Of a stretch of 64,000 nucleotides of DNA, positions 1-64,000 are shown piece after piece. Source of the stretch: Takakia lepidozioides (lineage: Eukaryota; Plantae; Bryophyta); contig CM060731.1 of NCBI GenBank assembly GCA_030704615.1, forward strand, positions 37,200,001 to 37,264,000, read 5' to 3'. The notes under the pieces are model-generated. The model did not search any database and had not been told where the DNA came from. It saw nothing but the letters and a program-made list of their open reading frames with translations. The first letter of the stretch is position 1. Each line of letters begins with the position of its first letter. Position numbers and translations under genes: made by a program.

Positions 1-139
1 GACAAGCCTGTCAGGCTGAGGTGCATCAAAGGCAGCAAATCATAAGTCAAAAGTAAGAAACCAGGAGCAAGCGGGCCGAAATCGGGGCTGCCGGCAGCAG
101 CCAAGTAAAGACGCCATACACACTAGGTTCCCGTTGCCC

Positions 140-1370
140 ACATCCTTATCTGCAAGCTCAAGAGAATTCAAAGCAAGTAGGATCCTCACCTAGTCCCATC
201 ACAAACCCCCACAAAAACCAACAGGTTAGTGAGGATTGTGGAACCCTAGGTGAATCACAGACCCCTACACTTGTCATCGATGTCAACTAAGAACCTCAAA
301 ATCAAGAGAGAAAGACATAAAGCAAAAGGAACCCTAATCACCAAAAGCACCTTGAGCGATTGGGGAAGATAACCATGCGCCATCGCCACCAACAAGTCAC
401 CTCTAGCAAAGCAAAGGAGAAGTGAAGCATACAAGCACTCTTGCTACGTTTAAGAAGGGAGAGAGAGATACTTCCCAACACAAGCGCCGCTGCGAAAATT
501 AAAAGCCAGAGGAGGGAAAGAGACGATGCATTCAGAGCATAGTCTCCCGCCTATGAGAAGAGACAAAGCGCCGCCATTGCGCATCCCCAGGAGATCGTCC
601 AGCATGGGTACGATGCAACAAACAGGGTAGCAGCAAAATGTAGACGCCATAACGCTCATCCCGCGAGCTCAAAAGCACGAGCAGTGCTTCTGACGGCGGG
701 AGAGACACCCTAGGGCTCTTGCCCGATTTTTCATCCGTGCAAGATGAGTAATCAACACCACATGTTTCGAAACCCGACGGATGTCATCCGTTAGCTAGGT
801 TTAAACAGTAGGTTATAGGGTAGGGGATACGGTTTCACTCCTTAATTAACCATAATTAAGAGTAATTAATCATCAGTCCAAGGCCATCATAGGCTGTACA
901 TTTCATCCGGTTCAGATGAAAAAGTCATTGAGTTCATCCGTTGGAGAAAGTTCGTCAATAGAATGGAAAAACAGTAAATAACATCCAAAGCATCGGTTTT
1001 ACATCCTAACAGGTAATTCAACATCCCCAAAAGAATTTTTTTGTGCCTCATCCAGTACGGAAAAAAAGCTATAAAAGAGGAATGAACGAATTAGTATCAT
1101 GGTATTTTTCATCCGGTATGGATGGAAAAATAGGATGCCAGTGGCAACCCCTACAGAGGTAATTCCTCATTCTCTGGTGACTCATCCGGTATGGGTGAAA
1201 GTCAATAAAAGAAGAATGAAAAAATCATAAACTCAGCTTAGAGGTAATTTAATGTCCACCCTGGTAATTCATCCGGTATGGATGAAAAAATGTTATAGGG
1301 CGGGTGAAAAAATTGTCACAATCCATCCGGAAAAATAGGAAATTAACACTGATAAAACCGGCCAATTCCA
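140..1370 (-). repeat. Unclassified repeat family, copy a (CATCC/GGATG-rich block plus GC-rich leader)
   Basis: 175-330 aligns by eye to the reverse complement of 2470-2615 and of 9070-9160. TCATCC/GGATGA motifs are dense over 730-1330. Confidence 0.65.
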
Positions 1371-1373
1371 AGG

Positions 1374-1530
1374 AGGGAGGGAGACAGAGGGAGAGGCAAC
1401 AAAGGAAAAAAAAAAATGGGGGGGGTGTGACCAGTTGCTTAGTCACACACCCCCCCCCCCCCCCCCCCATTTTTTTATTTTATTTTTTGGTTTCCCTCTC
1501 TCTCCCTCTCTCTCCCTCTCTCTCCCTCTG
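1374..1530. repeat. Palindromic low-complexity unit: GA-rich arm, G-tract, GTGAC..GTCAC, C-tract, CT-rich arm
   Basis: Seen directly. Related units at 3885-4065 and a half unit at 4603-4685. Confidence 0.7.
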
Positions 1531-2640
1531 GAAACTGGGCTTATGGAATTGTTGTCCCGACTTCCATCTTTGAGGAAATTGAAAAAAATTGAAAAATTGG
1601 GTTGCAGGGAATTTTGGATGTTTTTCATCCAAAATACTAATTTTTCCCTAGTGAAATATTTCTTCACTAAATACCTGTGAGTTGCAAAACTCCCGTCAGT
1701 TTCTACTTTTTCAATCCAACCTGGATGAAAAAAGGACTTCATCTGACAGGACCTAAATACGGGACAAGACAAGTATAAACCCCTGATGTTTTTCATCTAA
1801 CCTAGATGAAATACGGACTACATCCGTTGAGTACACGATGTCTTTCATCTTCCGCGAATGAGAAACGGACAACGTCCGTCAGGCTTACAGGCTGACGGAT
1901 GTTTTTCATCCTGAGAAGGATGAATGATGGGCCAGACAAGGGAAAACCCTGCGCAACCCTAATGTCTTTCTTTTTGCGCTGCGAGAGAGCGCGCGCGCTT
2001 GGGAGGAGCGATGGTGCTCGTGCTGCAGATACCTTGAGTTGCCAATCCTTGAGTGTTTATGGCTCCTGTGAGCGCCGCCTATGCAGGCTCTTTAAGGCGA
2101 TGGCGGTGGCTTAGAGATGAGGGAAGATTCACTGTCTCAGTTGTCTATTTTTTTGCTGCACAAGGGAACCGCGGCAGTGATGGCGGAGGTACCACCTGCA
2201 TGCTTATGACGTTTCCCTAGGAGCCCTCCTCTGGATCTTTGATGAATGGCGGCGTCTTGGTAGAACAAGGAAGTCTCTCTCCCTCCCTTTATAAACCCTA
2301 CCTTTTGAGACCAAGCTCTTTTTTCATGTGCTTGACAAGACTTTGCTTTGGTTGAGGTAGCAGTGCTGTGGTGCTGGCGGAGTCCTCCCTGCACGGTTAG
2401 GCTTGTGGAGAGATGGCAACTCTCCCCCAGACAGTAAAAAAGGTTCTTTTTTCTGTTTGTTTTGCTTCCCGCTTTCTTGCATTCTCTGCGCTTAGATTCA
2501 AGTGTATGTGACCTCGATAGCAAGTGTGGAAGCCTGTTACTCACCTCGTGCATCCTCACTAACTCACAATGAGTTGTGGTTGTTTTTGGGACGTGCACAG
2601 GTGAGGGCTTCCACTTAATATTCTGATGTCTAGGTGCTAC
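1530..2640 (+). repeat. Unclassified repeat family, copy b (inverted relative to copy a)
   Basis: CATCC-rich 1560-1930. CAGGTGAGGGCTTCCACTTAATA at ~2598-2620 matches 9143-9165 and the reverse complement of 175-190. Confidence 0.6.
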
Positions 2641-4064
2641 TGGATGCCAAGTGGGATTGCAGAGCAGGGGAAGGAATCGCTTGCCAGGGACTCATCTTAA
2701 AATGTTGAAAAACTAAACTACTCTATGGTTTTTCTTGATCCTACCTCTTTCCTTCCTTTATTTTTGAAGAACAAGTGTAATGCTTTCTACGATGGGCTAT
2801 TTTCGGCCTAGCCAGTGGAAGACCTCTGCTTTGTTGTGACAGCCGGGTTTATGATGGCTTGTGTGAGAGACACCATCTGTTTTCCAAGCACTAGTTTGCT
2901 TTGCTTACCTTATGGTAGTTGGAAACAATTTGAGAGGCTGCAAGGAACTGTTTGTTGCAGCTATTCAGGTACCCATATTGGCCCCTGTTATGTTCCAACC
3001 CGGATGGCTTTGTTAGCTAGAGGTATGGTGAAGATTCTGCCTGTGGATATTCGGCTGACAATGAAATATGACAGCAATATATAATTGGTAACTGGTTTTT
3101 GAGGCAGCCAGGGTGGTCAAGTGGAAATACCCCCTGGACATGGTGTAATGACATGGTCAAATGTGGAATGATGTGAAAGGTGTACTGACAGTATCATATA
3201 CTGTCACAGGATGTGTATGCAGTCCTTTATCTTTACCTTGTTGTGTCATGAACTTTGATTTTCAGCTCTAGCAAGAAATAAAGGTATAGGGGTAATCTGG
3301 AAAACTTACCAGACATATCCACCTCCCCTGTGGGGGCAAGCTGTGCTGCAGACCAGTCTAAACCAATACCGGCAGGGCAAGGTATTTAAAATCTGTGATG
3401 TCTAAGTGTTCTTTTTGTTCTCTCTGATTTCTTAAAAAAAACCCTCCATGACACCCATGGGGTTTGAATAAGTATGCTTGGACTACAGCTTGCAGACAGT
3501 AAATCTGTATGACCATTTGACCTGCAACACATCAAGGCCAAAATATGGCCAAGTACCCGCCATCCCACCCATACCTCTGAATGTATATCTTGATCATGAC
3601 TGGTGGTCAATCAGCATCAGGGGCATACTCTTTGGGTTATGAATAAAACTGACATGATTACATTACTGTGCATGGATGTAATTCTGGATTTTCTAAAGCT
3701 TGATGATTGATGGATGGTGCCACTGTTAAGTGGCTGATATGTCTGATTATTCTTCTTATTCATGACAACGACCTTAGGGGTCCTGTCTTTGTCTTGACAT
3801 GACAAAAAATATCTTCCCTCTTTTTTAAGCTCCCGACGAGATGAGTTTAAGGTCAGATGGTGGGGTCAGCTGCTTTTGTTTCCCCAAGAGAGGGGGCAAC
3901 AAAGAAAAAAAATGAATGTGGGGGGGGAGTGACTGAGCAGCAGCAGCTGCTCGATCACTCCCCCCCCCCCCACCTTCTTTTCTTTTCTTTCTTGCCCCCT
4001 GATGTCTCCCTCTCACTCCCTCTCTCTGTCCCTCTCCCCCTCTCCCTCTCCCTCTCTCTCCTCT

Positions 4065-4602
4065 CTTATGTGCTACTCTCTTTTAAGCTCCCGACAAGAT
4101 AAATTCAAGGTCAGATGGTGGGTTCAGCTGTAACATATGTCCAACACCAGATATCCTAAGTTAATCGACTCTATATCTTGGAAACAGGACTGCCCTGTCA
4201 AACAGGGTAAGCCCTGGGAGAAGAGAGTAGAAGAGATTCTCAAGGATCAGAATCTGGACCTGCAAGTTTTGACCTTGCTGGATGAACCTGACTTAGAGAG
4301 TGTAGTGTCCAAAGCCATGTCTGTTACCATGGATGCGCTCAAGGGTCTATCCCACTCTTGGCACCAGACTGAAATTTAAACTTAGGACAGGAAGCCTACC
4401 TTTGAACAGTAAATAGAAGTAGAGAGGAAAGGGAGAGTGCAATTGCCCGTTATGTGGGTAATCTGAAGACAATATTCATTTTCTGATGTCCGGGGTTCTC
4501 TCACCAAAGAGACGCTCTCTTCAAATCTATCAAGGGAATTGTGCATGTACCTCTGTTTACCAACTTTAAAAGTCTCGAGGCTGAGCCAAAAGCCCAGCCC
4601 CT
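4065..4602 (+). mobile_element. 5'-truncated RTE/RTEX-like LINE ORF2 C-terminal fragment
   Basis: Frame-joined translation KFKVRWWVQL*HMSNTRYPK...W..RV and GTRLKFKLRTGSLPLN...CNCPLCG*SEDNIHFL. 4422-4600 is near-identical to 62088-62270. Confidence 0.75.
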
Positions 4603-5189
4603 TCTGCTCAGTAACCCCCCCCCCAACTTTTTTTGTTTTGTTTTGTTTCGTCATCTCTTCCTCTCTCTCCTACTCTCTCTCTCACTTTTGATGTGACATA
4701 CAAGTTATGGACAACTCTCGACATCTTTCCTTTGATCCCACATGACAAGACAGACCATAGACCATCTCCCCACCCTGACCTACCTCTGATGCTGCTGGTG
4801 CTTCAAGCAAGCTGTTGCGGCTGCCAACGACGCGGGTCCCCGCTGATGTAGGGCGTCTCTCCCCCGCTCACCACGGCCTCTCTCTCTTCAGCGAGTTTAG
4901 ATCGCGCTTCTGCGCGGCGTTTCTACCACATAGGGGAGAGAGAGATCAGCCCGTGCTTAGGGCAAGAAAACAAGAGAGAAAGTGAGGGAGGAGGCGGTGC
5001 TTACCTTGGGCGTTGGAGCAGCGTTGGGGCAAACTCCTTGGGGCCTTGCGACCACCTCGGGCTCAACAGCAGGTGCGTTTCTTCTCCACCCTAAACCCCA
5101 CTCTCCGAACTACCTCTCTCCCAAAGACCAAACAAAAACGGGAGGGGAAGGAGGTGCTTCAAGCACTTAGGGAAAAAAATAAATAAACG

Positions 5190-5535
5190 CGGCGCCTACG
5201 TGCGACGCCCAGCCGTCGCACGCATGCGCCCCACCCTTTTGTTGAAATGTATAAATGGTATTCTCGACAGCGGCCCGTCGCTGCTTGCGACCCTCGGCCC
5301 CATAAATTAAAAAAACACGTCACCTCCCACGACGGCTTTCCGTCGTGGGGTGCGACCCCCAGCTAAAAAGTGAAGAAAAAACCCGTTGACAAAAATGCGA
5401 CGCGAGGGTGTCGCAGGAGGCGACGACCGACCTTTCTGGGTTTAGGGTTAAGCGGCGTTTGGGGTTCTTAGTTTTTATTTTTATTTTGTTTGTTTTCATA
5501 TGGTACTGGGTTAGGGTGTTTGCTTTTCTTTACGG
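5190..5535. repeat. CACTA-type GCGAC/GTCGC repeat block; 5390-5530 is an inverted homolog of 18080-18230
   Basis: The reverse complement of 5400-5530 (AAACACCCTAACCCAGTACCATATG...ACTAAGAACCC...CGTCGCCTCCTGCGAC) matches 18085-18212. Confidence 0.75.
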
Positions 5536-5845
5536 TGCTGGGTTTTGGATTGGCGGTTTTGGTTGTGGGTCTTGGGGTTGAAAGGATAAACGGTGTAATT
5601 AGGATTCACATACCCAAAATGTGGTTCAATCTGATAAGCGCAAAGCGCTGGGTCTCAATAAAAAATTTCATGGTGTGGGCATCCTGAAGATAGAACGTGA
5701 GGAAGGATTTATTGTCTTGGGCTCTCTAGCACCATAGGGATGTTCCGCCTTTGGTTATCAATTTTGAAAGCCCCGAGGCTGAGGCATAGGGTTTTTTCGC
5801 CAACGATTTTTTAGAAATGAAATTGTTAGTGGTGTGTGTTAATTA

Positions 5846-7005
5846 GGATGCGATGGTGAGAAATATCGAACCGTCTCCCTCGAGGATGGGGAGGTAGTAC
5901 CACATATTGATTGTGGCCCTAGAGCGACCATTTTTTGTGGCAAGGAGCCACCCATTGCACCTGATTCAATACAGGCTGTCAGGCACAATCGTAGAAGGGA
6001 CCGGGGCCAAATTTCAGGTGATGCGGCGGATGTTGACACTTCGGGATCGAGTCGGGCGCGCCGCGAGTTGCCCCCTCGCGGGCCACCCCATCCAACCACG
6101 TCCACCTTTGACCCCCCCGACATTGGTGCACTAAGTGTTGGGAACAGATACCACCGGGCGGCACCAGACCACCGAGGCGGCGACCGCATGTTGTCGAAAA
6201 ACATTACAAGAAGAACAGGATTGCAGATGCGGCAAAGATGAGTATTTTTCCCACCCCTCTCATTAACATTCATTTAAGGTACATTTAGGTTTATCTAATA
6301 ATATAGTATGATTGGTAAGCATACATGAATCCAAATTACGACATAAGTATTGATGCGTCGTTCATTACGCATATTGCAGCCACGACTTGATGCCCAAGCT
6401 CGCAATCACATTGCACAGGAGGCATTTCGCGCCGGTCTCCACGTGCATGTGCCCCCCGAAACTCTAGGAGGGGTCGACTTCACCCTACGTTTCCTCCCCT
6501 TCGGCTTGGGCGGCCTGAGCCGGATCCTCGCCCCCGATGGGAAGCGCATAGGACTATGTTACTGAGGACCGTCCAGCCTCGTTGTTGGGGGAATCATGTC
6601 GACCCTCCCACCCCCATCTGAGAGAATGTGGAGTTTGAGTATTGGGGGAGACGGTATGTTGTGAGAGCCGCTACAGACCTTGCTATGGGTCGGGGTTTAT
6701 TCACGGTCAATGATATTGTGGTTTCTCCTCGGAGAAACAGCATGGTAGACTTGTTTCCCTACTACGGTCCATACTACACCTCCGCGGAGTTCCGTACATT
6801 ACGCCTCAAAGCCCCATACATCCTACCCTATATTTTATGTGTCAACGGACAGGATGTACGTAGACGGGGGTTGTCTCCCATTGAGATCAAATTTTGTGAT
6901 GGTGACCCCGACATCTTCGGCAATGTTGCTGGGCTGGTCAACAGTTCTTTTGGTCATCCTAGGAGAACCAATGTAGTATGGGATGAGCGAAGCGATGGAG
7001 GCTGA
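5846..7005 (+). pseudogene. Degenerate gene with a C-terminally truncated SET-like domain (6628-7005), probably TE-borne
   Basis: GRGLF..NDI, PYYGP and DGDP..FGNVAGLVNSS...TNVVW resemble SET motifs GxGLF and GNxARFINHS..PN. Upstream open stretches at 5846-6240 and 6350-6565, with stops and a frameshift. Confidence 0.6.
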
Positions 7006-8209
7006 TTTGTCGTTAATTTGACAAAGACCTTGTTTGGTCTTGTCCATGTCCCAACAAGATAGTATATCTTCCCTCTCTTCTTTAGACCAGTGTACTTAGT
7101 GGTGTCTGTACACATTATCAATCACTCTCCCTTCTTTTTCCAGATCTGTATATGGCATACTAACACCTTTTTATGGCCATAAGAGATGGTGATCTAGCAC
7201 ATTCTTGAGTGGAGTGACACTTGATGAACTATCACCTGTTGGTTTTTGGCAGATGGTCAAAGCCATGGGATATCAGCCACCTCTTCCGCCATGAACATGG
7301 TGGGGAGCAAAACTCCTTCCTAAGGTATCATCTTCTCCAACAAAAATATATTGGATGATTGGGCATGGAAAATAAGGCATCCTTGATGATACCTAAGATA
7401 AACATTGAGCATCTAAAGGACGTCTGAACGCTGGCACTTTGAGCTAGGCCCTGGTAAGACAACATGCTGGAGTATGTGTGTACACCTTATACATGATCCG
7501 GTCAATGCACATTGCTCTCGTTTGCTGGTCTCTTGTAGCCAATGCCTTATGTCAGAGTTAGATACCTTATGATAAGAATGACTTCCATGTTCTTGGCTCA
7601 AATGCTTCTATGTCGCTCTTGGTTATGGCTTTGCTCTTTATAGCACCATAAAAAATACCCAATTCTATTTTATTGCTGGAAGATGTTTTGTTTGAATCAT
7701 AGGCAGTACATTACTGCCAATGACTAAAGAACAAATATTCATACCTCTTGGGAAAACTGGTTCTATAACCAGATTCTTGGCTGATACACAATAAAGGGGC
7801 TGATAAACAAGGGGCTGATAAATGTTTTTCCTGTTTGATGCTTCCTGACTTTGGGAGTTGAGGATTCTTTCATTGGCCTCTTCTTTCCATTACCAGAGCT
7901 TATGTGCGAGCTAAAAGGTAAAAGTTAAAACTCTACATTCTGATGTAAGTGTTGATGTACCTTCGCTTGTCACAGCTTGTTTTGTTTTTTGACCTTGGAG
8001 AATTGAGATTGTAGGCTTTTTTATTTGTATGGTTCCTTTGTAACCAGAAATAAAAGCTACAAAGAAGAGGGAGGTCTTTTATGTGATGGGGTCTGGTATG
8101 CACTCCCTTACGGGGTGAGTGCATACCACACTCACTCCATGAGGAGCTGCCATACCAGGGGATGGTTGGTGGGTTCCCTCTCTCTCCCTCTCTCTCCCTC
8201 CCTCCATGG

Positions 8210-9200
8210 ATCTGGCTGGTTCTTTTAAACCGATGGTTTAAACCCAGAGATATGTTAATTAATCCCTAATTAACTTCCTTGATATTTCGTTCATACTGGA
8301 TGATCTGTTGATGATGAAGTCATCAGATGGTGGATTTACCTTTAACAGAATTCAGCCATACCGGCTGATTTCTTACTTTACGGATGACGTCCGAATCTGG
8401 TTAACTTCGGTTAATTACCCTACTTGGATCTTTGGTTTATAAGGTCATGAGGTTTCTATCCTAATGAATGCCAAATGATTTTCATCCCTATCTAGATGTC
8501 ATCCCTGGCGGATGACACAGGGATGAAAAATCGGGATTTTATCAACCGTTTGTTGATGGAGCTCATCCCATGCGGATGAAATCGCGGGGAAATAGCTTCA
8601 TCTCCTCCCTGCCCTAATTTTCTGCACGACAATCGTGCTTACGGTTTGCTGGAACTGAGGGATGGTGGCGGAGTGCGCATTGAGCCCGATTCAGGGCCTT
8701 TGATTACTATGGTGCTGGCAAGATTCCAGTACTTTCTTCCTCTCTTGGGGTGCGCAATGGCGGCAGTGCCTTCAATTTCCCTGTGGCGGTTGTCTCTCAT
8801 GTTGGCGGGCGATCTACTCAGCTTGTGATCGTTTGTTGTGCCCTTCATTGATCATTAAGATACAACGGCGCATCTTAAGACCTCAGGGAAGTGAATGAAC
8901 CTGTTAAAATGCTTGGGCAATCCACTCTTTTTGTGTTTTGTTGTTTGTTGGTTTTGGGAGCCATTTTACAGGCTTCTCTTCTGCAAACCATCAAGGTGAT
9001 GGCTTGTTTATGCTCTGATTTCTTTCTACTCCTGCTTTGGAATGCATGTTGTACAGCGATAACAAGCGTGAGACCTATGATTCACCTGGGGTTCCACAAT
9101 CCTTACTAACCTGTCGGTTTTTGTGGGGGCTTGTGATGGGACCAGGTGAGGGTCCTCACTTAATATAATTCTTTGAGCTTGAAGTTGAATGAAATCGAGC
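8210..9200 (+). repeat. Unclassified repeat family, copy c
   Basis: CATCC/GGATG-rich 8290-8600. 9070-9180 is an inverted match to 155-262. Confidence 0.7.
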
Positions 9201-9255
9201 TACTGATGCGACGCCGCAACTTCTGTATCATTGGGGGAGAAGACCTCTTTCTGCC

Positions 9256-12200
9256 TCCTTGTCCTTGATAAATTGAGAGAAAAAAGACTATATGCCAAGT
9301 TGAAAAAATATCTTTTCCACCAATCTGAAGTCGAATTTTTGGGCTACATTATTTCCGACAAAAGAGTCTTTATGGATCAGAAGAAAATACAAACCATCAT
9401 CGAGTGGATTAAACCAACTTCGGTCCGAGATGTACAATGTTTTCTAGGATTTGCAAATTTCTATAGAATCTTCATCAAAGATTACTCCAAAATTGCTGCA
9501 CCATTGACACGACACACATGGAAGGACAAATTTGTATGGGACGAGAAGGCTAACCAGACATTTGAAAGGCTGAAGCAGACATTTACAACGGCTCCAATAC
9601 TGGTACATGCAGACCAATCTAAACCATTCTTTTTTGAAGCAGATGCATCGGACTTTGCACTTGACGCGGTACTCTCTCAATACGGTACAGATGGCCGACT
9701 TCACCCTGTTGGTTTTCGTTCTCGCAAATTTTCCGCTGCGGAGATCAATTATGAAATCCATGATAAGAATTTCTAGCGATTATTGATGCTTTTGAGGAGT
9801 GACATCATCTATTGGAGGGAGCTCTAACATCAGGTACACCTAATCACAAAAACCTTGAGTATTTTATGAGTGCTCGTGTTTTGAATCGACGTCAAGCGAG
9901 ATAGAGTATATCACTAGCAAGGTTTGATTTTGTTATTACCTACCGTCCCGGACATCTTCAAGAAAAACCAGATGTTCTTTCTCGTCGATCGTATCTTGCG
10001 CCAAAAGAAGGGGATGCAGCTTTTGACCAACAAAAATCCATCATCTTGAAACCAACAAATATCCAAGTGAACATGTTATCCATGTCCACCTGTGACGATG
10101 TAGAGATCATAAAGAAGATTCAGGAAGCACTGAAGAGCGACCAATTTGCTACGATACTACGAAGTCAACTAAATCGACCTCGAGACAACCCACATATTAC
10201 AAACGACTTCGAATTCAAAGATGACTTACTTTATTTCAAGGGACTTCTCTATGTACATCCAGGATCTACACGACTTAGAATTCTTCAAACATGTCATGAT
10301 TTTTCGGCTGCAGGACATTTCGGCTTCAACAAAACAATGGAATTGATATCTTGGGACTACTGGTGGCCGCAGATGTGGAAACTCGTGAAAGAATTTATAA
10401 AATCTTGCGACACGTGTGCTAAAGCGAAGGGACCACGACATCGACCTTACGGCTTTCTTCAACCATTACCCATTCCCAAGGGTCCATGGTCGTCCGTGTC
10501 TATGGACTTTATTACAGACCTTCCAGTTTCCAAGACCACCGATTCAATCCTTGTTATTGTATATCGTTTTACAAAGATGACACATTTCATTCCATGTAAT
10601 AAGATGCTTACTGGCGAGGAAACTACAAGACTCTTCCTCAATAATATCTACCGCATTCATGGACTCCCGAAGGACATCATATCTGATCGAGGACCACAGT
10701 TCATATCAAATTTCTGGAGGGGATTATTTCACATATTGGATACTAAGATCAACCTCTCTACAGCTAATCATCCACAAACTGATAGTCAAACCGAAAGTGT
10801 AAACCAGATTTTGGAGCAGTATCTTCGTTGTACGATAAATTATCACAAAGATAATTGGACGGACCTTCTGTCATTGGCTGAGTTTGCCTACACAACACTA
10901 TACATTCTTCGACCAAGCAAACTCAATTTTTCTCCAATTATGGTCATCGTCCTCGAGCAAACCATTTCCACATGAAGACTGTTGGAAGCCTTGCTAAAGA
11001 AAACCTTGCTACTCATCTCGCTACGATTCACAAGGAGCTTATATTCCACCTCGCAGAAGCTCAAAAACAATACAAGAAATATGCAGATCAACGTCGCCAA
11101 CTCCAACCCAGTTCAAGGTCGGAGATCATGTGTGGCTTCTTCGACGGGACATACAAACCTCGCGACCATCAGGGAAGTTGGATTATCAACGCCTGGGACC
11201 ATTCAAAATTATTCGACAAATAAATCCGGTCAGTTTTTGGCTTAAACTCCCACGAAGTATGCGCATCCATCCAGTCTTTCATGTTTCATTATTGGAGTTG
11301 TATAATCCATCGAATATTCGAGGGAGAGTCTCCGTACCACCTCCACCAATCGAAGTCAATCAGGAAATTGAGTATGAAGTCGACGAAGTCCTAGACTCTC
11401 GCATCAAGTATAAACGTCTTGAGTATTTCGTATATTGGAAAGGTTACGACATCAGCGAACGAACGTGGGAACCTTCATCCAACCTCGCCAATGCATCTGA
11501 CAAAGTCCAAGAGTTTCATCAACGATATCTTGCTAAGCCCCGAGCTACACGTCAATAAGACGTCACAACGATGATGTCAGCCAAGTTAGCTTCAAGGTGA
11601 AGATTCCACATTCAATGTACCTGATATACGCTACGGAGGGACAAGCACCACACATCAGTATATATAGCTACACTTCCAGCACTCTTACATCTGGTATTGG
11701 CAGTATGGAGTCACATGAACCGGATACATTGGAGTTGTCGCTTACCCAACTACCAGATCAGCCGTTCTGACTCTCACGACCTTCAACATCACGTTGACGC
11801 TCTCGAGACGATGGGCCACCAATGCGACGCGTACTTCCTCGTTTGGACCCCATACGACGGCAAGTGGAGCCTACTCGAAGTCTGATAATTCTGTTGGAGG
11901 TTGAGGCTTCGGACCGAGAGGGCAACAAAATCATGTTTGAAGGCAGCTTTGAAAATCAGAATGCTCAAATCACTGCGTGGTCCCAAGCTCAAGGTATTGG
12001 GCATTATCGATGGTTGTAGGGACCTATAAATCATTTGAGTCAAGAACGAAGAGCCGAATACTTGACAAATACATTTTGGATTTTCTCCAACTCTAAGCAA
12101 GTCCAAGATTTTACCACTCCTCGAGGAACTCGGCGCTAGAGGAGGGGTGATGTCACGGACATAGCCCAGAAGAACTTACCAGGAGTAAATACCAGAAGTT

Positions 12201-12808
12201 ACCAAGTTATCAAGTTACCAGAAGTTACCAAGTTATCAAGTTACCAGAAGTTACCATGATTTACCGTGATTTATCATAATCTACCATGATTTACCATTAC
12301 TTACCAAGTTACCGGGAGTTTACCAACTTACTAAGAGTAACTTGGGAAACTGCTCAAAAAGCTTCTTTTGGAGAAAACTTCTCCATCAAGATACCTCCTT
12401 TGTTTAAGGAAGCTTCTCCATTAAGAAACCTTTGTTTAATCTTGGAAACTTCTCCAGCAAGAAACCTCCATAGGGGAAGCTTCTTAGGGAAGCTTCTTAG
12501 TAGCCAGTATATATAGGAGGCGAGACTGGACACTCTTCAGTCTCGCCAACACCAGTTCAAGCTATTCTTGTTTCCAGTTCCCAATACTCTAGCCCAGTTT
12601 CTAGTATCTGGTATTCTAGTCCAGTTTCCAGCATTCCAATATTCAAGTCGTGTTCCAATATCTTGTACTCTTGTTCATTGTTATAAAGATCGTCTTGATT
12701 CCTATTTATTCATCGTGCATACGGCCACGCCAACCTTGACTTCTTGTCTAGTCTTGTACCTCTAGTCTGATTTCTTGTTTGTGTTCAGTCATGTTCTTGT
12801 CTTTGATA
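9256..12808 (+). mobile_element. 5'-truncated Ty3/Gypsy chromovirus (Tcn1-like), copy 1: RT end, RNase H, integrase, chromodomain, PPT, 3' LTR
   Basis: FLGYIIS, FLGFANFYR, EADASD, NYEIHDK; AGHFG..CDTC, SMDFITDLP, SDRGPQF; HPVFHVSLL; chromodomain EYEVDEVLDSR..WKGY..TWEP. Contains stops and frameshifts. Confidence 0.95.
12151..12808 (+). repeat. 3' LTR of chromovirus copy 1
   Basis: Follows PPT AGAGGAGGGGTGA, starts TGTCAC, ends TGATA (mutated TGACA). Contains TTACCA repeats and a TATA at ~12508. Aligns with 44155-44768. Confidence 0.9.
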
Positions 12809-12809
12809 C

Positions 12810-15800
12810 TTTGCATATGTGATCTAAACATACTTATGCACATGTGGACTAAATATGAGCTTGAACCAAGTTGATTCAATGGGTCATTCTAGTGTTGAAC
12901 GCAGCTACGTGTCGTAGAGACGGAAAATTACATTTCGTCTGCACATGATTTTTTTTTTATTCCATTTTCAAGCCATATACTTAATGATAGCATATGCAAT
13001 GTGCGTGCAAAAATTGGGAGTAAACAAAAGTCATTTGAACCCATAACCAGATTTTGTTCTTTGATTCACTCCAAAGTTGAGTTATTTTCAACTTCATGCA
13101 CTCTTTATAGAGAGTTCTGCAAAAGTGACCCTAGAAACAAACTTATTTTTTTTCCATTTTGTTTTGTCCAATTTTTTGCATGGATGTAGTGGTGCAAAGC
13201 CCGATGTTACAAAACAAAATAGAGCTAAAAATAAAATCATTACGCCCCTCAAAACCGCAATCATATATTTTTTAAATACAAATATTTATTTTAAATTCAT
13301 TTAAATTCAACTTAATTCAAAATTGGTGCAAGGGTGAGTGCGTCGTTGATGAGGCAAATGTTTTTTTGTTTATGTTGGATCTTTGTACAGGTGTTGCACG
13401 CATATTTAAGCACATGTAGGAAAAACTGAAGTTTGAGCCACATCCGTTTGATGGGTGCAATGGCATGAGAGGATTTTATTTCACATTAATAAACAAAAAT
13501 TGGTTGATAGGGTGAATGCGTCATTGGGGGGGGAAATGATTTTGTTTGGGTTTGAAACTTCGCATGCGAGTAAGTTGCGCACATACTTGTAATTATTAAA
13601 TGACATATTTGATGCACGCACACATTGAAGGTTGTTGTTTGCATTTCGCTTATAATGAGTTGTATGGTTGCAAGGACACATTATAATATATATCTCTATG
13701 TTCATTTGTTCGTATCAGGACTTTGTCCATCCCTTCCTGGTCCTTTCTCTTGGCATCGCATCCGAAAACAACCCCAAGTACATCAGGCGGGAGCCGTGGG
13801 CAAGACGTCGCCCCCACGGTACCGGACGATGATGACTATGACAGTGATAGTGACAGTGACAACAACAATGAGCATGGAATTAACCAGGAGGATGTGCAAG
13901 CCATGGAGGATATCTTAATGCATCATGTGGGCGCTGATGCATCCCATGGAGAGGGAACCCGACCAATCGATGATCCTGAAATGACCCCCTCAAATGACAT
14001 GGAGAGGGATGCGAGAACTCCCTTGTACGAAGGGGCGAAAGTGAGTCGACTTTCAACAATCTTATTTTTGCTCAATCGTCAAATTGATTTGATATAAGTA
14101 ATGTTGGGATATATGCCATAATGCAAACTATTGTAGACTATATCCTTGCTCTACACTTGAAACCCCAAATGCCACGGTCGCGGAAAGCGGCGCGCGAAGT
14201 CTTGGACTCTGTGGGGGTGGGCTATAAGATTTTTCATGCATGTCCATGTGATAAAACCCTATATTACGGAGAGGATTCGCATCTCACCAAGTGCCCAAAG
14301 TGCAAGAAAGACCGATATCGGGATGATGTCCAAGGGAAAAAAGTACCACGCAAGGTATAAGCGTCATTCTCCCTCGCATGGAAATTACTTTCTTTAATTT
14401 TCTCAATGCATGTAAAGTGTATTCCACAAAGTTTAGGGTTTAGAGAGTAGTACTCATGCAAGATCTGATTGTGGTTTTGGAAGGAGTGAGTGAGGAGTGG
14501 AAAGAGCGACGTTCGGTTTTGACCATTCACGCCCAAATGAGGGAGATGCTACATAAAGGGAAAGACATAAGGGTGTTGTATTATGTGTGCTAATGGGATG
14601 ATTACATGTGGGGGACGTGGGGTATTTCATCCTATAAAATGCATTACTTTCCAATCGTCCCGCAATTGAGGGCATAGTACCGAAGCCCCGAATTGGCCAG
14701 ACTCATGAGATGACACGCCTTGCATCGGAGCCCCCCGGGAGAGGTGTGTGGGCCACAAGATTCACAAGCATGGAGGCATATTGAAGAGATGTGGTCTTTT
14801 CTCTTGGAGGACCCACGACATGTCCACATCAGCTTCTTCTCGGATGGGGTCAACCCATTTTCTGTCCAGTCATGTAGTCATTCCACTTGGCCAGTGACCA
14901 TGGTGAATTACAACATCCCTCCGTATCTTTCAATTAAAAAAGACCATATCACGTTGGTTACCATTATGTCAGGTGAGTGTACTCATTTCATGTTTATTAT
15001 TGCCTTGGACTTTACAATAAACTTCTGATCTCTGACACAATTCGGATGCAAGATTGATGAGTGACATAATCATGGAGTAAGACGTGTAATTCATTTTATA
15101 GTATAATTTGCATATTGGTGGAGCATTGAAACAATGATGTGAATGTCTCATAGGGAAAAAAACAAGTGGCAAATATGGACACGTACTTGTGACCTCTAGT
15201 TGAACTTAAGGAGCTATGGAGGGGGGTCCCGGCATTAGATGCTTTACTTGACCCTATGGCCGAACAATCTTTTCAGATGAGAGGCATATTGCTTTGGACA
15301 ATGCATGATTATCCAGGTATATTATGTTCCCCATGAACAACCCGCGTACGTTCACTTGTCAATGCCGGATAATATCGATGAGGATTGGGATTGATTGAAG
15401 TAGTGGCGACAGTTTTGTGCACCGTAGTGGGGTAGATGACATTATGGGCCATGCACATGACAACTTTTTGTCTTTGCTAATGTGGCGGGATGTATAGTAC
15501 ATGACTAACTGTTTGTTCGGGGCTAAGCACCAAAGGGTACCATGCATGCTTGCATTGTGGCGATGATCTTGATGCACATAGCTTCCGCCATCTTCACAAG
15601 ATGGTGTATCCCAACTACCGCAAATTTCTTCCTATGAGCCATCGATGGAGAAGAAGAGAGAAACGCTTGTTTACCGATAATGAACGGGGCCGACAATCGA
15701 AGCCTCTTCTACTAAGTGCACTACCAAGTGCACTCGGATGTCAAAGAAGGAGGGGGGAAGGTGCATCTTCATCATACACAATACCTCCACCGCCTCCTTC

Positions 15801-18800
15801 TTCATGCGTGGAAAATCCGTTTCCTCCAACTCTTTAGAGCAAATCCATCAGAATAAGCCTCCCAATCTATAGATTGTCTCACGAACCTCGGGAGTCAATG
15901 TCCCACGTACTGCAATGGACAAGATGTCTTACAATAGATTGTGGTAGTCATGAGACTTCAAACCATGGACCCCGTCTTCTTCGCTGAACTTCGTACAGAG
16001 GGATGACCCATAACCAGTTGGTGTTCGGACAGCACTTATGGTGGCTATCACTTTCTTGTATTCCTCCTTTGTTCATTGCCAAGGTACGTGCCTATACTTC
16101 CACCGTACAACACCCTTTGGGTCCACACCATTTTGTTCGGCCCATAGATGGCGCATGTGACCCTGCTCCTCAAGCTCATTTCTAACACTGAGAAAATCTC
16201 CTTTTGCAGCCACTCCCTTCTTTGCCGGCGTGCCATGAAGAACCCAAAAAAGGGACAAGCAAACATTCTTCTCAATATGCATGGGATCTAGAAGATGGCG
16301 AATCTTCAGGTCCTACATATATCCCCACCCACAAATACTTGCACAATTTTTTTTACGTGAAAGTGACAATGCAACGCATACCAAATGTGCAATATCACAT
16401 GCATGCATAGAGATATTGACGGTGTTTTTGTGGAATATGTACTGCCCAATATGACAACTCGTAGAAGATTGAAAATCGTTTCATGCCGGACACGTCCACT
16501 TCACCGTCCGTGCCCGCATGGGCCTCCTTCCATCGGTCCTCCCAAAAATTGCCCGGACGGTGTCATAGGGGGGGGGACATACTTCCTCTTTGTCATCTAT
16601 GTTCTATTGCATGGAGTACATGGCAAGGGTGGATGAGGAAGCCCCTTGGATGTGGAAGGAAGAGGAGGATGCACGAACCAAAGACATCGTTTTGCCCAAA
16701 ACATCGAAGAGGGTAAAATTGCCGACCTTGGTGATTGAGCAAGTGCATGACTTCATACTGAAGAACACCCCATCCATACATGAGTGGGAGACAAAATACA
16801 ATAATCTTGTTCAGCAACGAGAGGAGGAGACGCTTTCATGGAGGCGGAACCATCCAAGGCCGGTTACTAGACGCCCACGACGAGGAGCGGGCCGCAGGAA
16901 TGTTCCTTCACAAAATTTGCCCATGGAATTGCAGCCTCTAAGTTCATTCCAACAGTGGCTTCGGACTTCAGTTTATGATGCCGTTGCTCAAGGAGAGGTG
17001 GTTCAAATTTGGTGCAAGACATTGCAAGGGCCCCCTCCCAATTCGCAACCTCATACACGGCGGTTTGGGTTCACGGTCGTCATTTCCGCATTCGTGCTCT
17101 TGACATGAAGCGCAAAACAACCTTTGATTCTGGCTTGTGTGCCATATATTGGCAAAACTCCGTGTGGGGCAAGGGAGATACATGACTTGCTATGAGCAAA
17201 CTTGAGTACATTCGAGAGCTTGAGAGCATACTCCAACTTCAGTATACAAGGTACCGGCCTCTTCTCTTCAAGGGAAGGTGGTTCCAACCACATCTTGTAG
17301 GGCCCTCCGCAACACTAGTGCAAGATGATTGTGGTTTCATGCGCGTCAATGCAGATAGACTCAACCTTACTCATCGTCCCTCCGATGAGCCTTATTCACG
17401 GCCTTCAGACATGGAGCAAGTTTTCTTCTCCGATGATAAAACAAGAGAGGGGAATTGGAAGGTGGTCGTGCATGCTCAGCCAAGAGGAAGACGTATCTAT
17501 CATGGTCTCAGATCTCCATGGGGTGAGGCAATTGCGGTGGACGGAGAGACTGGTCATAATGATGCTGATGATGGAGGTTGGGTAGAGGGGGTAGAAGATG
17601 ACGATGACGCCCCGGAAAATGCATCCCAGACCCTATATGATGAAGCTCTAGAAGATACGGATGTTGGAGAAGGAGACGAAGACGCGGCCATTGACAACGA
17701 GGTGGAGGATGATTCGGAGGTGCCTTTTGAGGGCCGGGCCATTTATGATGATGACTCCGATGACCAAGAAGACTTGCAGCTTGATAAGGATGAAGAAGCT
17801 CCGGATGATGATGTTCAAGTTGATTAGACACAAAATCAAAGCTACATAACAATTCTCGCACCGAACTGTACCCATCCCTTCGATTGATTATACATGTACA
17901 TGCATATTATAGCTTATTTCTACGATTGATCAAATATGGCTGTGGCTGGTGGTCTTTCAAGAAAGAAGGCAGAGGCATTGAATATGTTGGAGCAACACAT
18001 ATAGATGTGGTATCAAGAGAATTATCAAAATGAATGTCACAATCTACAAGAAGGTCCACAATAACAAGCTAAATCATAAAGAAAAACAAACACCCTACCC
18101 CAGTACCATATGGAAAAAAAAAAAAAAAAAAAAAAAAACTAAGAACCCGCAAAGGCCCTAAACCTAAACCTAGAAAGCCCTGCCGTCGCTTCCTACGACC
18201 CCCTCTCGTCGCAAACTGCGATGCATTTTTTTATTAATTTATGGCGCTTATATTTATGACCAGCATAGTGTATCTACGTGGTTTTGTGGAGGGAAAGAAT
18301 GTGAATTAAATATGATGCAAGAGAGGCCAATATACAATTGGTCTACATGAACATCACTAATCGCTTCAGTCGTTAGTGTCATCCATTGATTGTACTTCGA
18401 CCGGGCCTGACGTGGTCAAGAATTTTCAAACCCCCAAAAAACATCTAGGAAGGACATATAGGGATCAGGCATCCACTCAGTTATGTTCTCGGTCATCACA
18501 TAGGAACAAAAAAAAGAAGTTGAAGACCAGCGGAAACGGCGACGGCAAGCCGTCGCAAACTGCGACCTATTTTTTTTTGTTTTGAAAGAATAGGGCAGCC
18601 CCTGTTTGCGACGTCCGGCCATCGCCAAGGCCTTTTGCCATTCATGCCACCATGCGACGGCCTGGCGTCGCAAATTAAGGGCTGCGATGAAAGAAAGGGC
18701 AAGAAAGGGCTGCCTTTTTCCGCTGGCGACGGCCGGCCGGCCGGCCATCACCGGAAAGGGTTGCCTTCTGCCCTTCGGGGGGAGACGCGTGGGCGTCGCA

Positions 18801-19018
18801 CGGAAGTACTACCTTCTGCCCTTCATCCGCCTGTGTGACGGCCGGGCGTCGCCACCTGGCCCCAGCGCCAAGTGGCGACCAGCAGGGTTTGTTTGCGACG
18901 GCCCGACGTCGCAAAAAGGCGCCGCGGGGTGGGCGTCGCACGTTCGGCGTCGCATGGGGCGTGGGGGTACGGCCGGCATCACAAACCAACCCCCCCCCCC
19001 CCCCCATTCGCTGTAGTG
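12810..19018 (+). mobile_element. CACTA (En/Spm) DNA transposon; right end present, left end not found
   Basis: Right terminus ...CATTCGCTGTAGTG (reverse complement CACTACAGCG) ends at 19018. GCGAC/GTCGC subterminal repeats at 18530-18960. Internal transposase present. Confidence 0.85.
13720..17827 (+). pseudogene. CACTA TnpD-type transposase pseudogene (Transposase_21/DUF4218/DUF4216 regions) with introns and an internal inversion at 15673-16597
   Basis: Plus strand: HACPCD..C.KC, SDGVNPF, STWPV..NYNIPP, WTMHDYPG. Minus strand: SIFYELSYW, DPMHIEKNV, GLKSHDYH, PPSFFDI..HL. Plus strand again: LFKGRWF..DDCGF..DEPY..QVFF. Confidence 0.92.
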
Positions 19019-19020
19019 GT

Positions 19021-19160
19021 GAAACCAGATTCAGCTGACTTGAAAGACGAAGATGAGGAGAAAAAATGTGGCGGTTCATAGAAAGATCATTGGGTTATTC
19101 AATATTTGATAAAGTTGCGTGATGAAATGCAAGACACATCTGCCGCTCCACCAAAACAAG
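19021..19160 (+). pseudogene. Possible Myb/SANT-like (PIF/Harbinger ORF1-type) exon fragment
   Basis: *KDHWVIQYLIKLRDEMQDTSAAPPKQG followed by a GT donor. Pattern recall only. Confidence 0.35.
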
Positions 19161-19849
19161 GTGAGTACCGGTACATTACGTGCCATATACCTTGCGATGT
19201 GAATGAATCTTGGGCTTATGTGTCTCTTGAGTCTAAGATACAAATATGTAGGACCAAACAGATTATGTCATGGATAATGTGTTGATATGCTGAAGATATC
19301 ATTTGCAGTGCCCACAATGCTTGCTGAGGATGCTTTCTTAGAGTTTCTACAACATGGAATGCTAAGAGTAGATAAGAAATTATCTAGTGATGCAATACAA
19401 CTGAGCTTCTTACATGTAGGAGCTCACGTACATGGCTACCTAACACACGAGGGCGACAATTAGGGCTCTTCTTTGATTGTTCACGTTTGATTTCCAACAC
19501 GCTTCCATCCACAGGGCCAATTTATTAGTAGATGGATGATAAATAAATAATGACTCCTTATGCTAGCCTCACAACCGGCCGGTGGTGTGCCAAATTGGTG
19601 ACCTCCCTAACGTTATTCGAGTATGTAATCGGGAATTTGGGAATTGAAAAGCTTGGTGTTTTGCTATGTTTGTTGGGTCAATGATGGCAAACCAACGGAC
19701 CCACGATGGTGGCCTCGACAAGGATGACTACGCAGTGTCGCATGTAGAGGCGTCCTATGAAGCCCGCAAACCAACGTCTTCACATGGATTGCGGTGGGGC
19801 CCTTCTCTTAGAGTCACTGAGACACCACTAAATCACGTTTCGACAGCGA

Positions 19850-20650
19850 GATGAGGCAGCGACAACATAGCCACAAGGCAACGGCGACGAAGGACGGCGG
19901 AGTCAAGCGACAGCACCCGAGCGAACAAGAGAGTCGACATAGCAATGTCAACAACCCTGTTAGCATCTAGGGACAGGAAGACGCTCTCACACACGTACTA
20001 GAAAATAGTGTCTGCGTGCAATCCACAGTGTCAAGGTCATATTCTCCTTCAGCAGTAGCAGCAACGTTTATCCTCACCCCAACCCCACTAGCAGGAAGCC
20101 CCAGTGGTGGTGACAGACAGTGGTTTGTCACAACACTAGTCAGAACGCATTTGTCTGTCTCAACACAGTCCCAACACCACCTTTCTGGCTGCGCTCGGAG
20201 TCCCACAAAAGTCACCTCACCACCGGGTTCTCCACCTCACTCAAGACAACGGATCCATGCTCACCCTCCTTCTGTCCTTGGACCTTTCATTTTGTCAATT
20301 CCTCCAATTGCGCCACCTCCTCCCACGGCTCCATCCCTTCCACAACCACCAGTTGTTCTTACTACCGAATGTATTCCTTGCTTGGCTTGTGGTCACATTT
20401 TCGTCCAAATTACAGGTTTGGCTCGCCATCAACGCAATTGCAAATTTGCATAACTTTCGGCAAGCGAGCCATGAAGGTTCTTTTCTGGCCACTCCCCTCA
20501 GTGTTTTGTAGGCTCCCCCTCTATCCACTGCATGGATGTGGCTATCCTCATTGGATGTACTTGGAGCTTTTCATTTGAGATTGTCCTGTCCCTGCCTCTA
20601 TTATTTTGTACAAGGTTTCATGTTTTTGGCAGATGCTATTCGTCTTCTAA
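19850..20650 (+). mobile_element. Possible 5' fragment of a CRE/R2-like non-LTR retrotransposon with a C2HC zinc finger
   Basis: Pro-rich stretch, then CLACGHIFVQITGLARHQRNC and AWMWLSSLD. No RT is present, so the class is inferred. Confidence 0.4.
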
Positions 20651-22637
20651 TAACAACCAGCTATAAAAGGACAAGTATACCCTTAAAAACCACCACAATT
20701 GAAGTGTGGATTAAGAGCACAATTTTCGTTAAAAACGCATGTGTAATGTGCATTTTATTTTTATTTTTATTTTTTGCGAATTAAACATTATGTAGCATTG
20801 TGCATAAAATTCTTGATAAATGTTTTCTATGGAACGAAAACCTCAATATTTCAAAATCTAGATTTATAATAAAAGAATTCAACAAACTTTCTAAACTAAA
20901 AATATAACATATTAAGTGATATACTAAATTTGACTATATTATAAAATAAAATTTAAATGCAACACATTGTTGAAAATAACAAAAATTTATTAACAGTAAA
21001 AATAAATGAAATATTTCTATCATGATATTATTGCATCACTCTAATTTTAATCAATACACAATGAAAGAATCATTGTTTAAATGGTGCAATATGACACTCG
21101 TACACTTGCAAAACACTACTCACATTCTGAGTGAGCTTCACTTCCACATAACATGAAGATATAAAATAGATCCCTTTGAACTTGCACTTCTCTAATTGGA
21201 ACTATAGTAGTTCCACTATTACAGTTTACTCTAGTCCTTAAAGGAATGGAATTGTTTTCAATATAAAAACTCATTATTTTTGAAGTGTCATGACTCATAA
21301 GTGTAAATGGAAGTGAGACATGTAAATCTCAACCTTGCAATCTTGTATAAAACTTGTTATAAATGATGTAGATTAAATTTGGAGTCATGAGGCCTTATAA
21401 ATTGGAAGATCGTAATATTTCAATATTTAAAAAATGGTTCTAAAATTTGGTTGTATATTGGAGTTGAAATATTACCACTAAATCTATTTCAATAAAATAA
21501 TTTTCAAGTAGAAGGGTGTTTAATATCATCTAAAGAACACAGTAGTAAAAGAAAAATCGTCTGAAAGCATTGATGTGCCCAAAAAGTTGTGCTTCAAGAT
21601 ATAATGAAACTTCTTACTTTTACAACACCTTACTTTTTAGGTCTTTACAGGGTTATCTATATATGATTTATGGGTTTATGATAGCAACATATTTAAAAAG
21701 ACTTGTAATTAATTTACATGGAAAGAAACGTTATGTGTGCATCATACAATACACTACAAACTAGATATATTGTCACCTCCACTAATTGATTTAAAAATGG
21801 TATAATTTTTTATTCTTGCTATCTACCAACTATATTTATAGATATTATTATACATGAATAGTACTTGTATATTTATTTGTGATTAAAATATTCATCTCAC
21901 GTAATAAGTTACAACCTTGCATAAATAGGAAGTATGGGTTATACTAAAATTTATAGTGTAGTAAACCCCCTTGTTTTTTGTTTTTTCCTTCCTTACAAGT
22001 GAAACAGTTTGATTCTACAGCTAAGTTACAATGAAAAAAATAAAAATTGTCAAGCAACACCAGCCTACCATAGCAGGGTTGCCATCCTGAGTGAATATTT
22101 AATATTTGATGAAAAATAAGGTTCACTCTTTTAGATGATAAGAAGTTGATCTTTGTTCCTTGGCGAAAAATGGATTTAAATGACCCAAAATAGCTGAAAA
22201 TAGAAATTATGGCTGAAAATGGTTTATTCAAAAAGCAAAATTCTGCCTTCATATTTTTTCAATTTTTTTGTTTTTTTAGGATTAGTTTTTGCAACCTTGT
22301 TGTGGTTCCACAGTACACATAACATTCTTTTAATGACCCCTCTCAATACTTTCATTCTAAGGAAATCATTTCATTAATTAACTTGGTAGAACGCCCTAAA
22401 ACCATCAACTTAAGCTATCTATATTATAATTTATGGATTTACTACAAAATTGTTTAAAAAAATCCTTATAGGAAGATAGTTTTGACGAGGAATGCATAAT
22501 TTTCATATTAGTATTCCAATTATGGGAATTACTATAATTTATGAAAGTGAAAAGTACTTCCAGACTTGACTTTGTCATTATATTATATAGTACTATAGAT
22601 TTTCCCATTTCCACACTATGTAAGTACTGACCTTTAA

Positions 22638-23209
22638 CCCTTAAAGGCTCTTTCAACCCAAACTAGGGCGCTACCAATTTTTGCCCTATGTAATCTCCTT
22701 CTTCATGAAACCTGCCACGAAAAAAATCTAGTAGATAGTTCATCAAGTTATTGTCCTATCCAATGGTTGGATTTGGTGTTACTCTCATACATAAGTCACT
22801 AAAATTATAAATGTACAAGTACGTGAAGTTTTGACCAAGACAAATTTGCATTGACTTTAGTTCAAAAGTGGTTTTGCAAATATGAGGCCATAGAATTAAA
22901 CATCACAAAAATTCTAAAAAATCACCACATAAAAAATGTCTCATTTCAAACCCATTCTAAGAAGTTTTACTTTCAAATTGTTAATATTTTGTTTGTAATC
23001 AAATTTAGAGGGATTTTTAAATTTGAATTTAAAATTTTATAAGAAAATATTGGTTATAGCATTGGTAAATCTAACCATACGGATAGAATCTAAAATTTAA
23101 AATCTACAACTTCTTTTGGTACATCAACTTCAAAATAACCCTCTATATGGAACTTTATAATGTGTTCTCTCGAATCGTTCAATTTGGAAGCACCCTGGTG
23201 CTTTTAGGG
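22638..23209. mobile_element. Non-autonomous TTAA-flanked piggyBac-like element, family 1
   Basis: TTAA|CCCTTAAAG ... CTTTTAGGG|TTAA. A related inverted copy starts at 48319. Confidence 0.65.
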
Positions 23210-23213
23210 TTAA

Positions 23214-24129
23214 ATTCCTTGACTATCTTCCATAAAAAATCACTCCAAAATTGTCATTTCTAGCACAAAGAGAAAAAAACCAAAAACCAAAAAAATTCTT
23301 ACCTTCAACCGTGAAATTTTCAATTAAACTATTAGAAGAATGTGTGGAAGTTTTCCAGCATATTTGGTCTCTCAAGGATTGAAATATCAAAACATTTGAA
23401 GCAAAAATTTATTTTTTGCACCTTCCCAAACAGGGGGTACGAAATTTTGACTTCTCTTGGAGTGAAATTTTTGCACTCTCAAAGTTGGGGGTTTTGACCA
23501 TTATAAAGAAGACCATCTTAGGCACTTGTTTACCAAATTTAGGAATTAGAAGAGGAGCGTAATATGTCCAAAAAAATCTTGCAATGGAAAGAGGTCCAAA
23601 AGATAGCCAATACACGTTTCATTCTTTTTTAAACTCAAAGTTTTAGAAAATCTCAATCCGTACAGTCAATACAAGATTGTTGCCTCTCCTTGAAGTAGCA
23701 TTTTTTGAAAATAAAAATGGACAAGATCTCTAATCTCTACGTCTAAAAATGTGGAAAAAGATTTATTTATTTATTTTTGCACTTGACAAGGTCATCAAAC
23801 TTTCTACACTATAGTGAAATTTTTGCACTATGGAAAGATATTTTGTTTTGGCGATTTCAAAGAAGATCATGTTAATTACTTGTGGACCAAATCTTAAAGG
23901 TATTAGAATTGTGTAGCAAAGTTTTCCGAGCTGCCTATGGAGCAGCAAAAACTACGTAGGCCAACATAACTTTTTTTTCCAATGTTTGGACTCTAGTGAA
24001 TAAAAGAATCATTTCTCAACAAAGCTAATATATTCCCGCACCTTTGGAAAACAATTCAAAAAATCATAGTAAAAACTAACATTGTAGGAATCTGCCTGAA
24101 ATTCTAAAAAGCCCATTTCAGGACAATTG
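23214..24129 (-). mobile_element. Inverted, end-eroded copy of piggyBac-like family 2
   Basis: 23214-23350 is a reverse-complement match to ~25400-25542. 24080-24129 matches 24700-24750 in reverse. Confidence 0.65.
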
Positions 24130-24687
24130 CCATGTCGAGGCTAATTTCTACTCATGATGTTGCCAAAAACCATGTGCTTCTATGAATCTGGGCTTGCCAC
24201 ATCCAATCATATGCTGGAAGTTGCTTGAAACATTGAACCCTCCTTTGTATAACCCAATTCCGGTCTTTAAACCCAAAAAGTTGGAATTTGGTCTGAGAGT
24301 TGGTGGTTGTAGGGGAAGTTTACATCTTAGTTTCCTGGTAGTTGGTGGTTTTGGGTGGATATACCTTAGAGATACAACTCCATTGTCAAAGCCTTATTCC
24401 ATTGAAGATTGAAGGAGTTTGTGCGCCAAGTCTTAAGTTTGATTCCACAATTACAAAGGAAAAATAATAATTGTCAAGTAACACCAGCCTCAATCCTGCC
24501 TGTAAATGATGTCATGCGTCAACAGGCGCAGCCTGTCAGTTGAAATCTTGGAAACTTGGAAAGTACTTCTGCATAAACTGAAAGAGCATTGAAAGAGACA
24601 ATACAATCCAGCACCACAAAACGATAGATGATACTTACAAGTCACTTGCCTCAAAGTGGTCATAGAGGTCATAGCCAGTGATTTTAA

Positions 24688-25549
24688 CCCCTAAAGGACC
24701 ATTGTCCTGAAATGGGCTTTTTGAGAATTCGGGCAGGCTCCCACGATGGCAATTTTGATCATGAATTTCTGAAAACTTTTATGGAGATGCGGGACGGTAG
24801 TAGCTTCGTGAGAATACAATTTGTTTTTCCACCGGACCTACAGGAAAAAAGTTATGCTACCCGAAAGGCAAAAATGGGGACGTCGGGCAGCTCCACAAAA
24901 TTTCTACACCCCTCTATCAACTTCGAGATTTTTTATACAAGTAACTAACACGAGATTGTAAAAAAAAAACCTTTTCATACGACAGTCGGGCAGGGTGCGA
25001 AAAAACCTTTTTCTTTATCACATAAAAATTAGAGGTTTTGTTCTTTATTTTATTTCTTTTTTCTTCCTTCAAGAAGAAGTCTAAACCTTTGTTTTGACCA
25101 TTTCGATAAGAAATTGAGTTCACAAAAAATAAAATGTATATTAACAATCTTTTGAACATCTATCCGTTCCTAGATTTTTTTGAGAATACTACACTCTTCT
25201 TGTACATCTAAAATTTGGTATGCAAGGACCTAACACCATTTAGACTAGAATGGTGATGTTTTTAGACCTTCTGTAGTCCAAAAATTTGACACCAAGAGAA
25301 GTAAAAGTCTGCTGATCTTGTTTGGATAGGGTTGAAACAAACTTTTTTCTTCAGTTCAAAGACTTATATCTTTCAATCCGTGCGGTCAACTTTCATGAAA
25401 TTTTGCATGCATGTTCTTCTAGTAGTCTAGAGCAAGATCCTACGGTTGGAGATGCAAGAAAAAAAAAAATTGTTTGGTTTTTCACTTTTGAACTAGGAAG
25501 GGCAGTTTTGGAGGGTTTTTGGTGATACATAGTCAAGGAATTTTAGGGG
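24688..25549. mobile_element. Non-autonomous TTAA-flanked piggyBac-like element, family 2
   Basis: TTAA(24684-87)|CCCCTAAA ... TTTAGGGG|TTAA(25550-53). Colinear with 47294-48188. Confidence 0.75.
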
Positions 25550-25778
25550 TTAATGTTGCTAATTTTAACCAACTTGCTATAAAAAATTTGATTTGCTAAT
25601 TAATACAAAGGATTTTGAAGGAAAAAAAAGGAGAATAATACCGTAGTATACCCCTAGGTTAGGCAAGAATAATGATTTTACCCCATATTCTATCAAAATC
25701 AGAAATTGTAGGAGGTTTGTGCCTAAATTCTCATATTTTACACCATGCAAGTGCCGAAAGTTTGGGAAATTAGGGTGT

Positions 25779-26214
25779 TGTCAAGTTAAAAAAGCACAGT
25801 GTGAAAACGACTAGAATAAAGCTAGTTATTTGTACTTAACACTTGGATTTAGGTCAAGTGTTAAGTCAGGTGTCAAGTTTAGTTTGACACCTGAACCGTC
25901 TTATCTTCACGAGAGCGGCAGTCGCGCAGCTCATCTCTCTCGAGTTGAGCCTGCGCGACCGAGCTCCTTCATGCGTTTAGATCTGAGTGTGCTTATGATG
26001 GGAGTGTAGGTTGTTGTGGGGTGGAGTCCCCATAGCTTGGGGTGCCCCTGGCTCGACTTCTATTTTTAAAGAGTGATAGCGATGGATTTCATATTTCTTG
26101 TGTTGAGAGTGTGTCTTTTAGCTTTCTTATCACTCGAGAGAGATGAAACTGTATCTAGTTTTCTAGTGCTAAGCTAGATGTGACGTTCTTGTTTTTAAGC
26201 ACTATTATAATATA
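25779..26214 (+). repeat. 5' LTR segment (A plus putative U5), lacking segment B
   Basis: 25779-26131 matches 36662-37039. A PBS-like site follows. Confidence 0.8.
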
Positions 26215-26217
26215 GCT

Positions 26218-26231
26218 TGGTTACGAGAGCC
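26218..26231 (+). other. PBS-like site TGGTTACGAGAGCC
   Basis: Imperfect similarity to the iMet PBS TGGTATCAGAGCC, just downstream of the 5' repeat. Confidence 0.4.
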
Positions 26232-26330
26232 TGCAGTTAGACTGGCTATGTGTGCCTAGTGGAGCATAACAGGAAGACGGGAAACACTCGAAGTGTCGCT
26301 GCAGCAGTTCAAAGCTAACAATATTCTCGT

Positions 26331-26557
26331 CTTCCTGGCAGGCACTGCAGCAGGCTGTCTGCCTTGTCCTGAAAGCGTGGGGGGCCTGTCCTCATCAACA
26401 GTTGCAGCATAGGAATGGCTTCTGCCGCTGCCATGGATTGTGCTTTTCCCACCTCGGCAGGACTGGAGGACCAGGCTTGACGTAGTAGGAACAAAGCCTC
26501 AAGTGCTGCTTCTTGTGCTCCTTCATTGCCAGCCTTTAGTGCACCCACCAGCTGCAC
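26331..26557 (-). pseudogene. CSI1: Captured fragment of a CELLULOSE SYNTHASE INTERACTIVE 1-like (ARM/C2) gene
   Basis: [61 protein letters not shown] matches the last ARM repeat before the C2 domain of CSI1/POM2 as I recall it. Confidence 0.85.
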
Positions 26558-26763
26558 GGAGCTGCTCTAGTTACGCACAAACCTGTTCGGCATCTTTGAT
26601 TTTGGACATGCCTGTATATTGCTCATTGTGTGGCTTCAGATTGAGTCCACCGTGACTTGCAAGCACTCTCCCATGAATGAGCCTGTCCAAGCTTTTATGC
26701 ACTTGGAGTTTCTCGCATGCATGTGTCAATGTGCAGCGGCGGTGAGAGAAGAAGGCACGAGCC

Positions 26764-27088
26764 ATGCCGGCAGGTCATGGATTGCGATCGCGCACCAGGG
26801 ATCTGTTCTCGCAGCCATTCAAGCAGAAGGGGTACATTCACTTGACCATGTATCTGAGAAACTACAGGATTGGAGATTATGTGGACATCAAGGTGAATGG
26901 CGCTGTGCACAAGGGCATGCCCCACAAGTTCTACCATGGCCGCACTGGTATCGTCTGGAATGTCACCAAGCGGGCTGTTGGTGTAGTTGTTAATAAGCAG
27001 GTTGGTCCCAGGATCATTCGGAAGCGCATCCATGTGCGCGTCGAGCATGTCCAGCCGTCCCACTGCCGTGAAGGAGTTTGTCCGCGCC
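26764..27088 (+). pseudogene. RPL21: Captured, intronless, 3'-truncated 60S ribosomal protein L21 (eL21) copy
   Basis: [16 protein letters not shown]...[39 protein letters not shown]. Homology stops after about 105 codons. Confidence 0.95.
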
Positions 27089-28394
27089 ACAACAGTGGCG
27101 CTTACTGCCGGTATTGTAGGTTTGTTTTGTTCCTCCTAAGTAGGGCATGAAAACACCGTGTTCTAAGGTTTCTCCTAGTGCATTGAAGCTACTTGGCAGG
27201 GTTGGCTTGTTCTGAGGAGGCTGGCTGCTGAGCCGCATTTTGTTGGTTTTCTGAGACCACTCCAAGCTCGCAGCTTATAGATATAAGCAGCACGCCTTCT
27301 GCTCCATGGGTAGATCTATGGTCGCCCGAAGTGTTTCAACATTCTATTGCCTATGGGATTGTAGGCAGAAATCCAAAAACCGAAAACAGAGATGAGGAGA
27401 AGCTCTGGATTCATGATGCAACTGGCAGGTGGATGTCACTGCAGAGGTGAGAAAAATACTGATGGCCAGTGGAAGGGAGCAGGTCACTGCTGCGTTGAGG
27501 GTTGCAAAAGGGTGTGCACCTTCATTGTAGATAAACGAGGCTCTTTGGACCCTTTAACGAGGCTTGGAGTTGGACGTTTTGAAGCTGGTTCCATGTCCAG
27601 CGCATGCTGTTGGAGCACCTAGTAGCCCATCCACAATTGCAGTGGGGGCTGAGAGCTGGTGCCTTCGAGGATTTGGTGGTTCGGAGTACGAGCTGCCTTC
27701 GTTGTTGTTGATGGTGCTGGAGAATCGCTTGAGACAAGGGCCTGCGGGTACAAGCCTTGCTGGTGTGAGAGCTGCTGCAGGCAGTAGAGTCGGGCAGTAA
27801 AGTCGGCTGTTGGTGAGACGAGATAGAAGCACTTTGGGTCTTCAATCCTGAGTGCCTCAGTACTTGAGCGTTGTCGGCACCAGCTTGATTTTGCATAGAC
27901 CTGGAGGGGAACGGCCTCGGGAACCCGTAGATAACCAGGGAACAGGGAACCAAGACAAGTATTGAAAAAGAAAAAGAAAAAGGAGTTTTCTTTGTATTTG
28001 TTCTGTCTTATTTTATTTTTTTAAAAGGAAAAGAAAAGAAAAATGTGTTATGTTTAAAGAGCCTGGTTGGTCATATCTTTGTCAAATGAGTTCCGTTTGA
28101 CTCAGTTTTTGAGGGGATAGCTGCAGAAATGGGATATCTACCTATCTAGACCTAGTTTTTGTTTTTGGGACTCTGCTAAAAATCTATGGAATTTTTAGAG
28201 TGTGAATGTGCCATGAAAGATCCACAATCCTGTTTCTAGAACCTGTTCTGGTCTACATGAGAGATAAATCTGGGGATGTACTCCTTGTATGGCTGGGGGA
28301 AATGAGGACGTAATTGAAGGGCAGGTCTCATCTCTTAGCCTGTGCACACAAGGGGACAAGATTTATGTTTCCCAAGGAACTCAGACTGATTTGA

Positions 28395-29000
28395 GTGGAG
28401 CAATTGGACGAGTTGATTGCATACTGGGAGTCAGGCATTAGCAATAGACAACAGACTGCTGTAGTTGGCGTTGAGGGCCTCAATATCGCTTTGGACAGAC
28501 AGAACTCTGTTGGAGCCAGCAGTTCTGCAGCTGTAAGTGAAATACCAAAGTGGTTGAAAGCTAGGCCTGGAACACAGCCAAAGACAGCCCCAGGGACCAA
28601 GGTGTTCAGCCACAAGGCTGTGGTGTACTGGAGCAGAGGAGCAGGAGCTACACAAGTTTGTGCAATCAGACAGCGTTGCAGCCGGACACGCTCTGCACAA
28701 GGCAACCACGAGCGGGGGTTCATTAGCGAGGACAAGTTTGTTCTGTTTGAAGGAGATGCAGTCATTCGCAATGAGGACACCCGCAACCGTCTCAAAGCTT
28801 TCGAGTTGAGAGACTATCAGACCCTACCTTTGTTTTCTTTAGTGTTCAGTGAGCGGGAGATAGCAGAGTGTTGCTTTGTCTCTACCTGGCAGAAAGAGGA
28901 GGAGGGTTGGTTAGAGCGAGCTACTGTAGCTTGGGACAAGGTTAGTGGCAGGTTTCTGGACATAGATATACCTCCTACACCTTACCATCATGCAGAGTGA
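28395..29000 (+). CDS. Unknown 201-aa ORF upstream of gag, inside the retrotransposon
   Basis: Open frame on the element's sense strand with protein-like composition. No motif recognised. Confidence 0.45.
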   Translation: MEQLDELIAYWESGISNRQQTAVVGVEGLNIALDRQNSVGASSSAAVSEIPKWLKARPGTQPKTAPGTKVFSHKAVVYWSRGAGATQVCAIRQRCSRTRSAQGNHERGFISEDKFVLFEGDAVIRNEDTRNRLKAFELRDYQTLPLFSLVFSEREIAECCFVSTWQKEEEGWLERATVAWDKVSGRFLDIDIPPTPYHHAE

Positions 29001-29556
29001 GGCACTTTGAGAGAAGTCTGGAAGTTGATAGCATAAATCAGGATTAGATCTTGTTTGGGCGGGCTTCTATTCTTCCCCTCCATCTCTGTACTATTTTCAT
29101 TACCTTGTACTCGTAGTTGCCAAAGCCTCTCTTGGTGGAGGCCAGTCAGTCCGGGGTTTTGGGCTGGGATATTCTGCAGGATCAGCATTGCAGCTGGATT
29201 TTGGTGTGGGGGTGTTGATGTTTTGATTTCTTGTGTTTGGATCCCCCCCAACACCTACATGCTTGACTGTGCGCCATGTTGGTTTTGTGTGGGCGCTTGC
29301 TTTCATAGGGATTAGGCCGGATTTGATCACCGGTCAATCCTAGAGTATGCTGTCGGTGGTGAAGCTGGAGTGATGACCAGCAAGACCACCAGTGTTTCTT
29401 CTATGGTGAGGCTGGGTTGATGACCAGCCAACCATAGGAGTTCTTGCGGTGGATGCAGGTGCAGGTGCCCTGAGCCATTGGGATATGACCCTTAAACTGC
29501 AACAGGTGCCCACCCGTGTCACTATTAGAATTAGTACTAGAGCCCTATAGTGTCAC

Positions 29557-31700
29557 GTGGGGGAGGTGCACATTGTGAGTGTCATCACGGAGTTACCCAA
29601 GGGTTTGGAGGGGAGTACGGCTACAGGCAGTAGCAGTGAGAGTGGGTTCACCAGACGAGGTGTTCGTTTCAGACCACCTTCACCTCCACCCTCAATTAGT
29701 GCAGAGTCAGACACAGACTCGGAGGCTTCATCAACAGGTGTGCAGTTTCATTCGCCATTGTTGTGGGACGACATGGAGGAGATGTATGGAGCTACCAAGG
29801 GGCCTCGTAGGTACTCTGGAGCTGTGGGCACAATCGAGTTGGATGACTTTATCCAGGAGTTCGACACTGGTGTGATTTGCAGTAGATGCACAATCCACAG
29901 CTATTCACCCCATTCATGGCGTGGAAGGGACTGTTCCAGCATTTGGAAGGCCCGCCTATGGACGATTACCACGAGTTCAGGCAAGGACATGAAGCAGAGA
30001 TTGAGGAGTGGAGGATTTATTGGTCACCTGACTACGTCTCCATTACTCGAGGCACGACGCGACCAGTAGCTGCATCAGTACCAATATCTCCCACTGCCAG
30101 CACTAGTAGTGGAACAAGTAGTGCCGGTACTTCTACAGGTGGTACTAGTTCAAAAGGTGCTACTACTCCTCCTGCCACGACTACAACACATGTGCCTAGA
30201 TTCAACCCGGTGGTGGAGTTCTTTCAGGAGTTGCAGAGGAACTACCAAGGTGTACGGACAGAGAAGCTGCGAAGTTTGCAAGACTTCCAGCGCAAACCCA
30301 GTGAGAGCTTGCGAGAGGCCTACACTCGTATGAGGCGCTTGATAAGTGTGACCCAAGGGGTTACTGAAGCTCAGGCAATCCAGCTCTGGTATGGAATTTT
30401 GGACAAGGAGCTCAGGAGAAGGGTGCGGGATGCAACCCTGTTACAAGCAGCCCAACCCACATTAGCAGATGTGTTTCTGCTGGCTGAGCGGATTGAGCTC
30501 AACATGGTGGAGGAGCGAGTTGTTACCATTGGGTTTGGCAAGGACATATCTGCACGAGGCGCAGCTGCCAGCCCACAGGCACAAGGGACTGCCCAACAGC
30601 GTGGTCAGGGGGGCAAGGTTTCCCAACCCAAGTTCCATGGAGCTTACAGGGGACCTCAGGTGCAGAGGCCCGTGGCATCTTTTGCAGGCCAACAGCAACC
30701 AGAGGTGATATGTTGGACATGTGGAGGACCCCATGTCAAGAGAGATTGCCCAGAGAGTGGCAAAAAGGCCGGCACAAACACAGCCTACACAGTTGCAGTG
30801 TGGGCATTGTGGCAAGTATGGGCATGGAGATGCCCAGTGTTATGACTTGCATCCTGAGTTGCGCCCTGGCCAGTTCCAATGGAACAATGGTGGCCGGGGG
30901 CGAGGTGGACCAGCCCAGAGAGGACGAGGTGGTCGGGCACGAGGTGCAGGCCAAGGGCAAGCTCAACATGGCCAAGGACGCGGAGGTCAGGGTGTTGACC
31001 AAGGCATGGCCAACCGGCTTCAGCAGCTAGAGCAGAGGCTCGCTGCCATGGCTACAGCTCAGGCGGTACCGGCTCCCAGGCGGGATGGTCCACCTCCTGT
31101 TCCTGAGGGAGGAGATATGGGAGGCATGGGATTCATGTGCGGAGCAGCACTACCACTAGAGCAGGTGGAGTCTGCTGCAGCCGTGACTCGAGGAACAGCA
31201 CGAGTTCCTGAGCCACGAGGTGTAGAGGTGGAGTTGGATCCACAACGTGGGGAGGCAAGCCGTCAGGCGAGGCTGCCTCAGTCATTCACCTTGGCGGAGA
31301 CAATGTCAACGCCATCCATGGCACCTAGTTCTCGCCCGACTGTTACCGAGGCGGAGGTTTCTATGCCATTGGGGAGAGCTACACGTGCAGCACTGACACC
31401 TACTGCCAAGATTAGTGCAGCCGGTGTGTTGTTGGGGGCAGCCACCTCTATGTGTCAAGCCCCACTGTTCTCGGCAACCATGATTGTGACGCCGGGGGTA
31501 AGACCAGCTGCAGTGTTCAGACTAGCAGCAATACTCTGTGAGAGTGGGGAGGTCACTTCATCTTCTGCGGAGTTACTGGAAGGTGTAGTGGCAGAGGGAT
31601 CCTCGGATTTGAGGGTCAAGACTGCCACGGCTGCGCCATGGCAAGCTGCAGCTGCCAGGTTGACGGAGCTGCCAGCTAGGCCAGCCTTTGAACGCGCATA
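29557..31700 (+). pseudogene. gag: gag with two CCHC zinc knuckles and an RGG/Q-rich region (frameshifted)
   Basis: FQRKPSESLREAYTRMRRL, CWTCGGPHVKRDC, CGHCGKYGHGDAQC. Confidence 0.85.
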
Positions 31701-32150
31701 GTGACACCTGCAGTTGTCTTGTTAGACAACCAGGATGGCATTTTCTCTTTGAGTGGACCGGCAGGCAAGAAGTACCGGCCACTGCGGGTCTTGTTGGACT
31801 CGGGAGCTCAGCCACTGATGTTGGGTAGAGTTGCTATTGCAGGTTTGGGCCTCATGGAGGCGGATATGGAGCCTTGTCCTTTCCAGATACAGACATCTCT
31901 GGGAGGATCAGAGCAGGCTCGGGGCATGACACGGCATCAGTTGGCCATTAGACTATAGCCGGATCATCCTATCGATGGCTCAGTAATGCGAGCCAAGGCC
32001 ATTGTGACAGACGCGGTCTCTTATGATGTCCTCGTTGGTGGGGCAGTGTTATACCCCATGGGCTTCACCCTGGACTTTTGGGAGGAGTCAGCATTCTACA
32101 GGCCTGGATGGCAGTCAGGGGATGGTCGTCATGCACAGCTCCCTGTGACA
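31701..32150 (+). pseudogene. Aspartic protease domain of pol
   Basis: VLLDSGAQPLML ... YDVLVGGAVL. Confidence 0.85.
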
Positions 32151-32510
32151 TTCATTGGGGGTATTGCGGCTGCCCAACGGGGCAAGATGCCAACACTAGC
32201 CGCCTTTACAGCTGCAGTTAGTTGGCCTGGAGAGTTGCTGGAAGGCAATGCCCATGCAGAGGATGTGCCACCTCCAGCATAGCAGGATGACATGCATGGT
32301 ATGGCGGAGTTGCCTGCCATGGTTGCTCACACTCCATTGTGGGGTACGAGCAAGGATTTGCAGCAGGTTACTGATCGACGGGTGCAACAAGCCTGGGTAG
32401 AGGCTTTTGTACCATCAGGAGAGGAGGAGAGTGCGGGTATTGCACCAGGACCACCTCACTTGTCACCATTGGATACCACACCTATTGTGTGGCAGTATCC
32501 GGATGAAGGC

Positions 32511-33450
32511 ATTTGCCTTCTGGACTTGTTTGGCGGGATCAGCACCGGATTGGCTACTGTGCTACAGGCAGGTGTGCGGGTAAGGCGTTACCTGTATGTG
32601 GAGAGGGATGAGACTGCACGACGCGTCTCACTGCGCCATGTTGCTCAGTTGGTACAGCAGTACCCTGCTTTGTTACCAGTGTCTGCAGTTCGTGGATACC
32701 AACAAGCCTTGCCAGCAGACATTTTTTGCTGGGGCGCCGGATTTGGAGCAGGTTGGCTCCATTGATCTGGTAGTGGCAGGTTGGCCCTGCCAAGGGTATT
32801 CATCAGCCAGGCATGACAATGGATTGCGAGACTCAAGGACGGGTCTGTTTTGGGAGATGGTGCGGATTTTGCGCCACTTGCAGCTTCATCAAGCTGTAAT
32901 GCCAGCATACATCTTGGAGAATGTGCCACTGATGGGCGATTCTCGGGCCAGGATGATGGCCAGTGTGCATCAAGTCCGGTCGTGGCTTGGGTTAGCAGTG
33001 CTGCTGGATGCAGCTGCAGTGGGATCACGGGCTCATCGTCCACGGCTATGGTGGACTAACTTGATGCCACCCGCACTGCTCAAGCGTGCATTTGATGGGG
33101 TGCAGCGGCCAACACACCTCATATTGGACAGCATTTTGGACACATGGAGGCAGTCTCAACGTGTGAGACACGATGACCGTTCGCCTTTGGCAGTGGTCAA
33201 CAGGGTGGGTCAACCACGAGCAGCATTACCTACACTACTCAGCTTCCCAGGATCCCATGCTTTTCGGGATGGTGGACCTGGCCTCCTGTGGGATGATCAG
33301 TTGCAACAGTTAGTGGAGCCTAATGCTGACGAGCGAGAGCGGGCTATGGGATTTTCCACTAGGACCACGGCGGTGCCTTCTCTTTCTGAGGCATCACGTC
33401 GTCAGGTGTTGGGGCAAGCAATGGATCTCAATTGCTTGACCTGGATGGCT
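32511..33450 (+). pseudogene. C5 DNA cytosine methyltransferase domain (DNMT3-like) embedded in pol; one frameshift near 32725
   Basis: Motif I LDLFGGISTG, II YVERD, IV DLVVAGWPCQG (PC at 32785-32790), VI ILENV (32917), VIII AHRPRLWWTN (33037), IX ERERAMGF, X RRQVLGQAM. The order is canonical I-X. Confidence 0.95.
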
Positions 33451-33849
33451 GAGCAACGTAGAGTGCGGAGTGCACTTCCCTTGACGGTCTCTCTGCCTAC
33501 CGAGATGGTACAGGCAGCGAGTGGGGGCGAGCCGGTGAGGACCACGGGGTGTGACATCCATGGCACACGTGGGAGGTGCTCGAGGTTCAGAGGGAGTTGG
33601 CAGCCAAGGCAGCTGTGATGGATGAGGTTGGGGATTCTTCTCGGGATGAGGAGGTTCTCAATGATGAGATGATCAGGCAGGATGAGGCCTTGTCATCGAC
33701 TGAGCAGGAAGGGAGTACTGCTCGAGAGGTTGCAGCATAGCAACCACGGGACGCGTCCTCTACCTCTAAGCCCACTAGACTTAAGGTTGCAGTTACGGAG
33801 GACAATTGGGAGCCTGACATTGGACCCATTGTCACCGGAGGAGAGAGAC

Positions 33850-35066
33850 GACGTATACGACGGTTCCTGAGGGCTTACAAGAATTGCTTTGCCTTCAGTT
33901 TGAAGGACTTGGGAGCACTGAAGGGTCAAGAGATCCGTATTGAGTTGGGCACTGACACGCCAATCTTTCGGAGACCCTATAGATACAGTGACATGGAGAG
34001 GTCTTTGATTCAGATGAGGACTCAAGATCTCTGGGAGGCAGGTTTGGTGGAGCTCTCTGGTGGAGAGTATGCTTCAGCCACAGTGATGCCAGATAAGAAG
34101 AATGTCTATGGCAATTGGACGGAGAGACGTATGTGTGGTGATTACCGGCCTGTAAATCGTCAGACCAAGTCCGATAGGTATGCCATGCCGACACTAGAGG
34201 AGATCTTTGATGCCATTGGGCATTCCAAGGTCTTTAGCACGTTGGATTTACGATCCGGATATCACCAGTTGCCGATCAAGGAGGCGGATAAGCAAAAGAC
34301 GGCATTCTGGGGGATCAATGAGCACGGGAAGGATTGCCTATGCCAGTGGCGGTTCTTACCATTTGGGCTTAAAAACGCTCCCGCTGAGTTTCAAAGAGTC
34401 ATGGACAGGATTCTAGCAGGGGTGGAGTTGCTCGGTGCTACATAGATGACATCATCATCTTTAGTGCTACGGTGGAGGAGCATGAGAGACACCTTCAGGG
34501 GGTATTTGAGCGCTTGAGGGCGCACGGATTGAAGTTACAGCAGACTAAGGTAGAGTCCATTGCACAGGTTCCACGCCCCACGGATGTGAGCCGAGTTCGA
34601 GCTTTCATGGGGTTAGCAAACTATAACAGACGGTTTGTTAAGGGATTTAGTGCCATTGCAAAGGCTCTAACCAATCTGACCAAGGTGGACCAGGAATGGC
34701 AGTGGGAAGATGAGCAAGAACAGGTTTTTCAAGAGCTCAAGGCGAGGTTGACCTCGGCGCCATCTTGAGAGACGACCTATCAGGGGGCGTCCTTTTCAAC
34801 TGCATACAGATTGGAGCATGCTGGGGCTTGGAGCGGTGCTCACACAGGTGGATGATGAGGGAAGAGAGTCGTAGTGCTTATGCTAGCGCTCGAACAATGC
34901 TGCAGAGTCTAAATATAGCTCATATGAGGGAGAATGCTTAGCTGCAGTGTGGGCCGTGGCACACTTCAGGTGCTATCTATATGGCAATCTCTTCACCCTT
35001 GTCACGGATCACCAACCACTCAAGTGGTTGATGGAGTCAGACAAGCTTACGGGGAAGCTTGCACGG
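33850..35066 (+). pseudogene. pol: Reverse transcriptase and RNase H of the DNMT-bearing Gypsy element
   Basis: RMCGDYRPVN, LDLRSGYHQL, LPFGLKNAP, YIDD (~34439), FMGLANY, LHTDWS..GLGAVL, YSSYEGECLA, VTDHQPL. Internal deletion near 34540. Confidence 0.95.
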
Positions 35067-36120
35067 TGAGGAGTTGGGGCATTTTGGGGTGCGACGCACT
35101 CATAGTCTACTGCAGGGGCAGTATTGGTGGCGTGGTTATGCACACAGAGGTGCAACAATTTGTGGCTAGGTGCATGGTGTGTGACAGGGTGCGTGCTTCA
35201 TTCAACGCCCCTACTCCACAATTGCACCCTCTTCTGATCATGAGATTGGGCTACAGGTGGGAGTCTTGACTTCGCAGGGCCGTTGCCACTGACCATGCGC
35301 CACAACAAGTACATGTTGGTGATGGTGGAGCACTTCTCCAAGTGGATTGAATTGGTTCCATTGCCTGATAAGGCTAGTGAGGGAGCTGCGTATGCATTCT
35401 TGGATTGTGTGCTTAGCCGATTCGGTGCTCCAGCTGAGGTACTCACGGACCAAGGGAGAGAGTTCTTGGGGGAGTTTCAGGCTTTGTGCGACAAGGCCTT
35501 GATAGACCACCGCACCACTTCTCGGGATCATCCTGAGGCCGATGGCTTGGCAGAGAGATTTGTTCAGACAATAAAGAGGGGTTTGTGCAAGTATGGCTTG
35601 CAGAAGGGACACCTAGGAGATTGGGACTTCAGTTACCCTGGTTAGCCATGGGCTACAGGTTCAGCAAGCAAGCATCACTTGCCTCCTTCTCACCATACTT
35701 TCTTCTCTTTGGCCGAGAGCCGGATTTTCCTACATCCATTCGCAGAGAAGCTGCTACAGTTCTTACCTTGACGATCCGGACGTGTGCGCACGTGCATGTG
35801 AGCAACGTGCAGAGTTGTTCAAGAGAGTCAATGCCCATGGCTTTCGAGAACCTTGCCATTGCACAACACCGTGATACGTTGAGGTATGCTACCATACGTG
35901 GGGGGGCTATCGTCCCGGGGTTCGGAGATTCAACCCTGGTGACTATGTCTATCTGCAGCAAATGCTCCTACGACCTGGATGTGACTGCAAGACGTGTTAT
36001 TTTGAGGGTTCGAGAGGTCTTGCCTCAGGCGTCTTGGTCTGGAGGGTCGGGATGGCATAACTTGAAGGACCATCTGCGTAATTGTGCGCCATGTCACCTT
36101 CCGAATGTCGATGGCAGGAT
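35067..36120 (+). pseudogene. DDE integrase with C-terminal region
   Basis: YWW...CMVC, DFAGPLP, VEHFSKW, TDQGREF, HPEADGLAER, SPYFLLFGR. Confidence 0.92.
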
Positions 36121-36153
36121 TGACAAAGGCAGTGGTATCTGCAGGTTTTGAGG

Positions 36154-36288
36154 TGCATGTTGTGTGGGTCTGCTAAAAGGGGCAGCCACCATGTTGGGTG
36201 TGTGATCATGCTCTAGAGGTTGGCATATGGGATGCTTGACTCCCCTTCTTGAGATGGTTCGGATGGGGATTGGTTATGTCCACATTGC
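36154..36288 (+). pseudogene. PHD finger at the integrase C-terminus
   Basis: After correcting four 1-nt indels: CMLCGSAKGAATMLVCDxCSRGWHMGCLTPLLEMVxDGDWLCPHC, a C4HC3 pattern with the conserved W. Confidence 0.88.
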
Positions 36289-36570
36289 ATTGGATAGTGG
36301 GAGTGGATACAACCATGGAAGGCTAACAAAAAACGCAAGAGCCCAGCTACTAGGAGACCTTGAACACACGAGGTCCTGGCTCAAGTTCACAGATTGCAAG
36401 ACGGCGACTAACGATGGGGCTACTCTTGTACCCGGCCTCTTGGTCTATAGAGTTTGAGTGTGCAATAGCAGGGCATGTGATAGAGGACTTAGTACGGATG
36501 TGTGTGTGTGGTATACATCTTGTAGCTATCTGGAGGTAGAGGGGGGACTACCCACAGCTAGGGGGGCGAT

Positions 36571-37127
36571 TGTGCAGACTACTTTATTGTGCATATATGT
36601 GTGGTGTGGTTTGGACAGCGATTGTAGTTGTGTGTAGCGTATATATATGCGCATGACAGCTTGTCAAGTTAAATAAGCACAGTGTGAAAACGACTTGTTG
36701 TAGCATAAAGCTAGTTATTTGTAGGCTTAAACTTGTAACTTTGGTTTTTTGTAGTGTCAAGTGTTAATGTTTGTGGGTGTCAAGTTTAGTTTGACACCTG
36801 AACCGTCTTATCTTCACGAGAGCGGCAGTCGCGCAGCTCATCTCTCTCGAGTTGAGCCTGCGCGACCGAGCTCCTTCATGCGTTTAGATCTGAGTGTGCT
36901 TATGATGGGAGTGTAGGTGTGTTTTTGTGGGGTGGAGTTCCCATAGCTGTGGTGCCCTGGCTCGACTTCTATTTTTAAAGAGTGATAGCGATGGATTTCA
37001 TATTTCTTGTGTTGAGAGTGTGTTTTTAGCTTTCTTATCGATTGTGGCAGACTACTTTATTGTGCATATATGTGTGGTGTGGTTTGGACAGCGATGTAGA
37101 TGTGTAGCGATATGTATGCGCACGACA
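36571..37127 (+). repeat. 3' terminal repeat block B1 (36571-36658), A2 (36662-37039), B2 (37043-37127)
   Basis: B1 and B2 are near-identical (TGTG(G)CAGACTACTTT...GACA). A2 matches 25779-26131. The block is preceded by the PPT-like AGGGGGGCGAT. Confidence 0.9.
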
Positions 37128-37309
37128 GCGTTAAGTTGTAAGTTGAACTGTTGTAAGTTACAACAGATGAATGATTTGCAACGGTTTTTTAATAGCAATG
37201 CCTGAAACTTTCAAATTAGTCATGAAGAATGCCAACGCTTTTCACAAATTTCCTACGGATCTGCCTAAAATTCTGGATACATCAAAATAATTATTAGGGA
37301 TCTTTTTTA

Positions 37310-40300
37310 GTATGTGATCATCAGCTTTGACGGCAGAACGCCGGGCTTGATGAAATTATCTTCCAATCTGCAGCGGCAATGAGAAGGAGGGTGAGGGAAG
37401 ATAGAGTAAGACTTGAAGTAAGTATATGTCCATTTCCAAGCATAGGGAGAAGCTCTATTGAAAGCAACAGTAGGGGTATGGGCAGCAGACAGTCTTATTA
37501 TGACTTTCAGAAGCAAAGGACTGCGATCAAAGTGGTGACAATGACGTAAGGACTCCCTGAGCGTGTTGTGGTTTTGTTTTTTGCGGTGTGTAGCGCTGCC
37601 GGCACTGGGGCAGCAGGGGCTTGGTAAGGGTTGTATAAGCTGTGCTGCAAGAACCAAGCGCCCACCAAGCCAAAGTTGATGTCAGTAGAGAAGTAGCGGA
37701 GTGGGTTGCAGGGAGGTGGGAGAGACAGCGATGGGCATCATAGGATACAGACTGATGGGTCACTGCTAAAGCCAGATTTGGAGTGTAAAAAATCTGGTAA
37801 CTGATGAGACAGTAAGAATCAGGAGCGAGATAACATGTAGATGGAACATACATGCCTGGTTGTGGTTGCGGGCAGATTAAATCATGTGATAGATGCAGCA
37901 CAATCATGTAGGGCCTAGCCAACTCGTGAGTCGAGGGAAATGGAGTGGTATGATGTCGGTGGGTTATATGTGCAGTAACAGGAGCACCATTCGTAACGAG
38001 CAGGTGAACGATCCATGCCAGACATTGCATGCAGGGGGCAAAAGTAAGACGAGTACCAGCAGACCGACATATGTAATTCGAGCAGGGGCCGGTTGATGAA
38101 GTGGCGGAGAAACAGGGTTCTGGTAAGTGTGCTGACCTGCGGCGAGGTGGAGAGCCCGGGTGATCAGCATGTGAGCTACACCAGCGGGGAGGGAGGGAAC
38201 AGTTACACTGGGGATTTCATGAGGGCAGTGCAATCATATCATAAGTCCCGTTGGAAGCTAGAAAGCAGAGAACGTCTAGTAGAGTGGGTAGGAGGTTACC
38301 TGGGAGTGAATTAGACGACGGTAGAAGGGAAGTGGTGGGGGGTCTGCTGATCTTGTGAAGCCGCCATAGGATTGGGGACTTTGGCAAACAGGCGGGCTGG
38401 TTCGGTGTAGCGCCTGATAAATGAATGCAGACCCTGTCATTTCTACATCTGCTCAGGGCTGGCAGTTGGAAATGGTGATTGACAGCAATATAGGGCTGGA
38501 CGTGAGCAAGCCTGTGCATCCATTGCTGTGGCCGCCTGCTTTGTGGGGCAGATCCTGGGGGATGCTTGCAGGGGTGGCCGAGCAGGGTTTTCTGTTGAGC
38601 ATGTCGGAACCACACATTCGTGAGGCCCACTGAGCTCGACTTTTGTAGCCCAGGCAGCAGTGGGCATCCCTGCAGATCAGCATGACTTGCCGTGGGGGTA
38701 GCTGCACAGTTTACACCAAACAATTTGTGGAAAGAATGGCTATCCAGAGCTATAGGCGTTACAGATGAGGCATTATGCTTACTAAGTTGTAGAGTAGAAT
38801 TACTGTAGTTAGCTAGCATAAGCGTGGTGACCGACAATCGATCAGCAGAAATCAGATGGTGTAGGGTAAGGTACTGCCTCATAATCTCCAGCAATTTGTG
38901 CAATGATGCGGTGGGTAATTGGTTAGTAGCCTCTGGGTAGCTGCCACAACAGGATAGATAGTAATGTTGGCGGAGAGGCCTTGGTGACTCAACTGTATTA
39001 AGCGTATTGTTGACAATCTTGTGGGGCTCCGTACTCAAACCATCTGTTAAGTCATTATAACTGAGGTATTGAGGGAGAGGGTGACCATGGAGGAGAGTAG
39101 CTTGCTTGGAAGCCCCAAGCCCACTGGGGTCAGACCGTGTCGAGAGTTTTGAGGCTGGGTAGAGTGCCAAAAAAGCTTATCCCACAGCTCCTGACCAGGG
39201 GTAGCCACGTAGTGTCTCCGAACTCGGGCCCTTGAAAGGTGTCTACCGTTGAGGAGCTCGGGGGGCAGGTCTCGTTGTGACTCCCAGCCAGGGAGTTTCA
39301 GCGGGGTACTCATATTCATCAAATGTCTCCGAATGTATGCAATCTCCGGTCGCAATGGCCACTGAGTAAGAGAAATATAATTGACTTGTCAGGCAAAATT
39401 CAGAATCCCAGCCGGTGCCCAAACAACAGTTCAAAGTGACAGCCAGGGTTTTCTTCGTGTAAGTCTGCCCATATCCCTTTCACCCGGAGCATTCTTCAGC
39501 AAGAGTGCACACAGTTGGGCACGTTCCTACTAATGCTGCAACGAGAATAGTAGTGACTATCCTGATGGGTTCTTTCCTTAAACCAGCAGCCTTGGCCTTG
39601 AATCGGAGGTATTGATGGAGAGAGGGACCATGTGGGAGAATCGCTCTCTGGGAAGCCCCAGAGCCAAGTAGGGCCATCATAAAATGAAACTTGTTGGATT
39701 GGGTGTGTTGCAAACAAGCCTTATCCCCCATCACCTGCTCATCGGTAAATATAAAAGTAGCTTCCCAAAACAGGGGCCCCTGGTAGTTATCTGTCTTCGA
39801 GGAGCTCTTGGGAGAGGGCTTGTTGAGGAGCTCAGCAGAGGTGGCTACTGCCGTGTGCGCGTAGACAATAAATTTCGCCTGGTTGCAAGGCCACATTGGT
39901 AGGGTTGATGCAACAGATGTCACCAGAGGCTCCAATGCTGGTGTCTTGGCTGTGAGTGATCCAGCTTGGGGGAGATTGTAGACAGAGGTACTGCAAAGTC
40001 GGTGTGAAGTAGCACTCCAAAGCGGGTGGCATGATTTTCTCCATAGGGGAAGGGTTACAGCAGAGCAGAACAACATTGTTTGCCGTGGGGGTAATCACAA
40101 ACTCCAGCAAATTGCTCGGTGATGTGGTGGGCACTCGGTCAGTAGCCTCTGGACAACGGCCAACCGCTGATAGGAAGTCAAGTTGGCTGAGAGGCCCAAG
40201 TGCCCCGTTTGCATTAAGAGTATGATTGCCAAACATGTGGCGCTCTGCACCCAAACCAACTGCTTGAGTAATATAATTGAGGTCTTGAGGGAGAGGGTGA

Positions 40301-41805
40301 CCACAGGGGAGAGTTGCTCGCATGGCTGTCCCAAAGCTGCATGAGGCCAGGCCGCGTTGAGGATCTTTAGGCTGGTGGGAATGCCAAAAAGGCTTCTCCC
40401 ACAGCCCCTGGCCAGCGGTGGATATCCAGGTAGTGTCACAAAAATCGGGCCTTTGCTGAGTATCTACCTTTAAAGAGCGCGGGGGACTGGTCTCGTTGTG
40501 ACTCCCAGCCGTGGGGGTTTCAGCGGTGTACTCGTATACAACAAGTGTCTTCAAATGTGTGTCATCTCCTGTCACTGAAGCCAATGAGTAAGGGGTAGAT
40601 AATTTACTTGTCAGGCAAAATTCGGAGTCACAATCATTGCCAATACTGCAGGCCATTGAATCAGCCAGGGTTGCCCTCGTGTAAGTCTGCCCACAACCAC
40701 TATGCCAGGAGCCTCCCTCGGAAAATGTGCGCACATTTAAACCCAACCAGCAAAGTGTAGGTTTTGGGCACGAACCTACCTAAGCTGCATCAAGAGTAGT
40801 AGTGACAGTCCTGCTGGACTCTTCCCTTAAACCAGCATCCCTGGCTGTGAATCGGAGGTATTGATGGGGAGAGTGACCATGAGGGAGATTTGCTCTCAGG
40901 AAAGCCCTAGAGCCAAATGTGGCCATCATGAAATGAAAATCGTTGGGATGGGTGTTGAGCCAAAAAGACTTATCCCCCAGCATCTGTTTAGCGGTAAAAA
41001 TCCGAGTAGCATTCCAAAACAGGGATCCCTGGCAGGTATCAGTCTTTGAGGAAGCCTCAGGATAGGGCACATTGAGGATCCCAGTTGTATCTGTAAATGT
41101 CGCCTGGTGCAGTGACACATTGGTAAGGTTGATAAAGCGGTTGTCACCCGGGGGCTGCAACTCTGGTGTCTTGGCCGTGAGTGACCCAGGTGGGGGGGGA
41201 AATGCAGACAGAGGGACTGCCGAGTCAGTGAAGCGTAACACTCCAAAGTCGGTGGCGGGCTGTTCTCCGTTGGGGACAGAATACAACAAAGAAGGCATAG
41301 CGGGTATGCCTGCGTTGTTACTAAAGAGACACCTTCCAGTTCAACGTTCATAAGCAAGAGTACATTGGACGACGATCCATAAGGGGTATTTATCTGGAGT
41401 GGAATTGACGGGTGCCTCGCTTCTGAGACCTTAGGACTGTGTGTCGGACTGTCGGTACTCTTACAACGCTGCTCGTTTAGAAGCGTTGTCATGTTCCCTG
41501 GTGGTATTGCCCTTAAATCATTCAAAGTGGGATAGTTGGGGCTTGAATCACTCCATATCTTCCTCAGTGACCATTGTGCAATTTTGGGATGGTGTAGATA
41601 CGACTTCATTGGTGGACTTCTTGTTTTTGACAAGTGGGCAGATGCTGCAGATGCTGAGAAGGTCCCTGTAGGGTCTGAGTAAAGGCTTCTGTTCGGGCGT
41701 ATGACGACTTGCGTAGAACCCCGAGGTGGGAAGCTTCATGTCCATCCAGGGTCTGTGAGTAGAGAAGCAGCCCTGGTCATTTGGTAGGCATTCAGTAATC
41801 TGGTC
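37310..41805 (-). mobile_element. Unclassified degenerate element with a long broken minus-strand ORF containing a nested tandem duplication
   Basis: A chain of 170-317 aa minus-strand ORFs. Units ~38880-40075 and ~40095-41300 align, and each contains two related sub-modules. Confidence 0.5.
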
Positions 41806-41807
41806 CC

Positions 41808-44768
41808 TAACAGGTCACTGTCTACACTGATCACAAAAACCTCGAATATTTTATGAGTGCTCGGGTTTTGAATCGACGTCAAGCTAGATGGGGTATGTCA
41901 CTAGCAAGGTTTAATTTTGTTATTACCTATCGCCCCGGACATCTTCAAGGGAAACCCGATGCTCTTTCTCGACGATCGTATCTTGCGCCGAAAAAAATGA
42001 ATGCAGCTTTCGACCAACAGAAAAATCCATCATCTTGAAACCAGCAAATCTCCAATTGAATATGCTATCCATGTCCACCTATGATGATGCATAGATCATA
42101 AAGGAGATTCAGGAAGCACTGAAGAACGACCAATTTGCTACGACACTATGAAGTCAACTAAATCGACCTCGAGACAACCCACATTTTACAAACGACTTCG
42201 AATTCAAAGATGGCTTACTTTATTTCAAGAGACTTCTCTATGTACCTCTAGGACCTACACGACTTCGAATTCTTCAAACATGTCGTGATCTTCCGGCTGT
42301 AGGACATTTCGGCTTCAACAAAACAATGGAATTGATATCCAGGGACTATTGGTGGCCACAGATGTGGAAACTCGTGAAAGAATTTATAAAATCTTGCGAC
42401 ACGTGCGCTAGAGCGAAGGGACCACGACATCGACCTTATGGCCTTCTTCAACCATTACGCATTTCCAAGGGTCCATGGTCGTCCGTGTCTATGGACTTTA
42501 TTACGGACCTTCCAATTTCCAAGACCACCGATTCAATCTTTGTTATTATAGATCGTTTTACGAAGATGACACATTTCATTCCATGTAATAAGACGGCTAC
42601 CGGCGAGGAAACTGCAAGACTCTTCCTCAATAATATCTACCACATTCATGGACTCCCGAATGACATTGTATCTGATCGAGGACCACCGTTCATATCAAAT
42701 TTCTGAAAGAGATTATTTCACATATTGGATACTAAGATCAACCTCTCTACAGCTAATCATCCACAGACTGATGGTCAAACCGAACGTGTAAACAAGATTT
42801 TGGAACAGTATCTTCGCTGTACGATAAATTATCACCAAGATAATTGGACGGACTTTCTGTCATTGGCTGAGTTTGTCTACAACAACACTATACATTCTTC
42901 GATCAAGCAAACTCCATTTTTCTCCAATTATGGTCATCATCCTCGAGCAAACCCTTTCCACATGAAGACTGTTGGAAGCCATGCTGCAAAAAACTTTGCT
43001 ACTCATCTTGCTACGATTCACAAGGAGCTTACATTCCACCTCGCAGAAGCTAAAAAACAATACAAGGAATATACAGATCAACATCATCAACTCCAATCCC
43101 AGTTCAAGGTCGGAGATCGTGTGTGGCTTCTTCGACGGGACATACAAACCTCACGTCCATCAAGGAAGTTGGATTATCAACGCCTGGGACCATTCAAAAT
43201 TATTCGACAAATAAATCCGGTCAGTTTTCGGCTTGAACTCCCACAAAGTATGCGCATCCATCCAGTCTTTCATATTTCATTATTGGAGTTGTATCATCCA
43301 TCGAATATTCCAGGGAGAGTCTCCGTACCACCTCCACCAATCGAAGTCAATCAGGAAATTGAGTATGAAGTCGACGAAGTCCTAGACTCTCGCATCAAGT
43401 ATAAACGTCTTGAGTATTTCGTACATTTGAAAGGCTACGACATCAGCGAACGAATGTGAGAACCTTCATCTAACCTTGCCAATGCATCTGACAAAGTCCA
43501 AGAGTTTCATCAACGATATCCAGCTAAGCCCCGAGCTACACGTCAATAAGACGTCACAACGATGATGTCAGTCAAGTTAGCTTCAAGGTGAAGATTCCAC
43601 ATTCAATGTACCTGATACACGCTAAGGAGGGAGGAGCATCACACATCAGTATATATAGCTACACTTCCAGTACTCTTGCATCTTGTATTGGTAGCATGGA
43701 GTCACAGACACCAGATACATTAGAGTTGTCGCTTACCCAACTACCAGATCAGCCGTTCCGACCTCTCACGACCTTCAACATCACGCCGATGCTCTCGAGA
43801 CGATGGGCCATCAATGCGACGCTTACTTCCTCGTCTGGACCCCGTACGATGGCAAGTGGAGCCTACTCGAAGTCTGATAATGCTATTGGAGGTTGAGGCT
43901 TCAGATCCAGATGGCAACGAAATCATGTTTGAAAGCAACTTCGAAAATCAGAATGCTCAAATCATTGCGTGGTCCCAAGTTCAAGGTGTTAGACACTATC
44001 GATGGTTGCAGGGACCTATAAATCATTTGAGTCAAGAACGAAGAGCCGAATACTTGACAAAGTACCATTCGCCGGATTTTGGATTTTCTCCAACTCTAAG
44101 CAAGTCCAAGATTTTACCGCTCCTCGAGGAACTCGGTGCTAGAGGAGGGGGTGATGTCATGGACATAGCCCAGAGGAACTTACCAAGAGTAAATATCAGA
44201 AGTTACCAAATTACCGGAAGTTTTTTATTATTTACCGTAATTTACCGTGATCTACCATGATTTATCATTAGTTACCAAGTTACCGGGAGTTTACCAAATT
44301 ACCAATACTAACTTGAGAAACTGCTCAGGAAGCTTCCTTTGGAGGAAACTTCTCCATCAAGATACCTCCTTTGTTTAAGGAAGCTTCTCCATCAAGAAAC
44401 CTTTGTTTAATCGTGGAAACTTCTCCATCATGAAACCTCTATAGGGGAAGCTTCTTAGGGAACTTCTTAGTAGCCAATATATATAGGAGGCGAGACTGGA
44501 CACTCTTCAGTCTCGCCAACACAAGTTCAAGCTACTCTTGTTCCTAGTCCCAGTACTCCAGTCTTCCAGTACTCTAGTCCAGTTTCTAGTATTTGGTACC
44601 CCAGTCCAGTTTCCAGCATTCCAGTATTCACATTATCTTGTACTCTTGATCATATTGGTTTATGTTTACCCACCATGCATTCGGCCACGCTGACCTTGAC
44701 TTCTTGTCTAGTCTTGTACCTCTAGTCTGATCTCTTGTTTGTGTTCAGTCACGTTCTCGTCCTTGACA
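41808..44768 (+). mobile_element. 5'-truncated chromovirus copy 2 (RNase H end, integrase, chromodomain, 3' LTR 44155-44768)
   Basis: Starts at [14 protein letters not shown]. Colinear and near-identical to 9830-12808. LTR TGTCAT...TTGACA. Confidence 0.95.
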
Positions 44769-44915
44769 GCTCCCACCTTGAGAATCCTGGCTCTGTGAAC
44801 TTCCTGGAGCAAAAGCCTGTGAACTGCCTCTTTGAACTACAAAAACACTAACACATTAATACCATCTCCTGCAACATACTCAATAACTAATGGTATCGTA
44901 ATCAACAGATTAGAT

Positions 44916-45768
44916 TAGAAAATGCCAATATCATGCTTCGTATCTGGGCTCTTGAACAATATCGTGTGTTTCATCGCTTTATCCACCGTGTAGGCAATTG
45001 CGCCTAGGAAATCGGGACTGGTGCTGGGTATGCCTTCAGAAATGTCTAAGATGTCACCATGACCCCTCGACGTCTAACAAGAAACGTCAAGTCAAATGAG
45101 AAAATAATTCCATATGCCAAATTCATGCCATTCATGTACCTGTACAGTTGGGAAACAGACTCAACCAATACCACAGTCTCAGGGAGAGGCCATGGCCTAG
45201 TAACAGTCAACAAAGCTGCATACAAGTTAGGAATGGCCAAATCCGTAGATCTCCTAAACACGACTGACCTCTTCATTTCTACCACCAGAAACTGTCTATC
45301 ATTTGCAGACACTCCGAAATCAGCTTTCTGCAGAAATGAAGATGCCATCATCTCGGCTTGCTAGCTAGCATCCACGTGAGGGCTCGAAGAACTCCTCGAT
45401 TGCGCATTCGGCTGGATCAATAGTGGAACTCCAAGCAGATAACCAACCTTTAGTAGGATGTTTTGGAAATTGAACGACGCAGTGCCCTCGCTTGCTTCAT
45501 TATACATCAGGTCGTAGACTTGAATTGGAATCATATACGGAAGAGAGTTATCGATTCGATTAACGAGACCAACAACATTATCCTCACGAGTAGCATCACC
45601 AATATCATCATCAGTAATACCACCCAAAACATCCCAATGGAGGGCACTTATGGCAGTGTGAACTTTATTTCTCTTGATGGGCGTAGGACCAAAATCACTT
45701 AACGTATCGGGAAGTCTCTGCTGGAGCCATTCTCTTGGTTAACAGAGTCCAATTAAACGGAGCATCCA
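44916..45768 (-). pseudogene. Intronless pseudogene resembling a Crinkler-associated PD-(D/E)xK (REase-like) domain
   Basis: KADF...LVVEMKR ... QLYRYMNGMNLAYGIIFSFDLTFLVRR...LDISEGIP..SP.FLGAIAY. One stop and two frameshifts. Confidence 0.6.
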
Positions 45769-46683
45769 TGATCAGTCTACCAGCCTCCAGACAAGATCAA
45801 ACCGCAATTAAACCTACCATCAACAATGTAAATTCACTTAGAACTGAATCACAACAACAGTTCGCCACCCAAAAGACCTTCATCACAAAACGAAACAGAA
45901 CAACTTAAACAGTTGAAACTCTTCATCTCTCTCTCTTGCGCGCGCATCACCTAACAAACCCTAGCACACTACTTACTTGTCAGAAACACTCTCACAGCAA
46001 AATCCACGTGATCACGTCTACTCTAAACCCAAAACATTGTCCTGAACGCACCCCCCCTTCAAACATCGCTCCGCAACTTGCATCTTACTACGCAGATCGC
46101 AACAATACGCAACAACAAGCGCAATTCGCAACCAGATGAGCCAGTCGACTCATCGTTTTCACCACCATGATTTAGGTGATACTTGGGTTTTTTTTTTTTT
46201 TTTTTTATTGACACAAACAACAAGCTTTATTATCGTTGTGAAGAAAGAAACAAGAAAACCCAGCCTAGAAAACAAGGTACTTGGTTTTAAAGATACTACA
46301 CATCTTGATTTCATATAGAGAATTTGCTTTTTATTCTTTATTTTTAATAAAGAAGTTCTTTATATCAATTAGTCAGCCCATATTTTTGTAGCAAGTTGGC
46401 TAAAATTAGTAAAACAATATCACATTGGGACATGTAAGTGGTTAAAAGACATACATGTAATATTTACCATAATTTAGCGATGGTAAAATTAAAATAATAA
46501 AATTACTTGCATGTATTATACAAAACAATGGGCCACTTTACATGTGGAGTTAAGGTCAATTTCTTTTAGTCCAATCTTTGAGACTTTCTTAAAGGCATTC
46601 TTCAGTCATTGAATTCTTCTTAAAATCTAACATTGGAAAATTGGCCTCAACAACCATTTCTTGGCCCTCCAAAATACTTAGTA

Positions 46684-47097
46684 GGGTATGTTGGCCTATG
46701 ACCGTCCTATAACGATGGTGAAAAATCCAACGGTGATTTTTTTTTTCGTTTTTACCCCGGGTAAAATCCGTAAGGTGCCCCACATATGGGGCAACCTACA
46801 AACTTGGAATTATTTGATTTCATGGATTTTACAGAAAGTTATAGGGTTAGTCAAACCAATCAGAATTTGTGTTCACCCAGAGCCCTATGACCAATCGCAG
46901 TTTTGGGGGGATTCTATCCAACAATTGTTTGCCAAGTGGCAATAATGGTCAGTCTTAGATCTATCCAAGAGAGCCAGTACCCACAAGAGTACCAATGAGC
47001 CACTCTGGGACCAGCACTGCATGGTCATAGGTACTGACAGAAGCGTTAATGGGGTGTTCGGTCGTAGACGCCTGTTCGGTCATAGGCCAACTTACCC
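46684..47097. mobile_element. MITE with 21-bp TIRs, TA-flanked
   Basis: GGGTATGTTGGCCTATGACCG / CGGTCATAGGCCAACTTACCC (1 mismatch), with TA on both sides. Confidence 0.75.
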
Positions 47098-47293
47098 TAG
47101 TACCATTTTGGTTGGCTTGAAGCCACCGTACATCCAAATTTTTGAAAGATTTACAAATAAAAATAAAAATAAAAATAAAAAATCCAATTTACATGATGGC
47201 CTTGATTCCTCATCTAAAGTGGTTAAAGGTGGTATCAAATTTATCAATGAGAAGAAGTTATGCAACCACTTCTTGGCCTTAACTAGGCCTTAA

Positions 47294-48188
47294 CCCCTAA
47301 AAGACAATTGTCCATAGATGTGTTTTTTAGGATTTTAGCAAGTTTCTACGATGTCAATTTTGAGTTAGATTTTTTATATTTTCTTAAAAGTGCAAGAATG
47401 TATTAGCTTTGTGGAGATATATTTTTTATTACACCGGACATTGGGAAGAAAAGTTATGTTCCTCCAAGTGGTTTTTGCTACTTGTCAGGCAACTCACCTC
47501 TACTACGTCTGACAAGTAATTGATATGATATTCTTTGAGGTTATCCAAAACCAATTCTTTTTGGTGCAAACATTTCACTCCAAGAAGAGTAAAGGTTTGG
47601 TGACCCCAGTGGGACAAGGTGCACAAACTTAGCACCTTCTAGCACTTTTTATGGGAGATTTTTTTTTTTTTTTCATATTTTCTTTTCTTTTTTCTCGCTA
47701 CTAGAAATGACAAGAATATTGTTACTAAAGATTTGGATTAAGATTTTATAAAAAATTGAGCTCACCAAAAAATAAAATGTGTATTGGCAAGATTTTGAAA
47801 CTCTCTCCATTGCAGGATTCTTTTGAACATGTTATGCCCCTCCCCCACCTCTCAAATTTGGTATATAAGTAGGTAACATGGTCTTCTTTGTAATGCTAAA
47901 AAACCTCCAACTTTAATAGTGAAAAAATTTCACTTCAAGAGGAGTCAAAGTCTGTTGATCCTACCATGTACAATGCCAAAAAAATATATATATCTTTGCT
48001 TCAAATGCTATAATCTTCCATCCATGAAGTCAACTTTGCTGAAACAAAATATAAACATTCTTCTAGTAGTCTAATTGGAGATCCTATGCTTGAAGATGGA
48101 ATAAAAACATTTGTTTTTTTTTTCTTTGCACTAGAAATGGTAGTTTTGGAGTGTTTTTTTGTGAAAAGTAGTTAAGAAATTTTAGAGG
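47294..48188. mobile_element. piggyBac-like family 2 copy
   Basis: TTAA|CCCCTAAA ... TTTAGAGG|TTAA. Colinear with 24688-25549. Confidence 0.72.
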
Positions 48189-48318
48189 TTAAATTGTTTG
48201 CCTTTTCTCAACTCAAACCAATGTATATTTTCATTTTTTTTAGCTATTCTTACTTGAGGATCATGTCATATTGTATCCATATTGTGTAAGTACATAGTAA
48301 GGAGAATTAATTAATTAA

Positions 48319-49980
48319 CCCTTAAAGGTTACAAGGTGCCTCTAGAATTGACGATTTGAGAAATAACATTATAAAAAACTATTTGAAAGAATGATACGTA
48401 TAAATTTTGAATTTTAGATTTTATCCTTATGGTTAGAATCACCAATGCTGTCACCTATAGCATTCTTAAGCAATTGCAGTAACTCACCCTAGTCTTGGAA
48501 AGTGGGACATCAACAATAAATACTAGTGAAGGCATGTGGCAGTGAATGCATGAAGACATGAGTGTAATTTGGTGACTTGGCGCACAAACTCCTGCAAACT
48601 CTGTCAGGGACACATAGAACATCACCTAATAATGGTTTACAATACTTGGAGCATACTAAAAGTTGAACAATAGGTGAAGAGAAATTCAAAATTCAAAATT
48701 CAATTTTTTTGTGACAAAGAATGTACAATACAATAAACGACTCTGCAATATCTGATGCGTAGTAATGTAATACAAACTCTGTAATATCAAAGACATAATG
48801 ATAGTGACTATGCAATACCTAATCTATTATATTAAAAGTACAGAGTGTCACAATACCATGTCACTACCCTACCTGATATTCGTCATGATGAGATCCTCCA
48901 AGTTTTTTGATCATATTTTCAAATTGATTTCTACAGCTCCCATTTTTTTTTCCATTTCTTGTGCTTTTCTTTGTTGTTGTCGCATTGCAACAAGGTGTTT
49001 GCTAGTGTAGTACTAATGTGACACAGACTACAATACCAAGAACAGTACCTGTGCAATACTTCATGCACCCAGAAACCTACGCACCAAACTAGTCAATACT
49101 TAAGGGACCCAAATAATCCAATGATCTTCTCAACAACACCAATGATTTTATAGAAGTGAGAAATACAAGAATAAGGCTTATCTAGAAGGCTCAAAGACTT
49201 GTGTTGGTAAGATTGAGGTTCCCTCATCTTACCTCTGTTATATATTACCATACCTACTAAGAGAAGCTCATTAAAAACGATACAAATCTACAAGATAGGC
49301 TTTGGTTGACTTGCTGAAGTGATAAGGACTGTTCCTAAATCAATCAAGTTTTTTAAAGTTCTAAGAGTTCTTAAGAACATTATGCAAATATACTTTAGAG
49401 GCTTACAAAAGTCGATGTAAATCCATTCTATAACATCTTAGATAAATTTTAGAAGGTCCTACACAACCATTTTGACCATTCATGTAAAATGTATGCCATG
49501 CCCATGATCCAAACTCCCTCCATCTTCAGTAGAACAAGCATTTGATGTACCTTTGAATGATAGAATGATTCTCTTAAAAAGAGAGTGTCATTGAAGAATG
49601 TCATGCCAATATTTTATTATACTATTTGAAATAAGTTCAAAATTACTTCTAAATTTGATTACAAATAAAACTTTAAATTTTTTTGAATAAGGATTTGTTG
49701 GAATGGATTTGAAATGAGGTACTTTTGATATGGTGATTTTTTTAATTTGTTTGGTTGCTTAAATCCTTAACTTCATTTTTGCAAGACCACTTTTGAACTA
49801 AACTCAATGCAAATTTGGCTTGATCAAAATTTCACATACTTCTGCGCTTGTAATTTTAATAAAATATGTATTCTAATAAAACCTAATCCAATCATTGGAT
49901 ATCACAATAAGTTAATGAAATATCATCAGAAAATGTTTTGCAATGATAAGATACATGAAGCGGGAGGTCTAGGCCCCTAT
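48319..49980. mobile_element. piggyBac-like family 1 copy (inverted), interrupted at ~48470-49620
   Basis: TTAA|CCCTTAAAGG. 48319-48470 and 49620-49970 match the reverse complement of 22690-23209. Confidence 0.55.
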
Positions 49981-51356
49981 GCCTGCAAATTATTTCTTTT
50001 ATATATTTAAGTCATCTATTTTTTATAATGAAAACAATGCCACGTTAGAAATTTCATGTTTCAAATTTATTGCAAATATGTTTATTAAACAATTCTTAAT
50101 TTTTTAATTACAGTAAAAAAATAAATCAATTATTGCTATCATGAAAATTATAACTTAAAATTTAAAATTTAAAATTCATAATTTTTCATAATTTACAATT
50201 CAAAGTGTAGAACTTTTGTTTTGATATCAATCCTTCAAGTTGTATTCTTCAATGAATAATTAAATCTTCAAACCAAGAGGTGAATTGGTTCCTTTTTGGT
50301 TTTACATGTTTTCATTTAATTGTAAAGAAACTAAGAAATAAGCTTAGTGCCAAAGGAGAAGGATGGAGTAGTTCTACATCACTAACCTATGTCCTGCGGA
50401 CAACTATAGAAAGGGCTTCACATAGCATCTTGGAAGCAAGTTTTTTTTGAATAAAATGTGTTACAATTACAACTAAGAGACACTTAATTCTTAGCAGCCC
50501 TTCAAAAATAACCCTAATTTTTCTTTACAACTAAGAAATACACAAGAACTCTTCAATGCAAGGCATCAACCCAATCATTCAGCAGATTTCAGTTGGAGGC
50601 AGTAGAACCGAGAACCTTAAATTTCAACCACACTGCAAAATCATGGTGCACATGTTAAGACTCACATGTTAAGACAACAGAAAGATAGCTACAATACAAT
50701 TTATATTTTGTAACACTGCATACATAGCAAGTGTATTCAAACCATCTATAACTTGTATGATCACAAGTGCCAAAAATAAAAAAATAACACCCCAGGAAAT
50801 TAGTTCAGCAGTTCGCATTCAAGCAACTCAAGATAGATGTCTCTTTTGAGATAGCAGCGCCCTAACCAACGCACAGTGGCGGTGCCAAGAACATGGAAAC
50901 TCGCAAGAACTGGGCAGCTTGCAAATCTACAGAGTGTTTGAAGTATTTCTGAACAATAACAAAATGAAACTTGCGCAATCCTTCGAAGAATTTCCATGTT
51001 GATCAACAGCCCTAAACATATAATCATGGCTAAAGGAAAGCTAGAGTGTCACTGGATAACAAACTTGCTTGGCAGGATGGAGGCACTAACCAAGCCTGTA
51101 GCCAATCAGTCCTTCACAGACCGTACTATAAAAAAAACTGTATTACTGAAAACTTAAAGCCCTTGGACTTCACTATCTTCTATGAGTTTGTCTGCCTGTG
51201 ACTTCTAGCTCAGGATTCTTACCTTTGTATCACCAGGAACAAGAAATTCGATATCACCAGGAATACCTCTAGTAAGTCTTTGCAGAGTATTTAAGGCAAT
51301 TGACCTCAGAAAAATTCTTCATTCCCTGGTGGTCGGCTGTCCATATATTATTCCAC

Positions 51357-52455
51357 TTAGGGGATAGCATCCCATCGAAGATCACATGTGAAAGACCTCT
51401 GGAGCTCTTCAAGTGTAGTTCTTGAATCCGAAGATATATCATGCCACTGATTCGCAGATCTGTCGTAAAGTTTAAATAACTGATCATGGTCCTCATCCTC
51501 ATTGTTGCCCCAAGCCAACAGAATAAAGCCACCGCACGGTAGAAGCACAGACTGATGATTTTGCTCCTCTGAGAAGCCACTCAAAATGCCTCTAAAACTC
51601 TTCAATTTTCTCAAACTGTAAATATCGTCTGCTTCCCAACCTACTTCAGTAAGATAATACGTCCCAGGTGTGGTATGATCATCTAGCATAAACAGATGAT
51701 CCTTGACAAGAGAGTAGCTTCGGGGACCTCGAATACGTAAAGCAATTCCAAGATTCAGGTTGTTTAACGTTTTGTATGCGCAGTCAAACCAATAAGGGTT
51801 CTGTTGACCACACGAGTGTGTTACCAGCTCCAAGAACAATGCCAGAATTCATTTGGACTCTGTAAGACTTGGTATCTTCATTCGTCACCAGTTGTACTAG
51901 AAGGAGCTGCTTCCTGTCAAGGGGTGAGAGAGGTAGGAATCTGCGATCATTAGTCAATGGGTTCACAATGAGAATGGGTAAGGCTGCTAACTTCTTTTTA
52001 CTCCTGGGGACAAAACAAACCAAGCCTCCATCAGATGCACACATGGCGTCCTCATACTCTTTCTCCTCCGGGTAATCAGTTAGTTCAATGTCCACCCACT
52101 CATTTGATTTCATGTCAAACAAAGTAGTCCACATACCATCTCTCTCCAGATTCCATCCTACAAGTCCAAAGAGCTTAGGATGCGCGGTCGCACAAATCCG
52201 TTTGAGACTGGAGGTTTGTAACATTGTTGCCCACAGCTTGGAATCCCGTTTCAGATCAGCGATTTGAGACATGGACAACCACGCAAGAATAGGCTCTATC
52301 ATCTCCTCTCCAAAAGTTGGTGCTAGCCATGCTGCTGATGAGGAGGGACGTCTGCAACTCTTTGCTCTCTTTGCCGGACTTACGTCTGTGCTGGAGACAC
52401 ATACCTCCCCTGCAAGTGCCCAGTCTGGAACAAAGGAGAGCTGGTTCCTCTTCAT
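51357..52455 (-). pseudogene. F-box / kelch-like protein gene broken by a frameshifting deletion near 51850
   Basis: EEMIEPILAWLS..IADL...SKLW (degenerate F-box), ASDGGLVCF, IVNPLT...LP, ending CDLRWDAIP. Spread over two overlapping frames. Confidence 0.8.
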
Positions 52456-53815
52456 TTTTAAGAACGGCCTTACACCCGAATGCAAGCGCCAATGCAACCT
52501 ACTTCTGCACAATATCGGACAATCCTACTCAGGCTCAAACAATCCACGTATGTAAGCTGAGACCTCCAACATATTCCCAGCTACATCCGTTAAAAGAATT
52601 TGAGCAACATAGCTCCTGCTACCAAAATGTTTTTCAATTGTATGTACCAATGTGGTCTGAAAATGATCTCAAACTTCAGAACGGACTTTCTGCACATTTT
52701 GGAGCAAGATCGCTGAAAAACGCTTTCATGACTCACATCGGGAAATAATGGTGAATGTTATCCTCCAGTTTAAACCACCCAATTCCGGGCACACGTCCAC
52801 CACAGTAAAACGCACAGAAAAAGGCACTGACAGATGACACAAACAAGCAAGAAATCAACAGAACTTTGAAGACTAATTGCTACACAAACCATACCTTGTG
52901 ATCCATTCATACTAGCCAAACGACAACAAATCAACATATGCCCTAAGCCTCTCGTACACCCGGAGCCCAGTAATCCCCAGAACCTCTCGACTACCGCTCA
53001 ACAAAGCGCTCAGAGAGCTCCAGAACAAATATGTTGCACCTTCTACTAGCCACTGATGGCTTCCCTCTGTACCCAAACCCTAATCAACACGAAATATACT
53101 TCAGTGTCCCCTTCCAGAACCCTCGACCCGACTTTATCCGACACAAGTCCCCAAACATGGGTTGAACAGGAACAGTTCAAGCTCACACTGCATTGAAAAC
53201 CATCGCAGGCAAGGTGCCCTCTACAAACGCACTCAGCTGCACTAAATTGGACCAAGAATGACGAAAAGCACATCAACACTCTCCTCAATCAGGCATGCTT
53301 CCGCTCTACATGCGCTATAACAAACCACATAGCCCGTGCAGACCGCAATTAGAGCAGAAAGCTTAACACACCAGGAAGACAACACCACCATGAATCGCCC
53401 CAAACCACCAACATGCTACATTTCATTCACCTACTCCATGTTCACACAACGAAGCACAGCATCACACACGAAAGCAAAACCCAATCGACCGAAACGCAAA
53501 AGGAGACGAAAAACCCACCGAAGTCGACGTGGGTGGTTGCGAGAAGCAATCCCTGGATGGCAGATTGAACAGAAACGGTGCCGCTCCCGCCTTCTCCCGA
53601 ACTCTCGGCTCCCAAAACCCACCTCCGAAACACACAACCACAAGGCTCGCAGACGAATCCCACGCCCTAAATTCTCCCGCTCTCCGGCTCTGACAGCCTC
53701 ACAGTGACGCTGCAACTGACTGACCCCCAGCAGCAGCAATGAGATGAATCCGTTCGTGTGCTCCCTCCGTTTGGGAGTAACTTTGGGAGAAACTGAAAGA
53801 GTAACTTTTCGGCCA

Positions 53816-53947
53816 CAGCCAAGCATTTCGAGAACACCTTGGGTAAGGGATTGGCTCTGTTGGAGTAGGCAATAGCATCTCCCGGATCTCATAGTCTAAT
53901 AAATATTGTTAATCCCTTACCCGACGTGTTCTCGAAATGCCTGGCTG
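53816..53947. repeat. ~40-bp-stem inverted repeat upstream of the F-box transcription unit
   Basis: CAGCCAAGCATTTCGAGAACACCTTGGGTAAGGGATT pairs with AATCCCTTACCCGACGTGTTCTCGAAATGCCTGGCTG. Confidence 0.85.
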
Positions 53948-55072
53948 CATATATGCATGAGCTTCGACGATCTCTCTCGATGAGTAGCTATTTTGGGTCT
54001 CGGCCCCACACTTTCTCTTGCTTTCTTTCCGTGAATGGTGCAAAGATTCTTTTCTTCTCTCTGCACCATATCATTTCATTTCATTTTTCTCTCCTTTCCA
54101 TCTGAAGGTCAAGTTGTGGGATATGTAGTCACAGAGGCTGAGTATCTCCTGGACTGTAGTCAGACTTCCGTCACCCAAATCCTTGCAGGCCCTCCAGGGT
54201 CTTCCCCAATATCTCTTCAAAATTCAGGAAAGTTAAAACGCTAGGGGAAAGATGTCTGCTAATAATTTCTCCTCATATTTGCAAGTTAGCATGAAATCAT
54301 GGGAAAACAGCCTTTTATGCACCCAACCAACTGAAACGCACTGACTATATTACAACTGACATACCTCAAGTATCTTTGATTGAAGTTTCCAAGAGTTGTC
54401 TCCTCACTCACATGTTCCAAAGGTAGAGCCACAGTGTCGCCCAAAAAGAGAGTTTCCCAGATCCGATAATTTTTAAGGATGATCAATGAGGATGTGATAC
54501 AGTCGTAGTTCTGAAGTAGAACTAGAGTTCTAACAACCAGCATCTGCTAACATACAGCTGCAATTCTTTTTCTTCATGTTTCCAACTCCCAAGTGAGTAG
54601 ATGCATGTGTATATGATTGAACTAATGAACATTCACACAGATACATCATCCAACTGCACATCCGCTTCTCCTGGGCAAATGAATAAGACATGTAATAAGC
54701 AGAAAAACGTGGCCCCCCTGGGGTGCCTCCCCATGGGGACACATCCATGTGTGGGTTCAAACGCCCAGTTTGCATGGACCTAAAAGAATCCCCTTTGAAC
54801 ATATCAAAATAAATGGACAGCCCCATGAAGGGTCTGTTACCTCCTCTTTACTCTTTGTAGTCCTATCCTTGGATAAACTTCTACATTACCTTTGGCTGTG
54901 CTCCGTGTCTCACCCCATGGATTCAAACTGGGAAGGATTTGAGATCACAATATTGTCAAGTCATATGACCTATGGTACTGTGGCGCTCAAGTGTTCTGAC
55001 AATTAGTCAAATGTAATGCATAATAGACAAAAAGTGTAGTATCAAAGCTGATACCAATGTCTGCCAAGCTTG

Positions 55073-58000
55073 CTACCTATGTTGGGGCCGTTGTTCACCT
55101 GTAAGGATGGAGACATGCAGCTGGACAGAATGGTGCAAGACTGATGCAAATGCAGCCTCCAAGGCTGCAGCATGTTCATGCTGCTGGAACTTCCTCACAA
55201 ACAGTGCAGATGTTCCCATGTTAACGTTGACGTTGTCTTCTGTCCGTGTTATGGATACCAGTGACCCCTGCGTTTATGCCGCATCAATATATGCAATCTT
55301 ACAGCTCTATACAGTGACACAGAGCATCTCATTTCTTTCAAAGAAAATACCATATCCCAGTGCCTATCTGCCACCTACTTTCTGCCCTCCAGGCACATGC
55401 CAAAATCGTATATTATTTGCAAAGAGATGGAGGAAGCTCTACACAGTATACTGCCCTCCCCATAAACCTGTCAACATAGGTAAGGTTCCCTGAGGAAAGA
55501 TTAGATGTGATCAACTGCTGGGATTTGCGGAAAGGGGAGAGAGCCAGAGAGTTGGATGTGTCACTCACCTTCTGCTTGGAGAGGGCCTGAGTTGCTGGAC
55601 GGCTTTGCAGGGTCGCACAGACAGACTGCCACACCTCTGCCAACTCCTCCTTCGAGTTCCACTTTTCTTCATGAAATGCTTTTACAAGAGCCACTGCATC
55701 ACTCTCTGCAGCCCTATCAGAGTTGAGATTCACTGTTGGGTTAGAGCATTCCTCGGTCTCCGCTTCAGCAAGAATTGTCGTGCTTGCATTTGCACTGTCA
55801 TCACTTTTTGCCTCGCTCTTTGCAACTTCTGAATCAATGCTGCCTTCTAATGACTTACAGTGTGCGTCTAAACTAGGACCCCGTACCCCAGGTTCTCCAT
55901 TAAAACCATTGATAGTATCCTGCAAGACATCTGGAACCATCAACTCTTGCATAGTCGGCTTATCACTGGAGCTGATGTTTGCCTCTACAGCAAACAACTC
56001 CATGGCTCTGTTGCAAACCCACTCAGGCAACCCAGCCCCTCTCCCAACGGCAATTGCATACGATTGCAGGGAAAACCCAGGCCTCACAGCATACTGAAAT
56101 ACTACTCCACCAGATTCCAATTCTGTGGCCTGAAAATGATAATTTGCAATGTTTGGAAACTCTTGGTCCAACACGTGCAAGCCATGGTAGTGAGTTGAGA
56201 AGATGGTCCTGGCATGCACTTTTTGAGATAGATACTCAATGATTGCTCTAGCAATCACGCCGCCTTCTTGCGAACCAGTCCCTCTCCCCACTTCATCCAA
56301 GAGTACCAGAGAGTTTGCAGTTGCACGCTTCAGTATATTAGCAGACTCCGTCATCTCAATTTTGAATGTGCTTTGCCCTGCGGCTAAATCATCAACTGAA
56401 CCAACACGGGTGTAAAGCCCGTCTGCTATAGATAGACGTGAAGCCTTTGCAGGGATAAAACTGCCTGCCTGAGCCAGCAGCTGTATAAGGCCTATCTGTC
56501 TCAAGTAGCAGCTCTTGCCACTTGCATTGGGTCCAGTCAAGATGATGAGGTCTGCTCGAGGCCACCACTCTTCGCCCTCATCTGCCAGGTTTTCAGTGAG
56601 TCCATTCCTGCCTGCACTCCCACTTGAATCTCTAGTGATATTGCCATCCTTAAAAGGAGCGCCAGTTGCAAGGTTGGGTGCATTGTACCTTCCTGTAGTC
56701 TCATAATCAGGTGTACTTCTCAACGTAGTCTCATGTCCCAAGTAGGTAGAATTGGGCACAAAAGTGGCATTTTCTTGGAGTGAAATATCTACTACTGGAT
56801 GCCGACCCCTAATAATTGTGATCTCCCGGCCCGATTCCAGTATTTGGGGTCGACAGTAGCCCCTCTTCACTGCTAGATCTGCACATATACAGAAGTCATG
56901 AGATGCCGTCTATGCAAAACACAGATAGCTACTTCAAGCAGAATTCCACACGAAGATCTCTTTTACCTTCTCCTTTGCTTTCTTCTGCCCAAGCCCCAAC
57001 CATTGTCCCCTCTTCTACTTTACAAGGCACATGACTGTGGCAGACATACCAGCAAATGTAGATATCACATCAAGCGCTGCCAGAGCCTGGCTAAACTCTC
57101 GGACAGGCTCCAAAAGGGATGCCATCTCCTCCTTGAGTAGTGCCACTAATTCCTCCTCACGATCGGAGGCCTTCACAACTGCAGCCAGCCTGCGTCGCTC
57201 ACATTGCAATAGTGGGGGAGTAACAAAGCGTTCTTCTGTTTTCAAGCTCTGGAGTCGTTCGTAGTTGTCAGGGAGAGCATTCTCCTTCAGCTTGCTCTTT
57301 CGTATACTAAGGTAGTGTCCCATGGCCTTGTTATAACCCACCTGCCATCAACTCGGTCACAAAAACTACTTCAATAGGGTCTTGCACAGGGACATAAGCA
57401 AGACATGGGGAAACACTTGCTAACAATGGAGTCAGTGTTGTCATCTTATGTGACAGATAAAAATGGTGAAGTTTTGAACCCTCAGGCAATATAGGACAAT
57501 GGGAAAGATAACCAACCTCTAGGGAAGGAATGCCAGTGCGCTTGCGCTCTTGCTTCTCAAACTCCTGCATCCAGCTCTCAGTGTCCTGAACATCTCGACG
57601 GTGTCCATCCAATATTTCATCCGCCCCATCCTTGATCACACCTCCCTCTTGTGATCCACTTCCTAGCTCCCCCACAAGCATTGCCTGCAGTAACCAGGTC
57701 CACACTGATTTTCATGTACCTTCAAGAATAAATATTATCTAACCTCCCTTATGATAAACCCAAATACCAAAAATGGCAGCATTCAAAAGAGTGCTTTGTC
57801 CTACCAGCTAGGGGCTATAGGGCACCGAATTGCACAGTGGTCTTCAGAACATTCTCCTACTTCTAACAGTTATTGAATGCCTTGGTATGAGAAGAACCAT
57901 GGGTTCTCCAGATATGTGATTGCACTGTGTTAATGGAAATCAAACCTAGGTCATGCACATAATAAGTGAAATACTACCTGGGAGAAGATTCATGTATGTA

Positions 58001-61000
58001 CATTGAACTTGAACTAATTCTCCAACTTTCAGTTGCAGGTCCACAGACAATGAATGCAATGAACAATCAGGTTGCACACACAATTACGATGGCCACTACA
58101 AAAGTGTACTGTGGTAAAAGGTCAGCTAACTGGGATTTTTTCTTTTTTGGTACAAGTCAGAGAACTATACAGCTGGTGCTTACTTGAATTTTCTGTGCAA
58201 GCTCCACTGCTAGTGTAGGGATGTGTGAAGCTGCCAGAAAGTAAGAGTTGTCTGACACTCCCTCTAAGATAGCTGCCAATCTTGGGAGCACCTGGAGTGA
58301 CTGAGCTACTGTTGACAGGTCCCTGTTACAACTCCACGGTAAGTTCATAGACTGTTGAATAAGTTGATTGACATAACACAGATGCACAGATTTCCGTGGG
58401 TCAGCTTTGTGATCTAATAGATTAGTGGCACTGATATGTTGCACATAGGTTCAGGTTGGAAGCGAAAGTTCAATCAACGAAGCTATTGGACTTTTGGGTT
58501 CTCTAACACACAACAGACCTTTGATAACCACAGAAATACAATGCTGGCATGAGAACGTAGAGTGAGCAATGACTGCCCTTCCTTGACATCACCCTGCAAG
58601 GAGGACTTTCATGTACTTTGTGTAGATCATTCTCTGACTAGGTAAAAAAACCAATAATTGGCTGAGGCAGGCTTCATATTAGTTTATCTTTCAACTTTCT
58701 ATTGACTATATTTCTCTTTCTTTCATGTTTCTCTCTCTTGAAAAGAATCATGGGTGTGGTTGCTCCACACACACTAGAACCGGGTATAGTTGCAGGCCCA
58801 TCCAAAATTTGGACACCGGACTTCAGCTGAGGGTTAGCCCCTTCAACACAGATACATGTATTTGATACAGAGAACAATCCTATGTTCAATGAGTCCCTTA
58901 CCTCGCGTCAGCCCGCTTCCAGGCAATACGAGCAGCAACTCGCTCAATGTCGGCAATGCTTGCCAGTTCAGTGCGTAACTGTGTTCGCAGTTCATGACTC
59001 TTTGCAAAAACCTGTAGACAGAGAAGCATTTGTCAGTAATGAACTCGAAAACCCAAAACCACCATATAAGGAAAACTGTCAGAGTCAACAATTAGAGCAC
59101 GTTTAGGATGCGAGTAGAAAAGGGATCAGAAGTGACCAGGAAGGAAGTATACTTCAACAGCATCATGGCGGGCACAAATGTGGTGGTAATTGATGAGAGG
59201 CGAGAGCAGCCATCTACGCAGCAAGCGACCCCCCATAGCCGTCTTTGTGTTATCCAAGGCCCACACCAGGGAGCCCTCAACTTTACCCCATCGCGACGAT
59301 TTAAGTAACTGGCCCAACATCATGCAGCATTGAACCAGGTAGGTAATTACTTATTATATCTCTGTTGTATAAAAAGAATGGGACGACTTGGCCCAGAGTC
59401 TAAAATACGGGCAAATCGCTACTGGCATGAACAGGCTTCCAGCTCACCAGTGTATAGGATAACCCTTCATGTACAGGATTCATGTGTAGCCAACACAAGC
59501 CTACGTGAATATAAAACCTGAAATAAAGGGGGCCACAGTGCTTTAACCAGCCTTCGACCAATTCCACATTCATGCACAAGGTACTTACATTCACTAAACG
59601 AAGACCCTATGGAGCCCTCTCTGGTGATTAATGCTCCCAAATAGGAGTCTTGGCAGTGGGAGACCACATTCCTTACTACTGGGCTTACCTCCAGATGGCT
59701 CCTTACAGTGTCATCCATATGCATGGAATCAAGGGCTGAATAGTAGCCTGGTCTCTGAAGTGGCAGCCCGTCCTTACAGAGCTTCTGGGTTTCTTGTATA
59801 TACCTGCCCAGTACATTTAGTGCCTGCTGTTAGGCATAGAGAGCACCTCAAGCTTTTGAATGTCAAGATGGAGCTTTCAAAGCACACGTCACATTCAAAT
59901 GGAATATCCTCAGTATACATCTGTACATTACTCAGTGAGTACTGCAAACTGTACCTCACCTAGTTTGCAACGCTGTATTTCACTGAATTGATTGCTGAGC
60001 ATCCACTCCAAGTACACTTGAAGCCTACTGCTAGTTTTTCTCAAGAGTATGGTGAGCCCACCATCAAACTTCATAGTTGGCTCCTCAAATTCCCAGACAT
60101 TTCAAGGAGTAGACAAGGCTCTTTTATAACTATTATACAGCACATGAATCATGATGAATGGGAGCAAAGCAGAACAAAAAGCTTACCCCAACAGGCCGCC
60201 TGCAGCCCGGACTGCATGTGATGCCTTTAACATCCCAAATGTCTCTGCAGAATCCACCCCAAAGCAGGATTGCAACCTCTGCATGGGCCACCCATCCATG
60301 CCTCTACCAAATTACAGCTCAAGGTTGCAAAGTCGGCTGTTAGAAAGCCATGACAACTTTACTAAATTGGCATTCGACCCTGTGCTTAAACTGAAAGGCT
60401 TGTATTTTGATGTGATGGCAAACAATGTTATAAAAGCTGATTGAGACATCTAGAACCATAGTGCCATCATTGTTGGGAAATGGCAGGTCATGCAAGCAAT
60501 CCTCCAACCTAGCAACAAGTGTAATCAAGAAGACAAGGGCACCACACACCCAAATCTCAACAACCCCACCTCATGCTAGCAGCAGACTAACAACACTTGT
60601 ACCTTCTCAGCAGTTGCCGGGAAAAACTCTGACTGTGGTCTGCTTGAATAGCAGAACTCAGGTGGCATACCAATCGGATGAACCACCGCCGTCCTATCAT
60701 TCCTACTGCATGCTACCTGCAGTCAATAACTCTCTCTTAGCACACAGCTTGCTCTCCATGCAACTGGAGTTTCTCAACCAAATCATGAGCATCCTTCAAT
60801 CACTACTTAAGGGGAAGTGAAGAACAGGTTGCTTATGCAGATTTTGATATCTCTTGATTGTACCACATGCCTGATACACCTCCCCTCTATCGTAGCTGGT
60901 GTAACATGGATGCCTCACCCACACTGTCTTTCTCTCATCTTTGGTATCTGTTTTAGTTCTACGAAGTCCATAGGCCCTCTGGGCCTCCTGAATGTTGATG

Positions 61001-62933
61001 TGATAAAATCTCTTCCCATCTTTCTCTCTCTATCCAGTGAACATTAAAACACCCCCCTGCCCTGTCAACATTTTGAAAGAAGAATCTCACCAGTTGTGAG
61101 AGCCAAACCTGCTGGAGGGTCTCAAGGGTGTTCTTCCACTTCACACTGAATCTAACCACGAGAGGGTGCCTCCATTTCTCCATTTTAAAGTGCCAGAGAG
61201 CATGAAACACTGCAATGGATTACGGCAATGGATGTAGATGCTTACATTTGCAGGGAAGATTATTTCAGATGGCTGCAAGCGAAGGAGCTCATGAAGCAAG
61301 GCAGACTTGCCTTGCGCCTGTGTTACCTGGAACTCTCCTGCCATATCCCACCCCTTCAGTATCCACCATTCCCTTTGACTGCTGCCTTCAGCTTTGGGTA
61401 CCAGAAGTTCTTGGCAGCTTACATGCATGAGGCACTTCAACTCTTGCGACGTTTGGGATATTTTGGTGTGAGTTTCTGTTTTTCTACTTTGACCCCTGGG
61501 ATCACTCATGGATGCTATTGTACATGGATGTCTTCATTTCTGTATTGCTGATGATACATGGTGACAGAGAGGGGAGGCAAAGACAGAGGGTGTACTTGAT
61601 CCGAATTGGTTGAATGAGGTCCAAAGCTTTGTTTGTCTTGTTCTCTAATCATACGTGAAGAACAAAGATGAACAAAAGAAAAGGGGGAGGTTAGAACGTA
61701 GGGGCAAGGTGAGAACAGTGGGAGGGGTCTTGTGTCTGACTATTTGCTTCCTTCTTTTCGAGTGCAGGCCTCAAGACTTATGACAGTAACCCAGGGGCCC
61801 CTGACAAACTTACCTGTTGAAACATCTGAGTATGCAAGTCCCCAAGCTCCATTCTCATCTGAGGTGGGGAAAATGGAAACCAAGTAGTTATTGCACGACT
61901 CCTCTAGCATGCCCTCATCGAGGAGTGTGCCAGGTGTCAGCACTGCAGTAACTTGGCGTTCTATTATTGCTCCTCCAGATTTTGTATCTGCTGACACCTG
62001 CATATGTCTGCCCTGTCCATTAGCACTCTGTCTGTGCATTCCTCATATTTCCCGCTCTCTCTCTCTCTCTCTCCGGGGTCAGAAGCAGAGAGGAAAGGGA
62101 GAGTGCAATTGCCCGTTGTGTGGGCAATCTGAAGACAGTATTCATTTTCTGATACACTGTCCGGGGTTCTCTCACCAAAGAGACGCTCTCTTCAAATCTA
62201 TTAAGGGAATTGTGCCTGTACCCCTGTTTACCAACTTTGAAAGTCTCGAGGCTGAGCCAAAAGCCCAGGCCCTCCTGAGGCCTAGTTTTTGGGCAAATCA
62301 CACACAGCAGATTGATGCTTGTGTGAAGGGATTTCTAGAGGATATCTGGAAAACCCGGATTAATTCTTTATATGGAGGTAAGTCTTACTAGCAACGTCAG
62401 CCCCTGACAGAGGTAGGTTCTGTCCCTTTTGTTCCTTTTGTTCCCGCTCAAACTGGGCACGGGGTCAATGGCCACAAGGCTACGGCAAACAACGTCTTAT
62501 GAGTACAATCTCTCCGGGGTCCGTTCAAACTGAGCACGGGGTCAATGGCCACAAGGTTACGGCAAACAACGTCTTATGAGTACATTCTCTCCAGGGTCCA
62601 TGGTCGTAAGGCTATGGCAAGGTAATGTTCGCAGGGAACAGCATGAGTACACTTTCTCTCTCTCTCTCTCCACAAGGGCTCTCTCCTGCTAAGCCCAAAG
62701 CCCTGGCCGTTCAGGTATAATTGCTTGGCAGCTAGCTTGCACACAGAAGATTGATGCTTGTGTGAAGGGCTTTCTAGAGGAAATCTGGGAAGGCCGAACC
62801 AATTGTTTATACAAGCTAAGTCCCACTACTGGAGTGCCCTTACAAAGAAAATGTCTGTTTCCTCTTGTTCTACCCAGACTGGGCGCAGGGTCTATGTCAC
62901 AAGGCTACGGCAAACAACTTCTTATGAGTACAT

Positions 62934-62964
<31 letters not shown>

Positions 62965-63852
62965 GAGGCGTTCTGCCCTACAGCAAATGTCGTCTTGTGA
63001 GTACAATCTGTGATTGAGGTGGACACAGAAAAAATGTAAAATGGGTCTACGGCTGTCTAGAGGATTCAACGAGGCTTTTAATTCTGACCCCCAGCTTCCC
63101 TTCTGGCACAGTTGCGAAAGACAAGTTCCCACTTACCTCCACTATCACGACATTTTAATAATGTCCTAAGCAGGGTCAGGGTAGGTGGGATCCATAAACA
63201 GGTAGCAATCATGCCAACTTTCAAATGTAAGGGTTGATTTTGACGAAAATTCTAATGGTTTGCAGAAATACAAAAAGGTGTCCTTGAGATCCCAGAAATT
63301 TTGCATCCTTAACAATGAGTCCTTTCTCACATTAGCATATCTATGTCCAAGTAATGGAGCACAAAGTTAATTTTTAAAAGGCATACTTGAGCCAAGACTG
63401 GACTTCGCAGTGAGCACAGAGCTTGCCTGATCTTGCTTGACAACAGGAATGCCTTTGCTGAGAAGCATGCGAAGATACACGTCAACTCTGTGGTACGGGA
63501 CACCTGACATGGGGACCTTTTGTTCCAGCAGCTGCCACCCCAAGCATTGTAGACATCAATGTGACAATTTTTTTCTTTTTTCAATCTCCTTAATGGCGTT
63601 GACAACATGACACCTAAAAGTCAGGTCATAGCAAAGCAATTCCATTGCAACAAAGGATCCTGACACCTCCTCAAGCTACAACTGACATCCAAATCTGTCT
63701 TCAGAGCATATGACAAATCCTTTTCCCTTATACTAGAGGATCACCCACTAGTACAAATGGACCAAAGAAGTCAAGTTTACCTTGCCACCATCGACTGCTG
63801 CAAGACGGATGCTGCACACTTCTGCCAGCCGCTCTGCATCTTCAAAAAAGGC
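55073..63852 (-). CDS. mutS1: Cyanobacterial-type MutS1 mismatch-repair ATPase, multi-exon; 5' end lies beyond the window
   Basis: In-phase exons: 63852-63781, 63531-63427, 61997-61814, 61337-61246, 60987-60919, 60716-60603, 60278-60187, 59803-59689, 59308-59153, 59011-58902, 58322-58184, 57684-57517, 57341-57050, 56878-55569, 55267-55073. Motifs FFEDAE, VPMSGVPYH, LTPGTLLDEGML, TAMGGRLLRRWL, GRHPVV, LIILTGPNASGKSCYLRQ, GQSTF, LLDEVGRGT, STHYH. Confidence 0.92.
62074..62670 (+). mobile_element. LINE 3' end (CCHC zinc finger, 3' UTR with 77-bp tandem repeat, (CT)n tail) in a MutS1 intron
   Basis: CPLCGQSEDSIHFLIHCP...IWKTR. Repeats at 62444-62520 and 62521-62597. (CT)n on both sides. Confidence 0.85.
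62680..62965 (+). mobile_element. Second, more diverged LINE 3' end in tandem
   Basis: ATTGATGCTTGTGTGAAGGG..TTCTAGAGGA and CACAAGGCTACGGCAAACAAC..CTTATGAGTACA are shared with 62310-62510. Ends in (CT)n. Confidence 0.8.
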
Positions 63853-64000
63853 CTATGGAGTGACAACAACTGTAAGGCTTGTACTAACTTGCTAGTTGTT
63901 TCTTTATCTGTTAGGCGCTCTTCTTCCCTATAGCTCTTGTGAAGATTAAAAAGTTCGCGCTAGCGCAGGTAGCCCAGTGGTTGTGCCTTGCCAGTGCAGT

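Follow-up and report, generated by a model that had tools for sequence, protein, structure and literature searches.

A 64-kb stretch of Takakia lepidozioides DNA, hereafter the window, contains a dead member of a Ty3/Gypsy-type retrotransposon family that encodes a DNMT3-like cytosine methyltransferase (DNMT). The element spans positions 25779-37127 of the forward strand, on which all of its features lie, and runs from a TGTCA start to a GACA end with its repeats in the order A-coding-B-A-B. Its anatomy is firm as to domain order, repeat order, TG..CA ends, target-site duplication (TSD), polypurine tract (PPT) and self-complementary primer-binding site (PBS). We hold with moderate confidence to the complete model, in which an ORF1 encoding Gag, protease (PR) and DNMT is likely read through into reverse transcriptase, RNase H, integrase and a PHD finger (RT-RH-IN-PHD), the packaged DNMT would methylate the cDNA, and insertion would proceed from a circle.

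Anatomy of the element

The succession of Gag, weak protease, RVT_1, RNase H and rve recovered by Pfam is that of Ty3/Gypsy elements. ORF1 comprises a broken Gag region with zinc knuckles at 29773-31695 (PF03732 E=0.0015; tblastn of Marchantia ORF1), an aspartic protease at 31701-32258 with LDSGA at 31794-31808 (a weak match, E=0.036; PF13650 E=2e-4 in relative L046) and the methyltransferase at 32511-33453. ORF2, also broken, comprises reverse transcriptase and RNase H at 33801-35066 (Pfam) and a DDE integrase followed by a C-terminal PHD finger at 35068-36294 (rve E=3e-13). The PHD finger was placed by alignment to L046, Pfam having recovered none on the broken window piece.

Repeat A1 (25779-26131), which begins with TGTCA and forms the left end, matches A2 (36662-37039) at 343 of 350 aligned bases. 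Repeat B1 (36568-36658), ending in GACA, is matched at 84 of 87 aligned bases by B2 (37040-37127), which follows A2 without a spacer and forms the right end with the same GACA. A PBS-like segment that is not of the tRNA type lies directly 3' of A1 at 26132-26146, and a PPT-like G run lies directly 5' of B1 at 36560-36567. Flank comparison identified a 4-bp TSD at 25775-25778 and 37128-37131, the two copies agreeing in three of four bases. This duplication bounds the whole element, and the methyltransferase domain has none of its own.

The features of Ty3/Gypsy elements (Metaviridae) found here are the order Gag-PR-RT-RH-IN, a DDE integrase, TG..CA ends and a TSD within 4-6 bp; two whole identical LTRs, one per end, are lacking. 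The original prediction of a Gypsy retrotransposon was thus right in its domain order and has to be amended for its ends, which form A-coding-B-A-B instead of an ordinary LTR layout. Split direct repeats of the DIRS/PAT kind are present, together with the integrase domains rve and H2C2. Membership in DIRS/PAT was rejected on the 4-bp TSD and on the lack of any tyrosine recombinase match in the window pieces or in intact L046. The family is an integrase retroelement and not of the tyrosine-recombinase type, though its repeats are DIRS-like. Troyka elements, described in PMC12440569 with CG..CG ends, a 3-bp TSD and a distribution restricted to animals, were also rejected, the window element having TG..CA ends and a 4-bp TSD.

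Compared with intact relatives, the window copy is interrupted at about a dozen places by indels, deletions and stops, in agreement with the original view of a copy broken by indels. In Logan contigs of the same species the whole coding region is covered by tens of thousands of pieces that are 80-99% alike, and 64,695 contigs of one sequencing run match the element family, which is high-copy in its host. Several of the breaks are private to the window copy, since the Logan contigs differ from it at those places; they may reflect decay or assembly error, and the data fit both. In one run, guessed to be RNA, 27 of 30 bins were covered, although assembled contigs cannot show expression.

The leader measures 3.6 kb in the window copy against 1.1-2.6 kb in relatives and is not common to the 73 related loci found in metagenome contigs. 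It contains an intronless fragment of ribosomal protein L21 at 26746-27147 (PF01157 E=9.5e-44), which looks like a captured host mRNA, and a 201-codon open frame at 28395-29000 (+) without a Pfam match.

The methyltransferase domain

Six-frame reading and motif mapping placed the C5-methyltransferase motifs at 32520-33426, in canonical order, intronless and with the catalytic Cys and ENV present. Motif I (LDLFGG, 32520-32537) and motif II (LYVERD, 32592-32609) share one frame. A single frameshift near 32731-32738 separates them from a second frame holding motif IV (DLVVAGWPCQ, 32764-32793), motif VI (ILENV, 32911-32925), motif VIII (AHRPRLWWTNL, 33031-33063), motif IX (ERERAMGF, 33331-33354) and motif X (QVLGQAMD, 33403-33426). 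Pfam matched PF00145 in the window over 32740-33453 with E=5.6e-13. The original prediction of sense-strand motifs I-X between protease and reverse transcriptase, in canonical order and uninterrupted by introns, is borne out by this mapping.

When a profile of the relatives was searched against the PDB, DNMT3A/B/C came out on top (DNMT3A E=6.7e-26, 94 bits), with DRM at 1e-10 to 1e-13 (DRM2 1.4e-10, 44 bits) and then M.HaeIII and M.HhaI at 1e-7 (M.HhaI 34 bits). Two phage enzymes scored 77 and 67 bits against 94 for DNMT3A; they align across the full domain length at 25-30%, and two of the three Atlas clusters are viral. The donor of the domain may have been a host or a phage. No relative of the element itself was found among the viral contigs searched. 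A fold search was made with an AlphaFold2 model (pLDDT 93) of the L005 domain, which is naturally open in this relative and 67% identical to the C-terminal part of the window domain. The model best matched DNMT3A/B (TM 0.73, Z 29.7), the next non-DNMT3 entry reaching Z 25.6 and M.HhaI 23.9. By profile and by predicted fold, the domain is nearer DNMT3 than DRM, DNMT2 or bacterial enzymes, and the initial DNMT3-like assignment is upheld by both searches.

In alignment-based counts of 71 sequences with the DNMT before the RT, PCQ of motif IV was present in 62 and ENV in 58; among 121 sequences with the domain after RNase H, 47 have ECQ in place of PCQ. The CpG value is 0.50 in the element against 0.97-0.99 in nearby DNMT-less Gypsy copies. 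As a trace of self-methylation this depletion is not specific, because a host exon is lower still (0.37).

Reading frames and the conserved stop

An in-frame stop at 33738-33740, about 100 codons 3' of motif X, parts the DNMT from the RT. Of the 54 loci possessing both anchors, 46 have it at this position; of the other eight, six have no stop within the scanned interval and two are ambiguous, while four of the eight keep the stop out of register when judged by eye. CAR follows the stop in 44 of the 54 loci and the full CAR-YYA in six, including the window, where the stop and its context read TAG CAA CCA (33738-33746). As background, the full hexamer follows only 0.4% of all TAGs. UAG CAR YYA is the readthrough consensus of tobamoviruses (TMV type), as given in PMC3542737; the exact motif occurs in the window and five other loci, and in this family it would balance Gag-PR-DNMT against RT-IN. 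The arrangement recurs in intact relatives: five Marchantia ORF1 proteins of 1278-1281 aa terminate at the same point, 125 residues after the same motif, and L046 consists of an open ORF1 (1369 codons), TAG CAG TTA and an open ORF2 (1047 codons). A more distant relative, L067 (2-4432), has DNMT, TAG GGG and an in-frame RT-IN; its stop keeps the position but has another context. In P0056 and P0286, also more distant, there is no stop and the DNMT lies in the Pol frame.

The placement of the DNMT inside pol, as first proposed, is accurate in that the domain sits between protease and RT. The domain nevertheless closes a Gag-PR-DNMT frame ahead of the stop, and the expectation of one continuous PR-DNMT-RT frame fails in the 46 loci where the stop precedes the RT.

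These sequence contexts make readthrough at the conserved stop likely, and the DNMT would be as abundant as Gag. It is unlikely that the stop truly terminates translation and that RT-integrase depends on reinitiation or on a message of its own, whether spliced or internally initiated. The largest sampled family, which is Sphagnum-like, would suit such a scheme, as it has TAG/TAA CAA CCC ATG in place of the full CAR-YYA, with a Met three codons beyond the stop, and L040 and L049 also have early Mets in ORF2. Against it, the stop never departs from the frame of ORF2, CAR comes next in 44 of 54 loci, and the window and L046 offer no Met before the RT core, their first Met of ORF2 being residue 85 and residue 117, the latter inside the RT.

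Ends, priming and insertion

The order A-coding-B-A-B recurs in L043/L045, L048, L053, L063 and L066. A 4-bp TSD is perfect in 5 of 11 ends and matches at three of four bases in another 5, the window included, with L043 and L045 representing one insertion; the one that does not fit is L066, whose left end is degraded. A 5-bp TSD was tried and fitted more poorly. At the B1/A2 boundary of the window (36654-36666) lies an intact att-like palindrome, TGACA and TGTCA around a 3-nt spacer. Relatives have a 2-nt spacer, and the CA-NN-TG palindrome was found at this boundary in 12 loci, which represent five or more families and include one with the chlorophyte-type domain order; L061, of that order, carries the same palindrome.

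A predicted self-primer segment in A, near the inferred transcription start (25931-25945), is a perfect 15-nt complement of the PBS-like segment at 26132-26146 (RNA fold z=-4.65), and 2000 random element 32-mers reached at most 9 nt. Of 20 loci, 8 have a pairing of PBS and A that beats 99 of 100 shuffles, and in the other 12 the pairing is not significant. Its sequence differs among three families, both sides altering in step. There are no tRNA genes in the window. At A2/B2 the end of A, as set by the PBS, directly abuts the start of B, as set by the PPT, and TATA-like boxes in some copies put the transcription start in the middle of A.

From these features a cycle can be proposed. The RNA would start inside A1 and end in A2, and its 5' end would pair with the PBS and prime the minus strand, as in Tf1. 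The plus strand would begin at the PPT; the working LTR would therefore be B+A and the linear cDNA BA-coding-BA. Joining the blunt ends of this cDNA would yield the seamless A2/B2 junction. The integrase would then cut the CA-NN-TG palindrome within one LTR and insert with a 4-bp duplication, giving A-coding-B-A-B with TG..CA ends, and a 2-nt palindrome spacer would leave ends resembling 3'-processed retroviral DNA. Circles with one LTR could give rise to the copies of relatives that have a single B. This A-coding-B form was seen at 8 of 19 right ends, one of them a short partial match (L009, L012, L017, L020, L029, L036 and L062 have it), and three such copies with both ends keep the 4-bp TSD. 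They fit either 1-LTR-circle integrants or B-B recombinants.

Insertion by opening an LTR circle in the middle of the LTR is, from the arrangement of the ends, likely. If the circle has two equal att sites, A-B-A-coding-B is also expected; this mirror product was found at none of 19 left ends, though it could be masked if short-read assembly collapsed the 340-bp A. Its absence would be accounted for if the split repeats arose in the manner of PAT/DIRS, with an RNA running from A1 to the end of B2, the B-A junction templating end joining and the integrase resolving the product, so that no blunt 2-LTR circle would form. The repeat order is indeed the DIRS type described in PMC5890265. We give this route only a small chance: the start of B1 falls exactly at the PPT and the end of A1 exactly at the self-priming PBS, the very points that meet at A2/B2, and TATA-like boxes mid-A in some copies, the lack of a tyrosine recombinase and the presence of a 4-bp TSD also speak against it.

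Opening of a circle by a DDE enzyme has parallels. Elements of the IS3/IS30 type integrate from circles, the enzyme cutting abutted ends. Foamy virus integrase cleaves a palindrome at 2-LTR circle junctions (PMC1180852); there the palindrome lies at the joined termini, whereas the window family has it within the LTR, about 90-115 bp away from the end set by the PPT. The Tf1/Sushi and plant Tcn1 chromoviruses resemble the window element in having no tRNA PBS and predicted self-priming (PMC6317226), complementarity being the evidence here. They differ in having ordinary LTRs and a chromodomain, against a PHD finger, DNMT and permuted repeats in the window lineage; the ORF2 of intact L046 ends in a PHD finger with no Chromo match in Pfam.

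Distribution, selection and descent

A first protein search returned 95 matches among 3161 candidates, including 18 from Marchantia, two each from Calypogeia and Sphagnum and one from Haematococcus, the best being from Calypogeia at 72%. One further match bears a gene identifier that we take to be of Spirogloea. A profile search gave 149 matches among 7982, adding Scenedesmus, Monoraphidium, Hariotina and a Chrzof1 model. At 50% identity, 626 clusters scored below 1e-30, the best 150 representatives all ranking above E=1.9e-90. Most of the 73 metagenome loci belong to one family matching a Sphagnum fallax protein and several are duplicates, so the counts of loci overstate their independence. 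One family member, P0031, is labelled as bacterial on a 2.4-kb contig and is probably a mis-binned plant contig. The domain is thus not confined to the window copy, as the original prediction had allowed it might be, and its relatives extend over Marchantia, Calypogeia, Sphagnum and chlorophytes. This range into chlorophytes goes beyond the original prediction, as do the PHD finger, the self-priming and the split repeats. That this one copy had captured a host gene was rejected on the breadth of relatives in proteins, metagenome loci and contigs of the species.

Two layouts occur, one with the DNMT before the RT and one of RT-RH-DNMT-IN (101 proteins). The latter followed by PHD is seen in L060, L061, L065, P0340, P0342, P0304 and P0091, all named hosts being chlorophytes, and its members form their own branch with support of 0.99 in the DNMT tree and 0.60 in the RT tree. 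A PHD finger stands 3' of the integrase throughout the lineage. For 54 elements, comprising all 17 of the DNMT-before-RT layout and 37 of 96 of the RT-RH-DNMT-IN layout, unrooted, family-internal trees of DNMT and RT agree with a Spearman coefficient of 0.66 and 23 of 51 splits shared. Because of this agreement, the DNMT domain descends with the element.

The domain is under purifying selection in relatives. Between L040 and L046 its dN/dS is 0.124 at a dS of 0.25, and it is 0.11-0.13 to L049; the RT of these three gives 0.04-0.05. The window DNMT compared with the three closest families has pN 0.18-0.23 with pS saturated. Two dead copies of the Sphagnum-like family show a dN/dS of 0.91, as expected after insertion. 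With a dN/dS near 0.12 and a frame shared with Gag-PR in relatives, the domain is neither out of frame nor neutrally evolving, the outcomes that could have undone the original reading.

Possible roles of the methyltransferase

The DNMT is likely made and packaged at the level of Gag and would mark the new cDNA or circle before insertion. As originally suggested, the enzyme may be released from the polyprotein. Methylation would probably shield the cDNA or make the new copy resemble host chromatin. The most likely substrate is the cDNA or circle, judging from the Gag-side position, the conservation and the activity of related domains: those of SymbioDIRS-Dnmt3 performed de novo CG methylation in yeast, as reported in PMC5890265. 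Dosage at the Gag level is not needed everywhere, since P0056 and P0286 are without the stop and about 100 others have the DNMT between RNase H and integrase.

Two other roles have to be weighed. The integrase-PHD fusion, as the reader, could direct the DNMT, as the writer, to the target site or to the chromatin beside it, either while the element inserts or afterwards. The PHD finger after the integrase is lineage-wide, 101 proteins have the DNMT directly 5' of the integrase, and the readthrough product would contain both DNMT and integrase-PHD. In the land-plant clade, however, the DNMT sits on the Gag side of the stop, for which reason we favour a role in the particle and judge action at the target site improbable. 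Slightly less probable again is a conserved role other than marking DNA for the element, such as RNA methylation, nucleic-acid binding in priming or circle formation, or self-restraint sparing the host. These alternatives are raised in PMC5890265, where the domain of KnitGypsy-Dnmt3 from Klebsormidium gave no methylation in yeast in an assay that the authors judged inconclusive, and the ECQ variant of after-RH sequences would agree with them. The catalytic Cys, the motif VI Glu and the SAM motif are nonetheless kept, the fold is predicted to be that of DNMT3 and not DNMT2, and the related SymbioDIRS-Dnmt3 domains do methylate CG.

Relation to known DNMT-bearing elements

The closest known system is KnitGypsy-Dnmt3 of Klebsormidium nitens (de Mendoza et al. 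2018, PMC5890265). According to that description, both are Gypsy-type elements with an intronless, non-permuted DNMT3-type domain under purifying selection, and both combine Gypsy domains with a DIRS-like repeat order. The DNMT of KnitGypsy-Dnmt3 lies within the Pol frame, whereas in the window clade it ends ORF1 before the conserved stop, and the hosts are a charophyte and a land plant, respectively. KnitGypsy-Dnmt3 was described as an acquisition of the K. nitens lineage, in contrast to the chlorophytes, liverworts and mosses spanned by the relatives of the window element. The window element probably works like KnitGypsy-Dnmt3 and belongs to the same lineage, a likeness drawn from the description, with no named K. 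nitens sequence among the matches. SymbioDIRS-Dnmt3 (PMC5890265) shares the A-coding-B-A-B repeats and a DNMT3 domain but has a tyrosine recombinase and a dinoflagellate host, against a DDE integrase and a land plant here.

The available text of PMC5890265 makes no mention of a TSD, an internal att palindrome, self-priming, readthrough, a PHD finger, Marchantia or chlorophytes. The portions consulted of a 2025 survey (PMC12344493) cite only the KnitGypsy-Dnmt3 report for such elements, and those of PMC11982613, PMC10952607 and PMC9516144 do not mention element-borne DNMTs. The original remark that no description from a land plant was known still stands after a literature search that found no report of a DNMT-bearing retrotransposon from land plants or chlorophytes, with subscription papers, Repbase and supplementary figures outside its scope.

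Neighbouring sequence

At about 55413-61500 (-) lies a host MutS gene with relatives of the cyanobacterial type, whose Marchantia homologue also has PF00929 (exonuclease). One of its exons is 73% like Marchantia, 71% like Riccia, 69% like Diphasiastrum and 81-86% like further proteins. These values place the host among seedless land plants other than Marchantia, in agreement with the land plant proposed at the outset, and a moss is probable. Two partial chromovirus copies at 9835-12806 and 41823-44766 (+) are 90% identical, carry SH3_Tf2-1 and Chromo and show no CpG depletion (0.97-0.99). A 1.2-kb tandem duplicate at 38879-41294 (72% identity) has long minus-strand open frames without a Pfam match. 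A DUF4216 match (E=1.1e-5) at 16569-17827 (+) is presumably the remnant of a CACTA-type transposon.

Conclusions

Since 2018 it has been a puzzle why a transposon should carry the class of enzyme that silences it, and the known carriers are awkward to study. Because Marchantia, a genetic model, has open Gag-PR-DNMT frames, such as those annotated as Mp5g06330 and Mp4g09160, and the family is abundant in mosses, the activity, substrate and sequence context of the enzyme become testable. The anatomy of the ends suggests that an integrase retroelement here inserts from a circle, a route generally considered closed to LTR elements.

Tentatively, and at somewhat less than even confidence, we propose an old branch of integrase retrotransposons that extends across the green lineage, with self-primed reverse transcription, insertion from a circle opened inside the LTR and a packaged, pre-methylating DNMT3, the dose of which would be set by leaky termination in land plants. 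If this is true, LTR finders would miss such elements, which in Marchantia would be mis-annotated as host genes, and the capture of DNMT3 would predate the chlorophyte-streptophyte split and not be specific to Klebsormidium. Mobile de novo methyltransferases could add to the methylomes of bryophytes and inflate their annotated DNMT gene counts.
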